Shown here: one piece after another, positions 1 to 64,000 of the stretch
Position numbering within the stretch: the first letter of the stretch is position 1
How the letters are laid out: each line of letters starts with the position of its first letter
Origin: an uncultured Gammaproteobacteria bacterium
Lineage (GTDB): Bacteria; Patescibacteriota; Microgenomatia; Woykebacterales; RBG-16-39-9b
Assembly (NCBI GenBank): GCA_964643435.1
Contig: CAZXPY010000001.1
Location: 74,802 to 138,801, forward strand
DNA: 64,000 nucleotides
Reading direction: 5' to 3'
Made by a program: the position numbers and the translations under genes
The notes under the pieces: generated by a model
What the model saw: only the letters and a program-made list of their open reading frames with translations
Database searches by the model: none
Told to the model about the DNA's origin: nothing

Positions 1-1
1 T

Positions 2-1369
2 GGTTTAGAAGTAATTTCGTTTCTTGCGAAGAGAGGAATAAAAATAAACACCACGGTTATGATGAGCAGCGCCCAAGCAATTTTAGCCGCCAAAGCAGGA
101 TCTAACTATGTTAGTCTTTTTTTCCGAAGGATTTTGGACGGTGGTGGCGATCCAAGCAAGGAAATTAGAGAAACAAGGGCATTTTTAGATGCTGCAAAAT
201 TGAAAACGCAGATTATCTCTGGAAGTATTAGGGACGCTAGTGACGTTGTTGCTTCTTTCAGTGCTGGTGCTCATATTGTCACAATTCCTTACAAAGTATT
301 AATACAGTTGCCTTACCATAAAAAATCCGAGGAAACAATTAAAGAGTTTGATGAGAGTTGGCATAAATTCACGAAGTCCCCGGAAGTTATTACAGTTAGA
401 GTACCTCTGAGAATTACTTTAGGAGGCGGCGGTACGGATTTGCCATTTTATGCTTCCAAACATTCCGGGTTTTTAATTTCGGCGGCTATCGATAAATATA
501 TTCACGTTTCAATTAATCGCAGTTACACTGGCGCAAACGTTGTCAGGTATGAAGAAGAAATTGAGGCTGCCAAAAATAAAGAGGATTTAAACCACGCGAT
601 TGTTAGGGAAGCGCTGAAGCATTTTAAGGTTGCTGACCCAGTTAGTATTACGATAACTGCTGCTTTTCCAGCGGGGACCGGTATGGGTTCTTCAAGTGCA
701 GTGGTAGTTGGTTTGATTAAAGGTTTAAGTGAATTTACCGGCACTTATAATAATATCAATAAACAAAAAATTGCCGAGTTAGCGGCTCACATCGAGAGAG
801 ATATTTTAAAGGAAGAAGGGGGTAAACAAGACCAGTATATTACCGCTTACGGTGGGATTCAGGAAATGATTTTTGGTCAGGATGGTTCGGTCCAGATCCA
901 GGAAATACAATTAAGTGATGAAAACAAACTTAGACTGGAGAATAATTTGGTACTTTTCTTCTTAGGAACAGCTAGAAGTTCTAGTGAAATTCAAAAAAAG
1001 GTTGCTGCTGCAGAAAATCTAGAAGAAAAAATTGAAAGTTTAAATTTTATAAAGGAATTGGGGTTTAGAGTCAGAAAAGCACTGCTAGGAGGAAATATTG
1101 ATGACATTGGTTTAACTTGGGATCTGCATTGGAAGGCGAAAAAGAAACTGGCAAGCTCTATTACCAATAAACAAGTCGATAATTTTTATAGACTTGCTAA
1201 AGGGAATGGAAGCTTGGGAGGTAAAATTGTTGGTGCTGGTGGGGGAGGGTTTTTAATTTTTTACACAAGGGAAAGAAACAGGTTAATTAGACGTTTAGAA
1301 AAGGAGGGACTAAAATATATCCCGTTTCGCTTTTCTACGAGCGGGGTTTCAATAATTCATGAAGACTGA
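2..1369 (+). CDS. In-frame fusion: fructose-6-phosphate aldolase/transaldolase (5' end truncated by window edge) + GHMP sugar kinase (D-glycero-D-manno-heptose 7-phosphate kinase, HddA-like)
   Basis: Frame 2 is open from nt 2. Residues up to about nt 361 align with the FSA/TalC C-terminal half (GxxYVSxF..R.D, ..IPYKVL.QL, ..F..DW). The downstream part has the GHMP N-terminal motif RVPLRITLGGGGTDLP and the ATP-binding motif PAGTGMGSSSAVVVG. There is no stop or ATG between the two domains. Confidence 0.65.
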   Translation, partial: GLEVISFLAKRGIKINTTVMMSSAQAILAAKAGSNYVSLFFRRILDGGGDPSKEIRETRAFLDAAKLKTQIISGSIRDASDVVASFSAGAHIVTIPYKVLIQLPYHKKSEETIKEFDESWHKFTKSPEVITVRVPLRITLGGGGTDLPFYASKHSGFLISAAIDKYIHVSINRSYTGANVVRYEEEIEAAKNKEDLNHAIVREALKHFKVADPVSITITAAFPAGTGMGSSSAVVVGLIKGLSEFTGTYNNINKQKIAELAAHIERDILKEEGGKQDQYITAYGGIQEMIFGQDGSVQIQEIQLSDENKLRLENNLVLFFLGTARSSSEIQKKVAAAENLEEKIESLNFIKELGFRVRKALLGGNIDDIGLTWDLHWKAKKKLASSITNKQVDNFYRLAKGNGSLGGKIVGAGGGGFLIFYTRERNRLIRRLEKEGLKYIPFRFSTSGVSIIHED

Positions 1370-1991
1370 CAAAAAGAATTCGCAAATTGATTTTGGAAGT
1401 TATTTATCCAGTTATTTATTAGAAACGATTCGTGTTAGTAAGAACATTGATAAAGTGGCTGTTGGTAAAATTTTAGACGCCCTTTTTAAAGCTTGGAGGG
1501 AAGAAAAAAACGTTTTCCTAGCTGGGAATGGTGGTAGTGCCACAATTGCCATGCATTTTACCACTGACCTTGGGAAGGGTACCTATTCCGATGGAAAACC
1601 AAGGTTACATACCTTTTGCCTTTCCGAAAATCCTGATCTTATTTCCGCTTTGGTAAACGACAATGGTTGGGATAATCTTTATATCGATCAACTAAGAGGT
1701 CTTATAAAAAAGGGTGATGTATTTATTGCTTTTAGTGTCCATGGTGGTGCTGGTGAGGACAAGGCCGGTATGTGGTCACAAAACTTGTTGAGGGCAATGG
1801 ATTATGCCAAAAAAATTGGCGCGGCTACCGTTGGTTTTAGTGGTTTTGACGGTGGGCCAATGAAAGACCTAGCCGATATTTGTTTAGTGGTTCCAGCTAA
1901 AAATACAGGCCATGTTCAAGATTTTCACTTTGCAATCATGCACGTGGTTTCTGATTTATTGGGTAAAAAAATCGCCTCTTTTAAGAGATGA
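1359..1991 (+). CDS. gmhA: Phosphoheptose (sedoheptulose-7-phosphate) isomerase, SIS domain
   Basis: SIS-domain motifs (FLAGNGGSATIAMHFTTDL, VFIAFSVHGG); about 210 aa; overlaps the upstream kinase by 11 nt; sits in a heptose context. Confidence 0.75.
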   Translation: MKTDKKNSQIDFGSYLSSYLLETIRVSKNIDKVAVGKILDALFKAWREEKNVFLAGNGGSATIAMHFTTDLGKGTYSDGKPRLHTFCLSENPDLISALVNDNGWDNLYIDQLRGLIKKGDVFIAFSVHGGAGEDKAGMWSQNLLRAMDYAKKIGAATVGFSGFDGGPMKDLADICLVVPAKNTGHVQDFHFAIMHVVSDLLGKKIASFKR

Positions 1992-2701
1992 TTGCGGTAA
2001 TTTTTGCTGGTGGTTTAGGTATCAGACTTCGACCCCTAACCCAAGTAACTCCAAAACCACTAATCCCTATTAAAAATAAACCCTTTTTGTGGTACCAGAT
2101 AAAATTGCTTTCTTCTTTTGGCGTAAAAAAATTTATTATTCTAACCGGTTATTTATCGAATCTGATCGAAGATTATTTTGAAGACGGTACAAAATTAGGA
2201 GTTGAGATTATTTATTCAAGAGAAAATTCCCCCCTCGGTACTGGCAGAGCGTTAAAATTGGCCTCACCCTTAATAAAAGAAAATTTCCTCCTTTTAAACG
2301 GAGACGATATTCCCATAATCGACTACGCTCTTTTTTTTGCAATTGTTAAAAGTGGTCAATTCCCGAATATAATAACCGTTCATAAAGGGGGAAAAAGAGG
2401 AAATTTAAAAGTTGATAAAAGAACTGGTTACGTGCTCTTCTATTCAAAGGTGAGAAACGAGAGTTTTAATTATGTCCACAGCGGTTTGTCGTTTTTTAAT
2501 AAAGATGTTCTAGATCTTTTACCAAAGGGTAGATATGATGTTGAGGAAGAATTATTTAATAAACTAGCTAAAAAGAAAAAATTAGTCTATTTTGAAGCTT
2601 TGGGTAGAACTTTATCTATCGGTACCTACCCACGCTTACGTCGAAGCCGTTTCTTGCTAGAACGCTTCATTATTAGTTATATTGATAATAAAGAAATTTA
2701 A
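1988..2701 (+). CDS. Sugar-1-phosphate nucleotidyltransferase (D-glycero-alpha-D-manno-heptose 1-phosphate guanylyltransferase, HddC-like)
   Basis: N-terminus MIAVIFAGGLGIRLRPLT..KPLIPI matches the NDP-sugar pyrophosphorylase signature GGxGTRL; 4-nt ATGA overlap with gmhA. Confidence 0.65.
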   Translation: MIAVIFAGGLGIRLRPLTQVTPKPLIPIKNKPFLWYQIKLLSSFGVKKFIILTGYLSNLIEDYFEDGTKLGVEIIYSRENSPLGTGRALKLASPLIKENFLLLNGDDIPIIDYALFFAIVKSGQFPNIITVHKGGKRGNLKVDKRTGYVLFYSKVRNESFNYVHSGLSFFNKDVLDLLPKGRYDVEEELFNKLAKKKKLVYFEALGRTLSIGTYPRLRRSRFLLERFIISYIDNKEI

Positions 2702-3414
2702 TGACTAAAATTGCAGTTGTTTTACCTACTTATAATGAAAAAGAGAATATCCAAAAAATTATTCCCCAAATTCTTTCCCAAAATAAAGATATATCAATAA
2801 TCGCCGTTGATGACAATAGTCCAGACGGTACGGGAAAAATACTGGATAACCTAGGTAAAAAATATAATGGTAGGGTGAAAACCCTGCATCGAAATAAAAG
2901 GGGAGTTGGTAGCGCAGTTAGGGATGGCCTAAAAGAAGCGTTAAGATTAAAGGCAGATTACGTAGTTCAGATGGATGCCGATTTTTCTCATCATCCAAAT
3001 TATCTCCCCTCTCTAATTAAGGGAATAAATAATGGGGTTGATGTTACGATTGGGTCTCGGTATGCAAAAGGAGGGGACATTATGAGTAGAAGTACCTTGC
3101 GTAATTTTATTTCAATGGCGGCAAATTTTTACAACCGTAGTTTACTTGGAGTTTGGGAAGTAAAAGATAGTGCTGGTGGTTTTAAATGCTCAAAGAGAGC
3201 TGTTTTGGAAGCAATAAATTTAGATACTTTTTTATCGAATGGCTATAGTATTGGGATCGAGCAGCTTTATCGAATTCACAGAAAAGGATTCAAAATGAAG
3301 GAAGTGCCGATTATTTTTAACGATCGAAATGCGGGTAATTCTAAAATGGATCTAAGGGAAATTTTAAAATATATAATTACTGTTTTAAGAATAAAGTTTA
3401 GTGGTTTTAAATGA
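2701..3414 (+). CDS. GT2 family polyprenyl-phosphate hexose synthase (Dpm1/GtrB/ArnC-like)
   Basis: VVLPTYNEKENI.., VDDNSPDGT, DxD-type motif QMDADFSHHP, about 237 aa with no transmembrane tail; typical Dpm1-like architecture. Confidence 0.75.
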   Translation: MTKIAVVLPTYNEKENIQKIIPQILSQNKDISIIAVDDNSPDGTGKILDNLGKKYNGRVKTLHRNKRGVGSAVRDGLKEALRLKADYVVQMDADFSHHPNYLPSLIKGINNGVDVTIGSRYAKGGDIMSRSTLRNFISMAANFYNRSLLGVWEVKDSAGGFKCSKRAVLEAINLDTFLSNGYSIGIEQLYRIHRKGFKMKEVPIIFNDRNAGNSKMDLREILKYIITVLRIKFSGFK

Positions 3415-4061
3415 ACGCAATTCCTAATTATGTAAAAATTAAAGGAACTTTTTACGATGAACTGACTGATCCAAAAAAAGTTGGGATATTTAGATCTTGG
3501 TTGCATAATGCCCGCTACGAAAGGCTAAGAGAGAGCGTAAAAAAATATTACAAAAAAGGCGACGTGGTTTTGGATTTAGCTTGTGGCGGTTGTAATTGGA
3601 ACAGGGATAAAATTCCGGTTGTCGGCGTCGATATTAACGAAAACTTGCTAAACTTCGGGCTAAAAAACGGTCGCTTAAGCAGAAAAATTGTCGCCGATAT
3701 TTACCGGATTCCTTTAAAAAGTAACTTTGCGGATATTGTAATAATGAGTGAAATTTTAGAACACGTTTCTGAAATAGATAAAGTATTAGCTGAAAGCAAG
3801 AGAATCTTAAAGGTAGACGGAAAATTAATTACGAGCGTTCCTTACGATTCTTTCCCCAGTCCTCATCTGGCGCTTTTCACGGTCCACTGCCTTATTAAAG
3901 GCTATATTTTTGGAGATCCTTATTATAAGAAATTTTGCGGTCATATTAATCGCTTTTCAATGAGGAAAATACGTTCTATTTTAGCCAATCATTTTAAAAT
4001 AATCGAACAATTCCCCGAGCATATGCTCCATATTTTTACCATTGCTGAAAAAATTACTTAA
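3411..4061 (+). CDS. Class I SAM-dependent methyltransferase
   Basis: SAM motif I VLDLACGGCNW; acidic loop after beta-2; about 216 aa. Confidence 0.65.
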   Translation: MNAIPNYVKIKGTFYDELTDPKKVGIFRSWLHNARYERLRESVKKYYKKGDVVLDLACGGCNWNRDKIPVVGVDINENLLNFGLKNGRLSRKIVADIYRIPLKSNFADIVIMSEILEHVSEIDKVLAESKRILKVDGKLITSVPYDSFPSPHLALFTVHCLIKGYIFGDPYYKKFCGHINRFSMRKIRSILANHFKIIEQFPEHMLHIFTIAEKIT

Positions 4062-4878
4062 AATTCTCCTCCAACTTTTCTTTATCTGACTGGGTTAATT
4101 GCCAACCAACACTATCAGTAATCTCATCTATATGGGCTTTCGTGCTTGCCTTTGGAATTACAATTACTGGGAGTTTTTCGAGTAACCAGCGCAGCGCAAT
4201 TTGGGCAGGCGTTTTATTATATTTACTAGCTATTTTATCCAATATTGGAAAAAGACCTTTTTGGGTTAATCTACCGCTTGCTAGAGGTGTGTAAGCGGTC
4301 AGAATAATTTTTTCTTTTTCGCAATAAGTAAGAAGCTCTTTTTCCGGGTCGCGGTGAAGAAGACTATATTCAACTTGATTTGTGACAATTTTATTCTTAG
4401 TATAACTTTGGGCATTAGAGAGCTGACGGGCCGAAAAATTAGAAACGCCAATAAAACGGATTAAACCTTGGGAGACTAAAGTATCAAAAGCCGCCATTGC
4501 ATTTTTCATTGAAGCAAAAGGGTTGTACCAATGAATTAAATAAAGATCAATAAATTTTAAGTTTAATCTTTTTAAGCTGTTTCCACAAGATCTAAGAATC
4601 CCCTCGTAACTAAGATGGTGGGGGGATACTTTGGTGGTAATAAAAATTTTTTTTCGATCAAAAAGTTTAACAGCTTCTCCAACTAACTCTTCTGAATGCC
4701 CTGCCCCGTAGATTTCGGCGGTATCAATATGAGTAATTCCCAGGCTAATGGCGTATTGAATAGCCTTAATATAATCTTCGTCACGTGAACGATTGGTATT
4801 TAAAGAGCCGCCCATCCTCCAGGTTCCTAAACCCAGAACCGGTATTTTAATATTACCCGTTAATACTTTAAATTCCAC
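4054..4878 (-). CDS. Aldo/keto reductase family oxidoreductase
   Basis: GLGTWRMGG and IDTAEIYG motifs; (alpha/beta)8 AKR length of 274 aa; convergent with the methyltransferase (8-nt overlap). Confidence 0.8.
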   Translation of the reverse strand: MEFKVLTGNIKIPVLGLGTWRMGGSLNTNRSRDEDYIKAIQYAISLGITHIDTAEIYGAGHSEELVGEAVKLFDRKKIFITTKVSPHHLSYEGILRSCGNSLKRLNLKFIDLYLIHWYNPFASMKNAMAAFDTLVSQGLIRFIGVSNFSARQLSNAQSYTKNKIVTNQVEYSLLHRDPEKELLTYCEKEKIILTAYTPLASGRLTQKGLFPILDKIASKYNKTPAQIALRWLLEKLPVIVIPKASTKAHIDEITDSVGWQLTQSDKEKLEENFK

Positions 4879-4932
4879 TTTTTAATTATTCTAACATTAA
4901 GTAAAAATTCCGAAATTAGATTTCTGACCTTG

Positions 4933-4962
4933 TTGACAATGATGTTCTCTTTACCGTATAAT
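4933..4962 (+). promoter_or_regulatory. Sigma70-like promoter (TTGACA, 18-nt spacer, TATAAT) upstream of the secreted-protein gene
   Basis: TTGACA at 4933-4938 and TATAAT at 4957-4962, both exact consensus hexamers, in the 88-bp intergenic region ahead of the 4973 ORF. Confidence 0.4.
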
Positions 4963-4972
4963 TTAATTGATA

Positions 4973-5572
4973 ATGATAAAAACTGCCAAACCAATTGTTT
5001 TTTCAGTTATTCTACTACTCTCTTTACTTGTCTTTGCTTCTCTTGCCTTCGCAATTAGCCCTAAAGCGGCAAACTCTCAAGCTCAAAAGAGCGCCACCAG
5101 ATCAGCTATAGGCAAAGAAAAATTAACCGAAGCAAGACTGCGAGTTTGTCAAAAAATCGAAACCGCTGTCCAGAAGCGTTCCGCAAGAATAGCATCTAGG
5201 GCCACTAATATGGAAAAGGTTTTCGATTCCATTGCGGCTAGGGTGGAGATTTACTATACGGATAAGTTAGTACCAAAGGGGAAAACAGTAGCGAATTACG
5301 ATTCTTTAGTTGGTGCTATTGAAGCGAAGAAAGAAGCAGTTGGAGCAGCTGTTGGCGTTGCCCAAGCAGACGCTGCAAGTTTCAACTGCAGTGGAGAAGA
5401 TCCAAAGGGACAGATAGGAGCGTTCCGAACCGATATGCAAACTGTTATTAAAGCCTTGAAAGAATACCGCACCTCGATTAAAAATTTAATTGTAGCGGTG
5501 CGTTCAGTAACGGGGGCAGAAAATAGAAACACTCCTAACTCTGCGACTGAAAGCAATGAGGTGAACCAATAA
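4973..5572 (+). CDS. Secreted hypothetical protein with N-terminal signal peptide
   Basis: Hydrophobic N-terminus (IVFSVILLLSLLVFASLAFA) followed by a polar, Ala/Lys-rich mature region. The ORF track starts at TTG 4967; ATG 4973 is more plausible. No recognisable domain. Confidence 0.45.
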   Translation: MIKTAKPIVFSVILLLSLLVFASLAFAISPKAANSQAQKSATRSAIGKEKLTEARLRVCQKIETAVQKRSARIASRATNMEKVFDSIAARVEIYYTDKLVPKGKTVANYDSLVGAIEAKKEAVGAAVGVAQADAASFNCSGEDPKGQIGAFRTDMQTVIKALKEYRTSIKNLIVAVRSVTGAENRNTPNSATESNEVNQ

Positions 5573-5871
5573 TGGATTCGAACGCAACACCAACAGCTCC
5601 AGTAATGGAGCCAAAGAAAGATAAAAAAACTGTCTACACTGTAATTAGTGCTGTGGTAGTGTTACTGGTTCTTGTAATTGCAATCTGGTACGCTTCGGCA
5701 ACTAAACAACCTACGTATCAGCAACCTACCTATCAACCACCAACTACAGTAGATAACAGCCTTAAAAATGATTCAGATTTAACCTCAGCCGAAAAGAGTT
5801 TAGACTCATCAGACATTGATGGTCTAGGGACAGAATTAGACCAAAATGACGCTGACGCCTCTCAATTCTAA
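5572..5871 (+). CDS. Small single-pass membrane protein with tandem QQPTY / Pro-Thr-rich repeats
   Basis: One TM helix (VYTVISAVVVLLVLVIAIWYA), then QPTYQQPTYQPPTT repeats and an acidic tail; 1-nt overlap (TAATG) with the upstream gene. Confidence 0.4.
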   Translation: MDSNATPTAPVMEPKKDKKTVYTVISAVVVLLVLVIAIWYASATKQPTYQQPTYQPPTTVDNSLKNDSDLTSAEKSLDSSDIDGLGTELDQNDADASQF

Positions 5872-5961
5872 ATCCTAAGAAAAGTAATAACCCTTTCTAG
5901 CGATCAGAGCCACGATTTTTTCCTCGAAAAACGCTCATTAGTTTGTTAGAATTTAATCTGT

Positions 5962-6585
5962 ATGACGTGGAGAGGCTTATCTAAAGATTTTTTCGTTTGT
6001 ACTGCTTCGGGACTTTTTATAGGGGCAGTTGTTTTTGATATCTTTCCAGAAGTCTCAGACGAATTGGGTCAAACAAAAGCCTTCGTTTTTATCTTAATTG
6101 GTTTATTAATTTGGCATCTTTTAAAACTTTTCACTGATTATTTATCTAAAAATAGTTTGGCTATCGTTTCTGTCTTGGCTTTTTGGTTTCACTCTTTTTT
6201 GGAAGGAGCGGTGACTGCCTTAAGTTTCTCCTTTAGTATTGGAACGGGATTGGCGGTGGCAACAGGGATGATACTTCACCTTGTGCCTGAATTCTTTGCG
6301 ATTGTTGCCTTAATGCAAGGAGAAGGGGTTTCCCTCAAAAAGTCTGTTTTAGTAGATTTTGGCGGGATAATTACCCTATTAATAAGTTTTACAATTGTGT
6401 ATTTTCTTTTAAAGGAAATAAATGAGAGTGTTCTAGGTATTTTAATAGCAGTGAGTGGTGGGGCTTTTCTGTACATCGGGGTTGTTTCCTTTCTAAAGCG
6501 GGCCAAAAATTCTTGGAATATTTGGGGTCTCTTAACCGGGCTGTTAATAATCGGAATTTGGAATATCTTTTTCAGAGGTGTATAA
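5962..6585 (+). CDS. ZIP-family (ZupT-like) divalent metal transporter
   Basis: Polytopic membrane protein; motifs FHSFLEGAV and LHLVPEFFAI resemble the ZIP HNFPEG / HNIPEG signatures. Confidence 0.5.
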   Translation: MTWRGLSKDFFVCTASGLFIGAVVFDIFPEVSDELGQTKAFVFILIGLLIWHLLKLFTDYLSKNSLAIVSVLAFWFHSFLEGAVTALSFSFSIGTGLAVATGMILHLVPEFFAIVALMQGEGVSLKKSVLVDFGGIITLLISFTIVYFLLKEINESVLGILIAVSGGAFLYIGVVSFLKRAKNSWNIWGLLTGLLIIGIWNIFFRGV

Positions 6586-6614
6586 GGAAGTCCTGAGGTA
6601 AGGTAAAGACTTCC
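6586..6614. terminator. Candidate hairpin between convergent genes (ZIP-like and secA)
   Basis: GGAAGTC (6586-6592) pairs perfectly with GACTTCC (6608-6614) around a 15-nt loop. There is no clear U-tract, so this is weak. Confidence 0.2.
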
Positions 6615-6640
6615 CACGGAGGTGATAAGTACTGAAACCT

Positions 6641-9310
6641 CTATCCTTTATGTTGGGGAGAGTTGATTAGACCACATTTTTTCCACTTGAGGCCGCTGCC
6701 GCAGGGGCAAGGGTCGTTGCGACCAATTTTTTGTTTACTGGAGAACGTTGGGTTCCCACTCGAAGGAGCGTTTATTGGTTTTGCCTCTTGAGACTGGGGT
6801 TGAACGGAAACTTTAAATATCCTTCTTGTTACTTCAAAATCAATTGAGTCAATAAGATTTTCAAATAATTTAAAAGCCTCCGCTTTATACTCAACCAGAG
6901 GATCTCTTTGACCATAGCCTCGCAGCCCAATTCCTTCCCGCAAGTCATCAATATCATCAAGATGATTCATCCATAAAGCGTCAATTGTTGATAAAAGAAC
7001 CAACTTTTCTATTTGCCGGCTGGCCTCGGCTCCAAGCTGTTTTTCTCTGGCTTCGTATAAATCAACGACAATTTTATTTAAAAGTTCAATTATTTTGTTT
7101 TGGTCTTTTAATTGGGAAATTTCAGTCTTTATTTGGTCTCGGCTTGCTTCATCAAAAGGAATAATTGTGGAAAATTCTTGAGCGATTTTTTCATAATTTA
7201 CTACACCGTCAGCTTGGTTTATGTAAACAATTGTTTCAATTTCCTCACGTAGCTTCTCGTAAATACTTTCCTTCAGCGAAAAAGTTTCCTGATCAGCCCC
7301 TTGATCTAAATTTTTTTCCTCTCCATCCGCAGTTTGTTGCCTAGATTTACCCTCTAGAATTTCTCTTCTCATCCCATAAATTATCTCTCGCTGTTTATTC
7401 ATTACGTCATCATATTCAACTAAGTGTTTGCGGATGTCAAAGTTATGACCCTCAACTTTATTTTGAGCATTTTCAATTGCTTTTGAAACAAGAGCATTTT
7501 CAATTGGTATATCTTCAGGAATCTTAAGAGCCGTCATCAGATTAGCCACGGTTTCTCCGCCAAAAAGGCGCATAATGTCGTCTTGCAAAGAAACGTAAAA
7601 TCTTGAAGAACCAGGATCCCCTTGCCGACCGCTTCGTCCTCGGAGCTGATTATCAATTCTTCTTGCCTCATGCCTCTCGGTTCCAGTAATGTGCAAACCT
7701 CCAACAGCGACCACCCCATCACCTAGTTTAATATCAACTCCACGGCCGGCAATATTGGTAGCTAACGTTACCGAGCCTTTTTGGCCCGCCTTGGCAATTA
7801 TTTGGGCCTCTCGTTCGTGGTTTTTGGCATTTAAAATTTCATGAGTTATGCCTTTTCTCTTGAGAAGTTCTCCTAGAAGTTCGTTTTTTTCAATTGAAGT
7901 GGTTCCGATAAGAAGCGGCTGACCTTTTTTATTAAGGGTCTCAATTTCCTTAACGATTGCCTCGTATTTTGCCCTCTCAGTTTTATAGACGCTGTCAGGA
8001 TAATCTTTTCTAATCATTGGTTTGTTTGTAGGAACAGCAATTACTTCTAGCTTATATATCTTGTGAAATTCTTCCGCTTCAGTAGCCGCAGTTCCAGTCA
8101 TACCCGCTAATCTTTTGTAGAGTCTGAAATAGTTTTGGAAAGAAATTGTCGCTAGTGTCCGTGTTTCTTGCTGAATTTTTACTCCTTCTTTTGCCTCTAT
8201 CGCCTGGTGTAAGCCTTCACTATAGCGTCGCCCAAACATTAATCTTCCGGTGAACTCATCAACAATAATTACTTCGCTATTCTTTACAACGTAATCCCGG
8301 TCTTTTTTAAATAAGGTTTTTGCTTTCAGCGCTTCTTCAATATGATGAATAGTTTGAAAATCTTTTTCATACAAATTATCAACACCAAGCGCTCTTTCCA
8401 CTTTACTTATCCCAATTTCGGTTAAAGCGGCAGTTTTGAGTTTCTCATCAATAACGTAATCAACCTCATTATTTAGAGTCTCAACAAGTTTTGAAAATGT
8501 ATAATATTTTTCAGTGGGTTCTTGATCTGGGGCACTAATGATTAGTGGCGTTCTTGCCTCGTCAATAAGAATAGAATCAACCTCGTCAACAATCGCAAAA
8601 TGCAAATTTCTCTGAACCACTTGAGTCAAATCCCAGACCATATTGTCTCGTAGATAATCAAAACCATATTCGTTATTGGTGCCATAAGTAATATCAGCTC
8701 CGTACGCTTCGCGTCTTGCAACTTCCCTTAAAAACTTACCAACACCGAGCCCTTCCTCTTCTGGAGTCAATTCTGATTTATTTTCAGTTTCTAGTGGGGG
8801 TTTATTTTCTGGACTAGGGTCAAAAAGATACGATTTTTCGTGATTGATCACACCAACCGAAAGTCCTAAAAAATGATAAATAGGACCCATCCATTCAGCG
8901 TCGCGCCGCGCAAGGTAATCGTTTACAGTTACAAGGTGAACACCATCACCGCTTAGAGCGTTAAGGTAAAGAGGGAGAGTAGCAACGAGGGTTTTTCCTT
9001 CACCGGTTTTCATTTCGGCGATTTTTCCTTGGTGCAAGACAATTCCACCACCAATTTGAACGTCAAAATGCCGTTGCCCAATCGTTCTTAAAGATACTTC
9101 TCTTACCGTAGCAAAAGCTTCTGGAAGGAGGGTATCTAATGATTCACCTTTTTCTAACCTTTTTTTAAACTCAATAGTTTTCTCTTTTAGTTTTTCACGA
9201 GGAAGCTTTTTTATATCCTTTTCAAAATCGTTAGTTTGATCTATTAAAGGTTGAATCTTGTCTAATTCGCGTTCGTTTGAGTCGATTAGTTTTCCTAGAA
9301 ATTTAAACAT
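6641..9310 (-). CDS. secA: Preprotein translocase ATPase SecA
   Basis: 889 aa; DEAD-like motor motifs (GEGKTLVATLP, IVDEVDSILIDEARTPLIIS, TNIAGRGVDIKLG); C-terminal zinc finger CPCGSGLKWKKCG. Confidence 0.95.
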   Translation of the reverse strand: MFKFLGKLIDSNERELDKIQPLIDQTNDFEKDIKKLPREKLKEKTIEFKKRLEKGESLDTLLPEAFATVREVSLRTIGQRHFDVQIGGGIVLHQGKIAEMKTGEGKTLVATLPLYLNALSGDGVHLVTVNDYLARRDAEWMGPIYHFLGLSVGVINHEKSYLFDPSPENKPPLETENKSELTPEEEGLGVGKFLREVARREAYGADITYGTNNEYGFDYLRDNMVWDLTQVVQRNLHFAIVDEVDSILIDEARTPLIISAPDQEPTEKYYTFSKLVETLNNEVDYVIDEKLKTAALTEIGISKVERALGVDNLYEKDFQTIHHIEEALKAKTLFKKDRDYVVKNSEVIIVDEFTGRLMFGRRYSEGLHQAIEAKEGVKIQQETRTLATISFQNYFRLYKRLAGMTGTAATEAEEFHKIYKLEVIAVPTNKPMIRKDYPDSVYKTERAKYEAIVKEIETLNKKGQPLLIGTTSIEKNELLGELLKRKGITHEILNAKNHEREAQIIAKAGQKGSVTLATNIAGRGVDIKLGDGVVAVGGLHITGTERHEARRIDNQLRGRSGRQGDPGSSRFYVSLQDDIMRLFGGETVANLMTALKIPEDIPIENALVSKAIENAQNKVEGHNFDIRKHLVEYDDVMNKQREIIYGMRREILEGKSRQQTADGEEKNLDQGADQETFSLKESIYEKLREEIETIVYINQADGVVNYEKIAQEFSTIIPFDEASRDQIKTEISQLKDQNKIIELLNKIVVDLYEAREKQLGAEASRQIEKLVLLSTIDALWMNHLDDIDDLREGIGLRGYGQRDPLVEYKAEAFKLFENLIDSIDFEVTRRIFKVSVQPQSQEAKPINAPSSGNPTFSSKQKIGRNDPCPCGSGLKWKKCGLINSPQHKG

Positions 9311-9400
9311 AGCTTAATATTCTATCACGGTTGCGTAATAGCCACCACTAGTTTTTGAACCTGAATAATCTCCAATTATGGGGATTTTTGATAATGGGGG

Positions 9401-9433
9401 TTGACAAATACCTATCGTTATGTTTTTATAGCT
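9401..9433 (+). promoter_or_regulatory. Possible promoter in the 210-bp divergent secA / GT2 intergenic region
   Basis: TTGACA at 9401-9406 followed 19-21 nt later by TTTATA/TATAGC. The spacing is imperfect, so this is weak. Confidence 0.2.
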
Positions 9434-9520
9434 TCCGTTACCCCAAACGCCAGTATTCTTCACATTATTAACCCCAATTCTATTTTGACAATAGGAAGGG
9501 TTTTAACGTATTCTTAATAT

Positions 9521-10633
9521 GTGAAAATAGTCGTTATTATCCCCACGTACAACGAGAGAGAGAATATTGGTCCCTTAATTGATGCCCTTGAAGAAGAATT
9601 CGCTAAAATACCCCATGATTGCCATATCTTAGTAGTTGATGACAATTCTCCAGATAAAACCGCCCAAGTTGTAAAAGAAAAAATGGCCCAGTACGATGGA
9701 ATTTATCTCCTTACTGGTGCCAAAGCGGGTTTAGGTGCCGCTTATATCAGGGGAATGAAGTTTGCCAACGATAAACTCAAGGCGGACGCGGTTATGGAGA
9801 TGGATGCTGATTTTTCCCATAAACCTTCCGATGTCCCGAGATTAATTAAAGAACTGGACGAAGGTTACGATTTTGTTATTGGTTCGCGGCATATAAAGGG
9901 AGGCAGTATTCCCGCTGATTGGTCTTTGCTGCGTAAGCTAAACACAAAGGTAGCTAATTTGGTTGCCAGATATTTAGCCGGACTCTACCGGGTTAAAGAT
10001 TGTACCGCTGGATTTCGAGCGATTAATACGGCTCTTTTGCGAAAAATTGATCTAGATAATATCCGTACGAAAGGCTACTCCTTCCAAATCGGGATTTTAC
10101 ACGAGGCCATAAATGCAGGGGCGGTGATAAAAGAAGTGCCAGTTGATTTTATTGATCGAAAGAAAGGAGAAACAAAACTAGGATTTAATGTAAAAGAGCG
10201 GGTTCTTTTTATTTGGGACAGTATCTTAATTCGGTTTGAAAAAAGTGAAACTTTCTTTAAATTTGCCACGGTTGGTGCCACTGGAGTAGCGGTAAATTTA
10301 GGTTCACTTTTTATCCTTTACGAAAACTTTGGGATAATAAAAGAAATAGCATCGCCAATTGCAATTGAATTTTCAATAATTACGAATTTCCTTTTTAATA
10401 ATTCTTGGACCTTTAGTGAGCGAAAGGCAAGCTCACCTTTTTTAATAAAACTTATCAAGTTTAATATAGTTTCCTTGCTAGCTCTAATAGTTACTTACAC
10501 TACTTTTTTGATTACAACTCGCGTCTTTGGTGTATACTATCTAGTTGCTCAAAGTTTAGGAATTGTTTTGGCAATGCTTTGGAATTATTTTGTTAATTCA
10601 ATCTGGACCTGGAAAATAATAAAAGAAGGATAA
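9521..10633 (+). CDS. Fusion protein: GT2 polyprenyl-phosphate hexose synthase (Dpm1/GtrB-like) + C-terminal GtrA-like flippase domain
   Basis: GTG start. N-terminus IIPTYNERENI, VDDNSPDKT, MDADFSH. The C-terminal ~130 aa (from about nt 10240) are four hydrophobic helices typical of the GtrA family (..VGATGVAVNLGSLFILYE.. ..NNSWTF..). Confidence 0.7.
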   Translation: MKIVVIIPTYNERENIGPLIDALEEEFAKIPHDCHILVVDDNSPDKTAQVVKEKMAQYDGIYLLTGAKAGLGAAYIRGMKFANDKLKADAVMEMDADFSHKPSDVPRLIKELDEGYDFVIGSRHIKGGSIPADWSLLRKLNTKVANLVARYLAGLYRVKDCTAGFRAINTALLRKIDLDNIRTKGYSFQIGILHEAINAGAVIKEVPVDFIDRKKGETKLGFNVKERVLFIWDSILIRFEKSETFFKFATVGATGVAVNLGSLFILYENFGIIKEIASPIAIEFSIITNFLFNNSWTFSERKASSPFLIKLIKFNIVSLLALIVTYTTFLITTRVFGVYYLVAQSLGIVLAMLWNYFVNSIWTWKIIKEG

Positions 10634-10642
10634 AGCAAAATT

Positions 10643-11368
10643 ATGAAAGGCGTGGTTTTAGCTGGCGGAAAAGGTACAAGGCTCTACCCCCTAACCTTCG
10701 CTACTAACAAACACTTACTTCCAGTTTACGACAAACCAATGATTTTTTACCCAATCGAAACTCTTATAAGAGCGGGAATACGCGATATTATGGTTGTTAC
10801 TGGTGGTCCTCACGCTGGTCATTTTATTCACGTTTTAAAAAACGGGAAGGAATTGGGTATAAATCATCTTGAATTTACTTACCAGGAGAATGAAGGCGGT
10901 ATTGCTCACGCCCTTTCGTTAGCGGCTGATTTTGCCGATGGGGGCTCAATTACAGTTATTTTGGGGGACAATACTACCGATGCCAATATTAAAAAAGAGG
11001 TTGACAATTTTAAAGAAGGGGCCCTTATTTTTCTGAAAGAAGTCCAAGAACCCTCTCGTTTTGGTGTTCCTGTTTTTGACAGAAAAGGTAAAATTACTTC
11101 TATCGAAGAGAAACCAAAAAACCCTAAATCGAATATGGCAGTTACCGGTCTTTATATTTATGACGCTAAAGTTTTTGACTTTATTAAAAGGATCGAACCT
11201 TCAGATCGTGGAGAGCTAGAAATTACTGATGTTAATAATTTATATCTAAAAACCGGCCAATTAAATCACACTGTTTTACCGGGTTTTTGGTCTGATTCTG
11301 GTACTTTCGAAAGTCTTTTTCGTTCTAACCTTTTTTGGGCAACAAAAAAAGGTAAAATTTCTCTATGA
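10643..11368 (+). CDS. Short-form sugar-1-phosphate nucleotidyltransferase (RmlA/SpsI-like)
   Basis: MKGVVLAGGKGTRLYPLT..NKHLLPV signature; about 241 aa short form. Confidence 0.7.
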   Translation: MKGVVLAGGKGTRLYPLTFATNKHLLPVYDKPMIFYPIETLIRAGIRDIMVVTGGPHAGHFIHVLKNGKELGINHLEFTYQENEGGIAHALSLAADFADGGSITVILGDNTTDANIKKEVDNFKEGALIFLKEVQEPSRFGVPVFDRKGKITSIEEKPKNPKSNMAVTGLYIYDAKVFDFIKRIEPSDRGELEITDVNNLYLKTGQLNHTVLPGFWSDSGTFESLFRSNLFWATKKGKISL

Positions 11369-12318
11369 AGGTACTTATTACTGGAATCGCGGGTTTCGCC
11401 GGTAGTCACCTCGTCGATCTTCTTCTCACCTTTAAAAATCTAAAAATCTCGGGGACGGTTCTTGAAGAAAAAAATATCGAAAATATAGCCGCCCGCAAAG
11501 ACAAATTAGTTTTGTTAGCTGGTGATTTACGTGACGCATATTTTGTGGGTGAGACTATCAAAAAAATTAAGCCAGACCTTATTTTTCACCTAGCCGGTAT
11601 TTCTTCAGCGGCGGTCAGTTTACAAAAGCCAAAAGAGACTTTAGAGAGTAATATAAGCGCTAATTTTAATTTACTAGAAGCAATAAAAAATTACAGCAGG
11701 GAAAGTAAAGTCTTAATTGTTGGAAGCGCCGAAGAGTACGGTTTGGTGGCAGATAGGGATTTACCTATCGATGAAGAAACGCCGTTGCGTCCGGCTAACC
11801 TTTACGGCGTTTCCAAAATAGCCGTAGATTTTTTAGCCTTGCAGTATTTTTATTCTTATAAAATTAAAGTTGTTAGAATAAGACCTTTTAATCATATCGG
11901 TCCAAGACAGAAACCAGAGTTTGTGGTGGCTGATTTCGCCAACCAAATTGCTAAAATTATTTTAAATGAAACTTCTGCGTGGGTGCGCGTGGGTAATCTA
12001 GATGTAAAAAGAGATTTTACCGATGTTAGAGATATTGCCAGGGCGTACTGGCTAGCTTTAGAAAAAGGGCAATTCGGTGATGTTTATAATTTAGGTAGCG
12101 GCAAATCATATACAATTAGGACAATTCTACAAAAGTTAATAGATATTAGCGGTAGGAAGATAAAAATAAAACAGGACCCAGGAAAGTTACGTCCAGTTGA
12201 TATTCCAAATCTATTGTGTGATAATACAAAATTTGTGAAACAAACTGGTTGGCAGCCTACAATTCGGATTGACCAAAGTTTGAAGGACACGCTAGAATAT
12301 TTCAAGGTAAGCAAATGA
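11365..12318 (+). CDS. NAD-dependent epimerase/dehydratase, GDP-4-keto-6-deoxy-D-mannose reductase (Rmd)-like
   Basis: Rossmann N-terminus [12 protein letters not shown]; YxxxK SDR motif; lies immediately upstream of gmd with an ATGA overlap. Confidence 0.5.
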
Positions 12319-13289
12319 AAAAAGCACTGATAACTGGTGTTACCGGGCAAGACGGTTCCTACTTAGCCGAATTTCTAATAAAAAAAGGGTATCAAGTTTT
12401 TGGTTTAACAAGACGCAACAGTACCCCAAATTATGAGCGTATCGCTCATATTATTGAAAAAATTACCCTTCTCCAAGGGGATTTACTCGATGAACATTCC
12501 CTCACTAATGCGATTAAAGAAAGCGATCCTGACGAAGTTTATAACCTAGCGGCCCAGTCGTTTGTTCCTACCTCTTGGAACCAGCCAGTTTTAACTGGAG
12601 AATTTACTGCTCTTGGAGTAACAAGAGTTTTAGAAGCAATAAAGTTAATAAAACCTACGGCCCGGTTTTACCAAGCTTCTAGTTCCGAGATGTTTGGCAA
12701 GGTTTTAGAAGCTCCCCAAAACGAAAAAACCCCCTTTTATCCAAGAAGTCCCTATGGAGTTGCCAAAGTTTACGGCCATTGGATTACGGTGAACTACCGG
12801 GAGTCTTATGGGCTATACGCTGTTAGTGGTATTTGCTTTAACCACGAATCACCGAGAAGAGGATTAGAATTTGTTACCAGAAAAATAAGTAACGGGGTTG
12901 CTAGAATTAAATTAGGATTACAAAAAGATTTACACCTAGGAAATCTAGAAGCAAAAAGAGATTGGGGGTACGCACTCGACTATGTTGAAGCAATGTGGTT
13001 AACCCTGCAACAAAAAAAGCCTCAAGATTTTGTAATTGCCACGGGGAAGAGCCATTCGGTAAGAGATTTCGTTGAGGTGGCCTTTGAACACGTGGGAATT
13101 AAGAATTGGAATAGGTATGTAGTAGGGGATAAAAAATTAATTAGATTGGCAGAGGTTGACTACTTAGTTGGTGACGCAACGAAAGCAAGAAGAATCTTAA
13201 ATTGGAAGCCTAAGGTTAGTTTTAAAGAATTAGTTAAAATGATGGTAGATGCCGATTTGAAGTCTGAACAAAAAAATCTTAGACTTTAA
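12315..13289 (+). CDS. gmd: GDP-mannose 4,6-dehydratase
   Basis: [33 protein letters not shown] and NHESPRRG motifs are classic Gmd. Confidence 0.85.
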
Positions 13290-13394
13290 AGTTAAATTTT
13301 TATTTTTTTAAGTAAAATGACACTTTCCTTTTTGATTACAATTTCCAGAAGTTCTTTAGGAAAAATTTATAATTAATGAAAAAGATGGGTCGCG

Positions 13395-13835
13395 ATGAAA
13401 ATTGATAAAGACGAAATTGAGGATTGTAAAAAAGTACCAACATTTGACCAAAACGGAGAGGAAAATGGTTTTTTAACCGAACTTTTTAAAAAGGGTAATA
13501 AAACTACTGCTTATCTTTCAGGAGTAAAAACTGGCGGTTTCAAAGGCTATCATCTTCACCGTATTCGAGCGGCTAATTATGTCTGCATCAAAGGTAAGAT
13601 GAAAATAATTTTATACCTTAGAGACGGAGGCCGTTACGTACGAAAAGAATATATTTTAGACGCAAATAAGCCTCAAAGACTATTTATCCCACCCTTAGTA
13701 CCAACTGGGCTACAAAATATTGCTTCCGAAGAATCCTGGCTTATTAATTATCCTTACCCTCCCTATGACCCGGCTCTTTTAGATGAACAAATTGAATATA
13801 CGCAAGAAGAACTGGATAAAGGAGTAGTTAAGTGA
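13395..13835 (+). CDS. Cupin-fold NDP-4-keto-6-deoxyhexose isomerase/epimerase (WxcM/FdtA-like or divergent RmlC)
   Basis: About 146 aa; GYHLHR (His-x-His) and a beta-rich cupin pattern; sits directly before rmlB/rmlD. Confidence 0.45.
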   Translation: MKIDKDEIEDCKKVPTFDQNGEENGFLTELFKKGNKTTAYLSGVKTGGFKGYHLHRIRAANYVCIKGKMKIILYLRDGGRYVRKEYILDANKPQRLFIPPLVPTGLQNIASEESWLINYPYPPYDPALLDEQIEYTQEELDKGVVK

Positions 13836-14806
13836 AAATACTGGTTACTGGCGGGACGGGATTTATGGGTAGCGATTTTGTGCGAACCTTTGTTCGCAAA
13901 TATCCAAAGAACCAAGTGGTAGTTTTAGATAAATTAACCTATGCTGGTAACCTTGAAAACTTAAAAGAAATAAAGGAAAGAAAAAATTTTGAGTTTATTA
14001 AAGGTGATATTGGCGACGCGAGTTTAGTTAATAAATTAATGGAAGGCGTGGAGGTAGTTTTTCATTTTGCCGCGGAAACTCACGTTGATCGCTCAATTTT
14101 AGATCCGCAAGTGTTTATCAAAACTAATGTTTTAGGTACCCAAACTTTACTTGACTCTGCCCTAAAAAATAGAATTAAGAGGTTTCATCACATTAGTACG
14201 GATGAAGTTTTTGGCTCCCTTCCTCTAAATTCTAAAAAAAAATTCACGGCTGAATCACCATACAAACCACGTAGCCCTTACGCTGCTTCCAAAGCGGCCG
14301 CTGATCATTTAGTGAGAGCTTATTTTGTAACTTTAGGGTTGCCAATTATAATTACAAATTCATCAAACAATTTTGGTCCATACCAATATCCGGAAAAATT
14401 TGTTTCGCTTTCAATCACCAATGCTCTTGAAAATAAAAAAATTCCAATTTATGGAGACGGTCAACATACCCGAGACTGGCTTTTTGTGGAAGATCACACG
14501 ACTGCAGTTATGACTACCCTAGAAAAGGGTAAGATCGGAGAAACTTATTTAATTAGCGCTGATAACGAATATATGAATATTGATTTAGCGAAAAAGATTT
14601 TAGGAATTTTAAAAAGGAGTGAATCTTTAATTGAGTTTGTTAAAGACCGTCCTGGTCATGATCGACGTTACGCTTTGGATGGGAGCAAAATCAAAAAGCT
14701 TGGTTGGGAACCAAAAAACAGTTTCGATAAAGCTCTTAAAGCAACCATTAAATGGTATCAAAAAAACCCAAGTTGGTGGAAAAAACTTAACGCTAGAAAT
14801 TTATGA
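13832..14806 (+). CDS. rfbB: dTDP-glucose 4,6-dehydratase
   Basis: MKILVTGGTGFMGSDFVR..YP...VVVLDKLTYAGN..NL, YAASKAAAD; extended SDR fold. Confidence 0.85.
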   Translation: MKILVTGGTGFMGSDFVRTFVRKYPKNQVVVLDKLTYAGNLENLKEIKERKNFEFIKGDIGDASLVNKLMEGVEVVFHFAAETHVDRSILDPQVFIKTNVLGTQTLLDSALKNRIKRFHHISTDEVFGSLPLNSKKKFTAESPYKPRSPYAASKAAADHLVRAYFVTLGLPIIITNSSNNFGPYQYPEKFVSLSITNALENKKIPIYGDGQHTRDWLFVEDHTTAVMTTLEKGKIGETYLISADNEYMNIDLAKKILGILKRSESLIEFVKDRPGHDRRYALDGSKIKKLGWEPKNSFDKALKATIKWYQKNPSWWKKLNARNL

Positions 14807-15702
14807 AGGTTCTAATAACCGGAGCTTACGGACTGATTGGATCGAGAATCTTAGAACTAGCACCGAAAAATTGGGAGATAATTACCCTTTCAAACGAACT
14901 TAAAAAAGAAGAGTTTAAAAACGTTTTTCATGTAAATGCTGATATAAAAGACTTTGAAAAAATTGAAAAGGCTTTTTTCAAATATGAACCTAATTGGATT
15001 CTACATTTAGCGGCCTATACTAATGTCGATGGGGCCGAACGAGAAAAAAATTTAGCCTATGAGATTAATTGTCTTGGTACCAAAAATATTGCGGCTCTTT
15101 CAAAAAAAGTAGGAGCAAAACTAATTTTTTTGTCCACCGACCATGTTTTTGACGGCAGAAACGGTAATTTTAAAGAAGAAGACAAAACAAATCCAATAAA
15201 TTATTATGGTTTTACAAAGCTAAAAGGAGAAGAAGAAGTCTTGAAAAATGCAGCGACTTACACTATTTTAAGGATTTCTTATCCCTACCGCGCTAAATTT
15301 GAACCAAAATCCGACTCCTTCCGTTTCATATTAAAATCCTTAACTACTGGTAAGAGTTTAAAATTAGTCTCTGATCAATTTATAACCCCAACATTTATTG
15401 ATGATTTAGCTTTAATTATTTTTTCAGTTATTGAAAGGAATATTTTTGGTTTATATCATAGCGCCGGTAATGAGTGTTTAACCTTTTTTGATATGGGAAA
15501 ACTTATTAGTAAAATTTTTGGATTAGACGAAAAATTGATAACCGAAACAAGGTTAGAGATGTTTCTAAAAGAATCTGGAAGAATCGCCAAACAACCCAAA
15601 AAAAGTTGTTTAGATTCAAGTAACCTTAGAGATAAGCATAATTTAGAAGTTAGAGGAATTAGCAGCGTTTTGCCAGAAATCAAAAGGGAGATAGTTTCAT
15701 GA
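14803..15702 (+). CDS. rfbD: dTDP-4-dehydrorhamnose reductase
   Basis: MKVLITGAYGLIGSRI.., LHLAAYTNVDGAERE, STDHVFDG are RmlD-like motifs. Confidence 0.65.
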   Translation: MKVLITGAYGLIGSRILELAPKNWEIITLSNELKKEEFKNVFHVNADIKDFEKIEKAFFKYEPNWILHLAAYTNVDGAEREKNLAYEINCLGTKNIAALSKKVGAKLIFLSTDHVFDGRNGNFKEEDKTNPINYYGFTKLKGEEEVLKNAATYTILRISYPYRAKFEPKSDSFRFILKSLTTGKSLKLVSDQFITPTFIDDLALIIFSVIERNIFGLYHSAGNECLTFFDMGKLISKIFGLDEKLITETRLEMFLKESGRIAKQPKKSCLDSSNLRDKHNLEVRGISSVLPEIKREIVS

Positions 15703-16619
15703 AAATATTAGTAACTGGTGGAGCCGGTTTCATTGGTTCTCACGTGACAAAGCAGTTATGCGACAGGGACTTTGAGGTTGTAGTCTATGATGATCTCAGT
15801 CGTGGTTTCAGAGGGCTTATAGATTCTCGATCCGACTTCATCAAGGGATCGGTTTTAGATAAAGAAAAATTAGTTGGATCTTTAGCTGGTGTGAACGTGG
15901 TGATTCACATGGCTGCTCTTATTGTTGTACCAGAGAGTGTAGAAAAGCCGGACCTCTATTGGCACAACAATGTCGAAGGTACTAAGCAACTACTTGAAGC
16001 AATGAGAGAGGCGGCCGTAGAAAAAATAATTTTTTCATCTTCAGCAACAGTTTACGGAAACCCAGACAAACTACCTTTAACCGAAAACTCGCCCCTAAAA
16101 ACCCCATCTTCACCTTATGGTCAGACTAAGTTAGAAATGGAGAAATTAATTGAGTTGGAACATAGAAAGGGATGGTTAAACGCAGTTATTTTAAGATACT
16201 TTAATCCATATGGTCCAAACGAACTCCATATTCCCGAGACTCACGCTATTCCTAATTTTATTAAAGCGTCTCTTAAAAAAAATCCAACACCACTCTATTG
16301 GAAGGGCGAGCAAGTAAGGGATTTCATCTACGTTGAAGACTTAGCAGCGGCTCATATCGATACCTTAGAGCAAAAGGGTTTAAAAATTTACAACGTTGGG
16401 ACTGGTCAAGGTACAAAAGTAAAAGATTTACTTACAGATATTTCAGACATAATTGGGGTCAAGACCCGAATCAAAGACTTAGGGGAGCGTTTTGGCGATG
16501 TTAGAGAACTTTGGGCCGATTCTTCGAAGATAAAAAGGGAAATTGGTTGGAAACCAAGAGTTAATTTGGTGGAGGGGTTAAAGAAAACAATTGATTTTTA
16601 TAAATCATACGGAAGTTGA
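15699..16619 (+). CDS. NAD-dependent UDP-hexose 4-epimerase (GalE-like)
   Basis: MKILVTGGAGFIGSHV; YGQTK catalytic motif; about 306 aa. Confidence 0.6.
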   Translation: MKILVTGGAGFIGSHVTKQLCDRDFEVVVYDDLSRGFRGLIDSRSDFIKGSVLDKEKLVGSLAGVNVVIHMAALIVVPESVEKPDLYWHNNVEGTKQLLEAMREAAVEKIIFSSSATVYGNPDKLPLTENSPLKTPSSPYGQTKLEMEKLIELEHRKGWLNAVILRYFNPYGPNELHIPETHAIPNFIKASLKKNPTPLYWKGEQVRDFIYVEDLAAAHIDTLEQKGLKIYNVGTGQGTKVKDLLTDISDIIGVKTRIKDLGERFGDVRELWADSSKIKREIGWKPRVNLVEGLKKTIDFYKSYGS

Positions 16620-16664
16620 TTTGATAATCTAATTGTTTTATACTTGCCGCCAATTCTTAATAAA

Positions 16665-17666
16665 ATGGTAAAAAAGAAAAAAACAACTTCAAAAGTCGTC
16701 GTTATCGGTGGTGGGACAGGCTCCTATACTGTTTTAGTAGGATTAAAAAACTTACCCTTAAGCTTAACTTCAATTGTAACCATGATGGATTCTGGTGGTT
16801 CTTCGGGGAGGTTAAGGGACGAATTAGGTACCTTACCGCCAGGAGATATTCGCCAATCGATTATCGCTTTAAGCACTGATATAAACACAAATTTAGTACT
16901 CCGCAAACTTTTTGATTACCGTTTTACCAACGGAAGCGGTCTAGAGGGTCATAATTTTGGCAATCTTTTTGTGAGCGCTCTTACCAAAACGACCGGCAGT
17001 ATGGATAAAGCAGTTGATGCTATTTCTAAAGTTTTTAATGTTGAAGGAACAGTTTTGCCAGTAACGTTAGATGATGTCCATCTAGTAGCCGCTTATAGTG
17101 ATGGTGAGATAATAAGAGGGGAACACAATATTGACGATCCTAAATTTAAAAAAATAAAAAAAATAAAAAAAGTTTGGCTCGAACCTAAAGCCTCTGCTTT
17201 TCCCGGCGCCCTTAGTGCAATCGCCCAAGCTGATTTAATTATCTTAGGTCCAGGTGATTTATTTACCTCTCTTATCGCTAACCTTTGTGTGGAAGGAATT
17301 GCTAACGCAATAAGAGCCTCAAAAGCAAAGAAAGCTTATATTGTTAATTTGATGACAAAATTTGGCCAAACCGATAATTTTGGGGCCCGCGAACACGTTG
17401 AGAAAATCGAAAAGTACTTGGGTGAGAAATTGGACTTTATTCTTATAAATAATGAAAAACTACCAACTGATATTTTAAAAAGATATAAATTGGAGAGGGG
17501 TTATCCAGTTATTGATAATCTAGACAAAAATCATTATGTAATCGTAAGAGTCGATCTTTTGGGAACAAGTCCAGTTAAAAAAATTGATGGTGATACCCTA
17601 AAACGTAGTCTTATAAGACATAGCCCGACAAAACTAGCTAATGCTTTGTTTAGGCTATTAAAATAG
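16665..17666 (+). CDS. YvcK/GlmR (UPF0052, CofD-like) UDP-sugar-binding gluconeogenesis factor
   Basis: VVVIGGGTGSYTVLVGLKN, MMDSGGSSGRLRDELGTLPPGDIRQ. The track start is TTG 16644; ATG 16665 is preferred. Confidence 0.75.
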   Translation: MVKKKKTTSKVVVIGGGTGSYTVLVGLKNLPLSLTSIVTMMDSGGSSGRLRDELGTLPPGDIRQSIIALSTDINTNLVLRKLFDYRFTNGSGLEGHNFGNLFVSALTKTTGSMDKAVDAISKVFNVEGTVLPVTLDDVHLVAAYSDGEIIRGEHNIDDPKFKKIKKIKKVWLEPKASAFPGALSAIAQADLIILGPGDLFTSLIANLCVEGIANAIRASKAKKAYIVNLMTKFGQTDNFGAREHVEKIEKYLGEKLDFILINNEKLPTDILKRYKLERGYPVIDNLDKNHYVIVRVDLLGTSPVKKIDGDTLKRSLIRHSPTKLANALFRLLK

Positions 17667-17673
17667 TTTTAAA

Positions 17674-19440
17674 ATGTGCGGAATTTTCGGTTTTGCTGGT
17701 ATTGAAAAAAAAGCGCCTCGAATAATCATCGATGGTTTAAAAGATTTAGAGTATCGAGGTTACGATAGTTGGGGAGTGGCCGTTACGAACGGATCAAAAA
17801 ACCAAAACTTTTTAAAAGTTGAGAAACATGTCGGAAAAATTGGGGAAGGCAAGAACAGTTTACCAAGTAGCAATTGCGGAATAGGTCATACCCGTTGGGC
17901 AACTCATGGCGGGGTAACAACCGCTAACGCCCATCCCCATCTTTCTTGTCAAGGCGATCTCGCTTTAATTCACAATGGCATCGTTGAAAATTATTTAGTT
18001 CTTCGTTCAAAACTTAAAAAGCATAAGCTTTTGTCGGATACAGATACGGAAATAATCGTTCATTTAATCGAAGAAGAAAAAAACAAGGGAGTAGATTTAC
18101 TTACCGCTACAAAGAAAGCTTTCAAGAAGCTTCAAGGTTTAAATGCTATTGCCCTCCTTTCAAGTGATGGTCAAATTATCACCGTAAAAAACGGCACACC
18201 TCTAGTTTTGGGAATTGGCAAAAACGAAAATTTCTTAGCTTCTGACCCGAGCGCCTTATTACCTCACACTAAGAAAGTAATCTTCTTAGAAGATAATAAT
18301 ATCGCTTCTCTCACTTCGAAGGGATGGCAAATTTTTGATCTAAACGGTAAAGAATTAAAGCCAAAAATCAGAAGATTAGATTGGAAGGTAGAGTCAGCTA
18401 AATTAGAAGGCTTTTCCCATTTTATGATTAAAGAGATTCATGAGCAGCCAAAAGTTATTCGTAATATCGCTAAAAACTATTCAAAACAAATTAATGAACT
18501 CTCAAAAATCATTAAAAAAGCAAGAGGAACTTTTTTTATTGGCTGCGGTAGCGCTTCTTACGCCGCTTTAGCCGGACAATATCTTTTTTCTAAAATTGCC
18601 GATTCCCACGTAAATTTTTCAATTGGCAGTGAATTTAATTACTTAGAGCACTATTTGAATAAAAACAGCCTTATCATTGCTTTATCTCAAAGTGGAGAGA
18701 CAATTGATGTCGTTGAACCAATAGCGGCAGTTAAAAAGAGAGGAGTAAAAGTGGTTGCCTTGACTAATGTTTTAGGGTCAACCCTTTATCGTTTAGCTGA
18801 TTATAAAATTCCTTTGGGCGCCGGACCAGAAAAGGCGGTATGCGCGACAAAAAGCTTTATTGCTATGGTTTCGATACTGATTTTTCTAGCTTATCAGATG
18901 AATAATGAAGGAAACAGCGCTAAAGAAATTCTTATTAAAGCGGCTGGTAATATTGAAGAGATGTTGAAAGATAAGTATCTGGAAAAAATAAGAAAATTGG
19001 CTAATAAAATTTATCACAAGGAACACGTTTATATTATTGGTCGGGGTCTCTCTTATGCAGCGGCATTAGAGGCGACTTTAAAACTTAAAGAGGTTTCTTA
19101 TATTCATAGTGAAGGATTTGCCGGTGGAGAACTTAAACACGGGGTGATTGCCTTAATCGAAAAGGGAACGCCGACAATAGTGTTTGTGCCAAATGACGAA
19201 ACTAAGGAGGCGATTCTTTCAAATGCGATCGAAATTAAATCTAGAGGGGGATATATTATTGGTGTTGGACCCTCTAATAACGAAGTATTCGACTATTACC
19301 TTTCCACATTTGATTGTCGAGAAGCTTCAATTATTGTAAACACTGTTCCGGTCCAACTTCTAGCCTACTATATAGCCTTAAAAAAGAATTTGGATCCAGA
19401 TATGCCTCGAAATCTCGCAAAATCAGTCACTGTTAGATAG
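17674..19440 (+). CDS. glmS: Glutamine--fructose-6-phosphate aminotransferase
   Basis: MCGIFGF N-terminal nucleophile; two SIS domains; C-terminal ..VQLLAYY...K..DPD.PRNLAKSVTV. Confidence 0.95.
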   Translation: MCGIFGFAGIEKKAPRIIIDGLKDLEYRGYDSWGVAVTNGSKNQNFLKVEKHVGKIGEGKNSLPSSNCGIGHTRWATHGGVTTANAHPHLSCQGDLALIHNGIVENYLVLRSKLKKHKLLSDTDTEIIVHLIEEEKNKGVDLLTATKKAFKKLQGLNAIALLSSDGQIITVKNGTPLVLGIGKNENFLASDPSALLPHTKKVIFLEDNNIASLTSKGWQIFDLNGKELKPKIRRLDWKVESAKLEGFSHFMIKEIHEQPKVIRNIAKNYSKQINELSKIIKKARGTFFIGCGSASYAALAGQYLFSKIADSHVNFSIGSEFNYLEHYLNKNSLIIALSQSGETIDVVEPIAAVKKRGVKVVALTNVLGSTLYRLADYKIPLGAGPEKAVCATKSFIAMVSILIFLAYQMNNEGNSAKEILIKAAGNIEEMLKDKYLEKIRKLANKIYHKEHVYIIGRGLSYAAALEATLKLKEVSYIHSEGFAGGELKHGVIALIEKGTPTIVFVPNDETKEAILSNAIEIKSRGGYIIGVGPSNNEVFDYYLSTFDCREASIIVNTVPVQLLAYYIALKKNLDPDMPRNLAKSVTVR

Positions 19441-19487
19441 AATTCATTTTTTCCCTTTTGTATGGTAAAATTATGCACACATAAATT

Positions 19488-20792
19488 ATGAAAATAGCAA
19501 TTATTGGCGCCGGCTACGTTGGTCTCGTAACCGCTGGTATTTTTTCGGATTTTGGTCATAAAGTCTACTGTATTGATATTGACAAAGAAAAAATCGAAAA
19601 TTTAAAAGCGACGAGACTCCCCTTCTTTGAACCCGGATTAGACGATTTGTTAAAAAGAAATTTGGAAAGAGAGCGACTTTTTTTTACCACTAGTTACGAA
19701 TTGGCAATTCCTTCAAGCAAAGTTATATTTATTTGCGTTGGAACACCACCACTGAGAGACGGCGAGGTAGATTTAACCCAATTATACTCGGCTGTAGAAG
19801 AAACAGCAAAACACCTAAAAGGCTATTCTCTAATAGCCATAAAAAGTACTGTACCGATTGGGGTTGAAGAGGATATTGAAAAAATAATCAAAAAATTCTC
19901 AAAATCGAAGGTTGAATTAGCTTCTTGTCCAGAATTTTTAAGAGAAGGTAGTGCGATTGCTGATAGTCGTCGTCCCGATAGAATTGTAATCGGCACAAAA
20001 AGCAAAAAAGCCGCCGATATCTTACTTGATTTACACAAACACATAAGTGGTGAGAGGATAATTTGCGATTTGCGAAGTGCTCAATTGATAAAATACGTAG
20101 CTAATTCTTTTTTGGCAACCAAGGTTTCTTTTGCTAACTCCGTTGCGAATTTGAGCGAAAAGGTTGGTGCTGATAGTGATACTGTACTTTGGGGTGCTGG
20201 TCTTGATCGTAGAGTTGGCCATACGTATCTTTCACCAGGAGTTGGTTACGGCGGCAGTTGTCTACCAAAAGATGTTTTAGCTTTTGTTGATATGGCAAAA
20301 AAATACGGCTTTGATTTTAAGCTTTTGCGGGCAGTTGATGAAATTAACGAAGGTCAAATAGATAATTTTGTAGAAAAAATAAAAAAAGCTTTAAATAATC
20401 AAGTAAAGGGAAAAATAATCACGATTCTAGGACTATCATTTAAACCGAATACTGATGATATGAGAGAAGCACCTTCAGTTAAGATTATTAATAGGCTTAT
20501 CTCGCAAGGTGCAAAAATTAAAGCTTATGATCCGGTAGCAACCAGAAATGCCAAAAACTATTTAAAGGATGTAATTTTTACTTCTAATGCTTACGAAGCA
20601 GCGGTTGGTTCAAGCGCACTTTGTATTGTTACCGAATGGAATGAATTTAAAGAACTAGATTTGTTAAAAATATCTAAAATAATGAAAAAACCGATTATTC
20701 TGGACGGCCGAAATATTTACAACCCCAAAAAAATAAAAGAAGCGGGGTTTATTTATATGGGGATGGGGAGAAGAAATGCAGATATTAGTTAG
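19488..20792 (+). CDS. ugd: UDP-glucose 6-dehydrogenase
   Basis: MKIAIIGAGYVGLV, GGSCLPKD catalytic cysteine motif; 434 aa. Confidence 0.85.
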   Translation: MKIAIIGAGYVGLVTAGIFSDFGHKVYCIDIDKEKIENLKATRLPFFEPGLDDLLKRNLERERLFFTTSYELAIPSSKVIFICVGTPPLRDGEVDLTQLYSAVEETAKHLKGYSLIAIKSTVPIGVEEDIEKIIKKFSKSKVELASCPEFLREGSAIADSRRPDRIVIGTKSKKAADILLDLHKHISGERIICDLRSAQLIKYVANSFLATKVSFANSVANLSEKVGADSDTVLWGAGLDRRVGHTYLSPGVGYGGSCLPKDVLAFVDMAKKYGFDFKLLRAVDEINEGQIDNFVEKIKKALNNQVKGKIITILGLSFKPNTDDMREAPSVKIINRLISQGAKIKAYDPVATRNAKNYLKDVIFTSNAYEAAVGSSALCIVTEWNEFKELDLLKISKIMKKPIILDGRNIYNPKKIKEAGFIYMGMGRRNADIS

Positions 20793-21717
20793 TGGCGGAG
20801 CCGGTTTTATCGGTTCTCATCTCTGCGAAAAACTTTTAAAAGGGCACAACAGAGTTATTTGTGTTGATAATTTAATTACTGGTTCGCAGTCTAATGTAAA
20901 GGAGTTAAAAAAAAATAAAGAATTTAATTTTTTAAAGGTAGATATAATCAGACCCTTTTCTTTAGATGATTTTGGTAGGATTGATCAAATTTATCATCTC
21001 GCTTCTCCTGCCGACCCTTCCCATTATTTGAAGTACCCGATTGAAACCCTTCTTGCAAACAGTTTAGGGACTTACAACTTATTAAAACTCGCATTAAAAA
21101 ACCACGCCAAATTTTTGTACGCTTCTTCAAGTGAAGTCTACGGTGATCCAAAAGAACACCCCCAGAAAGAAAGTTACTTCGGGAACGTGAATCCTGTTGG
21201 GGTACGGTCTTGCTACGATGAAGGTAAAAGATTTGGGGAAGCCCTAGTAACAGCCTATTACAAAAAATATAAATTTGACGTGCGGATTATTAGAATTTTT
21301 AACACCTACGGTCCAAAAATGCATCTTGAAGAGGGGAGAATGGTACCTAATTTTATTATGAGAGCTTTAAAGAATAAGCCACTCCCAATTTACGGGGATG
21401 GAAAAAATACCAGAAGTTTATGCTACATCTCCGATCTAGTAGAAGGATTAGTTTTGGCGATGAATAAAAAGGGAACAGCCGGAGAGGTTTTTAATTTAGG
21501 AAATCCTGACGAGTATAGTGTTGAGCAATTTGCCAAAATTGTTATTGAATCTTTGGGTTCGAATTCAAAAATAGAATTTGAGAATGAGTGGGAAGATGAC
21601 CCTAAAAGAAGAAAACCAGATATTTCTAAAGCAAAAGCCGTTCTAGAATGGCAACCGAAAGTTCCTCTAAATATTGGCTTGCAAAAAACAATAGAATATT
21701 TCCGAGAATTTACTTAA
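20776..21717 (+). CDS. UDP-glucuronate decarboxylase (UDP-xylose synthase, UXS-like)
   Basis: MQILVSGGAGFIGSHLCEKLL..H.V.CVDNL.TGS, YDEGKR, IFNTYGP are UXS/ArnA-decarboxylase-like SDR motifs; directly downstream of ugd. Confidence 0.7.
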   Translation: MQILVSGGAGFIGSHLCEKLLKGHNRVICVDNLITGSQSNVKELKKNKEFNFLKVDIIRPFSLDDFGRIDQIYHLASPADPSHYLKYPIETLLANSLGTYNLLKLALKNHAKFLYASSSEVYGDPKEHPQKESYFGNVNPVGVRSCYDEGKRFGEALVTAYYKKYKFDVRIIRIFNTYGPKMHLEEGRMVPNFIMRALKNKPLPIYGDGKNTRSLCYISDLVEGLVLAMNKKGTAGEVFNLGNPDEYSVEQFAKIVIESLGSNSKIEFENEWEDDPKRRKPDISKAKAVLEWQPKVPLNIGLQKTIEYFREFT

Positions 21718-23802
21718 ATGATTTGGCGATTTAAGCCGTTAGATATTTTTTTCGTTTTTTTAATCTCCGTTTTACCATTAATAATTTTTTTGCCCAGTTT
21801 TTTCAAAGGTATAGTTGCCGGTGGAGACATTGGGCTTTATTGGTTTTATGGCTCCTTAATTAAAGAGTCGGTTTTAAAATTTGGACAACTGCCTCTTTGG
21901 AACCCTTATTACACTAGCGGTGCACCTTTGGACGGTAATAGTGTAACTACCTTTTTTTATCCACCTACTTGGCTTTTTTTATTTTTTAATGAGGTAGCAA
22001 CAATTAATGTTTTGATCGTTGGGCATTTAATTTTACTAGGCGAGAGTGCGTATTTTTTTGCAAGGAGCACGCTTAATCTCTCAGCAACATCATCTTTTCT
22101 GGTCTCTTTAGGTATTATGTTAACCCCAAAAGTTTTCAATCATATTTATGGGGGTCATTACGCCTTTGTTTTTGCCTTCGCTTGGGTACCAATTGTTTTC
22201 TTTTTAATATTTCGAATAGTTAAAAGCGCCAAAATAATAAAAGACGCTCTTCTTTTAGGATTAGTGTTTTCCCTAATGTATTTTTCAATGATTCAGGTGG
22301 CTTTCTATACTTTTTTTATTTTTCTCCTGTATCTGCTTTACGAATTATTCTTATTCCATTTTGAGCAAAATTTTCAAATTAAACGGACAATCAAAGAAGC
22401 AACTAGACTTGCAAAGGTATTTTTAAGCACTTTATTTTTTTTCGTAGGCTTTAGTGCAATTAGTCTGCTACCAACCCTTTTTTACGCCCAAAATTCTGTT
22501 CGTAAGGGGCTAACATTATTCGAATCAGCTATTCCCGCAATTTATCCAGATACTTTTCTAAAACTCTTTTATATAAAACCAGACGCTTTTGAACCTTTTG
22601 AGGTGGTAATTTATGTTGGTATCTTGACTTTAATTTTCGCTGTTATCGGAATTTTTAAAGGTAGAGACAAGCGAATTTTGTTTCTTCTATTACTAGCTAC
22701 CTTTGCGGCTTTTTTTTCACTAGGAGCAAATGGGTCGCTCTACCGGGTTTTTTATTACTTGGTTCCTGGATTTAGTTGGTTTCGGGGGCCAATAAGAATC
22801 TGGTTCTTTTTTGCTTTTTCGGCAAGTATCTTAGCTGGTTTTGGTGTTGATTGGTTATTAAATTTGAAAGTGGTAAAGAAAATTGCTTGGGTTAAATTTA
22901 CTTTTGCCTCATTACTTATTTTTTTATTTTTCGGGCATCTTTGGCTTTATGATAAGGATTATAGTAAACCGCATCAACTTAACGAAATAACTCGGTTCAG
23001 CCCCATTCTCGAAAATTTACCAGAGCAAAACAACTTATTTAGAATCTATTCAGTAGATCGTTCTACCTCATATATTGAAGCTAAAAATAAAAATTTACAT
23101 TACGCTGATGGTGGAGACGTAGCACCACTAAAGAATTATTCAGATTTTATAAACGCTTCCCTAAATTATCACTATGAAGGCTATTCCTTATCAGTACCGC
23201 CAAATCAAGTTATCTACCCAGAAAGTAGGTACTATCAAAAACCAAACCCAGACCCCAACCTTTTAGGTATGTTAAACGTAAAATATATAATTTCTCCTGA
23301 AAATCTTGAAAATCTCGATTTAGAATTTAAAAAAGAAATTGGAAGATACCGACTTTACGAAAATAAAAGATTCCTTCCAAGAGCGTTTGTTGTCGGTAAT
23401 TTAAAATCGGTAAGTAAGTTAGATCCATACACCTTAAGAGGATTTGACCTAAGATCCCAAGCAATTGTTGAAGGGCAATTAAATAGTAAAGAGATCAAGA
23501 ATGACTTTTATAAGGAAGCAGAGATTACTTTTTATTCACCAAACGAAGTTAAAATAAAAGTCAATTTGGATAAAGAAGGGTTATTGGTTTTGGCTGATAC
23601 CTATTATCCAGGTTGGAAAGCATTCGATAACGGTTCTTTAGTAAAAATTTATAAAACTAACGCTGTTGTTCGGGGTGTTATTTTAAGTAGGGGCGATCAT
23701 AATTTGAGATTTATCTACGATCCCCCTCTGTTTAAGTTGGGCTTAGTGATAAGTGGCGCTACGCTCATTATTACTTTGTTTATTCTTAAGAAAAGGGTTT
23801 AA
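21718..23802 (+). CDS. Large polytopic membrane protein, YfhO/GT-C-like putative lipid-carrier-dependent glycosyltransferase
   Basis: 694 aa with more than 10 predicted TM helices, then a soluble C-terminal domain containing YYPGWKA; followed directly by a Dpm1-like GT2. Confidence 0.4.
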   Translation: MIWRFKPLDIFFVFLISVLPLIIFLPSFFKGIVAGGDIGLYWFYGSLIKESVLKFGQLPLWNPYYTSGAPLDGNSVTTFFYPPTWLFLFFNEVATINVLIVGHLILLGESAYFFARSTLNLSATSSFLVSLGIMLTPKVFNHIYGGHYAFVFAFAWVPIVFFLIFRIVKSAKIIKDALLLGLVFSLMYFSMIQVAFYTFFIFLLYLLYELFLFHFEQNFQIKRTIKEATRLAKVFLSTLFFFVGFSAISLLPTLFYAQNSVRKGLTLFESAIPAIYPDTFLKLFYIKPDAFEPFEVVIYVGILTLIFAVIGIFKGRDKRILFLLLLATFAAFFSLGANGSLYRVFYYLVPGFSWFRGPIRIWFFFAFSASILAGFGVDWLLNLKVVKKIAWVKFTFASLLIFLFFGHLWLYDKDYSKPHQLNEITRFSPILENLPEQNNLFRIYSVDRSTSYIEAKNKNLHYADGGDVAPLKNYSDFINASLNYHYEGYSLSVPPNQVIYPESRYYQKPNPDPNLLGMLNVKYIISPENLENLDLEFKKEIGRYRLYENKRFLPRAFVVGNLKSVSKLDPYTLRGFDLRSQAIVEGQLNSKEIKNDFYKEAEITFYSPNEVKIKVNLDKEGLLVLADTYYPGWKAFDNGSLVKIYKTNAVVRGVILSRGDHNLRFIYDPPLFKLGLVISGATLIITLFILKKRV

Positions 23803-23803
23803 A

Positions 23804-24517
23804 ATGGAAGAGATGTATTTTTCAGTAGTTGTACCAACGTATAATGAAGAAAAAAGAATTGAAAATACTTTAAGAGAAATATATAAATATTTTGCCAAGA
23901 GGGGAAAAAATTTTGAGGTAATAGTGATTGATGATGGAAGTAGCGATGATACAGTTAGACTCTTGCAGGATTTAAAAAAGAAGTTTAAGAATTTAAAAAT
24001 TTTGAAACAGGGAAAAAATTATGGTAAGGGTTGGGCGGTAAAAAGAGGTGTATTGGCTGCAAAGGGAAAGTATATTCTTACTAAAGATGCCGATCTTTCA
24101 ACACCAATGACCGAAACCGATAAGCTTCTAAAAGAATTAGAAACTGGTGCTGACTTAGCAATATCCTGTCGAATTCATCCCGACGGTACTGATATGAGGT
24201 TCAGCCAACCCCTAATTCGAAGAATAGTTGGCAAAATATTTTCAAAGCTAGTAAATATTTTCGTTATAAATGGAATTAAAGATACTCAAGCCGGTACTAA
24301 AATGTATAAGGCGAACGCTGCTAAAAAACTGTTCCGAAAGCAAAAAATCAAAAGAATCGCCTTTGATGTTGAAATTTTATATTTGGCGAAAAGAGCGGGT
24401 ATGGGAATTGCTCAAATCCCGGTTATGTGGTCAACTGACGGAAAGTCCAGGCTACGATTTTTTAAAGAATTAAGAGTTTTGTGGGATATTTTTACCATTA
24501 AGCTTAATCACAAATGA
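23804..24517 (+). CDS. GT2 polyprenyl-phosphate hexose synthase (Dpm1-like)
   Basis: VVVPTYNEEKRIENTL, IDDGSSDDT, DADLS. The ATG at 23804 is preferred over the track start 23753, because the upstream stop is at 23800-23802. Confidence 0.75.
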   Translation: MEEMYFSVVVPTYNEEKRIENTLREIYKYFAKRGKNFEVIVIDDGSSDDTVRLLQDLKKKFKNLKILKQGKNYGKGWAVKRGVLAAKGKYILTKDADLSTPMTETDKLLKELETGADLAISCRIHPDGTDMRFSQPLIRRIVGKIFSKLVNIFVINGIKDTQAGTKMYKANAAKKLFRKQKIKRIAFDVEILYLAKRAGMGIAQIPVMWSTDGKSRLRFFKELRVLWDIFTIKLNHK

Positions 24518-26070
24518 GAATTAGAAAAATTTTTGAATCAGAAAACTTCTTTATCGCTTTAATTTTATTAATAAATTTGATCAAGTTATGGAGAATAGAT
24601 GACGGTTTTGTTCTGGGAGAACCAGATGAAAGAAATTATGTAGATGTTGTTCGTAATTTACGTAGTTCTCCTTACCCGCAGTTTGACGGTACGCCTTTTT
24701 TACACTCTTTACCTTTATTCCATTATTTAGCTCTGCCTCTAAGTTTCATCTTTCCAGTCCAATACTTAGCGGTGAGATTGGTTTCTTGGTTAGCAAGTCT
24801 GCTGTTAGCCTTAGTAATTTACTGGTACTTAAAAGAAAAATTCTCTACTATTACTGGTTTAGCCGGTGCTCTAGTTTTTAGCGTGTTACCGTTGTCGGTT
24901 TTCTATACAAGACTCGGCTTGCTCGAGAGTTTGCTCTCTTTTTTTGTGATTGCTTTTATTTTTAGTTTGGATAAGGCCGTAAATAGTAAAAGTGAAAAAT
25001 GGGCGGCGATTAGTGGAGTTTTTTTAGCAGCCGCAGTTTTGACAAAATACACGGCCCTGCCTTTTATTGCTCTACCAGTAATTATTTTTGCTTTTATTGC
25101 TCTTAGGCAGCTACAAAACAAAGGAATACGATTTCTTCTCAAGCTTAAAGAGTGGTATAGATTAGCTAAAATTCAGGCAGTTACACTTCTAACAAGTTTT
25201 TTGGTTGTTTTTCCACCAATAATTTTTATTTACTCACACGACCCTTTAGAATTTAGAACCCAACTGCGATATATATTATCTTTTGGTCAGGAAAGGACTA
25301 ATTTCGCTGCCCTTAAATTTCTCCTGCCAAATCTTTCTGAATATTTAAGTTGGCCAATATTAATTTTATTTATTTTAGGCTTAGCTTATTTATTTTTTAG
25401 TTTAAGAATAAAAAAAATTTGGATTTTTTTTGTTGGTTTTTTATTAATCGCTTTTTTTGTTTTAAGAGCCAATCTAATTGGTCCGCGCTATTTTATGATA
25501 CTGACTCCTTTTGTTTCAGTGTTTGCCGGTATCTGTTTGGGTAAGATTCTTGAGACGGTGGGGTCTAAAGTTTGGTGGTTAGCACCATTAGTTCTTGTCT
25601 CAATAGCTGGTTTAATATCTCCTTCCTCTTGGTTAGCTCTTCAATCAACCCGTCACGATATAATTGAGCAGGTAGGAGCTTTTATAAGAGAGCAGCGTAA
25701 AGACGAATGGGTTTTTAGCAATTATTGGGCAAGTGCCTTTGTAGACCCGATTGGTACTTATAAAATAACTTGGCTTAGTGGTGGACTGGCAGATAGTACT
25801 AGTTACAGTGGAAAAAAAGAAAGTTTGTATGAGAAGATTGACGAGCCATCGTTAAATAAAATTATGAAAGAAGGAGGCTTTGTAATCTTAGAAGAAAACT
25901 ACTCACTAGATTTAATTAATAGTTCGGCTCGGGAAAGTGCCCTCTCACCCATAAAAGGTTTATACCAGCCAATTAAAATTTTTGAAGATCGGCAGCCTAA
26001 TTACCCTTTTCCTAAAAAAATTCCTAACAAAATATCAGTTTATAAAATACCGTCCCAAGGAGAAGAATAA
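24514..26070 (+). CDS. GT-C fold membrane glycosyltransferase (PMT_2/ArnT-like, GT39/GT83)
   Basis: 518 aa; N-terminal loop then multiple TM helices; the pattern (..RL.S.LAS.L.A.VIY.YLK..F....GL..AL...) is typical of ArnT/PMT-family dolichyl/undecaprenyl-phosphate-sugar transferases. Confidence 0.5.
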   Translation: MRIRKIFESENFFIALILLINLIKLWRIDDGFVLGEPDERNYVDVVRNLRSSPYPQFDGTPFLHSLPLFHYLALPLSFIFPVQYLAVRLVSWLASLLLALVIYWYLKEKFSTITGLAGALVFSVLPLSVFYTRLGLLESLLSFFVIAFIFSLDKAVNSKSEKWAAISGVFLAAAVLTKYTALPFIALPVIIFAFIALRQLQNKGIRFLLKLKEWYRLAKIQAVTLLTSFLVVFPPIIFIYSHDPLEFRTQLRYILSFGQERTNFAALKFLLPNLSEYLSWPILILFILGLAYLFFSLRIKKIWIFFVGFLLIAFFVLRANLIGPRYFMILTPFVSVFAGICLGKILETVGSKVWWLAPLVLVSIAGLISPSSWLALQSTRHDIIEQVGAFIREQRKDEWVFSNYWASAFVDPIGTYKITWLSGGLADSTSYSGKKESLYEKIDEPSLNKIMKEGGFVILEENYSLDLINSSARESALSPIKGLYQPIKIFEDRQPNYPFPKKIPNKISVYKIPSQGEE

Positions 26071-26072
26071 AG

Positions 26073-27182
26073 ATGATTAGGGTTATTTCGGTTTTTGGAA
26101 CGAGACCGGAGGCAATAAAGATGGCGCCGGTGATTTTGGAATTAAGAAAATCCCCCCAGGTAAAATCAATTGTAGCGGTTACTGGTCAGCATCGCCAGAT
26201 GCTAGATTGGCCACTTCGGACATTTGAAATCACCCCTAATTATGATCTCAATATTATGAAGGAAAATCAAAGTCTCAGCGAAATTTTAATTAATGAATTT
26301 GAAGGTATTGAGAGAATTTTAAAAAAAGAAAGACCAGATCTTGTGCTTGTTCAAGGTGATACTACAACAACGCTTGCAGCCTCATTGGCCGCTTATTATA
26401 CAAGAATCAAATTAGCTCATGTAGAGGCGGGTCTGCGGTCCTTCGACAAAGACAACCCTTATCCAGAAGAGGTAAATAGAAGCTTAGTTGATTTGATGGC
26501 CGATTTTTGTTTTGCGCCGAGTATTGGATCAGAAAAGAACTTACTAAGAATAGGTATTGAAGAAAAAAGGATTTTCGTTACCGGCAATACTGGTATAGAT
26601 GCCTTGCATTTTGTTCTAGACAAAAAATTTGAAATAAAAAACGAAATCCTTAAAAAGATTAGTCTAAACGAAAAAATAATCTTACTTACTATCCATCGTC
26701 GCGAAAGTTATTTAGGGCCACAGATGAGAAATATCTTTGATGCTATCAGTAAAATTTCAAAGCAGTTTCCCAATATAAGGATTATTTACCCAGTACACCC
26801 CAACCCGAACGTCCAAAGTTTGGCTAGAGAAATCCTAGGAAAAGCCTCTAAAGTCACTTTGCTTGACAACCTCTCTTACGAAGATTTTGTTTATCTTTTT
26901 AAAAATTGCTACTTTGTGATGACGGATTCTGGTGGTATTCAAGAAGAGGCACCGTCTTTAAACAAACCAGTGTTGGTAATTAGAAATAAAACGGAAAGAC
27001 CGGAAGTAATCGAGATTGGGGCGGCAAAATTGGTTGGTACTGATTTAAATAATATTTTTAAATCCGCCACAACCCTTTTAAATAGTTCCGCGGAGTATCA
27101 AAAAATGATTAATAAAAAAAATCCTTATGGAGACGGAAGGGCAGCTAAAAAAATTGTCAAGATTCTTTTGGATAAATTATGA
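26073..27182 (+). CDS. wecB: UDP-N-acetylglucosamine 2-epimerase (non-hydrolysing)
   Basis: MIRVISVFGTRPEAIKMAPVI, HVEAGLRS, DSGGIQEEAP are classic WecB/MnaA motifs. Confidence 0.85.
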   Translation: MIRVISVFGTRPEAIKMAPVILELRKSPQVKSIVAVTGQHRQMLDWPLRTFEITPNYDLNIMKENQSLSEILINEFEGIERILKKERPDLVLVQGDTTTTLAASLAAYYTRIKLAHVEAGLRSFDKDNPYPEEVNRSLVDLMADFCFAPSIGSEKNLLRIGIEEKRIFVTGNTGIDALHFVLDKKFEIKNEILKKISLNEKIILLTIHRRESYLGPQMRNIFDAISKISKQFPNIRIIYPVHPNPNVQSLAREILGKASKVTLLDNLSYEDFVYLFKNCYFVMTDSGGIQEEAPSLNKPVLVIRNKTERPEVIEIGAAKLVGTDLNNIFKSATTLLNSSAEYQKMINKKNPYGDGRAAKKIVKILLDKL

Positions 27183-27907
27183 AAAAAAGTATAGCCGTTA
27201 TTATCCCCTTCTATAATGAGGAAAAAAACATCCCCCCACTTTTCGAAAAAATAACCGATATAAGAAACAAATTTGAGATTAACTTAGAGGTCATCGCTAT
27301 AAATGATGGTAGTAGCGATAATACTTTAAAGTCCCTGCAGAAACTATCGCAAAAATATGGATTTTTGCATGTTTTAAACTTAACCCCTAATCAAGGTATG
27401 GCCCAAGCTTTAAAACTTGGTATAAAGGAAGCTCTAAGGAGAGAATTTGATTATCTAGTTTTAATGGAAGGAGATTTATCTAACGACCCAAAACATATCC
27501 CTGATTTTGTTAGCAAAATTGGAGAAGGTTATGATCTTGTTTTGGGTAGCCGCTTTGTTAAAGGAGGGGGAATGGAAGGTATCGCTTTTACAAGAGTAGC
27601 CATAAGTGCCCTAGGAAATTTTTTTGGCAGGTTTATCTTAGGTATTAAAATTAGCGATTTTACTTGTGGTTTTAGAGCAGGCAAGAGAGAAGTTTTTGAA
27701 AAAATAAATTTAGAGGAAAAGACTTTTGGAATCCAGTTGGAAACTGTGGTGAAGGCAGCGGCTGCTGGTTTTAAAATAGGTGAAATACCGATAATACTGC
27801 GCCGCCGGCTTCACGGAACTTCAAGTATGATTTATAATTTGAATTTAATTGGTTCTTATATATCACTTTTTAAGAAATCTCGATTGTGGCTAAAGAGAAA
27901 AAAATGA
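27179..27907 (+). CDS. GT2 polyprenyl-phosphate hexose synthase (Dpm1-like)
   Basis: VIIPFYNEEKNI, INDGSSDNT, EGDLSNDP. Confidence 0.7.
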   Translation: MKKSIAVIIPFYNEEKNIPPLFEKITDIRNKFEINLEVIAINDGSSDNTLKSLQKLSQKYGFLHVLNLTPNQGMAQALKLGIKEALRREFDYLVLMEGDLSNDPKHIPDFVSKIGEGYDLVLGSRFVKGGGMEGIAFTRVAISALGNFFGRFILGIKISDFTCGFRAGKREVFEKINLEEKTFGIQLETVVKAAAAGFKIGEIPIILRRRLHGTSSMIYNLNLIGSYISLFKKSRLWLKRKK

Positions 27908-29178
27908 TACCCCTTAAGTTAATTCTAAATAAGCTGTTCAAAACAAAAGTTGGTCAGGGAAGTATAATACTTTTTTTAGCCTCTTTTCTAAGCGGTTTTT
28001 TTAATTATTTATTTAACCCGCTTATGGGTAGGTTTCTAGGCCCCGATCTTTATGGGGAACTTGCCAGTTTACTTTCATTGCTAAATTTAACAAGTGTAGT
28101 CACGCTTGCTTTAGGTACTGTTGTAGTGAAATTTACAGCCGATTTTAAAGCAAAAGGCGAAAATACTAAAATCAACGAGCTTCTTTTAGGTCTAACAAAA
28201 AAAATTTTCTATTTAAGTGGATTATTTTTTGTTCTTCTCGCTTTTGCAAGCAATCAAATTGCCAACTTTTTAAAACTGAATCAAAGTTTACCAGTAATAA
28301 TTTTGGCAGCCCTAATTGCAATTAGCTTCTTTCTAACAATTAATAATGGAATTTTGCAAGGTCTTCTAAACTTTACTTTTTATTCAATAAGTCTTTTATC
28401 CCAATCTTTATCAAGATTAATATTTGGATTGGTGATAGTTACGCTCGGTTTTAAACTAAATGGAGTGATGTTTGCTATTCTTTTTGGTTTGGGGTTAACC
28501 TATATTTTAACTTTTTATCCTCTTAAACAGTACTTAAGAAAAGTTCCTAAAAAAATTGAATTTCCTTGGACAGGGCTTTTTTCATATTCTTTAACCACCT
28601 TTATTTCAATTTTAGGATTGGCATTAATTATGACTACTGATTTAGTCTTGGTGAAACATTTTTTTTCAAGCTATGAGGCCGGACTTTATTCAGCTGCTTC
28701 TTTAACTGCCAAAATAATTTTGTTTCTAGTAACGCCGGTTATTTTGGTTATGTTTCCTTTAATTTCAGAACGTGCAAGCAGCAATAAAGGGTATATTCAT
28801 TTACTATATTACACTTTTGGATTTGCTTTATTTGCGGGAGTGTTGTTAACAATCACTTATTTCCTTTTTTCTAAATTTATTTTAGGGATTCTTTTCGGGC
28901 AAAAATATTTAGAAGTTGCTAATATCTTAGGTCTATTCGCCTTGTTTATCTTTCTTTACACCCTCTCAACGGTTTTAGTTTATTTTTACCTTTCGATTCA
29001 AAAAATAAAGGTAGCGGCTATTCCTTTTTTAATTAGTCTTTTACAAATTATATTAATTTGGTTTTATCATAGTTCTTTACTGGTAGTTCTCCAAATAAAC
29101 TTACTTGTAAGCGCTTTACTACTGTTCCTCTTAATGGTATATTACGCGAAGCTAAAATTTAACTATGGAAGAAACTAG
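27904..29178 (+). CDS. Wzx-like polysaccharide/oligosaccharide flippase (MOP superfamily)
   Basis: About 425 aa with 12-14 TM helices. The ATG at 27904 forms an ATGA overlap with the upstream stop (track start is GTG 27886). Confidence 0.55.
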   Translation: MIPLKLILNKLFKTKVGQGSIILFLASFLSGFFNYLFNPLMGRFLGPDLYGELASLLSLLNLTSVVTLALGTVVVKFTADFKAKGENTKINELLLGLTKKIFYLSGLFFVLLAFASNQIANFLKLNQSLPVIILAALIAISFFLTINNGILQGLLNFTFYSISLLSQSLSRLIFGLVIVTLGFKLNGVMFAILFGLGLTYILTFYPLKQYLRKVPKKIEFPWTGLFSYSLTTFISILGLALIMTTDLVLVKHFFSSYEAGLYSAASLTAKIILFLVTPVILVMFPLISERASSNKGYIHLLYYTFGFALFAGVLLTITYFLFSKFILGILFGQKYLEVANILGLFALFIFLYTLSTVLVYFYLSIQKIKVAAIPFLISLLQIILIWFYHSSLLVVLQINLLVSALLLFLLMVYYAKLKFNYGRN

Positions 29179-29962
29179 AATTCAAAAACTTTCGGTTATA
29201 GTACCGGCGTTTAAACAAGCAGATTCAGTAACGGCTGATATAAAAAATATAATAAACACTCTTAAACAGATTCGTTATTCTTGGGAGCTAATAGTAGTGG
29301 TAGATGGTAAAGAAGATGAGACATACAATCGGGCGAAAAAATTGGAGAGTGAACAAATTAGAGTTTACGGTTTTGAAAAAAATAGAGGAAAGGGTTACGC
29401 AGTTCGTTACGGTATGGCAAGGAGTAGTGGCGATATAATTGCTTTTTTAGATTCGGGTATGGAAATTAATCCAAACGGTATTAGTATGTTGCTTGAACAT
29501 CTGGAATGGTATAGGGCCGATGTGGTAGTGGGTTCCAAACGTCACCCTGCTTCTAAGGTTAATTATCCCTTTTTTCGGAGAATTTTAAGTTTAGGCTACC
29601 AAATTTTAGTCTTTTTACTTTTTGGTTTAAGAATAAGAGACACCCAAGTCGGTTTGAAAGTTTTTCGACGAGGGGTCTTGGAAGACGTTCTGCCCAGACT
29701 TTTAGTTAAAAGATATGCATTTGATGTGGAGATGTTAGCCGTTGCCCATTATTTGGGGTATAAGCGAATCTTTGAGGCTCCGGTTGAACTTGAATATAAT
29801 TTTTCCCTAGCAGCAGCAGCAAAATGGAGTAACATTTTAAATATGTTGGTCGATACTTTTGCAATTTTCTATCGCTTAAAAATTCTTAACTACTACAGTG
29901 ATAAAAATAAAAGAAAATGGCGCTACGACCCAGAACTCGAATTTAAAGTCAATGTTGGATAG
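29165..29962 (+). CDS. GT2 family glycosyltransferase
   Basis: SVIVPAF, VVDGKEDET, LDSGME (DxD-like), GT-A fold. Confidence 0.6.
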   Translation: MEETRIQKLSVIVPAFKQADSVTADIKNIINTLKQIRYSWELIVVVDGKEDETYNRAKKLESEQIRVYGFEKNRGKGYAVRYGMARSSGDIIAFLDSGMEINPNGISMLLEHLEWYRADVVVGSKRHPASKVNYPFFRRILSLGYQILVFLLFGLRIRDTQVGLKVFRRGVLEDVLPRLLVKRYAFDVEMLAVAHYLGYKRIFEAPVELEYNFSLAAAAKWSNILNMLVDTFAIFYRLKILNYYSDKNKRKWRYDPELEFKVNVG

Positions 29963-29969
29963 CTTATAG

Positions 29970-29998
29970 TTGCAAAAAACTGATATTTATGATATACT
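29970..29998 (+). promoter_or_regulatory. Sigma70-like promoter (TTGCAA, 17-nt spacer, TATACT) upstream of the GNAT gene
   Basis: TTGCAA at 29970-29975 and TATACT at 29993-29998, followed by a strong Shine-Dalgarno AAGGAGGAGG before ATG 30031. Confidence 0.35.
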
Positions 29999-30030
29999 TC
30001 TACCCCAATTCGCCAAAAGGAGGAGGATAG

Positions 30031-30600
30031 ATGGATCAGACTCAAGAAAAACTTCTTGATGATTTAGAACGTTACGAAGAAAGGACTTGGCCAGAGGGTA
30101 CCCGGGCAAGTCGGGAGAACTTTGCTGCTAGGCTAAGAACTTTTTCCGAAGGCTTTTTGATTGAAAAAACTGGCGGTGAAATTGCTGGTGTCTGTACAGC
30201 TGAGATCATAAACTATGACCCAGATAAGCCCCCTCTTTCTTGGGAGGAGGTTACCGATAATGGGTCTATCAATACCCATGACCCTTCTGGCAACGCTCTT
30301 TACATCGTTTCTATTGGTGTAGACCCTAAGTACCAGGGTAAGGGTGTTGGATCTTCACTACTTAATAGGCAAAAGGAATTAGCGCGTTCTTTGGGTTTGC
30401 AATACGTAGTTTTAGGTAGCCGTGTGCCTTTTTACCACCAGCACAAAGAAGTACCGGTTGAAGATTACGTTGAAACTGACCCTGAAATTCGATTTTATCG
30501 AAAAAATTCCTTCGAAATGGTGAAAATTGTGCCAAACTATATGGAGTATGATAAGGAAAGTCTAAACTACGGGGTGGTTATGCACTGCAAAGTTTCATAA
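30031..30600 (+). CDS. GNAT-family N-acetyltransferase (compositionally atypical)
   Basis: Acetyl-CoA binding pattern ..VSIGVDPKYQGKGVGSSLLN... GC about 45% over the first 120 nt, against roughly 28-33% in neighbouring genes. Confidence 0.45.
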   Translation: MDQTQEKLLDDLERYEERTWPEGTRASRENFAARLRTFSEGFLIEKTGGEIAGVCTAEIINYDPDKPPLSWEEVTDNGSINTHDPSGNALYIVSIGVDPKYQGKGVGSSLLNRQKELARSLGLQYVVLGSRVPFYHQHKEVPVEDYVETDPEIRFYRKNSFEMVKIVPNYMEYDKESLNYGVVMHCKVS

Positions 30601-30620
30601 TCGCCCCTTCTTATTTTATA

Positions 30621-31322
30621 ATGATTAAAATGAAACTAAATATACCAGATAAGAAGACAAGAGAAACAATAAATAAGAACCATCTTAAAAACAACGTAAC
30701 AATAGTTGATCCTTTGACAAGCTATATTTCCGCCGAAGTTAAAATTAAAGCTGGTACAACAATTTACCCTAATACGTTTATCTTAGGGAAAAGTGAAATT
30801 GGCCAAAATTGCGATATTGGCCCAAATAGTTTAATTACCGATTCAAAAATAGGATTGGGTTCTAAAATAATTTATTCAGTAATAGAAGAATCGGAGGTTT
30901 CTTTTGGTGTTTCTGTTGGACCATTTTCGCATTTGCGACCAAAAACTTTTGTTGAAAGTAAAGTTCGAATCGGTAATTTTGCAGAAATTAAAAATTCTAA
31001 GATTGGAGAGGGTTCAGAAATTGGTCACCACTGTTATATTGGAGATACAACTTTAGGTAGAGGAGTAAATATTGGTGCAGGAACAATTACGGCCAATTTT
31101 GATGGGGTGAAAAAATACGAAACTAAAATAGCCGATAAAGTTTTTCTTGGATCCAACACTGTTCTGGTTGCGCCAGTTAATATTGGTGAAGAGGCAAAAA
31201 CCGGAGCAGGCGCAGTCGTAATAAACGATCTTCCTCCTAACAGCCTTTCTGTTGGAGTACCAGCAAAAGTTATAAAAATAAAGGGTAAGCGGGTTAAAAC
31301 AAGTGAAAATCTTGATCTTTAA
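30621..31322 (+). CDS. Left-handed beta-helix (hexapeptide-repeat) acetyltransferase, GlmU C-terminal domain-like
   Basis: Hexapeptide repeats; the segment GAGTITANFDGVKKYETKIADKVFLGSNTVLVAPVNIGEEAKTGAGAVV closely parallels the GlmU acetyltransferase domain; no nucleotidyltransferase domain is attached. Confidence 0.6.
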   Translation: MIKMKLNIPDKKTRETINKNHLKNNVTIVDPLTSYISAEVKIKAGTTIYPNTFILGKSEIGQNCDIGPNSLITDSKIGLGSKIIYSVIEESEVSFGVSVGPFSHLRPKTFVESKVRIGNFAEIKNSKIGEGSEIGHHCYIGDTTLGRGVNIGAGTITANFDGVKKYETKIADKVFLGSNTVLVAPVNIGEEAKTGAGAVVINDLPPNSLSVGVPAKVIKIKGKRVKTSENLDL

Positions 31323-32403
31323 TTGGCGGGATATTAAAAACCCCAAATCTGGAGGCGCCGAACTCGTCACCCACGAAATTTCTAAGAGATGGGTAAACCG
31401 CGGGCACGAAGTTACTCTTTTTACATCTTCTTTCCCTCTCTCAAAAAAAGAAGAAATTATTGACAAAGTAAAAATTATCCGTAGCGGCCAGCAATGGAGC
31501 GTCCATTGGAAAGCCTATCTTCATTATAAAAAATATTTTAAGGGAAAGTTTGACATCGTAATTGACGAGATAAATACAATTCCCTTTTTTACTCCTCTTT
31601 ACGTTAAAGAGAAAAAAATAGCCTATTTTAATCAACTTGCCCGGGAAATTTGGTTTTATGAAAGTTTTTTCCCTGTTTTTCTGTTAGGTTATCTACTAGA
31701 ACCTCTTTATTTAAGATTTTACCGGAATATTCCGACAATGGTAATATCCGCTTCTACGAAAAGGGACTTAGTGTCAATGGGTTTTAAAAATGTGGAAGTT
31801 TTTCCTATGGCAGTTGACTTTGAAAAAACCCAGAAATTCTTAGAGGAAAAGGAAAAAAATTTAACAATTATTTATGTTGGGAGGTTAGTTTCTTCCAAAA
31901 AAGTGGTTGATATAATTGGGGCTTTTCGGATAATTGCCAAAAAGGCAAAAGATTCTAAACTTTGGATTGTTGGTTCAGGAAATAAGAAATATGAAGAAAA
32001 GCTAAAAAAATTAGTTGAAAAGTACTCTTTAAAAGATTCAGTGAGGTTTTTTGGCTACGTAACCCAAGAGGAAAAATATAAGTTAATGAGTAAAGCTACA
32101 GTTATTGCAGTTACATCCATAAGAGAAGGTTGGGGGTTAATTGTCACTGAAGCAAATTCACTTATGACCCCGGCGGTTGTTTATAACAGCCCAGGCTTAC
32201 GCGACGCTGTTATACATAACGAAACTGGTTTAATCTGCGAAGATAACAACCCGGACGATTTAGCTAAGAATATTCTTAGTCTTTTGAATAGAGATATTTA
32301 TAGTCGGTTACAAAAAAATGCCTATACTGACAGTAAAAATAAAACTTGGGAAAAAACTGCCAAAACTTCTTTACAAATATTAAAAAAAATTTATTATGGA
32401 TAA
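31303..32403 (+). CDS. GT4 family (GT-B fold) glycosyltransferase
   Basis: C-terminal Glycos_transf_1 pattern (..SIREGWGLIVTEANSLMTPAVV..); GTG start. Confidence 0.7.
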   Translation: MKILIFNWRDIKNPKSGGAELVTHEISKRWVNRGHEVTLFTSSFPLSKKEEIIDKVKIIRSGQQWSVHWKAYLHYKKYFKGKFDIVIDEINTIPFFTPLYVKEKKIAYFNQLAREIWFYESFFPVFLLGYLLEPLYLRFYRNIPTMVISASTKRDLVSMGFKNVEVFPMAVDFEKTQKFLEEKEKNLTIIYVGRLVSSKKVVDIIGAFRIIAKKAKDSKLWIVGSGNKKYEEKLKKLVEKYSLKDSVRFFGYVTQEEKYKLMSKATVIAVTSIREGWGLIVTEANSLMTPAVVYNSPGLRDAVIHNETGLICEDNNPDDLAKNILSLLNRDIYSRLQKNAYTDSKNKTWEKTAKTSLQILKKIYYG

Positions 32404-33211
32404 GTTTTTAGTTTCCTGTATTGTAAACACGAGAAATGAAGAAAAATTGATTCAGAACTGTTTAGATTCTATTAAGGACCAAACTTACGAAGGTACCGAA
32501 ATAATTGTTGTTGATAATAATTCAACCGATAATACAAAACAAATCTCTAAAAGATATACCGATAAAGTACTTAATTTTGGACCAGAACGGAGCTCCCAAA
32601 AAAATTTTGGTGCAAAAAAAGCAAGTGGAGAATATCTATTATTCGTAGACGCCGATATGGAATTGAATAAAAATGTAATTAGAGAATGTATCCAACTGAT
32701 CAAAGAAGATTCTAGTATGAAAGCGATAATTATTCCCGAAGAATCCTTCGGCGAAGGGTTTTGGGCAGAAGTACGAGCGTTGGAAAAAAAATGCTACCTC
32801 GAAGATCCTTATATTGAAGCGGCAAGATTTTTTTTAAGAGAAGTATTTCTAAAAACGGGGGGTTATGATGAGGGATTAATCGCTGGAGAAGATTGGGATT
32901 TAACTAATCGGTTGAAGGGAAAGATTAAAATTGGGAGAATCAAGAGCTTTTTAAGGCATAATGAAGGGAAGCTTTCTTTATTTGGTGCAGTAAGAAAAAA
33001 ATTTTATTACAGTAAGCATATTAAGAAATTTATAGATAAAAATAAGAATTTTTCTCAACTTACCCCTTTTCGAATTGCGTTTCTGCGTAATTGGCGTCTA
33101 CTTATTGGAAATCCAATCCTTTCTTTAGGTTTGGTAATACTCAAAACTTGTGAATTTAGTGCCGGTTTGGTAGGATTGTTGTTAAGCCCTTCCAAGAAAG
33201 GGCAATTTTAA
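32396..33211 (+). CDS. GT2 family glycosyltransferase
   Basis: CIVNTRNEEKLI, VDNNSTDNT, VDADME. Confidence 0.65.
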   Translation: MDKFLVSCIVNTRNEEKLIQNCLDSIKDQTYEGTEIIVVDNNSTDNTKQISKRYTDKVLNFGPERSSQKNFGAKKASGEYLLFVDADMELNKNVIRECIQLIKEDSSMKAIIIPEESFGEGFWAEVRALEKKCYLEDPYIEAARFFLREVFLKTGGYDEGLIAGEDWDLTNRLKGKIKIGRIKSFLRHNEGKLSLFGAVRKKFYYSKHIKKFIDKNKNFSQLTPFRIAFLRNWRLLIGNPILSLGLVILKTCEFSAGLVGLLLSPSKKGQF

Positions 33212-33222
33212 AGGGAAAAAAT

Positions 33223-33240
33223 GAGATTTTCATCTCTTTT
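33223..33240. terminator. Small hairpin + T-run (weak intrinsic terminator/attenuator-like)
   Basis: GAGAT-TTTC-ATCTC followed by TTTT, with an A-run upstream. Only a 5-bp stem. Confidence 0.15.
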
Positions 33241-33249
33241 ATAAATAAA

Positions 33250-34452
33250 ATGAAAAAACCAAAATATCAAATTGGAGTTGGTGGTACTTTTATTGGAGCT
33301 AGTGCTAGAAGATACGTTAACGATGTATTAACAAGTAATCGGCTTTCTTACGGAAAATATACTCAGAAACTGGAGGAAAAATTTGCCCGGCTGCATAACC
33401 GAAAGTTTGCTATTTTTTGTAATTCCGGCACCAGTGCTCTTCAAGTAGCCGTACACGCTCTGAAAGAATACTATGGCTGGAAGAGTGGCGATGAAGTTTT
33501 AGTTCCGGCAATTACATTTATCGCTACTAGTAACGTTGTACTTGCCAATAATTTGAAGCCAGTTTTTGTTGATGTTGAGAAAGATTATTATGAAATTGAT
33601 CCCACAAAAATAGAAGAAAAAATAACGAGTAAAACTCGGGCAATTATGCCTGTTCATCTTTTTGGTCAACCTTGCGATATGGAGCCCATTTTAAAAATAG
33701 CCGAAAAACACAATTTGAAGGTGATTGAAGATTCTTGTGAGACAATGTTTGTAAAATATAAGGGTGAGCCGACTGGGTCTTGGGGTGATATAGCTTGTTT
33801 CTCGACTTACGTTGCCCATCTTTTAGTTACCGGAGTTGGCGGTTTCGCTTTAACTAACGATCCTGATTTAGCCGTTTTGCTTAAAAGTCTTTTTAACCAC
33901 GGTCGAGATAATATTTATCTTTCAATAGATGATGATAAAACTTCTGATCCAAAGAAGCTTTTCAAAATTGCCAATCGCCGTTTCAACTTTATCCATATTG
34001 GTTACAGTTACCGAGCGACTGAGATGGAAGCAGCCCTTGGATTAGTAGGGTTGGAACAAAAGAACATAATGTTAAAAAAACGTCAGGAAAATGCAAGATA
34101 TTTAACAATTCACCTAAAAAAATTTGAAAATGATCTTCAGCTACCAAAAATCCGTTCCCGAACCGAGCATGCTTTTATGATGTACCCAATTGTTATTAGG
34201 AAGAACTCAAAAATAAAGAGAGATGATTTAATTTACTTTTTGGAGAAGGAACGTATAGAAACACGCTATTTAATGCCACTTCTCTCCCAACCAATTTACA
34301 AAAAACTTTTTGGTAATATTGAAAAAGATTACCCCGTGGCAAAATGGATTGATAGTAATGGTTTTTATATTGGTTGTCATCAAGAACTAAAAAAAAGCGA
34401 CCTTGATTATGTTGTCTACACATTCGAAAAATTTTTTGAAAAAAAAGGCTAA
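33250..34452 (+). CDS. DegT/DnrJ/EryC1/StrS family PLP-dependent sugar aminotransferase
   Basis: About 400 aa; Gly-rich N-terminus; FNSGTSALQVA; conserved Lys region ..CFSTYVAHLL... Confidence 0.75.
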   Translation: MKKPKYQIGVGGTFIGASARRYVNDVLTSNRLSYGKYTQKLEEKFARLHNRKFAIFCNSGTSALQVAVHALKEYYGWKSGDEVLVPAITFIATSNVVLANNLKPVFVDVEKDYYEIDPTKIEEKITSKTRAIMPVHLFGQPCDMEPILKIAEKHNLKVIEDSCETMFVKYKGEPTGSWGDIACFSTYVAHLLVTGVGGFALTNDPDLAVLLKSLFNHGRDNIYLSIDDDKTSDPKKLFKIANRRFNFIHIGYSYRATEMEAALGLVGLEQKNIMLKKRQENARYLTIHLKKFENDLQLPKIRSRTEHAFMMYPIVIRKNSKIKRDDLIYFLEKERIETRYLMPLLSQPIYKKLFGNIEKDYPVAKWIDSNGFYIGCHQELKKSDLDYVVYTFEKFFEKKG

Positions 34453-34468
34453 TTTAAAAATTGGAATA

Positions 34469-35626
34469 ATGGTTGATGCTCTGCATCTTGGTGGGGTTGA
34501 GAAAGTTGCAGCGAGAGAGGTAAAAGAACTTTTAAAAAAGGGGATTGATGCGAAGTTTATAGTTTTAAGAAAAGATTTTGGAGAAGCAAAAGAATTTAAA
34601 AAAATTTTGCGGGATGTACCAACGATTTACTTAGACCAAAGATTACCAGCAATTGCCCGTTTCTCCTTTGTTTTTCCGCCCTTTTCTTATTTTTCGCTTT
34701 TTCATATAACCTATCCCTTTCTAATTCCCCTTGTTGTAAAAAGCGATGAGTTTGATTGTCTTATAAGTCATGCCACTTATACAACTTTTACCGCTTTTGG
34801 AATAAGTAAATCCAAAGGGATTTCTTATATCCCAATTATTTGGGATCCAATTTCGTACATTTTGGGTAAAGTCTATAGACATACAATTTTAAAACACTTT
34901 TTCCCAATTTTATTACCTCTTGGAAGATTTTTAGATTCTTTTTTAGTCAAGAATTCTTTGGCAACACTTACAACTTGTTCGGAACATAAATCAACTCTTG
35001 AGAGACTTTCTAAAAGAAAAGTTAATATTTTTACGCCCGGATGCGACCCACTGACGAGAGTTCCATTAAAAAGAGAAAATTTTATCCTTTCAGTTACAAA
35101 GTGGACTACTGGTAAGAAAGCTGAATTTTTGTTTGAACTGCTTTCGAAAATGCCTAAAGAAGTAAAACTAGTTTTAGCTGGCGCTTGGAATAAAAAATAC
35201 TTAGCTGAGATTAAAAAATTAATTGAAAAAACCAATTTTCAGAAAAGAGTTTTAATTACTGGTAGTATTAGTGAAAGTAAGCTACGGGGGCTTTACCAAA
35301 AAGCAAAAGTTTTGGTTTTAGCAAATTTTGAAGCCTTTGGTATGGGGGGTCTAGAAGCATCTGCTTATGGCTGTCCGATTATAATTCCAAAAGGATCAGG
35401 GGTCACGCAAATTTTTATTGATGGGAAAAGTGGCATTTTTCCAAAGGAAGGGGATAAGGAAGGCTATTTAAAGGCGTTAAAAAGAGTTTACAATGATGAA
35501 AATTTGGCAGTAAGTTTAGGAAAAAACGCTTGGAAAATAGCTAAGGAAAAAAGCTGGAACAATCACGCGCAGTTTCTAATTAATTTTGTCTCAGCCGAGC
35601 TAAATAAGAAATTCCATGAAGCCTAA
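34469..35626 (+). CDS. GT4 family glycosyltransferase
   Basis: GT-B architecture with C-terminal ..EAFGMGGLEASAYGCPII... ATG 34469 is preferred over TTG 34403, which overlaps DegT. Confidence 0.65.
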   Translation: MVDALHLGGVEKVAAREVKELLKKGIDAKFIVLRKDFGEAKEFKKILRDVPTIYLDQRLPAIARFSFVFPPFSYFSLFHITYPFLIPLVVKSDEFDCLISHATYTTFTAFGISKSKGISYIPIIWDPISYILGKVYRHTILKHFFPILLPLGRFLDSFLVKNSLATLTTCSEHKSTLERLSKRKVNIFTPGCDPLTRVPLKRENFILSVTKWTTGKKAEFLFELLSKMPKEVKLVLAGAWNKKYLAEIKKLIEKTNFQKRVLITGSISESKLRGLYQKAKVLVLANFEAFGMGGLEASAYGCPIIIPKGSGVTQIFIDGKSGIFPKEGDKEGYLKALKRVYNDENLAVSLGKNAWKIAKEKSWNNHAQFLINFVSAELNKKFHEA

Positions 35627-36797
35627 AAATTGGAGAGTTATCCATATACTTTTTAACGGAATTATTTCAGAGGATTCAATTAGTGGAGGAGATCAGTTAA
35701 TCTTAGATTTAGTCAAAAATATTCCTTCACAAATCGAACTTGTAGTAATACTCCCAGAAAAAGCCAGAAAATATTGGGACCAGTTAAAATTAAAAAATAC
35801 TAAAGTTTATTCGCTAAGGAACTGGTTTTTTGATCGATCTCAAAACCCCCTTTTTGTTTTCCTCACTTATCTAAGAAGAGCGATTATATCATATTTAATT
35901 TTAAAGAAAGAAAAAAATATTCAAATAATTTATAGTTGCTCAGACGTTGTCTTAGCAGATATTTTGCCGGCATTTTTTATTAAGTTGGGTAGAAAAGACG
36001 TAATTTGGCTATCCCGAAATTACCATTTAATTTTGCCGCCTGCAAAAAGACAAGGGAATCTATTGGTTAATATAATATCTTTCCTAGGACAAAAAATTAA
36101 CTTTTGGATGATGAAGGAAAAATCTGATAAGATTTTAGCTTTAAACAATGCTTTAAAGAAACAGCTTATTAAACATAGATTTCCGAAAGAAAAACTCTCG
36201 GTTTTAGGTGCGGGTGTAGATACCCAAGTGATTAAGAAACATAAAATAAGAAAAAAGTATGATTACGAAGCAGTAGTCTTAGGGAGAATCCACCCTGCGA
36301 AGGGGATTTATGACTTAGTTAGAATTTGGGCTTTGGTGGTTAAAACGTCACCTGAGTATAAACTGGCAGTTGTTGGTAGTGGCGCCGTCCAACACGTGGT
36401 AGAACTAAGAAGAAGAATACGTGAATCTAAATTAGAAAAAAATATTGATTTATTAGGTTTTATACCAAAAGAAGATGTATATGATATTCTAAAAAGTGCT
36501 CAAGTTTTTCTTTGTCCTGACCATGAGAATGGTTGGGGGTTAGCTGTTTGTGAAGCCATGGCGTCTGGTTTACCAGTAGTTTCTTATAACATCGATATAT
36601 TTGGAAGCGTTTACCAAAAGGGTTTTATCTCTGTTCCATTATTCGATACTAAATTATTTGCTGAAAAAATAATTTTTTTGCTTGAAAATAAAGATGAAAG
36701 ACTACGAATCTCTCAAGATGCAAGAGCACAGTCAGAACAGTATGAAAATAAAAAAGTAGCGGCTACATTCTTAAATTTACTTAAAGAATATGATTAA
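35616..36797 (+). CDS. GT4 family glycosyltransferase
   Basis: C-terminal ..ENGWGLAVCEAMASGLPVV.. (the E-x7-E-like GT4 motif). Confidence 0.7.
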   Translation: MKPKNWRVIHILFNGIISEDSISGGDQLILDLVKNIPSQIELVVILPEKARKYWDQLKLKNTKVYSLRNWFFDRSQNPLFVFLTYLRRAIISYLILKKEKNIQIIYSCSDVVLADILPAFFIKLGRKDVIWLSRNYHLILPPAKRQGNLLVNIISFLGQKINFWMMKEKSDKILALNNALKKQLIKHRFPKEKLSVLGAGVDTQVIKKHKIRKKYDYEAVVLGRIHPAKGIYDLVRIWALVVKTSPEYKLAVVGSGAVQHVVELRRRIRESKLEKNIDLLGFIPKEDVYDILKSAQVFLCPDHENGWGLAVCEAMASGLPVVSYNIDIFGSVYQKGFISVPLFDTKLFAEKIIFLLENKDERLRISQDARAQSEQYENKKVAATFLNLLKEYD

Positions 36798-37929
36798 GCA
36801 AAAGAATCTGAGAATAGCAATTGTCGCCGATGTCATTAACGAACATTCCGGCGCCAGGGCACCTATCAGGTTAGCAACTTTTCTGAATAAAGAAAGTGCG
36901 GATATCACTTTTTTTGCTAGCAGCCACTTACTAGATTTAAATTTAAAAGAGGAGCTTCAAAAGAAGGGAATAAAAGTTTTTGTTTTGCCTTCAAGTAGAA
37001 TTCCTTTTTTGGGGCGTTTCTTTGGCGCCCTTAAACTATTCTTATATTTGAAAGAGGGGGATTTTGACATAATTTCGCTACAAAGTAGCTCATTATTATA
37101 TGCAATTATTAGGTTAACCGGCGTCCGAATTGTAAAAACCTATTACGGAACTCAATTAGATTTGGGTTTAAATATGAGAGATGGAATAATTAGCTTAATT
37201 CCGTCTTGGATTTTAAAATTTGTAATAATCCTAAGAGAAAAGTTGTTTTTTTTAATCTCTAACAAAGTTATCGCTATAAGTAAATATTTAGTAACTGAAG
37301 CCAAACAAATATATAATAAAAATATAGAATACGTTTACTTAGGGGTTGATCTGTTCAAAGTGGCTGAAGTAGCAGAAAATAAGAATAATAAAAAAATCAT
37401 TTGTTTGTCGGTAAGTAGAATAGTACCGTATAAAGGGTTCCACTTTCTTATAAAGGCTTTTTTGACTGTGAATAAGAAAGTACCCGATTTAAGACTTTAT
37501 ATAGTTGGTACCGCACCGTTTCCAAAGTATTTGTCTTTCTTAGATAAAATCAAAAATGAAAATGTAAAAATCTTATTGGACGTTGGTGACGAGCACTTAG
37601 GAAGTTTATACAAAAGTTGTGATATCTACGCTACTTTTGATCAATGGGTTCCTTGGAGTTTAGCTCCACTGGAGGCTAGCCTTTATTCAAAACCTCTGGT
37701 TGGTATAAAAGCCGGAGCAATGGGAGAAATAATAACTCATAATAAAAACGGGCTTTTGGCCAGCAATTTGGACGAATTTACTGATTATCTTTATAAACTC
37801 TCTACCGAAAAGAAATTAAGAGAACGTTTAGGGAAAGAAGCAAAAAGGTTAGCCGAAAAATTTTCTTGGAAAAGAACGGCGCAAGAGTATTTGGAAGTTT
37901 TTAGGGGGGTTCTTGAAAAGAATAATTAG
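36790..37929 (+). CDS. GT4 family glycosyltransferase
   Basis: GT-B fold; ..PWSLAPLEASLYSKPLVG... Confidence 0.65.
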   Translation: MIKQKNLRIAIVADVINEHSGARAPIRLATFLNKESADITFFASSHLLDLNLKEELQKKGIKVFVLPSSRIPFLGRFFGALKLFLYLKEGDFDIISLQSSSLLYAIIRLTGVRIVKTYYGTQLDLGLNMRDGIISLIPSWILKFVIILREKLFFLISNKVIAISKYLVTEAKQIYNKNIEYVYLGVDLFKVAEVAENKNNKKIICLSVSRIVPYKGFHFLIKAFLTVNKKVPDLRLYIVGTAPFPKYLSFLDKIKNENVKILLDVGDEHLGSLYKSCDIYATFDQWVPWSLAPLEASLYSKPLVGIKAGAMGEIITHNKNGLLASNLDEFTDYLYKLSTEKKLRERLGKEAKRLAEKFSWKRTAQEYLEVFRGVLEKNN

Positions 37930-40033
37930 TTTTTTTAAGAAATTTTACCAAGAAATTTTAATTATTTTATTTTTCCTAATTGTCGCGATTATCTATACCT
38001 ATCCTCTCTTTTTCAGATTAAATGAAGTTGTTTGGGGCTACGTAGGGGATAATTTTGGGGCTATTTGGTATGTTTGGTGGTTAAAGTATTCAAGTCTAAA
38101 AGGGTTGCCTTCTGATTTTACAAATCTTGTAAATTTTCCGTTTGGTCTAAAAATCGATGCTTCTTCAAATATTGAACCAATCTGGCAGCTTTTCTTACAG
38201 TACTTTGGCTTTCTCCTTGGAGAGATATTTACCTTTAATTTTCTAATTTTCTTAAGTTTCCCGCTTTCCGCAATAACAATGTACGCACTTATTCATTATT
38301 TAACAAAAGATAAATTGGCGGCTACTTTAGTTGCGATAGTTTATATGCTTTTGCCTTATCATTTCTGGCAAAGCTATCAACACGTCGCTCTTTCTCAGAT
38401 TCAATGGTTACCACTTTATGTTTTGGCACTTTTGAAACTAGATTCTAACCCCAATTTTCGAAATTCTCTTTTTGCCGCCGTAAGTTTTCTGCTTGTTGCC
38501 CTCTCTTCTGTCTATCATGGTTATTTTATGGTTCTTTTTACAATAAGTTTTGTTATTTTCAAAATTTTGTATAAACTTCTTACCGAAAGAAAAAATTATC
38601 TTAACTTCAATAGGCTAAAATATTTTAGTTTGACACTCATTTTTATAATTTTGGTAATTTCTCCCTTCGCATATAAATTTTATCAAACAAGATCAGTTAC
38701 TTCTTTAGGTGCTACCGAAGCCTATAAAAGACCAATCGAAAATTTATTAGGTCTCTCAGCACGACCGTGGGATTTTTTTATTCCGCCAAGCGACCACCCA
38801 TTCTTCGGTAAATATGAACATGGTCTCTACGCAAAAATTCGTACCTTTAGTAATGATTACAAAACAATTAGTGCTTTTTTGCCCGAGCGGATTATGTACG
38901 TCGGAATTCCAGCGTTTCTTCTAGCTTTAGTGGGAATTTATTTTTCTCTAAAAGGTAGACGCAAAGAACTAATTATAGTTTTGCTCGGGGTTAGTGCATT
39001 TTTAGCCGCCACTGCAGCCCCTCCGTTTGTTATTATTAAAGGTAAGACAATATATCTTCCTTCTTATTTTTTTTACCAGGTCCTACCAATAATTAGGGTT
39101 TACGCTCGTTTAGGGATTGTACTTGATCTTTTGATTTTACTTTTCGCCGGATTTGGCTTTAGTTTTTTGTTCTCTAAAATTAAGAATAAGATACTTTTAT
39201 TTGGGTCTTTTTGTTTGTTAATAGCTTTATTTCTCTTTGAGTTTGCTAATTTTCTTCAACCTAAAATTTCTGATATTAGTAAGATTCCAGAAACGTACGA
39301 ATGGTTAAAAGGGCAAAGAGGTTTAGTAAATATTATTGAATACCCAAGGACGTTTAATGTAGCCGCTAGTCTACTTTATCAAAGATATCACGAAAAGGGG
39401 ATTTTTAACCTCTCCGGAAGCTTTGCTAGCACTTCTCCTTATACCCCGCTTTGGGATATAATTGAAAACCCAACAAGTTCTGATACTGCTAAAGTTCTTT
39501 CTGCCTTGGGTTTAGATTATGCTTTGATTCACGTTAAGACTCCTTACAATATGTTGAATCCTTTTGACGAAATAGGATTGAGCCAAATAGTCGAAGAGGG
39601 TAGATGGATCCCTTTGCGTGGTAATGGAATTTCCGGTTTTGAACTTGCTTCGTCTTTTGATGATGGGTTTTTCGTGAAAATAACCGCCAATCCTGATAAA
39701 CTAATAATTTTTGAAGAAGAAAGTGTAAGATTCTTACCAAATAGTAGAGATTGGTTATGGAAAGATTCTCGCAATACCCTCTATTTCTTAAATATAAAAA
39801 AACAACCAATATTTATTAATTTAAAATTTGATTATTTTGGTTTTGAAAGAGAGAATCTTAAATCAGTATTTAGATATAAAGAAGACATGATTCAAAAAGA
39901 AATCGAATTAAAAAGTCTTGAAGGGCCTTTAAAAATTAATCAGGGTATAAGTTCTTTAAGATTTGAAATCAATGATATGGGGACTGAATTCGGTGTAAGA
40001 AATATATCTGTTTCTGAATTTAAAGCTAAGTAA
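37913..40033 (+). CDS. Large polytopic membrane protein, GT-C-like putative glycosyltransferase (paralog of 47364..49175)
   Basis: 706 aa with more than 12 TM helices and a C-terminal soluble domain. Its N-terminal motif YPLFFRLNEVVWGYVGDNFGAIWYVWWLKYS parallels FPLIFKFTTNIPGVDEDSPTHVWYLWWFKFS in the minus-strand paralog. Confidence 0.4.
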   Translation: MKRIISFFKKFYQEILIILFFLIVAIIYTYPLFFRLNEVVWGYVGDNFGAIWYVWWLKYSSLKGLPSDFTNLVNFPFGLKIDASSNIEPIWQLFLQYFGFLLGEIFTFNFLIFLSFPLSAITMYALIHYLTKDKLAATLVAIVYMLLPYHFWQSYQHVALSQIQWLPLYVLALLKLDSNPNFRNSLFAAVSFLLVALSSVYHGYFMVLFTISFVIFKILYKLLTERKNYLNFNRLKYFSLTLIFIILVISPFAYKFYQTRSVTSLGATEAYKRPIENLLGLSARPWDFFIPPSDHPFFGKYEHGLYAKIRTFSNDYKTISAFLPERIMYVGIPAFLLALVGIYFSLKGRRKELIIVLLGVSAFLAATAAPPFVIIKGKTIYLPSYFFYQVLPIIRVYARLGIVLDLLILLFAGFGFSFLFSKIKNKILLFGSFCLLIALFLFEFANFLQPKISDISKIPETYEWLKGQRGLVNIIEYPRTFNVAASLLYQRYHEKGIFNLSGSFASTSPYTPLWDIIENPTSSDTAKVLSALGLDYALIHVKTPYNMLNPFDEIGLSQIVEEGRWIPLRGNGISGFELASSFDDGFFVKITANPDKLIIFEEESVRFLPNSRDWLWKDSRNTLYFLNIKKQPIFINLKFDYFGFERENLKSVFRYKEDMIQKEIELKSLEGPLKINQGISSLRFEINDMGTEFGVRNISVSEFKAK

Positions 40034-40036
40034 AAA

Positions 40037-41029
40037 ATGAAAGAGTATAAAGGTAAAAAAGTTCTGGTCTTTGGTGGTTTGGGGTTTATGGGGGTTAATC
40101 TTTGTCGGGAGCTTTATTTAAGTGGAGCTAAACTCTCTATATTTGATTTAAATATTACTAACCAGGTTCAAAAAAAACTAAAAAATTTAAATATTAAAGC
40201 CATTCGTGGGGATATTACGGTCCTTGACGATTGCTTAAAGGCCGTTTCTGAAGCGGAAATAATTTTTAATTTGGCTGGTCGGAGTGGGGCAGCCGCTTCG
40301 ATGGAAAACCCCTTCTTAGATTTAAAAGTTAATGGATTCGGGGTTTTGAATATTTTAGAAGCAGCCAGGGCTTATAATCCAGAAGTGAAAATTGTTTTTC
40401 CAGGTTCAAGATTACAATTTGGGAAGGTGGAAAAATTGCCGGTTGCGGAAGACCATCCAATGAGACCAACTAGCCTTTACGGTATTCATAAACTTCTTGG
40501 TGAAAATTATCACCTCTCTTACCACCATTTTTATGGTTTAAATACTTGCGTTTTGCGGTTCTCTAATCCTTATGGTCCTCATTTAAGAATGAAAAAGCAA
40601 GAATATAACATTTTTAATTATTTTATTGAATTAGCTCTGCAAAAGGGCGTTCTAAAAGTTTATGGCGATGGTAGCCAAATACGGGATTATATTTTCATAG
40701 AAGATGTTGTCAACGCCTTCTTGGCTGGAGGAATAAATAAAGCCGCAAACGGTGAAGTTTTTAACGTTGGTAGTGGAGTCGGAACTGCCTTTATTGAGGC
40801 TGCAAAGACTATAGTGAAAGTAGTCGGAAAGGGAAGGATCGAGCAGATTTCTTGGCCAAAACAAGCCCAAAACTTAGAGACTGGAGATTATATAGCGGAT
40901 ATCACTAAAATAAAAAAAGTTTTGGGTTGGGAACCGAAATACTCCTTAACTAACGGAATCAAAGAAACTGTTTCTTGGTTTAAACAAAAGAAAGATGATT
41001 TCTACGCATCACTAGAGGGGCGAAGTTGA
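40037..41029 (+). CDS. NAD-dependent sugar epimerase/dehydratase (extended SDR)
   Basis: KVLVFGGLGFMGVNL Rossmann motif; YGIHK catalytic motif. Confidence 0.7.
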   Translation: MKEYKGKKVLVFGGLGFMGVNLCRELYLSGAKLSIFDLNITNQVQKKLKNLNIKAIRGDITVLDDCLKAVSEAEIIFNLAGRSGAAASMENPFLDLKVNGFGVLNILEAARAYNPEVKIVFPGSRLQFGKVEKLPVAEDHPMRPTSLYGIHKLLGENYHLSYHHFYGLNTCVLRFSNPYGPHLRMKKQEYNIFNYFIELALQKGVLKVYGDGSQIRDYIFIEDVVNAFLAGGINKAANGEVFNVGSGVGTAFIEAAKTIVKVVGKGRIEQISWPKQAQNLETGDYIADITKIKKVLGWEPKYSLTNGIKETVSWFKQKKDDFYASLEGRS

Positions 41030-42111
41030 TGGAAGTTATTTATAGTGTGGGGAGTAAAATCCCTGGAGGTGGGATTGGTAACGTTGCCTATTATGCAATC
41101 GATGCTTTAAAGAAACGAAAAATTTTAAAGAAATCCATATCAACCGGTGGTCAAATCGCTGATGTTAAATTCCCATTTCTTAATTTGGTTCCTAGTTGGG
41201 TAATAAAGGATAATTTGTTTGATTTTTTTTCCTCTTTTTTTGTCGAGAAATGCAGTATTTTCCACGGTTGGAATAATATGTGCTATTTGGCCGCAAAACG
41301 CGCCAAAAAATTTGGAGCAAAAATAGTAGTGGAGAGGGCTTCATCTCACATCAAAACCCAAGAAGATCTTTTAAAAGAAGAGTACAAAATCTGGGGGATT
41401 GAAGGCTCAGCAATAGATTCTTTTACCTTGAAAAAATCCTTACTTGAATATGAAATTGCTGATTATATATTAGTCCCGTCGGTATTTGCTAGGAAAAGTT
41501 TTTTAGATTGGGGGGTAGATCCGCGTAAAGTAAAATTATTACCTTTCGGTGTAGATTTGAATAAATTTAAAAAGAAGCAAAAACTCCCAGAAAAATTTAC
41601 TTGTTTATTTGTGGGGCAAGTAGGAATTCGTAAAGGGGTGCAATACTTACTGAAAGCCTGGAGAAGCTTAGCCTTAAAGAACAGCGAGTTAATAATCGTC
41701 GGCCCTATCTTCCCGGATTTCAAAAAATTTTTAAAAGATTTTGTGCTGCTTGAAAGCGTAAAATTTGTTGATTATAGCCGAGATTTACCGGCTCTTTATA
41801 AAAACGCTAGTGTATTCGTCTTTCCTTCAATTGAAGAAGGCAGTGCTCTCGTAACTTATGAGGCTATGGCGGCTGGTTTGCCGATTATTACGACAAGAAA
41901 CAGCGGTTCTCTTATCGAAGAAGGAAAAAGCGGTTTTATCGTTCAAATTAGAGATTTCAACTCCCTGGCTGAAAAAATAGAGTACTTTCATGATAATCCT
42001 TCAAAAATTTTAGAATTTGGTAATAATGCTCGTAAAACAATCGAAAATTACTCTTGGAGCGCTTATAAAAAAAAATTAATTAATTTTTATTCAAGGATTA
42101 AATATGACTAG
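41026..42111 (+). CDS. GT4 family glycosyltransferase
   Basis: ..EEGSALVTYEAMAAGLPIITT.. Confidence 0.7.
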   Translation: MMEVIYSVGSKIPGGGIGNVAYYAIDALKKRKILKKSISTGGQIADVKFPFLNLVPSWVIKDNLFDFFSSFFVEKCSIFHGWNNMCYLAAKRAKKFGAKIVVERASSHIKTQEDLLKEEYKIWGIEGSAIDSFTLKKSLLEYEIADYILVPSVFARKSFLDWGVDPRKVKLLPFGVDLNKFKKKQKLPEKFTCLFVGQVGIRKGVQYLLKAWRSLALKNSELIIVGPIFPDFKKFLKDFVLLESVKFVDYSRDLPALYKNASVFVFPSIEEGSALVTYEAMAAGLPIITTRNSGSLIEEGKSGFIVQIRDFNSLAEKIEYFHDNPSKILEFGNNARKTIENYSWSAYKKKLINFYSRIKYD

Positions 42112-42871
42112 TTCCGTGGCAAAATATTGGGAAGAAGTTTTTAAGCACCACAGTGCTTACGAAACCGCTAATGTAGGAAAAGAGTTCTTTTTGCGCTATC
42201 AAAATAGCGCTTATGTCCAATCTATGTTGAACTTTGCAAAAATCAAAAAGGGAAAAATTTTGGAAGCGGGTTGTGGTAGTGGAAAATTTTCAGTAACCTT
42301 AGCAACTCTAGGTTTTGAGGTCTGGGCGTTAGATTATTCCGACAAAGTTTTAGAGAACGTGAAGAAATTAGCCGCTACCGCGGAAGTTTTTTTTGGGCCT
42401 CTAAAATTAAATCTCTTTAAGGGAGATTTAACTAACTTGTCCTTAAAAAGAAATTTTTTTGATATCACCTTTAACGAAGGAGTGGTTGAACACTGGCTAA
42501 TTAAAAAAGAAAGACTTGACGTCATTAAACAGATGATGTCGGTTACAAAAGTGGGCGGGGCAGTTGCGATTTTTGTTCCAAATGGCTATCACCCTTTTCA
42601 TAAATGGTGGGTTTATAGTTCTTTTAAGGGATATCTAACAGCACCACCGATGACTCTTTATAGTGTAAAGAAATTAAAAAAAGAAATGCAAGAAGTTGGT
42701 TTGGTGGCTTTAGAAAGCGATGGTTTTGATTCCTATTATAGCATCAATAAATGGCCGCGTATTAGTTTATTTGATTATCCAATTGGTTTTTTAGAAAAAA
42801 ATATTAAACCACCAAAATTTTTTCGAGAAGCTTTTGGTTTAAATATTGGTGGTTTTGGTGAGAAAGTATGA
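42104..42871 (+). CDS. Class I SAM-dependent methyltransferase
   Basis: ILEAGCGSGKFS motif I. Confidence 0.6.
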   Translation: MTSSVAKYWEEVFKHHSAYETANVGKEFFLRYQNSAYVQSMLNFAKIKKGKILEAGCGSGKFSVTLATLGFEVWALDYSDKVLENVKKLAATAEVFFGPLKLNLFKGDLTNLSLKRNFFDITFNEGVVEHWLIKKERLDVIKQMMSVTKVGGAVAIFVPNGYHPFHKWWVYSSFKGYLTAPPMTLYSVKKLKKEMQEVGLVALESDGFDSYYSINKWPRISLFDYPIGFLEKNIKPPKFFREAFGLNIGGFGEKV

Positions 42872-44307
42872 ATGTTGGTGAATCTGCCCTAAAAAGTACT
42901 TTTTTTGTTGCGATTAACTCGTACTTTAATATGGGAGTTAATTTCGTAACTGGAGTGACTTTGGCCCGGATTTTGCTTCCAGAGCATTTTGGTGTAGTGG
43001 CTTTAGCTAGCTTCTTTCTGGGTCTTTTTGGGAGGGTCAGAGAATTTGGTTTAGATCTTGCTCTAGTTCACAAACAAGAAGATATCGATAAAACTTTAAG
43101 CACTCATTTTTTCCTGCAAATACTTTTAGCCCTGGTCAATTTTATTTTAATTTTGATTGCGTTTCCGTTATTATCCCGCTATTACTCTTCTGAAACAATT
43201 TTAGTTTTACTTATTCTCGGTAGTTTTGTGATTTTAAAAGCAGCTAGCGCAACTCAAAGGGCTTATTTGGAAAAAGAGCTCCTTTTTAAATACACGACAA
43301 TTTTTGATATGGCTTCACTTTTAATTTCTTCAATTATTTCGGTGGTAGCAGCCGTTAAGGGTTTCGGTCTTTGGAGTTTAGTTTTAGGAAACACTAGTTA
43401 TACTTTTTTTAATTTTTTATTCCTTTGGATATTGCGACCTTGGAAGTTGAGGCTTGATTTTGATAGAAAAATCGCTATTTGGTTTTTTAAATTTGGCTCA
43501 TATCTATGGATTGGTGGTATAACTACTTTTATTATTTTACAATACAACGATTTTCTTATTGGGACTTTCTTAGGGATAACTATTTTAGGTTACTACTCTC
43601 GGGCTTTTAATTACTCCCAAATCCCCACAAATCTCGTCACTAGCGTTGTATCTCGCGTTGCCTTTCCAACTTACGCGAAACTCCAATCTGACAAAATAAA
43701 ACTGCAAACAACCTTCTCACTAGTCTTGCGAAATATTGTTAGGTTTTCAGCCCCAATTAGTTTAATACTTGTTCTTACCGCGGCTGATTTTATTGAGTTT
43801 CTAATCGGTCCTAAATGGCTTCCCATGGTACCGATCTTCCAGATTTTAATTGTTTACTCACTCTTGCGACCTATTTTTGATGATACCGGGTCGTTTCTGG
43901 CAGCTATTGGTAAACCAAATTTGGTCGCTAAATATCTTACTGCTATGGCAATAATTTTTCTAATTATTTCTCCGCTTCTTATGAACACTTTTGGGGCGGC
44001 AGGTGGCGCCATTTCTCTAGGGATTATCCTGTTGTTAGGAGTACTTTTAGCTTATTATTACGCTGCCCGCTTTATAAAAATTGATTTTCCTAAAATTTTC
44101 GGACCAGTTATTTTAGCAACCCTTCTTAGTGCAATTGTTTATTTTCTAATTAAAGGTTGGTACAATTTCTCTCCGCTGTCTATTTTTTACAGATTAGCAA
44201 TTGAATGGTTGATTTTGGGGGTCTCTTATCTGGTATCAATCTTTATTTTTGAGAAAAAACAAATAAAAGAGGACTTAAAACTGCTGCTCTCTATAATTAA
44301 AAAATGA
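42868..44307 (+). CDS. Wzx-like polysaccharide flippase (MOP superfamily)
   Basis: 479 aa with about 12-14 TM helices in a polysaccharide-biosynthesis-protein pattern. Confidence 0.6.
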   Translation: MNVGESALKSTFFVAINSYFNMGVNFVTGVTLARILLPEHFGVVALASFFLGLFGRVREFGLDLALVHKQEDIDKTLSTHFFLQILLALVNFILILIAFPLLSRYYSSETILVLLILGSFVILKAASATQRAYLEKELLFKYTTIFDMASLLISSIISVVAAVKGFGLWSLVLGNTSYTFFNFLFLWILRPWKLRLDFDRKIAIWFFKFGSYLWIGGITTFIILQYNDFLIGTFLGITILGYYSRAFNYSQIPTNLVTSVVSRVAFPTYAKLQSDKIKLQTTFSLVLRNIVRFSAPISLILVLTAADFIEFLIGPKWLPMVPIFQILIVYSLLRPIFDDTGSFLAAIGKPNLVAKYLTAMAIIFLIISPLLMNTFGAAGGAISLGIILLLGVLLAYYYAARFIKIDFPKIFGPVILATLLSAIVYFLIKGWYNFSPLSIFYRLAIEWLILGVSYLVSIFIFEKKQIKEDLKLLLSIIKK

Positions 44308-45173
44308 TTTTTTGTAGTGTTATAATACCCACCTTTAATCGAAAAGAAAAGATTAGAAAAACAATCCTGTCTTTGCTCAATCAATCTTTACCCAAGGAAA
44401 AATTTGAGATCATTATTGTAGATGACGGTAGTACTGACAGTACGCAAAATGTTGTTAAAGAGTTTGCTAAAAAAGTTATTTATTTAAGGCAGGAGAATAA
44501 AGGACCGGCAGCAGCTAGGAATTATGGAATTAGGAAAGCAAGTGGTGAGATTGTTGCCTTTACAGATGATGACTGTGTTGTTCCGTCTAGTTGGCTAGAA
44601 AAAATCTTGTCCGGGTTTGAAAAGCACGAAACAGTAGTTGCAGTTGGTGGTTATCTCGAAGCCCCAGAAGAAATTTTGAGAAGCAATATATTTGCGCGGT
44701 ACGAAAGCTTTATTAGCAGAAAAAATTACCGAGTTTCCGAAAAAGAGGAAGTTAGTGGCTGGGAGAATCCTAGTGGGGGGACTAATAATCTAGCTTATTT
44801 AAAAAGAATTATTTTGGAAGTTGGCGGTTTTGATGAAACCTTTCCGACTGCTGGTGGTGAAGACGCTGATTTAAAATGGCGAATAACCCAGAAAGGCTAT
44901 AGATTCCTCTACCTTCCTTTAAAAGTCGAGCACCATCAGGATTATAATTTTAAAGGGTTTATAAGACAAAGCCGAAATAGAGGGATCGGCGAATTCTACT
45001 TTTCTAAAAAATGGGGAGACGTTCCAACTAAAATTACCATTTTTAAAAATTTAGTTTTCGTAACCTTAAGATTCTTTAAAAAGTTAATTTTTGAAAAAGA
45101 AAGATTACTGAATATTTTAGACTTTATCTTTCAATTTAATAAAGAAAAGGTGAAACTTTCCTTACTCTCATGA
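44304..45173 (+). CDS. GT2 family glycosyltransferase
   Basis: SVIIPTFNRKEKI, VDDGSTDST, TDDDCV. Confidence 0.7.
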   Translation: MIFCSVIIPTFNRKEKIRKTILSLLNQSLPKEKFEIIIVDDGSTDSTQNVVKEFAKKVIYLRQENKGPAAARNYGIRKASGEIVAFTDDDCVVPSSWLEKILSGFEKHETVVAVGGYLEAPEEILRSNIFARYESFISRKNYRVSEKEEVSGWENPSGGTNNLAYLKRIILEVGGFDETFPTAGGEDADLKWRITQKGYRFLYLPLKVEHHQDYNFKGFIRQSRNRGIGEFYFSKKWGDVPTKITIFKNLVFVTLRFFKKLIFEKERLLNILDFIFQFNKEKVKLSLLS

Positions 45174-46276
45174 AAATTGCAGTTATTCAAAATCCAAAGG
45201 ACCGTTGGTCAACAAAAAGTATGGAGATTTATGGTCAAGAACTGCTTATTTCCCTGGAAAAAAATTTCAAAGATCTTGATATAAACTTATTTAAATTCGC
45301 CATTCCTCCGATTTTTAATTTATTACCAGCAAAGATATTATTTAAATTTAGTCGCTTTAAATATTATCCAGCTAAATTGAGGGGTATTAAGGCCGATGTT
45401 TGTCACATTGTCGATCACAGCTTTTCTAATTTTATTTACAGTTTAGATAAAGAAAGAACTGTAATAACTTGTCACGACTTGATACCGCTAAAAGAAATTG
45501 GGGGAAAAAATACTATTCAAGATAAATTTGCTTTAAACAATTTCCTTGAAATTGTGAAAGGTTTAAAAGAAGCTGCTTTTGTAATTGCTGATTCGCAAGC
45601 AACTAAAAGAGACCTGGTTGAACTTTTGCAGATTGAACCAAATAAAATTGAAGTAGTTTACTTAGGAAAAGACGAAACCTACAAAAAAATAAAAAATAAG
45701 AAAAGTTTATCTTTATTTAAAGAAAAAAATAAACTTTCCGATAAACCACTTATTCTTCACGTTGGGAATAATTTAGCCTATAAAAACATAGAAGGAATTT
45801 TAAAAGCTTTACAAATTTTAAAACAAAAAAAATTCTCTTTTGAATTTGTAAAAGTTGGTGAGAGATTTACCAAAGATCAAGCAGAGATGATTTCAAATTA
45901 CAATCTTTCAGAAGAAATTAACTACTTGGGACAATTGAATCACAAGGATTTAGTTTATCTTTACAACGCTGCTTCAGTATTAATTTACCCCTCATATTTT
46001 GAAGGGTTTGGTTTGCCAGTACTTGAATCTCTAGCCTGTGGTTTACCGACGGTTATTTCGAAAAATACTTCTTTAGAGGAGATAGCGGGTGAAGCTGGGG
46101 TTTATGTAAATCCTTATAATCCAGAATCTATAGCAAAAGGATTAGATTGGGTAATTTCTTTAGGAGATAAGGAAAGGGAGAAACTTAGTAAGAAATGTTT
46201 ACTTGTTTCAAAAAATTTTTCTTGGGATAGGACAGCGAGAGCCACTTACAGCGTTTACAAAAAAGTCTATGGTTAG
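45170..46276 (+). CDS. GT4 family glycosyltransferase
   Basis: ..YFEGFGLPVLESLACGLPTV.. Confidence 0.7.
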   Translation: MKIAVIQNPKDRWSTKSMEIYGQELLISLEKNFKDLDINLFKFAIPPIFNLLPAKILFKFSRFKYYPAKLRGIKADVCHIVDHSFSNFIYSLDKERTVITCHDLIPLKEIGGKNTIQDKFALNNFLEIVKGLKEAAFVIADSQATKRDLVELLQIEPNKIEVVYLGKDETYKKIKNKKSLSLFKEKNKLSDKPLILHVGNNLAYKNIEGILKALQILKQKKFSFEFVKVGERFTKDQAEMISNYNLSEEINYLGQLNHKDLVYLYNAASVLIYPSYFEGFGLPVLESLACGLPTVISKNTSLEEIAGEAGVYVNPYNPESIAKGLDWVISLGDKEREKLSKKCLLVSKNFSWDRTARATYSVYKKVYG

Positions 46277-47372
46277 AATTTTAATTTCATCACATTCCTA
46301 CGTTGTAGGATTAAATCAACAAAAAATAGAAGCTCTTTCCAAAATAGACGGCCTTAAGATTAGTTTAGTAGTACCAACTACTTGGAAAGCACCGCTACGT
46401 TACACCGAACTTGAAAAGAGAACCGCTAAAACTTACCAAATTATTCCTCTTAATACTCGTTTTAACGGAAATAACGACCGTTATTTTTTCCCGTTTTTTT
46501 CACTATTCAAAATTTTCTGGAGGCTACGTCCAAAAATTGTTCATATCGAAGAAGAACCTTGGTCAGTTTCTTTACTTGAATTTAGTTTTTTAAGTAGAAT
46601 TTTTGCGGCAAAAACTATTTTTTTTACTTGGGAGAATATTGAGCGACAACACCGGTTTTGGTATAAATTATTTGAGAAGATAAACTTAAAACTAGCTTCT
46701 GGCGCGATTGCCGGTAATAGAGAAGCCAAAGATCTATTACTAAAAAAAGGTTTTCAGAAACCTATTTTAGTCTTACCGCAACTTGGTGTAGATCTTAACT
46801 CCTTCAAGAGAGAAAAAGAAAAAAATGAAAAATTCACTATTGGTTTTGTTGGTAGATTTGAAGAGCAAAAGGGAGTAATGGTCTTGCTCGATGCTGTTAA
46901 ACAGTTGCCCTTCTCCTATAAACTTTTGCTGGTTGGAAGCGGACTCTTGAAAGAAAAAATTGATTTCTATATAAAAGAAAACAACTTATTAGATAAAGTA
47001 GAGTTGATTCAAGGAGTAACTCATAACCAAGTCCCTTCTTATCTAAGCAGAATGGATTTATTAGTTTTGCCTTCTCTAACAACTTCAGTTTGGAAGGAGC
47101 AGTTCGGCCATGTTTTAGTTGAAGCAATGGTTTCTAGTGTGCCCGTTATTGGTTCAGATAGTGGGGCTATTCCAGAAGTTATCGGAGACGCAGGACTTAT
47201 TTTTAAAGAAGGAAACAGCAATGACTTAGCAAAAAAAATAGAACAATTTTTTAGAAACAAGAATTTACGCGAAGAAATGATAAAAAAAGGATTGGAAAAA
47301 GTAAAGGAAAATTATACCCAAGAAAAAATCGCTGCGGAAACTTATAATTTCTATCAAAAGATTTTAATATAA
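46269..47372 (+). CDS. GT4 family glycosyltransferase
   Basis: ..EQFGHVLVEAMVSSVPVIGS... ATG 46269 (8-nt overlap with upstream gene) is preferred over track start 46203. Confidence 0.65.
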   Translation: MVRILISSHSYVVGLNQQKIEALSKIDGLKISLVVPTTWKAPLRYTELEKRTAKTYQIIPLNTRFNGNNDRYFFPFFSLFKIFWRLRPKIVHIEEEPWSVSLLEFSFLSRIFAAKTIFFTWENIERQHRFWYKLFEKINLKLASGAIAGNREAKDLLLKKGFQKPILVLPQLGVDLNSFKREKEKNEKFTIGFVGRFEEQKGVMVLLDAVKQLPFSYKLLLVGSGLLKEKIDFYIKENNLLDKVELIQGVTHNQVPSYLSRMDLLVLPSLTTSVWKEQFGHVLVEAMVSSVPVIGSDSGAIPEVIGDAGLIFKEGNSNDLAKKIEQFFRNKNLREEMIKKGLEKVKENYTQEKIAAETYNFYQKILI

Positions 47373-49175
47373 TTGATACCCAATAATATTTTCTTCATCG
47401 TAGAATTTCTTTGCTTTTAAAACATTTTCAATAAGATCGACACTTAGTCCTAGACTTCTTCTTCCTTCCTCGTAATATTTTTTATGAATTAGTATGTATT
47501 TTACCTTTAAATCTTTGAAGGTTTTTTGGACGATATCTCTATTTAAATCTTCTTCTAAAACTAATTGATTTCCCGGTTCGGCAAGATAATGGAGAAGAGG
47601 TATCTTTCGGTAATAAAAAACATTTTCTGCGGGGAGTCTAGCAACTGTGCCTCTAAATATCTTTTTTTGATGAACGCTTTGGTAAAACTGTAAACTGCCG
47701 ATTGGTCCGTAACCAAAAATAAAGTTTCCAGTATTCCAGCCAACCGGTAAATCTAAAATTACAAAATCACCACTTTCGCGAGCTATATCTTGATAAATCT
47801 TTGGGACAGTAAGGTTGGTTGTAGGAAGCGATGGTGTGTATTCTATCAATAATAGGCTTACGGTAATCGCAAAAATAATCAAACCCACTTTTTTCTTGGT
47901 TCTGGAAAGAATCTCTTTTAAAGAAAAGGCGGTTAGAATTGCCAGAGGCAACATTGTAAACGGGTGCATTCTAATCGGCTCTTGGATACCGCCGATAAAG
48001 GGTAATTTGTGGTAAAAAATAAAGGGAAGCAAGAAAAACTTGGTAGGATTCAGCTCAAATTGATTAAAAGTACTTCCACTCTCAAAAAAATGAAGCCTAG
48101 GACCAAGACTTAAAATAAAAAAAGAAAAGGCTAAAAAGTAGAAAAGACCCAACTGCTTTTTTTCCTCGATATTCTTTTTAAGTAGAAAAAAGACATAAAT
48201 TAGTACTAAAAATAAAACAGTGTAGCCGATATATAGTGTACCTTCTGTACTACTGATGGCAGATGGAGCTTTCGAAAATTTATTAAGCAGAGGATTTCCC
48301 GCCCAAGGAAAGAGAAAATAAGAAATATCCGCACCGTAAACGTTTTGAACACTTAAGGAAACGCCAGGATGGAATCCCTCTTTTATGGTTTTAAAAGCAG
48401 CCAAAGCAAAAGGTGAAAAAATCACTAGGAAAGTAATGCCGGCGGTTACTAAACGTTTTAACGTAGAGGTCGAAAGCAGTTCTTTACCCCAAAAAATAAA
48501 ATAATAAAAAATAACCAGTAATGTTAAAAACATTGTGAAGGAAGTGTAGGTTAGATCATTAAGTCCCTGAAGACCAAAAAATAATCCTGTAAAAAAAGCA
48601 TTTTTGTAACTACCCTCCTTTAAAGTTTTCAATAGAAAAAGTAAATAAAAAGGAGTAAACCAGGCAGTAATTAAATTTGTATGGTAATCACCGCTTTGCG
48701 CAAAAATATAAGGAAAAAAAGCGAAGACCAAACCGGCAAAAAAGGAAGCGAGTTTTGATTTTGTTAAATAAAATGACAAAAAAAAGGTACCTAAACCTGA
48801 CAAGACAAAACCAATATAAAAAATAATATTAGAGGCAGCTATCAAGCCGAATAAAAATTGAAACGGCAGCGAAAAAATAGCATTGGTAAAGGTATGAATA
48901 TCAAAGGTTCGATTTATAACTTGAGGATAAAAAATATAATCCGTATAAAAGGGATTTTGCCTTAAATCCAATACTGAGAATTTAAACCACCACAAGTACC
49001 AGACATGGGTTGGACTATCCTCATCCACCCCTGGAATATTGGTAGTAAATTTAAATATGAGCGGAAAAGTAAAAAATATTGCGAGAAGTAAATAAATAAG
49101 AGAAATAATAAGTAAATGACGGTTAGCATTAAGTTTTTCAACTATTTTCACTGAATTAGTATACTTTTCTTTCAC
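47364..49175 (-). CDS. Large polytopic membrane protein, GT-C-like putative glycosyltransferase (paralog of 37913..40033)
   Basis: 603 aa with many TM helices; convergent with the upstream GT4, stop codons overlapping by 9 nt. Confidence 0.4.
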   Translation of the reverse strand: MKEKYTNSVKIVEKLNANRHLLIISLIYLLLAIFFTFPLIFKFTTNIPGVDEDSPTHVWYLWWFKFSVLDLRQNPFYTDYIFYPQVINRTFDIHTFTNAIFSLPFQFLFGLIAASNIIFYIGFVLSGLGTFFLSFYLTKSKLASFFAGLVFAFFPYIFAQSGDYHTNLITAWFTPFYLLFLLKTLKEGSYKNAFFTGLFFGLQGLNDLTYTSFTMFLTLLVIFYYFIFWGKELLSTSTLKRLVTAGITFLVIFSPFALAAFKTIKEGFHPGVSLSVQNVYGADISYFLFPWAGNPLLNKFSKAPSAISSTEGTLYIGYTVLFLVLIYVFFLLKKNIEEKKQLGLFYFLAFSFFILSLGPRLHFFESGSTFNQFELNPTKFFLLPFIFYHKLPFIGGIQEPIRMHPFTMLPLAILTAFSLKEILSRTKKKVGLIIFAITVSLLLIEYTPSLPTTNLTVPKIYQDIARESGDFVILDLPVGWNTGNFIFGYGPIGSLQFYQSVHQKKIFRGTVARLPAENVFYYRKIPLLHYLAEPGNQLVLEEDLNRDIVQKTFKDLKVKYILIHKKYYEEGRRSLGLSVDLIENVLKAKKFYDEENIIGYQLY

Positions 49176-49213
49176 TAGTCCTTCAAGGACTTTAAATATT
49201 GTAAAATAAACCT

Positions 49214-50695
49214 ATGATAAGGTTTTGGCGGAAGAATTGGCTTTTTGGTTGCTTATTGATTATTTTTTTTGTCGCCTACACATACCTTACTTTAACGCTG
49301 CATTATCGCTTTAACACAACTGATGCGGATCTCGCAATTTATGATCAACATGTTTGGTTTCTTTCTAGGGGAGATTTTTTGGGTTACGGTGGTACCTTCA
49401 AACCTTTCAATATTTTTGGTGATCATCTTATTTTACATTTTTTTTGGATAGCCCCACTTTATAGAATTTTTGCTGATGCAAAGATCCTGATAATAATTCA
49501 AAATCTAGCAATAGTAGGTAGCGCGATACCACTTTATCTTATTGCTAAAGAGAGTTGGAAGGATTTGGTTGCAACACTATTTTTTGTTGCTTCTTACTTA
49601 CTTTTCTACGGATTTCAAGCCGCAAGTATTTTTCCTTTTCATGGTACCACATTAAGCGTCTTCTTTATTTCTTGGCTACTATTTTTTATGTATAAAAAAC
49701 AATGGAGGTTGTTTTTCTTATTTTTAATCCTTTCTTTAGCAGCCAAAGAAGACGTTGCGACCTTTACTTTCTTTATTGGACTATATCTAATTTTTATTCA
49801 AAGAAATCTTAAAATCGGAATTATTACTTCTTTACTAAGTGTTGCTTGGTTTTATCTTAGTATTTTCAAGATAATGCCTTTCTTTGCTGCTGGTAGGCCC
49901 TACGCTTATTTTGTTGAGAGCCAGAACCAGAAATTGTTGAATCCTGTTAGATTAATCGCAGAGATGTTTTTTCCTTGGGTGAAAACGAGAACCCTGTTTT
50001 CGCTGTTTGGTTCTTTTGGTTTTCTCCCCTTATTTGCTCCTCTACAATTAGCTCTTAGCTTTCCTTTTTTGGTAGCTAGGTTTACTTCGACGACAATTCA
50101 AAGATGGCTTCCTTGGATGCACTATAGTACTAACCAGGCACCAATTTTAGGATTCGCCGCTATATTTGGATTGGTAAATTTATATGCCATCTTAAAAAAA
50201 TTCAATATCTTAAAATTTTTAGTAGCAAGTAGAATTAATTTTTATCGATATCTAACTTTAGCAACACTGCTCGCAACTACTGTAATTGGTTTTTATTACA
50301 AGATGCCCTTATATAAATTATTTGATATTAGCTTTTATAAGGAACCCCCGGGTGTCAGTACAATCAGAGAAGCACTTACAATAATCCCTAAAGATGGGGA
50401 AATATCAGTAGCAACCCAATCAGGGCTTCTGCCTCATCTCTCTCACCGAAGGAAAATCCATATGTATCCTCATCCCGCTTATTCAAACCCACCAATTGGT
50501 GAGGATTTAGGTGATGATGCTTCAATTGAAAAATACGCTATTCCAAACGTGGATTACATTATACTTTCAAAGTATGCGTTTCACTGGCGGCCAACGAACA
50601 CTCGTTTTGAGGAGGTTATAAATTTTATAAAAAAGCAACCAAATTACAAAGTACTATTCGAAAAAGAGGGAACTTTGGTAGTTAAAAAAGTATAA
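49214..50695 (+). CDS. Polytopic membrane protein, DUF2079-like
   Basis: N-terminal ..TTDADLAIYDQHVWFLSRGD.. resembles the DLGIFDQ signature of the DUF2079 membrane protein family; about 12 TM helices. Confidence 0.35.
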   Translation: MIRFWRKNWLFGCLLIIFFVAYTYLTLTLHYRFNTTDADLAIYDQHVWFLSRGDFLGYGGTFKPFNIFGDHLILHFFWIAPLYRIFADAKILIIIQNLAIVGSAIPLYLIAKESWKDLVATLFFVASYLLFYGFQAASIFPFHGTTLSVFFISWLLFFMYKKQWRLFFLFLILSLAAKEDVATFTFFIGLYLIFIQRNLKIGIITSLLSVAWFYLSIFKIMPFFAAGRPYAYFVESQNQKLLNPVRLIAEMFFPWVKTRTLFSLFGSFGFLPLFAPLQLALSFPFLVARFTSTTIQRWLPWMHYSTNQAPILGFAAIFGLVNLYAILKKFNILKFLVASRINFYRYLTLATLLATTVIGFYYKMPLYKLFDISFYKEPPGVSTIREALTIIPKDGEISVATQSGLLPHLSHRRKIHMYPHPAYSNPPIGEDLGDDASIEKYAIPNVDYIILSKYAFHWRPTNTRFEEVINFIKKQPNYKVLFEKEGTLVVKKV

Positions 50696-50713
50696 AATAT
50701 ATTTTTACCGGGT

Positions 50714-51427
50714 TTACTTAGCTTTAGCGGTCATTAAGAGAAATGGGAGTAATGGTTTGATCGGCATAATTTTCTCCGCAAAGTTGTCAAGATAGAAACC
50801 GATCCGGCTATTAACGATAAACGGGGGGAAAAACCCAAAATATCTAAAATTGGTTACTTCGAACCCATTATCAGAAAGTTTTCTAGTTATGTTGGCTTTA
50901 GTCATATTCAAAATTCCTTTTTCTCCTTCCCAACTCATATCTTTCGAAAGTGTAAATTGGAGATAATAAAGTAGGTTAAACAAATTAGGTTCAATAAAAC
51001 CAACTTGACCATTTTTTTTGAGGCGGCGATGAATACTTTCAAAACTTTTATCAAGATTTTCTAAATGATGGAGAATGAAGAAACCGATAATAGCGTCAAA
51101 CTTTTTATTTGTAAAATTGGATAACTTCTCAACGTCTCCCTTAATTAAAGTAAGATTTGGGTTTTTTCCCGCAAACTTACGGAAGCGCTCCAACATATCC
51201 TCTGATAGATCAATTCCAGTGATTTTCAAACCCTTCTCCAATAAAGAAAATGTAAATCTCCCCATCCCAACGCCTATTTCTAGGATATCATCATTAGGTT
51301 TTAAATTTAGGCTAGAAGCGAGCAAACCCGAAAGTTTATTTGTATAATTACTTAATTTTGGAATAAGATATTGGTGATCTTTTTGATACAATAGTTTTTG
51401 ATATTCTTTTTGCGATATTTTTTTCAC
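50714..51427 (-). CDS. Class I SAM-dependent methyltransferase
   Basis: ILEIGVGMGRFT motif I; DxxxxDAI. Confidence 0.65.
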   Translation of the reverse strand: MKKISQKEYQKLLYQKDHQYLIPKLSNYTNKLSGLLASSLNLKPNDDILEIGVGMGRFTFSLLEKGLKITGIDLSEDMLERFRKFAGKNPNLTLIKGDVEKLSNFTNKKFDAIIGFFILHHLENLDKSFESIHRRLKKNGQVGFIEPNLFNLLYYLQFTLSKDMSWEGEKGILNMTKANITRKLSDNGFEVTNFRYFGFFPPFIVNSRIGFYLDNFAEKIMPIKPLLPFLLMTAKAK

Positions 51428-51431
51428 GGCT

Positions 51432-53036
51432 ATGCAAAAAATTTTGAACGCTAGTTACGAAAAAGCTTTTTATATTATTCTTTTTATAGTAACAGTTATT
51501 TTCTTAAAAATTAACTCCACCTATAGTTTTATTGGAAGGGGAGATTACGCAAATTACGCTACTGTGGCAAGAAATTTAGTTGTAGGTCGTGGGTTTACGG
51601 TTGATTTTATTGCCCAATATTTTATTCCCTACGAGAGCGTTCATCACCCGGAAGATATGTGGCCACTGCTTCAGAGCGTATGGATGGCGGCTAGCTTTTT
51701 AATCTTCGGTGTTAATCAATTTTCGGCGAGACTACCAAACGTCATTTTTCTTGCTTTTCTTTCGTTAGCTTCATATTTCATCGCTAGAAAGCTATTTAAT
51801 AAACAAATCGCTTTTTGGGCAGGAATATTAACTCTCCTAAATACAAACCTAATTCTTTATTCAACCGAACTAATAACCAGCGATGTTGCTTTTGCGGCCT
51901 TTTCATTGATAATTTTCTACTTGGGTTCATTGCTTATTATTGAATTAAGAGATGGAGGAACAAGTTACAAAAAATTCTTTCTTTTCGGAATATTGAATGG
52001 TTTAGCGGTTTTACAAAAACCCCTGGCTATTATTTATTTGCCCCTTTATTTAGTTATTTTTGCAATTGTCGCTCGCAAAAAAATAAAACTAATTTTTAAA
52101 CCAGTTGTTTTTTCTTTGATCGGAGCTTTAATTTTTACCGCACCATTTTTTATAAGAAATTTAAGATTATTTGGAACATTTCTGCTACCAGTCGAAAACT
52201 ACCTTTCCTACCTGATTAAATACACCCCTTACGAAGCTATCTTTAGTATTTACTATGATAAGTTACCTTCGTTTAGGACAGCTCTGGAGGGAGGTTTTAT
52301 TAATTTCTTAAAGATTAATTTCACCTATTTTCGGTTTGGAGTAGATACTTTTGTTTATAAAGACTTGTTAATTCCTTATACAGTAATAGTTTTAAGTTTA
52401 TTGGGAATTGGTATTTTAAAAACTAGAGAGCAGAAGTCTTTCTTTTTCACGCCAATAATATTTTTTTTAATTTTTTCGGCGGTTATGACTTTTTATTGGC
52501 ACTACGAATCTCGTTATTACGCCTCGTTTATCCCACTTGCTAATATGTTGGCTGTATACGCTCTTTTTGTCTTTGTTGAAAAGTTTTCAAATCCTTCGAA
52601 GGTTATTATTATCGTAATTTTAGCTTTAATTACTTTTCTGCCAAGTATTAAATCAATTTACCTTGGACTGGGTAAAAAACCAATTGATCCTTCCTTGAGG
52701 GCATATGAATGGATTAGAGATAACACACCAAAAGAAGCGGTAATTTACGGTTTAGGACCTTGGGAACTCCACTATCATTCTGAAAGAGCAGCGCTAATGA
52801 TACCATACAATGGGTTCGGGGACATTTTGTATATGGCGAAAAAACATCAGGTTAATTATCTTGTCCTTGAATTTTTGAAAGAAATAAAACGTCCCGCTCT
52901 TGAAGATTTATATACAGGCAAAGAAACCGAAGTTTTCAGCCGTATTTATCAAGATCCAGAAAAGGTGCTTATTTACAAAATTAATTGGGAAAAAGTTAAT
53001 CTGGAAAGCTATCCAAAACCAGAATGGTTCAAATAA
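51432..53036 (+). CDS. GT-C membrane glycosyltransferase, ArnT/PMT_2-like (GT39/GT83)
   Basis: ..DMWPLLQSVWMAASFLIFGVNQFSARLPNVIFLAFLSLASYFIARKLF.. matches the ArnT/PMT N-terminal loop-TM signature; 534 aa. Confidence 0.6.
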   Translation: MQKILNASYEKAFYIILFIVTVIFLKINSTYSFIGRGDYANYATVARNLVVGRGFTVDFIAQYFIPYESVHHPEDMWPLLQSVWMAASFLIFGVNQFSARLPNVIFLAFLSLASYFIARKLFNKQIAFWAGILTLLNTNLILYSTELITSDVAFAAFSLIIFYLGSLLIIELRDGGTSYKKFFLFGILNGLAVLQKPLAIIYLPLYLVIFAIVARKKIKLIFKPVVFSLIGALIFTAPFFIRNLRLFGTFLLPVENYLSYLIKYTPYEAIFSIYYDKLPSFRTALEGGFINFLKINFTYFRFGVDTFVYKDLLIPYTVIVLSLLGIGILKTREQKSFFFTPIIFFLIFSAVMTFYWHYESRYYASFIPLANMLAVYALFVFVEKFSNPSKVIIIVILALITFLPSIKSIYLGLGKKPIDPSLRAYEWIRDNTPKEAVIYGLGPWELHYHSERAALMIPYNGFGDILYMAKKHQVNYLVLEFLKEIKRPALEDLYTGKETEVFSRIYQDPEKVLIYKINWEKVNLESYPKPEWFK

Positions 53037-53762
53037 ATGAGAAATCAATCCCTTTCGATAATTGTCCCTGTCTTTAACGAAGAATCAAGAATAGAAAAGG
53101 CAATAAGCGAATTAGAAAAATATCTTTCAGGTCAAAATTTTTCCAGCCAAGTAATTTTTGTTGACGACGGGAGTAATGATAAAACTTTGAAAAAAATAAA
53201 AGAGCTAAAACCGAAACTCTATTTTGAGGTAATTTCTTATAAACCTAACAGGGGAAAAGGTTATGCTATAAAACAAGGAGTAGCAAACGCACGTGCAGAT
53301 TATCTTCTCTTTTGTGATGTAGATATGTCGACACCTCTTAATGAATTTAATAAATTTCTGCCTTTTATTAGGAAAAAAATACCGGTTATTATTGGAACTA
53401 GGAAAGCCGCGGGCGCAAAAATAATAAAAAGACAACCATATTTGCGTCAGAAAATGGGGGAGGTCTTTACAATGCTTTCTAATATTTTGTTGCGCAGCAG
53501 TGTCAGTGATTTTACCTGTGGGTTTAAGTGCTTTTCTAGAAGAGCAGCCGAGAAAATCTTTTCGCTCTCTACTATTAATCGTTGGTCCTATGACAGTGAA
53601 ATTCTATTTCTCGCCAACAAGCTTGGGTTTAAAATAATAGAAGTTCCGGTAGTTTGGAAAAATGATAGTCGGACAAAGGTTAATTTAACTAAGGATATTA
53701 TCCAATCTTTTACTGATTTACTAAGAATTAGATTAAATGATAGGTTGGGACATTATGATTAA
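53037..53762 (+). CDS. GT2 polyprenyl-phosphate sugar synthase (Dpm1/ArnC-like)
   Basis: SIIVPVFNEESRIE, VDDGSNDKT, DVDMS. Confidence 0.75.
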   Translation: MRNQSLSIIVPVFNEESRIEKAISELEKYLSGQNFSSQVIFVDDGSNDKTLKKIKELKPKLYFEVISYKPNRGKGYAIKQGVANARADYLLFCDVDMSTPLNEFNKFLPFIRKKIPVIIGTRKAAGAKIIKRQPYLRQKMGEVFTMLSNILLRSSVSDFTCGFKCFSRRAAEKIFSLSTINRWSYDSEILFLANKLGFKIIEVPVVWKNDSRTKVNLTKDIIQSFTDLLRIRLNDRLGHYD

Positions 53763-55065
53763 GAAAATTACCAAAAAAGAGTTTCTATTCCTTCTTACCC
53801 CCCTTGTTTTAGGCGCAGTAATTCTCTTTTTTAAACTTGGTAGTTTATTTCAAAATTTAAATGGAGATGAATATGCTTTTTTGCTGATCTCAGAACAGTT
53901 AAAAGGGGAACCATACTTACCATATCTCATCTGGCCTAAAGATTTGGGTTCAACTCATACTTTATTGCCCTATTTAATACAAATACCGATAGCTTTTTTT
54001 GGAATAACTAATTTTGCGGTTCGGTTTATTCCCGCTCTATTTGGATTATTGGGAATAATTACCTTTTATTTACTTTTACGCAATTTATTTGAAAGTTCCC
54101 AGATAGCCTTTATCGGAGCTACTTTACTAGCACTAACACGTTGGTACTTTACTATATCCAGATTAACCTACGAATTATCAGAAATGCTTTTCTTTGCCAT
54201 AGCTAATCTGTTATTTTTAGTTTTGTTTTTAAAAGCAAAAGACGAAAAATTTAAATTTAAAAATTTAACTGTTAAAAAGAGCTTTGTATATGTTTTTCTT
54301 GTTGGTCTGACTTTAGGTCTTCTGCAACACTCTTACGCGGCAGCAAGAATTTACCCTTTTCTTTATCTAATATTATTTATTTTTTACTTTCTTTATAAAA
54401 GGAAAAAATTTTTAGAAAACGTGATAAATTTTTTTCTTTTTTCAATCGCTTTTTTAATAATTATCTCTCCTTTAATTTATGTTTGGCTCAAACACCCAAA
54501 TGCTTTTGATGCCCGTGGTGCAGAACTCGTTTTTGCCCAAAACCTCTCTTTTAATGATTTAATTTGGTCGCTGAAACAATCTACTTTACGCACTTTAGGG
54601 ATGTTTCAGCTAAGAGGAAGCGATGTTAGTTGTTATAATCTTCCGAACCTGCCGATGCTTGACCCTTTAAGCGGTTTTCTTTTCCTGGTGGGATTAATCT
54701 TATCTTTTACTACTCTTAGACCGGTATATTCTTTTGTATTTCTGGCTTTTCTACTTTTTTCACTGCTGCCAAGCATTTTAAGCTACTGGCCAGCCACTCC
54801 GCAAGGATTGCGGGCTGCTGGCTCAATCGTTCCAATTGTTTTGTACACGACAATTGGGTTAGAAACTGTGGCTAAACTTTTTAAAAAGTATTATATTCAC
54901 ATCATTGTTGTGGTTATTTCAGTAATTGCGATCGTTAATTTACAGATTTATTTCAGATATCAACCGCAGTTACAAGATGATTGTTTTAAATCTAAAGTAG
55001 AAAATTTTGAGGACTTCAAAAAACACTTTCTTAAAGAAACCGGCAGTGTTAAATTTATAAGATGA
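53737..55065 (+). CDS. GT-C membrane glycosyltransferase, ArnT/PMT_2-like
   Basis: ..NGDEYAFLLISEQL.. ..PYLIQIPIAFFGITNFAVRFIPALFGLLGIITFYLLLRNLF..; 442 aa. Confidence 0.5.
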   Translation: MIGWDIMIKKITKKEFLFLLTPLVLGAVILFFKLGSLFQNLNGDEYAFLLISEQLKGEPYLPYLIWPKDLGSTHTLLPYLIQIPIAFFGITNFAVRFIPALFGLLGIITFYLLLRNLFESSQIAFIGATLLALTRWYFTISRLTYELSEMLFFAIANLLFLVLFLKAKDEKFKFKNLTVKKSFVYVFLVGLTLGLLQHSYAAARIYPFLYLILFIFYFLYKRKKFLENVINFFLFSIAFLIIISPLIYVWLKHPNAFDARGAELVFAQNLSFNDLIWSLKQSTLRTLGMFQLRGSDVSCYNLPNLPMLDPLSGFLFLVGLILSFTTLRPVYSFVFLAFLLFSLLPSILSYWPATPQGLRAAGSIVPIVLYTTIGLETVAKLFKKYYIHIIVVVISVIAIVNLQIYFRYQPQLQDDCFKSKVENFEDFKKHFLKETGSVKFIR

Positions 55066-56165
55066 AAAATTTGATTAAGTTATCAACTCCAATTATTGGT
55101 AAGGAAGAAATAAATGGAATAGCAGCAGTTTTGAAGAATGGTCAAATCTCCCAAGGTCCTTACGTTGAAGCATTCGAAAGAGAGTTTAGTCGCTTTGTTG
55201 GTGCGAAATATGCGGTCGCGGTTTCTTCGGGAACAGCCGCTTTGCATCTAACCCTTTTAGCCTTAGATATAAAAAAAGGCGACGAAGTTATAACGACTCC
55301 TTTTTCTTTCATTGCCACAGCAAACTCTATTACTTACACCGGTGCCAGGCCAGTATTTGTAGATATTGACGAAACTTTCAACCTTAAACCTGGTTCTGTT
55401 GAAAAGAAAATTACAAAAAATACAAAAGCAATTTTGGTGGTTCATCTTTTTGGTTTACCAGCGGATATAAAAACTATTAATAAAATTGCCAAAAAATACA
55501 ATTTAAAAATAATTGAAGATGCCTCTCAGGCTCACGGTGCAAAAATTGGTAATAGATATATTGGAACTTTTGGTAACGCCGCTTGTTTTTCCTTTTACGC
55601 GACTAAGAATATTACTACTGGCGAGGGCGGTATGGTTGTAACTAACGAAAAAAAATTAGCGGAAAAAATTAGGAACTTAAGAAATCATGGTCGAAACAAA
55701 AAGGGACAGTATTCTATTTTGGGTTATAATTTTCGAATGAACGAAATACAAGCAGCATTAGGGTCCGCTCAATTGAAAAAACTTAAAACCAATAATCACC
55801 AAAGAATAAAAAATGCAATTTATTTAAGTAACTCTTTAAAAGATATCAAAGGAATTATTTTACCGACAGTTCCTGGCGGATTCACTCATGTTTTTCACCA
55901 ATACACACTAGTAGTAACCCCCCTAGTAAAAAAGACAAGAGAAGAAATCGTAGAATCAATGAATAAAAGTGGGATTGAAGTGGGAATTTTCTATAATCCG
56001 CCTATCCACAAACAACCTCTTTACAAAAAATTAGGCTACAGAGATAAATTACCAGTTGCTGAAAGATTTTCAAGAGAAGTTTTATCATTACCAATCCATC
56101 CTTTAATTACTAAAAAAGATCTGGATTATATAGCGAGATCTTTTAGGGAGTCTTTAAATGAATAA
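55062..56165 (+). CDS. DegT/ArnB/WbpE-like PLP-dependent sugar aminotransferase
   Basis: ..AVSSGTAALHL.., ..CFSFYATKNITTGEGGMV.. (Lys of the internal aldimine); 367 aa. Confidence 0.8.
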   Translation: MKNLIKLSTPIIGKEEINGIAAVLKNGQISQGPYVEAFEREFSRFVGAKYAVAVSSGTAALHLTLLALDIKKGDEVITTPFSFIATANSITYTGARPVFVDIDETFNLKPGSVEKKITKNTKAILVVHLFGLPADIKTINKIAKKYNLKIIEDASQAHGAKIGNRYIGTFGNAACFSFYATKNITTGEGGMVVTNEKKLAEKIRNLRNHGRNKKGQYSILGYNFRMNEIQAALGSAQLKKLKTNNHQRIKNAIYLSNSLKDIKGIILPTVPGGFTHVFHQYTLVVTPLVKKTREEIVESMNKSGIEVGIFYNPPIHKQPLYKKLGYRDKLPVAERFSREVLSLPIHPLITKKDLDYIARSFRESLNE

Positions 56166-57084
56166 GATTTTAAGGTTGGGAGTTGTTGGTGTTGGTTCAA
56201 TTGGCAAAGAACACGTCCGGATCTTAAGTAAGTTGAAAGATTGTGTGCTGGTAGGTATCGTGGATACGGATCAACAACTCGCGGCGGTAGTTGCTGAAAG
56301 ATTTTCAACGCGCCGGTTTAAAAAACCCGATGATCTCTTTGCCCAAAACATTGACGCAATTAGTATTTGTACTCCGACCTCATCCCATTTTAGAATAGCG
56401 CGAACGGCTATTGAGAAAAATATCCACTCTTTAATTGAAAAACCAATAACAAAAACTATTTCTCAAGCTAAGAAACTAATAGATCTAGCCGAGAAGAAAA
56501 AATTGAAGCTTATGGTTGGATACGTTGAGAGATTTAACCCAATCGTAGCGGTTATAAAAAGAAGAATAAAAGGGGAAACGGTCATATCGATTAATTTCAC
56601 GCGAGTCGGGCCTGTCCCACCGAAAGTAGGCGATATTGGCATTACTTTGGATTTGGCAACTCACGATATTGATCTTTTAAGATATTTATTAGAGACGGAT
56701 TTTAAAAAAATTAAGTCTGTTTCTTCGACCCAAAACAATCGTGAGGATGCGGCGGTTCTTAGCTTTAAATTGGGCAACGGAACAATTGCTTCAATTGTGA
56801 CGAATTGGTACACTCCTTATAAGGTTAGAAAAATAGAAATAGCCACAAAAAATAAATTCATTGTTGGCGATTTTATTTTACAAGAAGTTCACGAGCATTA
56901 TAATTACAAGGTGGGTGGAACATATTCTACAAAAGTAATACCAGTGAAAAAAACCGAACCCCTAAAAGAAGAGTTAAAAGCTTTTGTTGAGTCCATAAAA
57001 CTAGATAAAATTACAAAAGTTACTGGCGAAGATGGTTTAGAGGCTTTAAAAATAGCCGTAAGATGTACAAAGTTAGCTTCTTAA
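56158..57084 (+). CDS. Gfo/Idh/MocA-family NAD(P)-dependent sugar oxidoreductase (WbpB-like)
   Basis: LRLGVVGVGSIGKEH Rossmann motif; EKP motif. Confidence 0.7.
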   Translation: MNKILRLGVVGVGSIGKEHVRILSKLKDCVLVGIVDTDQQLAAVVAERFSTRRFKKPDDLFAQNIDAISICTPTSSHFRIARTAIEKNIHSLIEKPITKTISQAKKLIDLAEKKKLKLMVGYVERFNPIVAVIKRRIKGETVISINFTRVGPVPPKVGDIGITLDLATHDIDLLRYLLETDFKKIKSVSSTQNNREDAAVLSFKLGNGTIASIVTNWYTPYKVRKIEIATKNKFIVGDFILQEVHEHYNYKVGGTYSTKVIPVKKTEPLKEELKAFVESIKLDKITKVTGEDGLEALKIAVRCTKLAS

Positions 57085-57783
57085 GGCAAATAAAAGCATA
57101 TCTTTGATAGAAGCAAAAACTAGCTTAAAATTAAGCTGACTTGGGTTTTCTTTAGGGTAATGAACAACCGGAACGCTAGCGATTTTAGAACCGGCCCTAC
57201 TTGCTTTAATAAGTCTTTCGCTTTCAGCAAAAACGCTTGTAGATTTAATATCTAAACTTTTGTAAATATGAGATTTTACTAGTTTTGCACAGCCAGCATC
57301 ATGAACCTCAACACCAAACAGTAGTTTTGTAAAGAAATTAAATCCCCAAGACACAAATTTCCGCCCTAAATTGTATTTTTTTACTTTCCTTTTCGCAACA
57401 ACAATATCAAAACCCTCTTGCATTTCTTTCATTAAAGAGGGAAGAATTGACATCTTAATCTCATTATCAGCACCATTAAAAAAAGTCAGATTTCCTTTAG
57501 CCCCAGAATAAAGATCTTTTAAACTTTCTTCAATTCCAAAGTTTTTAATATGGTTAATAATTCTTAGTTTTGGATATTTCTCTCTTAATTTTGATAAAAT
57601 TTGCGGTGTTTTATCGGTGCTGCCGTCATCTACCACTAAAATCTCATAATTGTTAGTTAGTTTTGATGCTTCTTCGTCAGCACTTCTAATAGATTCACTT
57701 ATGTTTTCTTCTTCGTTATAAGCTGGAATTGCGATGGTTAAAGATAAATTTTTCTTCATAAAATTTGCTAAAATCGGAGACAC
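57073..57783 (-). CDS. GT2 polyprenyl-phosphate hexose synthase (Dpm1-like)
   Basis: LTIAIPAYNEEENIS, VDDGSTDKT. The true start may be the internal Met (MKKNLS..), which would reduce the overlap with the HAD gene. Confidence 0.7.
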   Translation of the reverse strand: MSPILANFMKKNLSLTIAIPAYNEEENISESIRSADEEASKLTNNYEILVVDDGSTDKTPQILSKLREKYPKLRIINHIKNFGIEESLKDLYSGAKGNLTFFNGADNEIKMSILPSLMKEMQEGFDIVVAKRKVKKYNLGRKFVSWGFNFFTKLLFGVEVHDAGCAKLVKSHIYKSLDIKSTSVFAESERLIKASRAGSKIASVPVVHYPKENPSQLNFKLVFASIKDMLLFALRS

Positions 57784-58402
57784 TTTCTAAAACAAGATCA
57801 GCACCAGCCGCAGTTAATTCTTTTTTATTTCCTACCCCCGTTAATACCCCTATTGTAAAAGCACCGGCACTTTTACCAGCTTTTATATCATAAGGGTGGT
57901 CTCCAATAACGATTATTTCTGAAGGTTTCAGATTTAATTTATTAATTGCAAATATTATTCCCTCAGAACTGGGTTTGGGGTTTAAAACTGTTTCCCGTCC
58001 TACTAATACATCAAAGGGTTCTAAATTGAATTTATCTAGAGTCGTTTTTATTGCCATTTCAGAAGTTCGAGAAAATATACCTGTCATAATATTTTTACTT
58101 CGTAAATACTCTAGAGTTTGTTTAGTTCCAGGAATAAGAGTAGCCTCTTGAGAGGCTAGACATTCTTCTTCTGTAAGTATTTTAAGCGCCGCTTTCTTTA
58201 AATCTTCGTTTTCAGCTAGGCTCTTTCTCTCAAGCGCAACTATTGCGTCGTTTATTTTTTGTAAAATTGGTTTAAAATTAAAGTCCTTGGGCAATCCTCT
58301 TTCAGCGAAAAACGCCCTCACCCTTTCTCTAATTGATTCAAGGTCAATTCGTATTCTTACTAAAGTGTTTTCAAAATCAAACAAAATTAGTTTGACCGAC
58401 AT
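57716..58402 (-). CDS. HAD-superfamily phosphatase (phosphoglycolate phosphatase / beta-PGM-like subfamily)
   Basis: Motif I LILFDFENTLV; motif IV IVIGDHPYDIKAGKSAGA. Confidence 0.7.
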   Translation of the reverse strand: MSVKLILFDFENTLVRIRIDLESIRERVRAFFAERGLPKDFNFKPILQKINDAIVALERKSLAENEDLKKAALKILTEEECLASQEATLIPGTKQTLEYLRSKNIMTGIFSRTSEMAIKTTLDKFNLEPFDVLVGRETVLNPKPSSEGIIFAINKLNLKPSEIIVIGDHPYDIKAGKSAGAFTIGVLTGVGNKKELTAAGADLVLESVSDFSKFYEEKFIFNHRNSSL

Positions 58403-58409
58403 AATTTAA

Positions 58410-59465
58410 TTATATCTCCGTAAAGGTCCATTTATTGTTTTTGATCATAACTGGACCACCGTCTGGAATTCTAACCCAATAAATATCAGCTGGAGTGTTA
58501 TTTATTAATGAAACGTTTGGTATTCGCTCGCCATAAGCTAATTTTACAAATATCAGTGGCATATTAATTCCGATAGTAGAAAAAAATAATGAAGTAGTAA
58601 AAAACCTTCCTGGATTAACTTCTGTTACACAGGGAATACCAGATTTATTCTCCTTTGTGTCTACAACGTAAATACCGTTTGGCTTTGAATCTAACGTTTT
58701 TACAGTATCGATAGCTATTTTATTTACGCGATCATTATGAACTGTTTTTTGTATCGCTGTTGTGCCTGTTACTCCACTTGGAGAAAGCCCAGATTGTACC
58801 CATTCTAACCTCTCTTTACCCTGTGAACATATCAACTTCCCCTTATACCAGATGCTCACCCAAGATACCTCTCGACCATCTAATTTTTCACTGGCTAAAA
58901 AATTTCCCCACCTTAAACCTCTATATGACCAATAATTTACCCAAGCCTTTGCTGACTCAAAATTATCAACCGGTAAACTGGCTCGACCACCAGCACCTCT
59001 ATTCGCTCTTAGCCAAACAGTACCATCTATTTCTATAAAGACCTCCTTGAGGGAAACCTCATCTGATAATTTAAAAGTTTTAGCGACAGGCACCCTTGCT
59101 TTTTCAAGAGTTTGGTAAGTCAACCATTTATCCTGGCTTATATTTATGGCTTTTTTCGAGGGAAGAAATACTTTGGCGTTTAACTTCTGCCGGTAATCAG
59201 AAATTATCTTAACTTCTGGATCTGGTTGTGCATGAATAAATTCAATATCTTCAAGTTCGATTACTTTATTAATTTTATTAATATAGTTTAGTTCCTCACC
59301 TTTTTTGTGCCTAATTAAATATCTCTTATCAACCGGAGACATCTCCAGATAATACTTATTTGTGTCAGCACCAACAATTTTTATCTTCTCTTTCGAGAGT
59401 CTTAATGACTTTATAAAATTTATTCCTGCTGACCCGCCGCAGCCAAGAACTAATATTTTTTTCAT
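58410..59465 (-). CDS. ATP-grasp family ligase (carboxylate-amine ligase-like)
   Basis: About 351 aa; N-terminal MKKILVLGCGGSAG; central Gly-rich loop and C-terminal ..VTEVNPGRFF.. are consistent with the ATP-grasp fold. Confidence 0.5.
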   Translation of the reverse strand: MKKILVLGCGGSAGINFIKSLRLSKEKIKIVGADTNKYYLEMSPVDKRYLIRHKKGEELNYINKINKVIELEDIEFIHAQPDPEVKIISDYRQKLNAKVFLPSKKAINISQDKWLTYQTLEKARVPVAKTFKLSDEVSLKEVFIEIDGTVWLRANRGAGGRASLPVDNFESAKAWVNYWSYRGLRWGNFLASEKLDGREVSWVSIWYKGKLICSQGKERLEWVQSGLSPSGVTGTTAIQKTVHNDRVNKIAIDTVKTLDSKPNGIYVVDTKENKSGIPCVTEVNPGRFFTTSLFFSTIGINMPLIFVKLAYGERIPNVSLINNTPADIYWVRIPDGGPVMIKNNKWTFTEI

Positions 59466-59469
59466 CTTA

Positions 59470-61086
59470 TTACCACAGTTTGTTTTTGTAAGTTATCGGA
59501 ACATCAACAATTGCTGCCTTTTCAGAATTCAAAGCTTTTTTCAAAGTTGGAGTCAAATTCTTAGCTGAATTTACTCTAAAACCCTTACCTCCATAAGCTT
59601 GAGCTAATTTAACAAAATCGGGATTTCGGAAATCAACACCAAAAGAACTACCAAAAGTTTTTTCCTGTTCATACTTTATTATTCCGTAAGAACCATCATT
59701 TAAAATAACCACTGTAATTGGTAAATCATAATTAACCGCAGTTATGAATTCTGAAGCCGCCATTTGAAAACCACCGTCTCCAACCAGCGCAATTACTCTT
59801 TTGTCTTTATTTAAGAGCTTAGCGGCAATTGCTCCCGGTAGAGAAAAACCCATCGCTGATTGACCGTTTGAGAAGTTAATAGTTTTAGGGTATAAGGCTT
59901 CAAAAAATAAACCCATATATTGCTTATGCTCACCAACATCAACAATAATTATATCTTGGTTATCTAATAAAACTCTAAGTTTTTTAATCAAGTTTAAAGG
60001 ATCTATTGGAAAATCTTCTTTACTAAACTTATAATTTTTTGGATCGAAACGATGAAACGGTAAGTATTTATACTTTTTTGGCGTGAGATTAGAACTATTT
60101 ATTTTTTTAAAGAAGTATTTATAATCGCAAACTATATCAATATCTGGTCGATAAAATTTCTGCCCTGTTCTGGTTGAAGTATCAATATTTATTATCTTTT
60201 TCCTTATACCTTCACTCCATATCTTCGGTTTTATTCCCTCTGCGTAATCGTAACCAATATTGATAAGGAGATCTGATTTTCTAATGCTTTCAGCGGTTTT
60301 TGGTAGGTGGCGGCTTAGCACACCAAGATATAGGGGATGGTTCGAGGGGATTGCACCTTTCCCTTGGAAAGTTGACAAAGCGTATATATTAAACTTCTCC
60401 ATAAATTTTATAAGTTCATTAGTGGCGTTTTGACGAATCACTGCCCCGCCAACTAAAATAATCGGAAATTGAGCCCTTTTTATTTCTTTAATTACCGATG
60501 AGATATTGGGAAAATTTTTCTTTTGCCGATTGATTTTAGAAGAAATTTTTATCCTTGAATTAAAAGGGTTATCTAAGATATCAACTGGAAGGACAATATG
60601 AACAGGTCCTGGTCTTTCTTCTTCCGCAATCTTAAAAGCTAACTGTAACTTCTGAGGTATTTCACTAACGTGTTCTATAGTCGTTTGAAATTTTGATTTA
60701 TGGGAAAATTCCTTTTTCATATCAATGAATTGGTGAGTATCAACGTGCCAGGCAGTTTTTGGTAGTTGGCTAGTTATGCAGACGAGAGGGGAACGATCAG
60801 AATGAGCATTTTTAATTGCTGTACCAATATTTGTGGCTCCGGGTCCTAGGGTTGTATAGCAAACCCCGGCTTTGCCGGTTAACCGCCCATAAACATCAGC
60901 CATAAAACCAGCAGATTGCTCATGAGTAGTTCTAATAAACCTAATTTTTGAGGATTTTTTTAGCTCTTTAAAAAAAAGAGCTTCGGCAGTCTTACCTTTG
61001 TTATCTTTAGTATCTCCAGGTATGCCAAAAATATATTTGACCCTAAGTCTCTCTAAAGTTTTTACTAGTAATACCGCTCCATCCAC
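59470..61086 (-). CDS. Thiamine diphosphate-dependent enzyme, acetolactate synthase large subunit-like
   Basis: N-terminal PYR domain (..YIFGIPGD.., ..HEQSAGFMADVYGRLTGK..GVC..T.GPGATN); C-terminal PP domain with ..GDGGFQM.. ThDP-Mg motif. Confidence 0.8.
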   Translation of the reverse strand: MDGAVLLVKTLERLRVKYIFGIPGDTKDNKGKTAEALFFKELKKSSKIRFIRTTHEQSAGFMADVYGRLTGKAGVCYTTLGPGATNIGTAIKNAHSDRSPLVCITSQLPKTAWHVDTHQFIDMKKEFSHKSKFQTTIEHVSEIPQKLQLAFKIAEEERPGPVHIVLPVDILDNPFNSRIKISSKINRQKKNFPNISSVIKEIKRAQFPIILVGGAVIRQNATNELIKFMEKFNIYALSTFQGKGAIPSNHPLYLGVLSRHLPKTAESIRKSDLLINIGYDYAEGIKPKIWSEGIRKKIINIDTSTRTGQKFYRPDIDIVCDYKYFFKKINSSNLTPKKYKYLPFHRFDPKNYKFSKEDFPIDPLNLIKKLRVLLDNQDIIIVDVGEHKQYMGLFFEALYPKTINFSNGQSAMGFSLPGAIAAKLLNKDKRVIALVGDGGFQMAASEFITAVNYDLPITVVILNDGSYGIIKYEQEKTFGSSFGVDFRNPDFVKLAQAYGGKGFRVNSAKNLTPTLKKALNSEKAAIVDVPITYKNKLW

Positions 61087-61189
61087 AATTAAAGAAAAAT
61101 TATAGCAACGCTACGTTAAACTGTCTAGGTTTATAAGCATAGCCTAGTAAGCTTATTGTTAATTTGTTAGTATAGGTAAGTATAAAAAT

Positions 61190-62362
61190 ATGAAAATTTT
61201 GATGATTAATGATAAATACGAAAGTGTTGGTGGTGCCGAAAATTATCTGATTGGGGTCTGCGAAGGCTTAGAAAATTTAGGACACGAGACTTTTGTGATT
61301 TATTCTGAAGGCGGAGCAGTCAGAGCTAAAAGAAAATCTTTTTTTGTTCCAAATTTAGAAATTAGCGAAACTCTAGAAATCATTGAAAGCGAGAAGCCAG
61401 ATATTATCAATTTGCAAAATGTTTTTAATAATGATCTTTACCGGTTGTTACCGAAACTCAAACCGACAGTTAGATACGTCCACGACCACCGAACTTATTC
61501 ACCGGGTTCGGCCAGTATGCATTTTGTTTCAAACCGAATTTGCGAAGCCCCGTTAAGCTGGTGGCACCAGCCAATCTTTGCTTACACAGAGCGTTGTATG
61601 AGCCGTAATCCTATAAAAATTGTTAGGCTAGTTTTAGAGAGATTAGAACTTTTAAAACTCCATAATAACCTACAAAAAATCTTGGTTAATTCAAATTATG
61701 TTAAGAATAGGTTGATTCAAAACGGAGTAAGTGGAGATTTAATTTTTGTATTGCCACCGTTTGTAAATATCCTTCAGGATAAAGTAGTCACAAAATCAGA
61801 AGAACCAATTATTTTGTATGTTGGGAGACTTTTTGTGGAAAAAGGAGTTGAATTTGCTTTCAGGGCTGTTGGGGAGATACCAAACGCTAAGCTTTGGGTG
61901 GTAGGGGATGGTTGGGATAGAAGGCGATTAGAAAAACTAACTTTAAAATTGGGTCTTTCAGAGAGAGTTAGATTTTTTGGGTGGGTTGAAAGAGAAAAAT
62001 TAGGAAAATTTTATAACGAGGCATCACTGACAGTTTTACCTTCAATCTGGCCAGAGCCTTTTGGTATGAGTGGAATTGAGTCTTTAAGCGCAGGTAAACC
62101 GGTTGTTGCCTTCAAGGTTGGGGGAATTCCTGAATGGTTAACTGATAATAAAGTTGGTTTTTTGGTCCCAAGAGCAAACGAAAAAGAGTTAGCAAAAGCA
62201 ATTAAAACCTTGTTAGATAATCCTTCTTTGCGGGATAGATTTGGGAGGTTAGGAAAGAAATTAGTAAAAGAAAAATTTAATAAAGAAGATCATCTCAAGA
62301 AGTTGTTTGGAATATACGAAGAAGCAGTTAAAAATTTTAAAAGCTCATTCGCCACGATTTGA
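61190..62362 (+). CDS. GT4 family glycosyltransferase
   Basis: ..EPFGMSGIESLSAGKPVVA.. Confidence 0.7.
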   Translation: MKILMINDKYESVGGAENYLIGVCEGLENLGHETFVIYSEGGAVRAKRKSFFVPNLEISETLEIIESEKPDIINLQNVFNNDLYRLLPKLKPTVRYVHDHRTYSPGSASMHFVSNRICEAPLSWWHQPIFAYTERCMSRNPIKIVRLVLERLELLKLHNNLQKILVNSNYVKNRLIQNGVSGDLIFVLPPFVNILQDKVVTKSEEPIILYVGRLFVEKGVEFAFRAVGEIPNAKLWVVGDGWDRRRLEKLTLKLGLSERVRFFGWVEREKLGKFYNEASLTVLPSIWPEPFGMSGIESLSAGKPVVAFKVGGIPEWLTDNKVGFLVPRANEKELAKAIKTLLDNPSLRDRFGRLGKKLVKEKFNKEDHLKKLFGIYEEAVKNFKSSFATI

Positions 62363-63462
62363 TGGCCCCTTTTGGTGAGATGTCCATCCTCCGGAAAAAA
62401 TAAAGGAAACTCTTTACCTTCCTTAAAGGTTTTTAAGAAACTAATGAATTCAATATTCTCTTTTTTGGCAAAGTCCTCTAAATCTTCGATATGACGGAGG
62501 GGATAAATTTTGCCGATTCTAAAACCGTGAAATAGGCGACCAGTTGCCCACTCTTTATCAGAAACTTGGTGAGCACTCGGATGGGCTGTTAGTAGGAACG
62601 GAATATTCTCCTTTTTAAGCAACTCTTTTATCAGTAAAAGATGCTTCTCTGGCAAGATAAAAGCCTTTTCATAGTCTTCTGGTTTTTCCTCTCGGGTAAG
62701 CGCAAAAGTATCGTTTCTTATATCTCCTTTGGTATATCCGGGTACCGCTTTACCTAAAAGTCCTTTAATTTTAATTGCGGCAAACAAATAGAATTTTGAG
62801 TTATCGTGTAAGAACTGCTTTATAACTAGCGGTAAAAACGGAATAGTAACTTCTCCGCCGGTTTTGTTTTTCTGATCAAACTCCTTTCTTAAGTTTTTCT
62901 CGGGATCCACTGCAATTGGTTCTCCTTTTTCATTACTAGTTGTGTTCTTTTCATATTCAAGCTCGTTTTGAAAGTCAGTAATATCAAAATCCAAAATTAC
63001 CAAATCGGGTTTTAGTTTCAGTCCAAAGTTTTTTAAATATAAGTATTCTAAAACTGGAGAGTAACTAATAACCCCACCATTAATCACCTCGACGTTTTTA
63101 TATTTTTCGTTGAGTTTATTCTCTAACTTTTTAACAGAGGTCTCTTCTAAATCTACCCCTTGGCCTTCAACAAAAGAATCACCCAGTATTAAGATGCGGT
63201 AGAAGCCCTCGGGTTTAACTTTACTTATTTGCCTATCTCGTAAACCCAGTGAGTTAATTCTATAGTCAATATTCCACTCGGGAGTTACATACTTACAATT
63301 TGAATTTGGTTTTAATTTATGGTGAATTATTTTGTCGCTGCTTCTACATTCGGTTGGTAAAACGGATTTAAATTCTGTTAGGCGGGTGTAAATTTCGGCT
63401 AATAAAAAAGCAGCTAAGAATCCAAAAAATACTAAAAGCAAATTTTGAAAAGCCTTTTTCAC
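62290..63462 (-). CDS. Membrane-anchored SGNH/GDSL-family hydrolase (putative polysaccharide O-acetyl esterase/transferase)
   Basis: N-terminal TM anchor; block I RILILGDSFVEGQG (GDS motif); about 390 aa. Confidence 0.45.
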   Translation of the reverse strand: MKKAFQNLLLVFFGFLAAFLLAEIYTRLTEFKSVLPTECRSSDKIIHHKLKPNSNCKYVTPEWNIDYRINSLGLRDRQISKVKPEGFYRILILGDSFVEGQGVDLEETSVKKLENKLNEKYKNVEVINGGVISYSPVLEYLYLKNFGLKLKPDLVILDFDITDFQNELEYEKNTTSNEKGEPIAVDPEKNLRKEFDQKNKTGGEVTIPFLPLVIKQFLHDNSKFYLFAAIKIKGLLGKAVPGYTKGDIRNDTFALTREEKPEDYEKAFILPEKHLLLIKELLKKENIPFLLTAHPSAHQVSDKEWATGRLFHGFRIGKIYPLRHIEDLEDFAKKENIEFISFLKTFKEGKEFPLFFPEDGHLTKRGHQIVANELLKFLTASSYIPNNFLR

Positions 63463-63493
63463 AATATATACTATATAATGTATTTCTTAATAT

Positions 63494-64000
63494 ATGAATA
63501 TCGCTATTGATGCTCGTAGTTTGGGAACTGGGCGGGCAATTGATATTTATACCAGAAATATTGTTGATAATCTTCTATCTATCGATAAAGAAAATTCTTA
63601 CATCTTAGTTATTGACGATTTAGATAAGCTAAAAGAAATAAATAATAAAAATTACACCATAAAGCAAATTCCAAAAAAACGAGTTTTAAGAGACCATCTT
63701 CTTTTCAAGCAATTTCTCTCTGATCTAGAGGTTGATCTTGTTTTTCACCCGGATAACACTGAATTTTTATTTTGTTTACCCAAAAGTATAGTAACCGTAC
63801 ACGATATAATTCCGATTAAATTTCCTAAACTTGTTTTAAGCAAGAATGCCCTATTTTCGTTAAAACAAAAAGCTTACTTTTCCCTGCAGGGAAGAGCTTT
63901 AAAAGGGGCTTCTAAAATTATTACGGTTTCGAAGAATACGAAAATAGACTTAATTGAGGTTTTGAAAATACCTTCAGAAAAAGTCGAAGTGGTTTATGAG
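63494..64000 (+). CDS. GT4 family glycosyltransferase (3' end truncated by window edge)
   Basis: MNIAIDARSLGTGRAIDIYTRN.. resembles the N-terminal GT-B half of Glycos_transf_1 enzymes; the ORF runs off the end of the window. Confidence 0.5.
   Translation, partial: MNIAIDARSLGTGRAIDIYTRNIVDNLLSIDKENSYILVIDDLDKLKEINNKNYTIKQIPKKRVLRDHLLFKQFLSDLEVDLVFHPDNTEFLFCLPKSIVTVHDIIPIKFPKLVLSKNALFSLKQKAYFSLQGRALKGASKIITVSKNTKIDLIEVLKIPSEKVEVVYE

Follow-up and report, generated by a model that had tools for sequence, protein, structure and literature searches.

Genes read as an Arn-like pathway in a Woykebacteria-like CPR bacterium are parts of two separately conserved, probable cell-surface glycosylation units

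Introduction

In the Arn pathway (ArnA, ArnB, ArnC, ArnD, ArnE/F and ArnT), which places aminoarabinose on lipid A, a keto sugar nucleotide passes in turn to a DegT-family aminotransferase, a GT2 and a GT-C glycosyltransferase. Mycobacteria, which are without LPS, have a short soluble GT2, PpgS (Rv3631), that makes a polyprenyl-phosphate amino sugar, and a GT-C, Rv3779, that delivers it to a wall polymer; in this galactosamine system the amino group arises by deacetylation. Elsewhere a Gfo/Idh/MocA dehydrogenase is translationally coupled to a DegT aminotransferase, as in GnnA/GnnB, WbpB/WbpE and the archaeal UDP-GlcNAc 3-dehydrogenase with its transaminase, whose products are bound for lipid A or cytoplasmic repeat units. 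Glucuronamide tailoring in Campylobacter jejuni HS:2 employs an ATP-grasp amidoligase and a HAD phosphatase, and YerE, a relative of acetolactate synthase, acts as a ThDP-dependent carboligase on sugars. Three-component extracytoplasmic glycosylation systems, as defined in PMC11127046, are represented by GtrA/GtrB/Gtr* of Shigella and Salmonella and by CsbB/GtcA/YfhO of Firmicutes.

The locus described here resembles the three-component systems in that a Dpm1/GtrB-like GT2 adjoins a GT-C-fold transferase in each of two modules, A and B, which implies a monosaccharide donor on polyprenyl monophosphate and modification outside the membrane. It differs in that neither module has a flippase gene and the GT2s are without the C-terminal membrane helices seen in GtrB and ArnC; in addition, module B has five further genes for sugar tailoring, and the host is a CPR bacterium with Candidatus Woykebacteria-like relatives. 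The modules lie side by side within a glycan island of ~54 kb, in a window (the whole stretch of DNA analysed) of 64,000 nucleotides.

Results

An earlier note on this DNA had described five contiguous genes (GT-C, Dpm1-like GT2, GT-C, DegT, Gfo/Idh/MocA) as one Arn-like module. The ORF list and Pfam bear out the genes, their coordinates and their families: all five are on the plus strand, abutting or overlapping by 4-26 nt, and they are not chance ORFs, because they are long, match their families strongly and have conserved orthologues. Our Pfam scans took in 58 of the 60 window ORFs of at least 120 aa; the two left out (minus strand, 31053-31466 and 34873-35235) are contained in longer genes of the opposite strand. 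As the note had also stated, no ArnA-type formyltransferase is present among the scanned ORFs. No dedicated flippase gene (GtrA, SMR or MATE) was found within 47-64 kb of the window, and the sole GtrA domain that the scan recovered in the window is fused to a different GT2, at 9521.

Table 1. Features of modules A and B and their surroundings
Feature	Coordinates	Strand	Match
SAM-dependent methyltransferase, divergent partner of module A	50714..51427	-	Methyltransf_11 1.7e-20
GT-C1, polytopic GT-C_A-fold glycosyltransferase, C-terminal extracytoplasmic alpha/beta domain	51432..53036	+	PMT_2 7.5e-13
GT2_A, soluble Dpm1/GtrB-like GT2	53037..53762	+	Glycos_transf_2 4.6e-24
GT-C2, minimal GT-C_A-fold transferase, first gene of module B	53755..55065 (likely start; ORF opens 53737)	+	PMT 2.3e-7, PMT_2 1.2e-6
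DegT-family PLP sugar aminotransferase, module B	55062..56165	+	DegT_DnrJ_EryC1 4.4e-131
Gfo/Idh/MocA NAD-dependent dehydrogenase, module B	56158..57084	+	GFO_IDH_MocA 5.2e-29
GT2_B, second soluble Dpm1/ArnC-like GT2, last gene of convergent operon	57073..57783	-	Glycos_transf_2 7.1e-26
HAD-superfamily phosphatase, module B	57716..58402	-	HAD_2 7.1e-27
ATP-grasp ligase ('carbamoyl-phosphate-synthase-like', PylC-like N domain), module B	58410..59465	-	ATP-grasp_3 1.4e-8
Acetolactate-synthase-like ThDP enzyme, first gene of convergent operon	59470..61086	-	TPP_enzyme_N, _M, _C
Best sigma-70-like promoter match of region	61099..61127	-	TAGACA-17-TATAAT, extended TG, 11/12 matches
Membrane-anchored SGNH/GDSL-like esterase, frequent module B neighbour	62290..63462	-	Lipase_GDSL_2 3.1e-7 (below Pfam cut-off)

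In module A, GT-C1 (534 aa, about nine hydrophobic segments) has a first-loop residue, D38, that is invariant in 14 homologues, and its AF2 model (pLDDT 80.6, pTM 0.83) matched AglB (6e-9), STT3 and ArnT (8e-8) in Foldseek at TM scores of about 0.56-0.61. GT2_A (241 aa, without a TM helix) keeps the canonical D-x-D (DVDMSTP) and DFTCGFK, and its nearest solved structures are Pyrococcus Dol-P-Man synthase (7.5e-17), GtrB (6.7e-12) and ArnC (1.7e-7); it is presumed to be the polyprenyl-phosphate sugar synthase of the module.

The plus-strand genes of module B begin with GT-C2, whose ORF from 53737 would encode 442 aa; because its homologues are 436 aa long, the true start is likely the ATG at 53755. 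Both GT-Cs have the generic GT-C_A fold and an invariant acidic residue in loop 1, and both match STT3/AglB, PMT and ALG12 at least as well as they do ArnT, so that the ArnT-like label is not sustained. The aminotransferase (367 aa, PLP lysine conserved in SFYATKN) matched 7b0d (1.7e-88), QdtB (4.5e-74), ArnB (1.2e-62) and WbpE (1.5e-61) in the PDB; the 3-aminotransferases QdtB, WlaRG-like 5u1z, DesV-like 2oga and WbpE are among the top matches, the ranking as a whole being a mix of 3- and 4-aminotransferases. The dehydrogenase (308 aa, EKP and THDIDL motifs conserved) aligned over its full length with the NCBIfam archaeal UDP-GlcNAc 3-dehydrogenase at 274 bits (cut-off 450), and its best PDB match was 7bvj (4.4e-35), identified as GnnA (bioRxiv 10.1101/2024.11.05.622173). 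By these similarities the dehydrogenase is closest to UDP-GlcNAc 3-dehydrogenases and resembles C3 oxidases rather than enzymes of a C4 route. The case for C3 chemistry rests mainly on it, since the aminotransferase, which like the dehydrogenase falls below every NCBIfam equivalog cut-off, has that mixed ranking. A UXS-like gene at 20776, to which the earlier note had pointed, has no linkage to the unit.

A convergent minus-strand operon (57073-61086), absent from the earlier note, belongs with three of the five genes. It meets the plus-strand operon with a 12-nt overlap, and same-strand neighbours overlap or stand 4-7 nt apart. GT2_B matched ArnC (9.2e-15), Dol-P-Man synthase (2.6e-14) and GtrB (4.4e-14), the best solved relatives of both GT2s being exclusively polyprenyl-phosphate glycosyltransferases; its D-x-D is degenerate, with a non-canonical [GA]-A-D-N-E instead. 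The ATP-grasp ligase matched PRK12767 (88 bits), and its linkage to the HAD phosphatase is reinforced by a fusion protein (P0102), an ATP-grasp with a C-terminal HAD 34% identical to that of module B. The ThDP enzyme reached 495 bits against NF006187 (cut-off 509), with PDB matches to catabolic acetolactate synthases (3e-84 to 2e-69) and carboxyethylarginine synthase (1.7e-64). The promoter match lies 12 nt ahead of the start of the ThDP gene; its support is positional only, as sigma-70-like sites over the whole region were no more numerous than in shuffles.

We compared nine related loci by orthologue mapping and gene tables, and the five genes parted into two units. The methyltransferase, GT-C1 and GT2_A are present without an adjacent module B in L003, L004, L006 and L008; the methyltransferase orthologue (39-85% identity) lies directly upstream of GT-C1 in these four and in L011, and GT2_A directly follows GT-C1 in all five loci with module A orthologues. 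GT-C2, aminotransferase and dehydrogenase occur without GT-C1 and GT2_A in L013, L015, L018 and L019. The order GT-C2, aminotransferase, dehydrogenase and then, convergently, GT2_B, HAD, ATP-grasp and ThDP enzyme is found in L011, L015 and L019, and in L013 with the aminotransferase absent; L018 has GT-C2 and the aminotransferase, followed by the contig end. Module B, so composed and usually with the SGNH esterase, thus recurs in four loci at 46-82% identity, one of them without the aminotransferase. Orthologues of GT2_B (57-74% identity, equivalent position) and of the ATP-grasp ligase (63-90%) are in L011, L013, L015 and L019; ThDP orthologues (57-93%) are in four loci, and the HAD position is likewise conserved in four. 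It is accordingly GT2_B that accompanies the aminotransferase and dehydrogenase, not the GT2 at 53037, to which amino-sugar loading had been assigned. In L015 and L019 the neighbours of module B are RecO and a tRNA synthetase, and its surroundings contain no further glycosyltransferase, which leaves GT2_B as the sole cytoplasmic glycosyltransferase to consume its product.

Discussion

We favour, at a probability of roughly 0.55, the reading that modules A and B are two independent extracytoplasmic glycosylation systems of the polyprenyl-phosphate-sugar/GT-C type. In each, the soluble Dpm1/GtrB/ArnC-like GT2 would transfer a single sugar from its nucleotide-activated form to polyprenyl phosphate, the resulting lipid-linked sugar would be flipped, and the GT-C would move it onto an acceptor outside the membrane, which may be protein, wall polymer or lipid. 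Module A probably delivers an ordinary, possibly methylated sugar, and module B probably a further-tailored 3-amino sugar. For the latter, the dehydrogenase would oxidise C3 of a UDP-HexNAc, UDP-GlcNAc being the likeliest; transamination of the resulting keto sugar by the DegT enzyme would give a 3-amino sugar; the ATP-grasp ligase, HAD phosphatase and ThDP enzyme would add or prepare a further substituent (at best guess an N-acyl group from a pyruvate-derived or phosphorylated carboxylic acid, dephosphorylated after ligation); and GT2_B would load the finished sugar on the lipid carrier for transfer by the minimal GT-C2. Points against this reading are the absence of a dedicated flippase gene from 47-64 kb, the degenerate D-x-D of GT2_B, the sub-cut-off scores of dehydrogenase and aminotransferase with the mixed ranking of the latter, the archaeal context described below, and L013, which keeps the rest of module B without an aminotransferase, so that not every lineage can need an amine made by that enzyme for the ATP-grasp step. 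The oxidise-transaminate-load-transfer logic proposed before still accounts most economically for part of the locus, but the five genes it was drawn from are not one module.

That they nevertheless form a single Arn-like operon is very improbable. In that view the product would be an amino sugar on undecaprenyl phosphate, its amine left free, which GT2_A would load and one or both GT-Cs would join to an anionic polymer of the envelope, lowering surface charge. The five genes are indeed co-directional and overlapping in the window and L011/L012, module B is without an N-acetyltransferase, so that a free amine is possible, and each GT2 has ArnC among its relatives of solved structure; but the five-gene order is limited to the window and its 82%-identical relative, the halves lying apart elsewhere. 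No protein came near the equivalog cut-offs (20.8 bits vs 567 for GT-C1 as ArnT, 42 and 67.5 vs 529 for ArnC, 269 vs 631 for ArnB), and ArnA, ArnD and ArnE/F were not found in our scans of the 58 ORFs. In place of the ArnA decarboxylase module B has a Gfo/Idh/MocA (C3-type) dehydrogenase; formyltransferase and deformylase are absent here, whereas the HAD, ATP-grasp and ThDP enzymes, always in the unit, have no Arn counterpart, the constant ATP-grasp ligase reducing the likelihood of a free amine. The host is not expected to have lipid A. We also think it unlikely, if less so, that the product of the dehydrogenase and aminotransferase is a soluble UDP-2-acetamido-3-amino sugar, which cytoplasmic GT4/GT2 enzymes of the island would build into a Wzx-flipped repeat unit, with GT-C2 and GT2_B as unrelated neighbours. 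The closest characterised dehydrogenase relatives supply cytoplasmic pathways, GT4 and GT2 enzymes are numerous in the island, which also has two Wzx flippases, and the Woykebacteria genome of L004 has a separate trio of classical type (dehydrogenase, LbH acetyltransferase, aminotransferase). Against this stand the housekeeping surroundings of L015 and L019, the overlap of GT-C2 with the aminotransferase start, and the same eight-gene order kept at 46-57% identity in different surroundings, which argues for one functional unit.

A branched-chain sugar route, in which the dehydrogenase would make a keto sugar, the ThDP enzyme, as a YerE-type carboligase, would add a two-carbon branch from pyruvate at its carbonyl group, and the aminotransferase and ATP-grasp ligase would modify the branch or a neighbouring position, seems to us highly doubtful. 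It would suit a full three-domain acetolactate-synthase homologue in a host and locus that do not point to branched-chain amino-acid synthesis as its obvious role, and L013, which retains dehydrogenase and ThDP enzyme without the aminotransferase; yet aminotransferase and ThDP enzyme would compete for one keto intermediate, and the top NCBIfam and PDB matches are plain acetolactate synthases. Somewhat unlikely, though the alternative we take most seriously, is that one or both GT-Cs are PMT/GT39-like O-glycosyltransferases acting on S-layer, pilin or other secreted proteins: the invariant D-E in loop 1 of GT-C2 aligns with the PMT DE motif, Pmt4 is among its best structural matches, and PMT and PMT_2 are the only Pfam families that the GT-Cs match. 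There are, however, no MIR domains, GT-C2 has no soluble C-terminal domain and almost no extracytoplasmic domain, and the structural scores fail to discriminate between PMT, STT3, ALG12 and ArnT.

Under the favoured two-system reading, module B shares with GnnA/GnnB-type pairs the translational coupling of dehydrogenase and aminotransferase, and its dehydrogenase has its best family and structure matches in that group; the module differs in scoring below the equivalog cut-offs, in having no WbpD-like acetyltransferase, and in a product that appears bound for a Dpm1-like GT2 and a GT-C. Relative to PpgS/Rv3779, of which the PpgS family model was compared (GT2_A 62 bits, cut-off 370), the amino group would here be made de novo by dehydrogenase and aminotransferase, and the GT-C families differ. 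The glycan locus of C. jejuni HS:2 likewise pairs an ATP-grasp ligase with a HAD phosphatase, and by analogy this pairing suggests that a phosphorylated partner may be ligated and then dephosphorylated; the module B pair differs in being tied to a ThDP enzyme and a putative lipid-linked donor route, with no uronic-acid dehydrogenase in the module.

The SGNH esterase (LA_2490-family GDSL, 1.1e-9; one N-terminal TM segment) has orthologues after the ThDP gene in L011, L013 and L015. The ATP-grasp ligase has more than 850 homologues, archaea included at 45-52% identity; in the one archaeal context examined (L020) no ThDP enzyme, HAD or GT-C is nearby, and the neighbours are a DUF354 protein and a UDP-sugar dehydrogenase fragment.

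Division of the five-gene block into two modules

The five plus-strand genes at 51432–57084, which the earlier note had read as one Arn-like operon, are present at the positions it gave and belong to the families it named, as the ORF listing and Pfam both bear out; neighbouring ORFs abut or overlap by 4–26 nt. Homologues of the second GT-C protein (GT-C2) are 436 aa long, so the ATG at 53755 is probably its start. We fetched contigs encoding homologues of either GT-C protein and used BLASTP to find the orthologues of 27 window proteins in them, and the synteny of these related loci (L numbers below) splits the block in two.

Architecture and family-level homologies of the features discussed (E-values from Pfam; lengths are those of the ORFs).
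Coordinates	Strand	Length (aa)	Feature	Assignment
50714–51427	-		Module A, SAM-methyltransferase	
51432–53036	+	534	Module A, GT-C1	PMT_2, 7.5e-13
53037–53762	+	241	Module A, GT2_A	Glycos_transf_2, 4.6e-24
53755–55065 (ORF from 53737)	+	442	Module B, GT-C2	PMT, 2.3e-7; PMT_2, 1.2e-6
55062–56165	+	367	Module B, aminotransferase	DegT_DnrJ_EryC1, 4.4e-131
56158–57084	+	308	Module B, dehydrogenase	GFO_IDH_MocA, 5.2e-29
57073–57783	-		Module B, GT2_B	
57716–58402	-		Module B, HAD	
58410–59465	-		Module B, ATP-grasp	
59470–61086	-		Module B, ThDP enzyme	
62290–63462			SGNH protein	SGNH/GDSL-like, membrane-anchored
59–1369			ORF at window edge	Transaldolase/FSA C-terminal piece (residues 2–99) and GHMP kinase domain
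9521			GT2–GtrA fusion	Short Dpm1-like GT2 with GtrA domain
12315			Dehydratase	GDP-mannose 4,6-dehydratase
16644–17666			Sugar-island gene	CofD/YvcK family
19488–21717			UGDH/UXS pair	SDR at 20776
21718			Membrane protein	GT-C-like, YfhO-like or DUF2079
24514			Membrane protein	GT-C-like, YfhO-like or DUF2079
30621–31322		233	Stand-alone LbH protein	GlmU C-terminal acetyltransferase half
33250–34452			Second DegT-family gene	Best match RfbH
37913–40033	+	706	Multi-pass membrane protein	
47364–49175	-	603	Multi-pass membrane protein	
49214			Membrane protein	GT-C-like, YfhO-like or DUF2079

Module A, whose SAM-methyltransferase gene is divergent to GT-C1 and GT2_A, recurs in L003, L004, L006, L008 and L011 (GT-C1 identity 49–91%). 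In all of these except L011 the gene after GT2_A differs from that in the window, the place being taken either by a 636–639 aa membrane protein and an opposite-strand DegT-like gene or by UDP-glucose dehydrogenase and an SDR. Module B joins GT-C2, the aminotransferase and the dehydrogenase to a convergent minus-strand operon, transcribed in the order ThDP enzyme, ATP-grasp ligase, HAD phosphatase, GT2_B. It is found in full in the window, L011/L012 (GT-C2 identity 82%), L015 (46%) and L019 (49%); L013 (48%) is the only module B locus where the aminotransferase is missing, and in it the dehydrogenase begins right where GT-C2 stops; L018 carries GT-C2 and the aminotransferase and then reaches its contig end. 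In L015 and L019 the neighbours of the module are RecO and a tRNA synthetase, and the surroundings hold neither module A nor a further glycosyltransferase. Beyond the ThDP gene comes the SGNH protein, as seen in the window and in L011, L013 and L015. Since the two modules thus recur separately, the five-gene block amounts to module A plus the first half of module B, with the second half omitted. The best description of the whole finding is a pair of adjacent modules of the polyprenyl-phosphate-sugar/GT-C kind, one of them a rare, conserved eight-gene tailored-amino-sugar cassette.

In the window the two operons of module B converge with a 12-nt overlap, and the minus-strand genes overlap or lie 4–7 nt apart. 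The region's best promoter-like site is directly upstream of the ThDP gene, in promoter and terminator scans whose total counts were not above those of shuffles. A scan of genome and metagenome contig collections with the GT-C2 alignment gave no further loci (L016 is L013, and L017 is L011). The contig of L013, CAYGGA010000003.1, is titled 'uncultured Gammaproteobacteria bacterium', and its gene content and 43–63% identities fit the CPR relatives of the window; it is likely a mislabelled bin. In L015 the SGNH gene downstream of module B is followed by a NodU/CmcH-type carbamoyltransferase (11563–13341) with no counterpart in the window.

Comparison with the Arn pathway

Annotation as an Arn-like charge-modification system is tempting but wrong, since all Arn equivalog models were missed widely: ArnT by GT-C1 (20.8 bits, cut-off 567) and by GT-C2 (no match), ArnC by GT2_A and GT2_B (42.3 and 67.5 bits, cut-off 529), and ArnB by the aminotransferase (269 bits, cut-off 631), for which ArnB also ranked below 7b0d, QdtB and perosamine synthases among PDB matches. 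Structurally, ArnT is no closer to the GT-C proteins than are STT3/AglB, PMT or ALG12. The earlier note was right that there is no ArnA formyltransferase: the 58 scanned window ORFs include no formyltransferase, no polysaccharide deacetylase (deformylase) and no SMR/EamA protein (ArnE/F), the scan having covered all ORFs of at least 120 aa but two, both nested in longer opposite-strand genes. The UXS-like SDR gene at 20776, to which the earlier note pointed, adjoins UDP-glucose dehydrogenase 30 kb off, is outside module B in every locus and gave no ArnA match at E ≤ 1e-30; for that distance and absence we rejected the UGDH/UXS pair as part of module B, and in L006 it abuts module A. Synteny and family scores therefore contradict a single operon for an Arn-like cationic sugar. 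What stands of the first interpretation is its broad class: the locus works like the class that includes Arn, and is not an Arn system.

Glycosyltransferases

The hallmarks of extracytoplasmic glycosylation are a GT-C-fold transferase and, as its donor, a sugar linked to polyprenyl phosphate by a GtrB-like synthase (PMC11127046), and modules A and B both fit them. GT2_A and GT2_B are soluble, with no TM segments and specifically no C-terminal TM helices. The best solved relatives of both are polyprenyl-phosphate glycosyltransferases only, namely Dol-P-Man synthase (7.5e-17 for GT2_A, 2.6e-14 for GT2_B), GtrB (6.7e-12, 4.4e-14) and ArnC (1.7e-7, 9.2e-15), with other GT2s at 1e-7 or weaker. By these similarities both are predicted to be polyprenyl-phosphate glycosyltransferases of the Dpm1/GtrB-like kind. 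The canonical DVDMSTP motif is kept in GT2_A. In the GT2_B family an invariant [GA]-A-D-N-E stands in its place, a degenerate D-x-D that is a caveat on the predicted activity of GT2_B.

Sequence searches against solved structures gave no match for GT-C1, alone or as a profile, and only E ~0.02–0.2 for GT-C2, so folds were compared instead. In a confident model (pLDDT 80.6, pTM 0.83) GT-C1 takes the form of a GT-C_A enzyme that ends in an alpha/beta domain, and for it Foldseek ranked AglB, eukaryotic STT3 and ArnT together (TM 0.55–0.61). Each module has its adjacent GT-C-fold transferase with a presumed catalytic acidic residue after TM1, invariant in each family (D38 in GT-C1, D38-E39 in GT-C2). 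In an exhaustive profile search the GT-C2 orthogroup formed one cluster at 50% identity; after it came proteins at 237 and 187 bits, and then a PMT_2-type continuum.

Sugar-nucleotide and proposed tailoring enzymes of module B

Over its full length the dehydrogenase fits the archaeal UDP-GlcNAc 3-dehydrogenase model of NCBIfam (NF040723), at 274 bits against a cut-off of 450. Its top PDB match (4.4e-35) is 7bvj, identified in a preprint as GnnA, a UDP-GlcNAc 3-dehydrogenase (bioRxiv 10.1101/2024.11.05.622173), and the EKP and THDIDL motifs are conserved. An inositol or aminocyclitol route was rejected for it, IolG scoring 127 bits vs. the 274 of the UDP-GlcNAc 3-dehydrogenase model. The aminotransferase retains the PLP lysine. 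Its PDB ranking (7b0d, QdtB, 5u1z, perosamine synthase, ArnB, WbpE) mixes 3-aminotransferases (QdtB, WbpE) with 4-aminotransferases (perosamine synthase, ArnB) at similar scores, and we therefore infer its C3 regiochemistry from the partner dehydrogenase. A literature search on PDB entry 7B0D, its best structural relative, found nothing relevant. No locus examined has a WbpD-type companion N-acetyltransferase in module B. Elsewhere in L004 (GCA_001816815.1, Woykebacteria), at 18253–20837, a separate Gfo/Idh/MocA–LbH acetyltransferase–DegT trio has the classical WbpB/D/E-like layout, with 28% (dehydrogenase) and 42.5% (aminotransferase) identity to the window proteins; ATP-citrate-lyase-like genes adjoin it.

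The ThDP enzyme has all three ThDP-enzyme domains and scores 495.2 bits (cut-off 509) with the acetolactate synthase large-subunit model (NF006187 / PRK08322); its resemblance is to catabolic acetolactate synthases and, at a greater distance, to carboxyethylarginine synthase. Window scans showed no acetolactate synthase small-subunit or other ilv-type gene. We rejected phosphonate synthesis, since the ThDP enzyme has the complete three-domain build of acetolactate synthase and PEP mutase is absent. The ATP-grasp protein has no close solved relative and more than 850 homologues, archaeal ones reaching 45–52% identity (Bathyarchaeia and DPANN included). One homologue, P0102 (568 aa), has an N-terminal ATP-grasp and a C-terminal HAD domain in the order of the window genes, the HAD part 34% identical to the window's, and this fusion supports a predicted functional link between the two. 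In the single archaeal ATP-grasp context examined (L020) there were no ThDP, HAD or GT-C genes, their place being taken by a DUF354 protein and a fragment of a UDP-sugar dehydrogenase, so that the whole cassette cannot be claimed as archaeal. Literature searches on a glycan cassette with acetolactate synthase and ATP-grasp, and on CPR GT-C systems, found nothing relevant.

Proposed pathway and alternatives

In the most likely mechanism for module B, whose order of steps we infer, the dehydrogenase would oxidise a UDP-HexNAc, probably UDP-GlcNAc, at C3; the aminotransferase would turn the keto sugar into a 3-amino sugar; the ATP-grasp/HAD pair would tailor this, using a carboxylate that the ThDP enzyme makes or modifies; GT2_B would move the product onto a lipid carrier; some flippase would carry it across the membrane; and GT-C2 would pass the sugar to its acceptor. 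Outside the membrane, the SGNH protein may put on or take off an O-acyl group. A bolder version of this route, which we hold only tentatively at a probability of about 0.3, would be undescribed so far: there the ThDP enzyme and the ATP-grasp/HAD pair would give the 3-amino sugar an unusual acyl or carbon-branched substituent, and only then would a Dpm1-like GT2 and a minimal GT-C of 436 aa bring it, lipid-linked and highly tailored, to the CPR surface; on this reading the ATP-grasp/HAD pair is shared with many archaea (45–52% identity). Counting against the mechanism proposed for module B are the degenerate D-x-D of GT2_B, the missing aminotransferase in L013, the L020 context and the want of a flippase: neither module encodes a dedicated one (GtrA, SMR, MATE), and none lies in 47–64 kb, the only GtrA domain being that fused to a GT2, with two Wzx genes elsewhere in the island.

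The same enzymes could instead make a soluble UDP-diamino sugar for cytoplasmic glycosyltransferases, a reading weakened by L015 and L019, where the only glycosyltransferase at hand is GT2_B. A putative YerE-like route to a branched-chain sugar has its appeal in L013, where the dehydrogenase and the ThDP enzyme are present and the aminotransferase is not. For the last step, the rival acceptor is protein, modified by PMT-like O-glycosylation: D38-E39 of GT-C2 aligns with the loop-1 'DE' motif of PMT. Against this, comparison with GT39 PMT found no MIR domain in either GT-C protein and essentially no soluble domain in GT-C2, and GT-C1 has the D without the DE.

The mechanism of polyprenyl-phosphate sugar and GT-C transferase is already well known, so what is new in module B is the sugar chemistry and the host lineage, not the principle. 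In CPR bacteria, which are uncultured episymbionts, it is the cell surface that mediates attachment to the host, and to our knowledge almost nothing is known of their envelope glycans. With the functional units now correctly set, a compact eight-gene cassette emerges in which a predicted lipid-linked amino-sugar donor is tied to an enzyme of the ThDP carboligase type and to an ATP-grasp/HAD pair, a combination that we could match to no described pathway; its interest is mainly in the unexplained ThDP/ATP-grasp/HAD chemistry and in the CPR host.

The surrounding glycan island

Both modules lie in one long glycan-biosynthesis island that runs from ~9.5 kb to the window end, in DNA of ~35% G+C with no tRNA or Rfam matches in the window. 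The closest named relative of GT-C1 is a Candidatus Woykebacteria protein (CPR/Microgenomates lineage). Among the membrane proteins of the island, at least seven are polytopic and GT-C-like, YfhO-like or DUF2079 (those at 21718, 24514, 37913, 47364 and 49214, together with GT-C1 and GT-C2). Short Dpm1-like GT2s number at least six within 9521–63462, the GtrA fusion being one, and such numbers suggest a battery of several extracytoplasmic glycosylation systems. The 603-aa and 706-aa membrane proteins are paralogues (26% identity, E 1e-26) that match no Pfam or NCBIfam family and show faint YfhO similarity; an orthologue of the former is near module B in L011 and L013.

In the second DegT-family gene, His stands in place of the PLP lysine (STYVAH vs. 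SFYATK) and RfbH is the best match, which makes its product probably a 3-dehydratase of the ColD/E1 type and not a transaminase; together with the GDP-mannose 4,6-dehydratase, which scores above its equivalog cut-off, it hints at a 3,6-dideoxyhexose route. Also set among sugar-nucleotide genes are the CofD/YvcK-family protein and the stand-alone LbH protein, which reaches ~250 bits to GlmU models over their residues 221–448 only. The transaldolase–GHMP kinase ORF may be an odd fusion; otherwise its start, at the window edge, was mis-called.

Follow-up and report, generated by a model that had tools for sequence, protein, structure and literature searches.

A conserved eight-gene block in an uncultured bacterium that may make and decorate a 3-amino sugar

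What might an enzyme resembling acetolactate synthases (ALS) do among glycan genes? The question is raised by three consecutive minus-strand genes in the window, a stretch of 64,000 nucleotides from an uncultured bacterium. Their positions and families, initially proposed from the sequence only, were confirmed by open reading frames and Pfam: a ThDP-dependent enzyme (538 amino acids, 59470–61086; TPP_enzyme_N/M/C, E-values 3e-31 to 2e-42), a predicted ATP-grasp carboxylate-amine ligase (351 amino acids, 58410–59465; ATP-grasp_3, 1.4e-8), and a HAD-IA phosphatase (228 amino acids, 57716–58402; HAD_2, 7e-27). Gaps of 4 and 7 nt separate the three. A short GT2 (57073–57783; Glycos_transf_2, 7e-26) is encoded by a fourth gene on the minus strand, which overlaps the HAD gene. 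The GT2 is 228 amino acids in an independent gene call (in L001), and its true start is probably at 57759. A minus-strand promoter-like site (TAGACA-17-TATAAT with TG; 61127–61099), with 11/12 matches and an extended −10, lies just 5' of the ThDP start and could conceivably mark the start of an operon; promoter-like sites overall were not enriched over shuffles in the region of the ThDP gene. The full unit comprises eight genes (53737–63462), an extent missed by the sequence-only reading. The plus strand contributes a GFO/IDH/MocA oxidoreductase (GFO, 56158–57084), a DegT-family PLP aminotransferase (DegT, 55062–56165), and a polytopic membrane protein (442 amino acids, 53737–55065), and the minus strand an SGNH/GDSL-like protein with a hydrophobic N-terminus (390 amino acids, 62290–63462).

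Among relatives in the candidate phyla radiation (CPR), the eight-gene block recurs as SGNH | ThDP-ATPgrasp-HAD-GT2 | GFO-DegT-GT-C, flanked by housekeeping genes. The ThDP-ATPgrasp-HAD-GT2 order occurs in L003, L004, L177, L178, and L179 (proteins 40–66% identical), and these genes converge with GFO-DegT-GT-C in L003, L004, L096, L097, and L177–L179. All eight proteins are 38–66% identical to those of the window in L177–L179, where the flanking genes are tRNA-synthetase or mraZ/PBP genes. The ThDP and ATP-grasp genes also adjoin in lineages in which the ThDP protein is just 36–49% identical, including L103 and the archaeon AR10 (L005). With the four-gene order recurring in L003, L004, and L177–L179 and ThDP-ATPgrasp adjacency in distant lineages, the grouping exceeds what chance would give, and the earlier suggestion of a functional unit for a nonstandard sugar decoration is supported. 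Several uncultured bacteria share the eight-gene unit and many archaea share part of it, and it appears to have no published description.

The composition of the unit varies with lineage. The order is HAD-ThDP-HD-ATPgrasp-GT2 in L083 and DegT-ThDP-ATPgrasp in L088/L089, and PIG-L accompanies ThDP-ATPgrasp-HAD in L086 and L101, with NeuB also present in L086. Nine high-GC loci have DegT-GFO-Epimerase_2-ThDP-ATPgrasp-GT2, and HAD was not found in these nine; most archaeal loci have HAD and lack ThDP. ThDP, ATP-grasp, and HAD are thus not an obligate trio, which counts against the N-acylation reading given below. On the amine side, some loci have GFO with DegT and others only DegT, and those in nonulosonic-acid clusters have a PIG-L deacetylase. 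GFO and DegT lie side by side in nearly all relatives examined, and DegT adjoins GFO and ATP-grasp in CPR bacteria, DPANN archaea, and other archaea. A polyprenyl-phosphate glycosyltransferase, either GT2 or a PF00953 enzyme, is always included.

The ThDP enzyme scores highest in NCBIfam against PRK08322 (495 bits, cut-off 509), followed by AlsS (387, cut-off 510) and IlvB (356, cut-off 538), and its top PDB matches are catabolic ALS and then CEAS and BbmA. The proximity of the first score to its cut-off, the name of that family ('acetolactate synthase large subunit'), and the TCA-type contexts of its true members (L085 and L091) speak for ordinary metabolism, in which the enzyme would be a housekeeping acetolactate synthase or 2-oxoglutarate (2-OG) decarboxylase and ATP-grasp and HAD would be unrelated. 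We consider this extremely improbable, as it is already contradicted by context and tree data. The phylogeny, proposed earlier as a check, placed the enzyme in a glycan-linked clade (neighbor-joining tree, 85/100) that is sister to a 2-OG decarboxylase clade (100/100) and is separate from it, distinguished by an indel and by changes in the pocket. In all loci examined, the members of the glycan-linked clade are encoded beside an ATP-grasp gene, an order conserved across distant lineages, and neither an IlvH/IlvN-like small subunit nor an aldehyde dehydrogenase was found in the window. The sequence-only reading had named a two-part outcome that would speak against it; to the first part, a grouping with IlvB accompanied by a small subunit, the separate clade and the lack of a small subunit in the window run counter.

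Catalytic Glu56 and the GDG...ND motif are intact in the alignment. The AHAS-type FAD motif, a second suggested check, is absent, with RFDDR replaced by YDYAEG. An IlvB, AlsS, or YerE-like identity was rejected from the scores below cut-offs and the lack of a FAD motif and small subunit. HKMWMAR is replaced by HKQxxGL in the glycan-linked clade, and the window's enzyme has glutamate in place of the lysine for which a role in binding the distal 2-OG carboxylate has been proposed (MaKGD K471; PMC10418658). The protein is classed as an FAD-independent, ALS/2-oxoglutarate-decarboxylase-like enzyme of a clade specific to glycan clusters.

These results bear on YerE-type branching, the role first suggested for the enzyme, in which pyruvate would be its donor of a two-carbon unit and the keto-sugar of GFO the acceptor, yielding a C-branched sugar, with ATP-grasp and HAD acting elsewhere. 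ALS-like ThDP enzymes can be carboligases, and the neighboring GFO would supply the keto-sugar; in L004, GFO is present and DegT was not found within its 21 kb. An ilvB-like TPP enzyme also occurs in an operon needed for flagellin modification in Shewanella (PMC3765264). However, the sister clade consists of nonoxidative 2-OG decarboxylases rather than carboligases, and the FAD motif is missing. YerE, in contrast, is a flavoprotein. Nearly all other relatives keep DegT next to GFO, so transamination probably consumes the ketone. Branching also leaves unexplained the co-evolution of ThDP and ATP-grasp, whose trees mirror each other, even where GFO is absent (L083 and L086). The proposal is unsupported, and we regard it as very improbable.

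The ATP-grasp ligase has a canonical ATP-grasp fold in an AlphaFold2 model (pLDDT 90.9), and Foldseek with this model returned 2pn1 (uncharacterised), PurK, PurD, biotin carboxylase, L-amino-acid ligases, and PylC. Its top PDB profile match is PurD (2yw2, 3e-11). The second part of the adverse outcome, a housekeeping PurK or RimK, is contradicted by scores far under both cut-offs (16.5 bits, cut-off 318, and 33.7 bits, cut-off 143, respectively); the ligase also scores far under the cut-offs of PurD and LysX. It belongs to an uncharacterised family with PurD as nearest characterised relative; the 853 homologues are mainly from CPR bacteria and archaea, and 233 species genomes, mostly archaeal, have the family.

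In ~70 of 80 loci the HAD gene directly follows the ATP-grasp gene; L044 and P0060 carry them as a fusion. HAD motifs I (DFENT, with Glu at Asp+2), II, and IV are visible in the alignment, and the lysine of motif III was read by eye. In NCBIfam the protein is PpaX/phosphoglycolate-phosphatase-like, with all scores under cut-off, including a weak match to the AHBA-associated phosphatase family TIGR01454 (58 bits). The sequence-only reading had HAD act on a sugar phosphate; following the logic of Campylobacter jejuni, in which the Cj1435 phosphatase acts after Cj1438, an acyl or amine partner would be as likely a substrate.

GFO is probably a UDP-GlcNAc 3-dehydrogenase, matching the archaeal enzyme family NF040723 best (274 bits, cut-off 450), with IolG next (127 bits); its top PDB match is 7bvj (4e-35). 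DegT (Pfam DegT, 4e-131) is probably an NDP-3-keto-sugar aminotransferase. Its PDB matches are 7b0d (2e-88), QdtB (4e-74), 5u1z (2e-69), WbpE (1e-61), and NtdA (4e-50), a ranking that places it closer to NDP-sugar 3-aminotransferases than to NtdA. The 5u1z entry was deposited as a 'putative aminotransferase'.

The ranking weakens a kanosamine-like route, in which GFO, DegT, and HAD would work as NtdC/NtdA/NtdB on a hexose 6-phosphate, ATP-grasp would acylate the 3-amino sugar phosphate as PurD does, and HAD would remove the 6-phosphate to give a free N-acyl amino sugar or small metabolite. NtdC/NtdA/NtdB and RifL/RifK/RifM share the GFO, DegT, and HAD family composition, the TIGR01454 match points the same way, and PurD acylates the amine of a sugar phosphate (phosphoribosylamine). 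The nucleotide-sugar type of both GFO and DegT, the invariable polyprenyl-phosphate glycosyltransferase, which needs a nucleotide sugar, and a UDP-GlcNAc 2-epimerase in L105 make the route rather improbable, slightly less so than branching. L105 also encodes a small membrane protein (123 amino acids) after GT2.

Our best explanation, to which we assign a probability of about 0.42, is that 53737–63462 is a self-contained cassette that makes, decorates, and exports a 3-amino-HexNAc. From the observed gene linkage, family placement, and block conservation, we infer the enzymatic steps by homology and context. GFO would oxidize UDP-GlcNAc at C3 and DegT would turn the ketone into an amine, giving UDP-GlcNAc3N. 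The PurD-like ATP-grasp would then stand in for the usual WbpD-type acetyl-CoA transferase, converting a small carboxylic acid, 2-oxoacid-derived or phosphorylated, to an acyl phosphate and coupling it to the 3-amino group. The ThDP enzyme, with its altered substrate pocket, may provide the acid from a 2-oxoacid or decarboxylate a 2-oxoacid moiety after ligation, and HAD may strip a phosphate borne by the acid, much as Cj1435 does after Cj1438. For the archaeal versions lacking ThDP, the leading candidate would be 3-phosphoglycerate, yielding an N-glyceroyl group. The short GT2 may load the finished sugar onto polyprenyl phosphate, and a GT-C-like membrane protein may attach it to an acceptor at the surface; extracellularly, the SGNH protein may add an O-acyl group to it or de-acylate it.

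N-acylation is supported by the partner genes (GFO and DegT, DegT, or PIG-L), which by sequence would make or unmask a sugar amine. Also in its favor are the matches of GFO and DegT to nucleotide-sugar enzymes, PurD, which acylates a sugar-phosphate amine, as nearest characterised relative of the ligase, the intact catalytic residues and altered pocket of the ThDP enzyme, and the Shewanella operon as a precedent. The resemblance of GT2 to ArnC/PgfS, the PMT_2 match in L177, and the small membrane protein of L105 speak for export. Of the mapped GFO and DegT loci, only L073 has an LbH acetyltransferase gene beside the module. Against N-acylation, neither the ATP-grasp family nor the ThDP clade has a characterised enzyme, which makes the acid, the step order, and the phosphorylated species a matter of guesswork. 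Decarboxylases yield aldehydes, and the ThDP product would be an acid only with a dicarboxylic 2-oxoacid substrate or carboligase action. Also unfavorable are the GFO and GT2 scores under cut-offs, the lack of DegT within the 21 kb of L004, and the LbH acetyltransferase gene of L073.

Alternatively, ATP-grasp could activate a sugar carboxylate (of a uronic acid, or C1 of a nonulosonic acid) and couple a phosphorylated amine to it. A ThDP decarboxylase and an aminotransferase would make this amine from a phosphorylated 2-oxoacid, for example 3-phosphohydroxypyruvate through phosphoglycolaldehyde to ethanolamine phosphate, and HAD would then remove the phosphate. C. jejuni HS:2 follows this logic, with Cj1438 as amidoligase and Cj1435 as HAD phosphatase. 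Downstream of the ATP-grasp-HAD pair in Bathyarchaeia lie DUF354 and a truncated NDP-sugar dehydrogenase-like gene, and neither GFO nor DegT is nearby, a context that fits a uronic-acid substrate and counts against N-acylation; an archaeal polyprenyl-phosphate transferase beside the pair has its best, though weak, score with archaeal MraY, an enzyme that handles peptide-bearing UDP-sugars. On a Clostridium estertheticum plasmid, a 37%-identical homologue has a HisC-like aminotransferase, a kinase, and a histidine phosphatase as neighbors, which suggests a phosphorylated amine partner, again unfavorable to N-acylation. Precedents are the HS:2 glucuronamide, decorated with ethanolamine or serinol according to two reports (PMC11800379, PMC12409886), and threonine amide-linked to C6 of ManNAcA in Methanococcus N-glycans (PMC11407970).

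The sequence-only reading had ATP-grasp amidate UDP-GlcA made by ugd. The ugd gene, which encodes a UDP-glucose dehydrogenase, is indeed in the window (19488–20792; 446 bits against the NDP-sugar dehydrogenase family TIGR03026, cut-off 190, and TuaD-like), a point in favor of amidation, but it lies 38 kb from the ThDP-ATPgrasp-HAD genes, outside the conserved unit, and is absent from L177–L179; the block itself has no sugar 6-dehydrogenase, and its conserved partners are amine-making. Amidation would also leave the 3-amino group uncapped because the block has no acyltransferase. Profile searches gave no match of ATP-grasp to TupA-like PF14305, the family of Cj1438. DegT-family enzymes normally act on NDP-keto-sugars rather than small aldehydes, and the PDB ranking agrees. 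Amidation is therefore the weaker explanation and is unlikely, though less so than the others weighed against the 3-amino-sugar cassette.

The GT2 of the cassette is probably a polyprenyl-phosphate sugar synthase (ArnC/PgfS/PpgS-like), with NCBIfam scores of 68 bits for PgfS and 67.5 bits for ArnC, both far under cut-off; it follows HAD in L004 and L177–L179 (57–61% identity). The membrane protein has no NCBIfam match at E 1e-10. Its translation has many hydrophobic stretches, its homologues occupy the same position in L004, L096, and L177–L179 (44–82% identity), and that of L177 weakly matches PMT_2; it is probably the GT-C-type transferase of the unit. The SGNH protein matches Lipase_GDSL_2 under cut-off (3e-7), and its homologues adjoin the ThDP gene divergently in L003, L004, L178, and L179 (38–43% identity). 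Between the SGNH and ThDP genes, a plus-strand GT4-family glycosyltransferase (61190–62362; Glycos_transf_1, 1e-42) is outside the core block, being absent at this place in L003 and L177–L179; it occurs at the same place in L096 (86% identity) and nearby in L004 (35%).

Three consecutive minus-strand open reading frames occur at exactly the positions that an earlier sequence-only reading had assigned to them. The first (59470–61086) encodes a 538-amino acid protein with all three thiamine-diphosphate (ThDP) enzyme domains, the second (58410–59465) a 351-amino acid protein with an ATP-grasp domain, and the third (57716–58402) a 228-amino acid HAD-family hydrolase. The intergenic gaps are 4 and 7 nt, and the HAD gene overlaps a fourth minus-strand gene, which encodes a short family-2 glycosyltransferase (GT2; 57073–57783). 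On an identical metagenome contig, an independent gene call makes the GT2 228 amino acids long, which implies a start at 57759. Scanning for promoters and terminators yielded nothing informative besides one good −35/−10 match with an extended −10 (61127–61099), just 5' of the ThDP enzyme start; this constitutes weak evidence for a promoter, since such matches are not enriched in the region. The closest named relatives of the three proteins come from Candidatus Levybacteria and Woykebacteria, members of the candidate phyla radiation (CPR). A 92-amino acid plus-strand ORF lies antisense within the ATP-grasp gene (58760–59038) and was taken to be spurious, given that hundreds of homologues conserve the reading frame of the ATP-grasp.

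The ThDP enzyme falls just short of the NCBIfam model PRK08322 (495 bits, cut-off 509). Its scores against catabolic AlsS are 387 bits for PRK08617 (cut-off 510) and 349 bits for TIGR02418 (cut-off 551), and against biosynthetic IlvB 356 bits for TIGR00118 (cut-off 538), with all other IlvB-type equivalogs far under their cut-offs. The best matches in the PDB are catabolic acetolactate synthases (AlsS chains, up to 287 bits), followed by carboxyethylarginine synthase and BbmA. A large protein collection holds only eight close clusters (49–94% identity), after which identity falls sharply to ~40%. The relatives at ~40% form a family of very large size that carries the label 'acetolactate synthase large subunit'. 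In it, one protein from a cyanobacterium is labelled 2-oxoglutarate decarboxylase, an activity documented for cyanobacterial enzymes (PMC5160925, PMC10418658). The two family members whose surroundings were looked up (loci L085 and L091) adjoin genes for aldehyde dehydrogenase, fumarase, and succinate dehydrogenase, as a TCA bypass predicts.

In a neighbor-joining tree that used IlvB, IlvI, Gcl, and PoxB of E. coli for reference and included no AlsS, the window enzyme and every other glycan-cluster-linked homologue form one clade (bootstrap 85/100). Its sister is the clade of the 2-oxoglutarate decarboxylases (100/100), and a wide distance separates the two clades from the E. coli enzymes. Members of the glycan-linked clade keep the GDG...ND motif for diphosphate binding as well as the catalytic glutamate (HEQ). 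Alignment with E. coli IlvI and IlvB showed that the RFDDR FAD motif of acetohydroxyacid synthase (AHAS) is absent, being replaced by YDYAEG in the window enzyme and throughout the clade, with a one-residue insertion (YDYxEG) at this spot. The intact catalytic motifs and the missing FAD motif suggest a catalytically intact and probably FAD-independent 2-oxoacid enzyme. The gene is flanked by those of the ATP-grasp and a GT4, and a tblastn search of the whole window with E. coli IlvH and IlvN found no small subunit (best E 0.66). Identity as IlvB or AlsS is ruled out by the HMM scores together with the missing FAD motif and missing small subunit. Genes of this clade that are labelled 'acetolactate synthase large subunit' almost certainly encode something else, and the label should be treated with caution in annotation.

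The closest family is that of the 2-oxoglutarate decarboxylases OgdA/SynPCC7002_A2770 and MaKGD (PRK08322), with ~40% identity and the same three-domain, FAD-independent architecture. However, the window enzyme has lost basic pocket residues of these decarboxylases (WKQ to YEQ, MAR to xGL) and has no succinic-semialdehyde dehydrogenase neighbor; indeed, the whole window encodes no aldehyde dehydrogenase. Across the glycan-linked clade, HKMWMAR is changed to HKQxxGL and the cyanobacterial WKQ to YEQ or HEQ. The latter change removes the equivalent of MaKGD K471, a lysine put against the distal carboxylate of 2-oxoglutarate by docking rather than by a solved structure (PMC10418658). Assignment as a 2-oxoglutarate decarboxylase was rejected, since the enzyme falls in its own clade, its pocket is changed, and an aldehyde dehydrogenase is lacking; judging from the pocket residues, 2-oxoglutarate itself is probably not the substrate. 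The idea that the ThDP gene is confined to organisms lacking ilvB was dropped: several DPANN loci have no ThDP gene, and the high-GC carriers, found on contigs of up to 434 kb, are assumed to have genomes of ordinary size. Members of the CPR clade carry an insertion of ~8 residues (DTKDNKGKTAEALFF) right after the PGD motif of the N-terminal domain (residues about 26–38), which is missing in all other relatives.

The ATP-grasp gave only marginal matches in a direct sequence search of the PDB. A profile built from 20 members of its family matched PurD best (2yw2, 3e-11) and then 2pn1, an uncharacterized structural-genomics protein. Foldseek, run with an AlphaFold2 model (pLDDT 90.9), matched 2pn1, PurK, PurD, biotin carboxylases, L-amino-acid ligases, and PylC about equally well. 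Neither the profile nor the Foldseek search found a close characterized relative, which leaves a generic placement among ATP-grasp ligases. PurD (glycinamide ribonucleotide synthetase) is the best characterized relative by profile and fold, and couples glycine to an amine on a phosphorylated sugar, the kind of small-acid ligation that we propose below for the ATP-grasp. Unlike PurD, the ATP-grasp gene is not in a purine context, and the two proteins are only ~16% identical. Assignment as PurK, PurD, RimK, or LysX was rejected (16.5, 19.3, 33.7, and 27.9 bits against cut-offs of 318, 288, 143, and 276, respectively), and a plain housekeeping role for the genes is excluded for practical purposes. 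Pfam assigns ATP-grasp_3 and a weak PylC-like_N, to which homologues add ATPgrasp_Ter and CPSase_L_D2; TupA-like PF14305 matched neither the window protein nor its homologues. The family has 853 matches in the protein collection and relatives in at least 233 species-level genomes, of CPR bacteria and above all of archaea (Bathyarchaeia, Methanomethylicia, Jordarchaeia, Aenigmarchaeota, Micrarchaeota, and Nitrosopumilaceae).

The HAD protein is a subfamily-IA phosphatase (TIGR01509, 40.5 bits, cut-off 29.4; TIGR01549, 40.5 bits, cut-off 23.3). It resembles phosphoglycolate phosphatase and PpaX, with the PGP, PpaX, and beta-PGM equivalogs all under cut-off. Motifs I, II, and IV are readable in the alignment, and motif III (Lys) was located in the sequence by eye. 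For motif I, the window and locus L096 have DFENT and locus L177 has DFEDT, with Glu in place of the second Asp, while all other orthologues have DxDxT and most of them DLDGT. The substitution is a conservative one, and Glu at this position is also found in HADs of the enolase-phosphatase type.

We surveyed 80 loci around ATP-grasp homologues (the best 80 of 233) and clustered the neighboring genes. The HAD gene lies directly 3' of the ATP-grasp gene in ~70 of these 80 best-scoring loci, and the two are fused in locus L044 and in the homologous protein P0060. In CPR bacteria, DPANN, and several other archaea, the pair occurs with a DegT aminotransferase and a GFO oxidoreductase, which are 45–55% and 34–51% identical to those encoded on the plus strand of the window at 55062–56165 and 56158–57084, respectively. 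A PF00953 polyprenyl-phosphate sugar-phosphate transferase adjoins the pair in many archaeal loci.

The ThDP gene is no chance neighbor of the ATP-grasp gene, which adjoins it in every locus of the glycan-linked clade that was examined. Seven loci (L177, L178, L179, L003, L004, L096, and L097), with ThDP enzymes 54–58% identical to that of the window (94% in L096), have the order ThDP-ATPgrasp-HAD-GT2, convergent with GFO-DegT-membrane protein. At 49% identity, L083 has HAD-ThDP-HD-ATPgrasp-GT2, and at 42% L103 has ThDP-ATPgrasp-HAD-GFO. ThDP-ATPgrasp is common to L086, L101, and L102 (37–41%), with a HAD and a PIG-L deacetylase in L086 and L101 and a NeuB-type synthase in L086. The order is DegT-ThDP-ATPgrasp in L088 and L089 (ThDP 39%; ATP-grasp 55–57% identical to that of the window), and the two genes also adjoin in L005 of the archaeon AR10 (40%). 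Nine loci from a high-GC bacterium (36%) have DegT-GFO-UDP-GlcNAc 2-epimerase-ThDP-ATPgrasp-GT2-small membrane protein, with no HAD. The HAD is thus a nearly constant third partner, and neither it nor the ThDP enzyme is obligatory. In the ATP-grasp tree, the ThDP-linked members form a basal grade with the HAD-only archaeal ones nested inside, mirroring the ThDP tree. The mirrored trees indicate that the ThDP/ATP-grasp partnership is old, and the ThDP enzyme is apparently the ancestral partner of the ATP-grasp.

These associations bear on the first of two sugar decorations raised by the sequence-only reading, a branched sugar made by a YerE-type enzyme. Like the window enzyme, YerE of yersiniose A biosynthesis and Shewanella SfmB (SO_3262, ilvB-like) are ALS-superfamily ThDP enzymes from sugar-modification clusters. 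YerE is a flavoprotein acting on CDP-4-keto-3,6-dideoxyhexose. Compared with YerE as described, rather than with its sequence, the window enzyme lacks the AHAS-type FAD motif, is partnered by an ATP-grasp, and has neighbors of the UDP-GlcNAc type. YerE-type branching is disfavored by this missing motif, as well as by the placement of the ThDP enzyme beside decarboxylases, its co-evolution with the ATP-grasp, and the conservation of the aminotransferase. The nearest precedent, going by its published description, is sfmB of Shewanella oneidensis, an ilvB-like TPP enzyme gene in the sfmABCDE operon, which is required for flagellin modification; sfmB adjoins a NeuB-domain gene (PMC3765264), as does the ThDP gene in L086.

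In L177 and L178, a tRNA-synthetase gene flanks the block to which the three genes belong; mraZ and a gene for a penicillin-binding protein are further flanking genes in L178. Such housekeeping flanks indicate that the block is a self-contained unit and not merely part of a larger island. On its convergent side, the GFO and DegT genes are adjacent and overlap by 8 nt. The GFO scores 274 bits against NF040723, archaeal UDP-GlcNAc 3-dehydrogenase (cut-off 450), with the next family at 127, and its best solved relative is 7bvj. Among solved structures, the DegT matches NDP-sugar aminotransferases (7b0d, QdtB, 5u1z, perosamine synthase, and WbpE) far above the sugar-phosphate enzyme NtdA; the family library contains no 3-aminotransferase equivalog. 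A kanosamine-like route, in which the amine would be introduced on a sugar phosphate, is disfavored by these family matches and by the ever-present polyprenyl-phosphate glycosyltransferase. The GT2 of the block resembles ArnC, PgfS, and PpgS, under cut-off, and the L177 homologue of the 442-amino acid membrane protein (53737–55065, plus strand) has a weak PMT_2 match.

A GFO 3-dehydrogenase and a DegT 3-aminotransferase act on UDP-HexNAc in GnnA/GnnB, WbpB/WbpE/WbpD, and MMP0352/0351/0350 of M. maripaludis, as the GFO and DegT of the block probably do. Unlike these pathways to UDP-GlcNAc3N and UDP-GlcNAc3NAc(A), the block has an ATP-grasp (with HAD and ThDP enzyme) in place of the LbH N-acetyltransferase step, and its scores are under the equivalog cut-offs. 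No WbpD-type acetyltransferase is present in the block, and among the mapped loci with GFO and DegT, an LbH gene lies beside the module only in L073.

The analysis demonstrates that the genes are linked and the block conserved, and it places the proteins in their families; from this we propose a pathway to an N-acylated amino sugar. The GFO and DegT would convert UDP-GlcNAc to UDP-2-acetamido-3-amino-2,3-dideoxyhexose. The ATP-grasp would then cap the 3-amino group with a carboxylic acid via an acyl-phosphate, as PurD does on phosphoribosylamine, and it is the best candidate for this step because the block lacks a WbpD-type acetyltransferase. By the same logic, the PIG-L deacetylase of nonulosonic-acid clusters would unmask an amine. 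The near-constant phosphatase partner (HAD in the window, an additional HD in L083, a metallophosphoesterase in L086, and a histidine phosphatase on a Clostridium plasmid) points to a phosphorylated intermediate; in the simplest case, a phosphorylated acid from central metabolism would be ligated and then dephosphorylated. Loading onto polyprenyl phosphate by the GT2 would be followed by transfer outside the membrane by the 442-amino acid membrane protein.

Similar ligase-phosphatase logic reportedly operates in the C. jejuni capsule with Cj1438 and Cj1435, the roles of amine and acid being swapped relative to the cassette. In C. jejuni HS:2, an ATP-grasp amidoligase (Cj1438) and a HAD (Cj1435) are likewise paired inside a glycan locus, Cj1436 and Cj1437 supply phosphorylated amines, and in both systems central metabolism would provide a phosphorylated small molecule that is joined to a sugar through an amide and afterward loses its phosphate. 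However, the cassette ATP-grasp is of another family (ATP-grasp_3/PylC_N/ATPgrasp_Ter) than Cj1438, which we take to be TupA-like (PF14305). The cassette also adds a ThDP enzyme, and its GFO and DegT partners would make a sugar amine rather than a uronic acid. The direction of the amide is probably reversed, with the sugar as the amine. Two reports describe the glucuronamide decoration of C. jejuni with serinol and ethanolamine (PMC11800379, PMC12409886).

The main rival to N-acylation is carboxyl amidation in this Campylobacter form, in which a sugar carboxylate would be joined to a phosphorylated amine supplied by a ThDP decarboxylase plus an aminotransferase. Amidation of a uronic acid was the second decoration raised from sequence, and it now ranks as a weaker alternative to N-acylation. 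It draws support from the Bathyarchaeia context of the ATP-grasp-HAD pair, the Clostridium plasmid cluster, more weakly an MraY-like transferase, and the ManNAcA of Methanococcus, which is amidated with threonine (PMC11407970). It is opposed by the lack of a uronic-acid dehydrogenase in the conserved block and by the 3-amine, which amidation would leave uncapped. The cassette parallels GnnA/B or WbpB/E in amination, the Cj1438/Cj1435 type in ligase-phosphatase logic, and the ArnC/ArnT type in export, but belongs to none of these pathways at the decisive steps, as its ATP-grasp family is uncharacterized and its ThDP clade is separate and mis-annotated as acetolactate synthase.

The Bathyarchaeia context (L014, L021, L061, and about 40 other loci) has the order ATPgrasp-HAD-DUF354-truncated NDP-sugar dehydrogenase, with or without an SDR. 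The dehydrogenase-like protein is ~289 amino acids long and lacks the UDP-binding domain. This uncharacterized cluster starts with ATP-grasp-HAD and is always 3' of the same housekeeping genes (DUF2110 and others). The Clostridium cluster (L176; C. estertheticum plasmid NZ_CP086250.1, 227617–236210) has a 37%-identical ATP-grasp annotated as a carboxylate-amine ligase, along with two radical SAM proteins, an SDR, a HisC-like aminotransferase, an aminoglycoside-phosphotransferase-like kinase, a histidine phosphatase, and an epimerase. It is the only ATP-grasp match from a cultured organism and a possible experimental handle.

Under N-acylation, the identity of the acid would differ among modules. 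In archaeal modules without a ThDP enzyme, an attractive candidate is 3-phosphoglycerate, which would yield an N-glyceroyl group. The N-glycan of Methanoculleus marisnigri is described, in the citation of Kelly et al. 2022 in PMC11407970, as having 2,3-diaminoglucuronic acid whose N-acyl groups come from acetate and glyceric acid. For the cassette of the window, the ThDP enzyme would use 2-oxoacid chemistry to provide or modify the acyl group. More speculatively, it may decarboxylate a moiety derived from 2-oxoglutarate with the distal carboxylate already engaged, which would fit both its ancestry and the loss of the basic pocket residues. In one scenario, the ATP-grasp could attach 2-oxoglutarate, a by-product of DegT, through its distal carboxylate to the 3-amino group, and the ThDP enzyme, without residues to bind that carboxylate, could decarboxylate the tethered 2-oxoacid. 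CPR surface glycans would then bear an N-acyl group not seen before (4-oxobutanoyl or a cyclized form). We consider it unlikely, at roughly one chance in seven, that this clade contains the first ThDP decarboxylase or carboligase to act on, or solely for, an acyl group tethered to a nucleotide sugar. In a broader form of the proposal, the ATP-grasp and HAD would be the long-missing installers of N-glyceroyl-type groups on archaeal and bacterial amino sugars.

Unusual N-acyl and amide groups on amino sugars and nonulosonic acids affect antigenicity, phage recognition, and S-layer and flagellin function. For many of them (glyceroyl, glycolyl, hydroxybutanoyl, and aminoacyl), we know of no identified installer. 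The cassette is a plausible candidate for installing such N-acyl groups in archaea and uncultured bacteria, and one that is concrete, widely distributed, and directly testable. If correct, this would give a function to an uncharacterized ATP-grasp family and a new ThDP clade, could account for the N-glyceroyl 2,3-diaminoglucuronic acid of M. marisnigri, and would provide a first look at the surface-glycan chemistry of uncultured CPR bacteria. A literature search found no published link of an ALS-like ThDP enzyme with an ATP-grasp and a HAD in a glycan cluster, nor of the ATP-grasp with glyceroyl groups or UDP-GlcNAc3N.

Several further features of the block and its surroundings were observed. 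An SGNH gene (62290–63462 in the window, minus strand) lies 5' of the ThDP gene in L003, L004, L178, and L179. In the CPR relatives L178 (3540–6800) and L179 (3684–6901), a NodU/CmcH-type carbamoyltransferase (~592 amino acids) and a small ORF adjoin this SGNH gene, which hints at O-carbamoylation of the same glycan; the equivalent position is beyond the window end (64000). In the high-GC cassette, a strongly hydrophobic 123-amino acid membrane protein is encoded 3' of the GT2 (L105, 9897–10268). Its size and position are compatible with an ArnE/ArnF-type flippase subunit that handles amino sugars linked to polyprenyl phosphate.

The window overall is a ~54-kb low-G+C glycan island. It encodes RmlA-type and SDR enzymes, GlmS, UDP-glucose dehydrogenase (19488–20792), UDP-GlcNAc 2-epimerase, two Wzx-like flippases, many GT2 and GT4 enzymes, and several GT-C-type membrane proteins. 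Directly 5' of glmS (GATase and SIS domains) is a CofD/YvcK-family gene (Pfam CofD, 298 bits; 16644–19440 for the two). YvcK (GlmR) of Bacillus binds UDP-GlcNAc and stimulates GlmS, and the two genes may therefore constitute a GlmR-GlmS pair within the island. Sets resembling three-component glycosylation systems occur at 9521–10633 (GT2-GtrA fusion at 9521), 21718–26070 (YfhO at 21718, GT2 and PMT_2 at 23753 and 24514), and 51432–53762 (PMT_2 and GT2 at 51432 and 53037), which suggests that several different sugars are added extracytoplasmically. Two large minus-strand ORFs, at 37913–40033 (706 amino acids) and 47364–49175 (603 amino acids), have no Pfam match at E 1e-5; the latter is 48% identical to a homologue from L004, a syntenic CPR locus.
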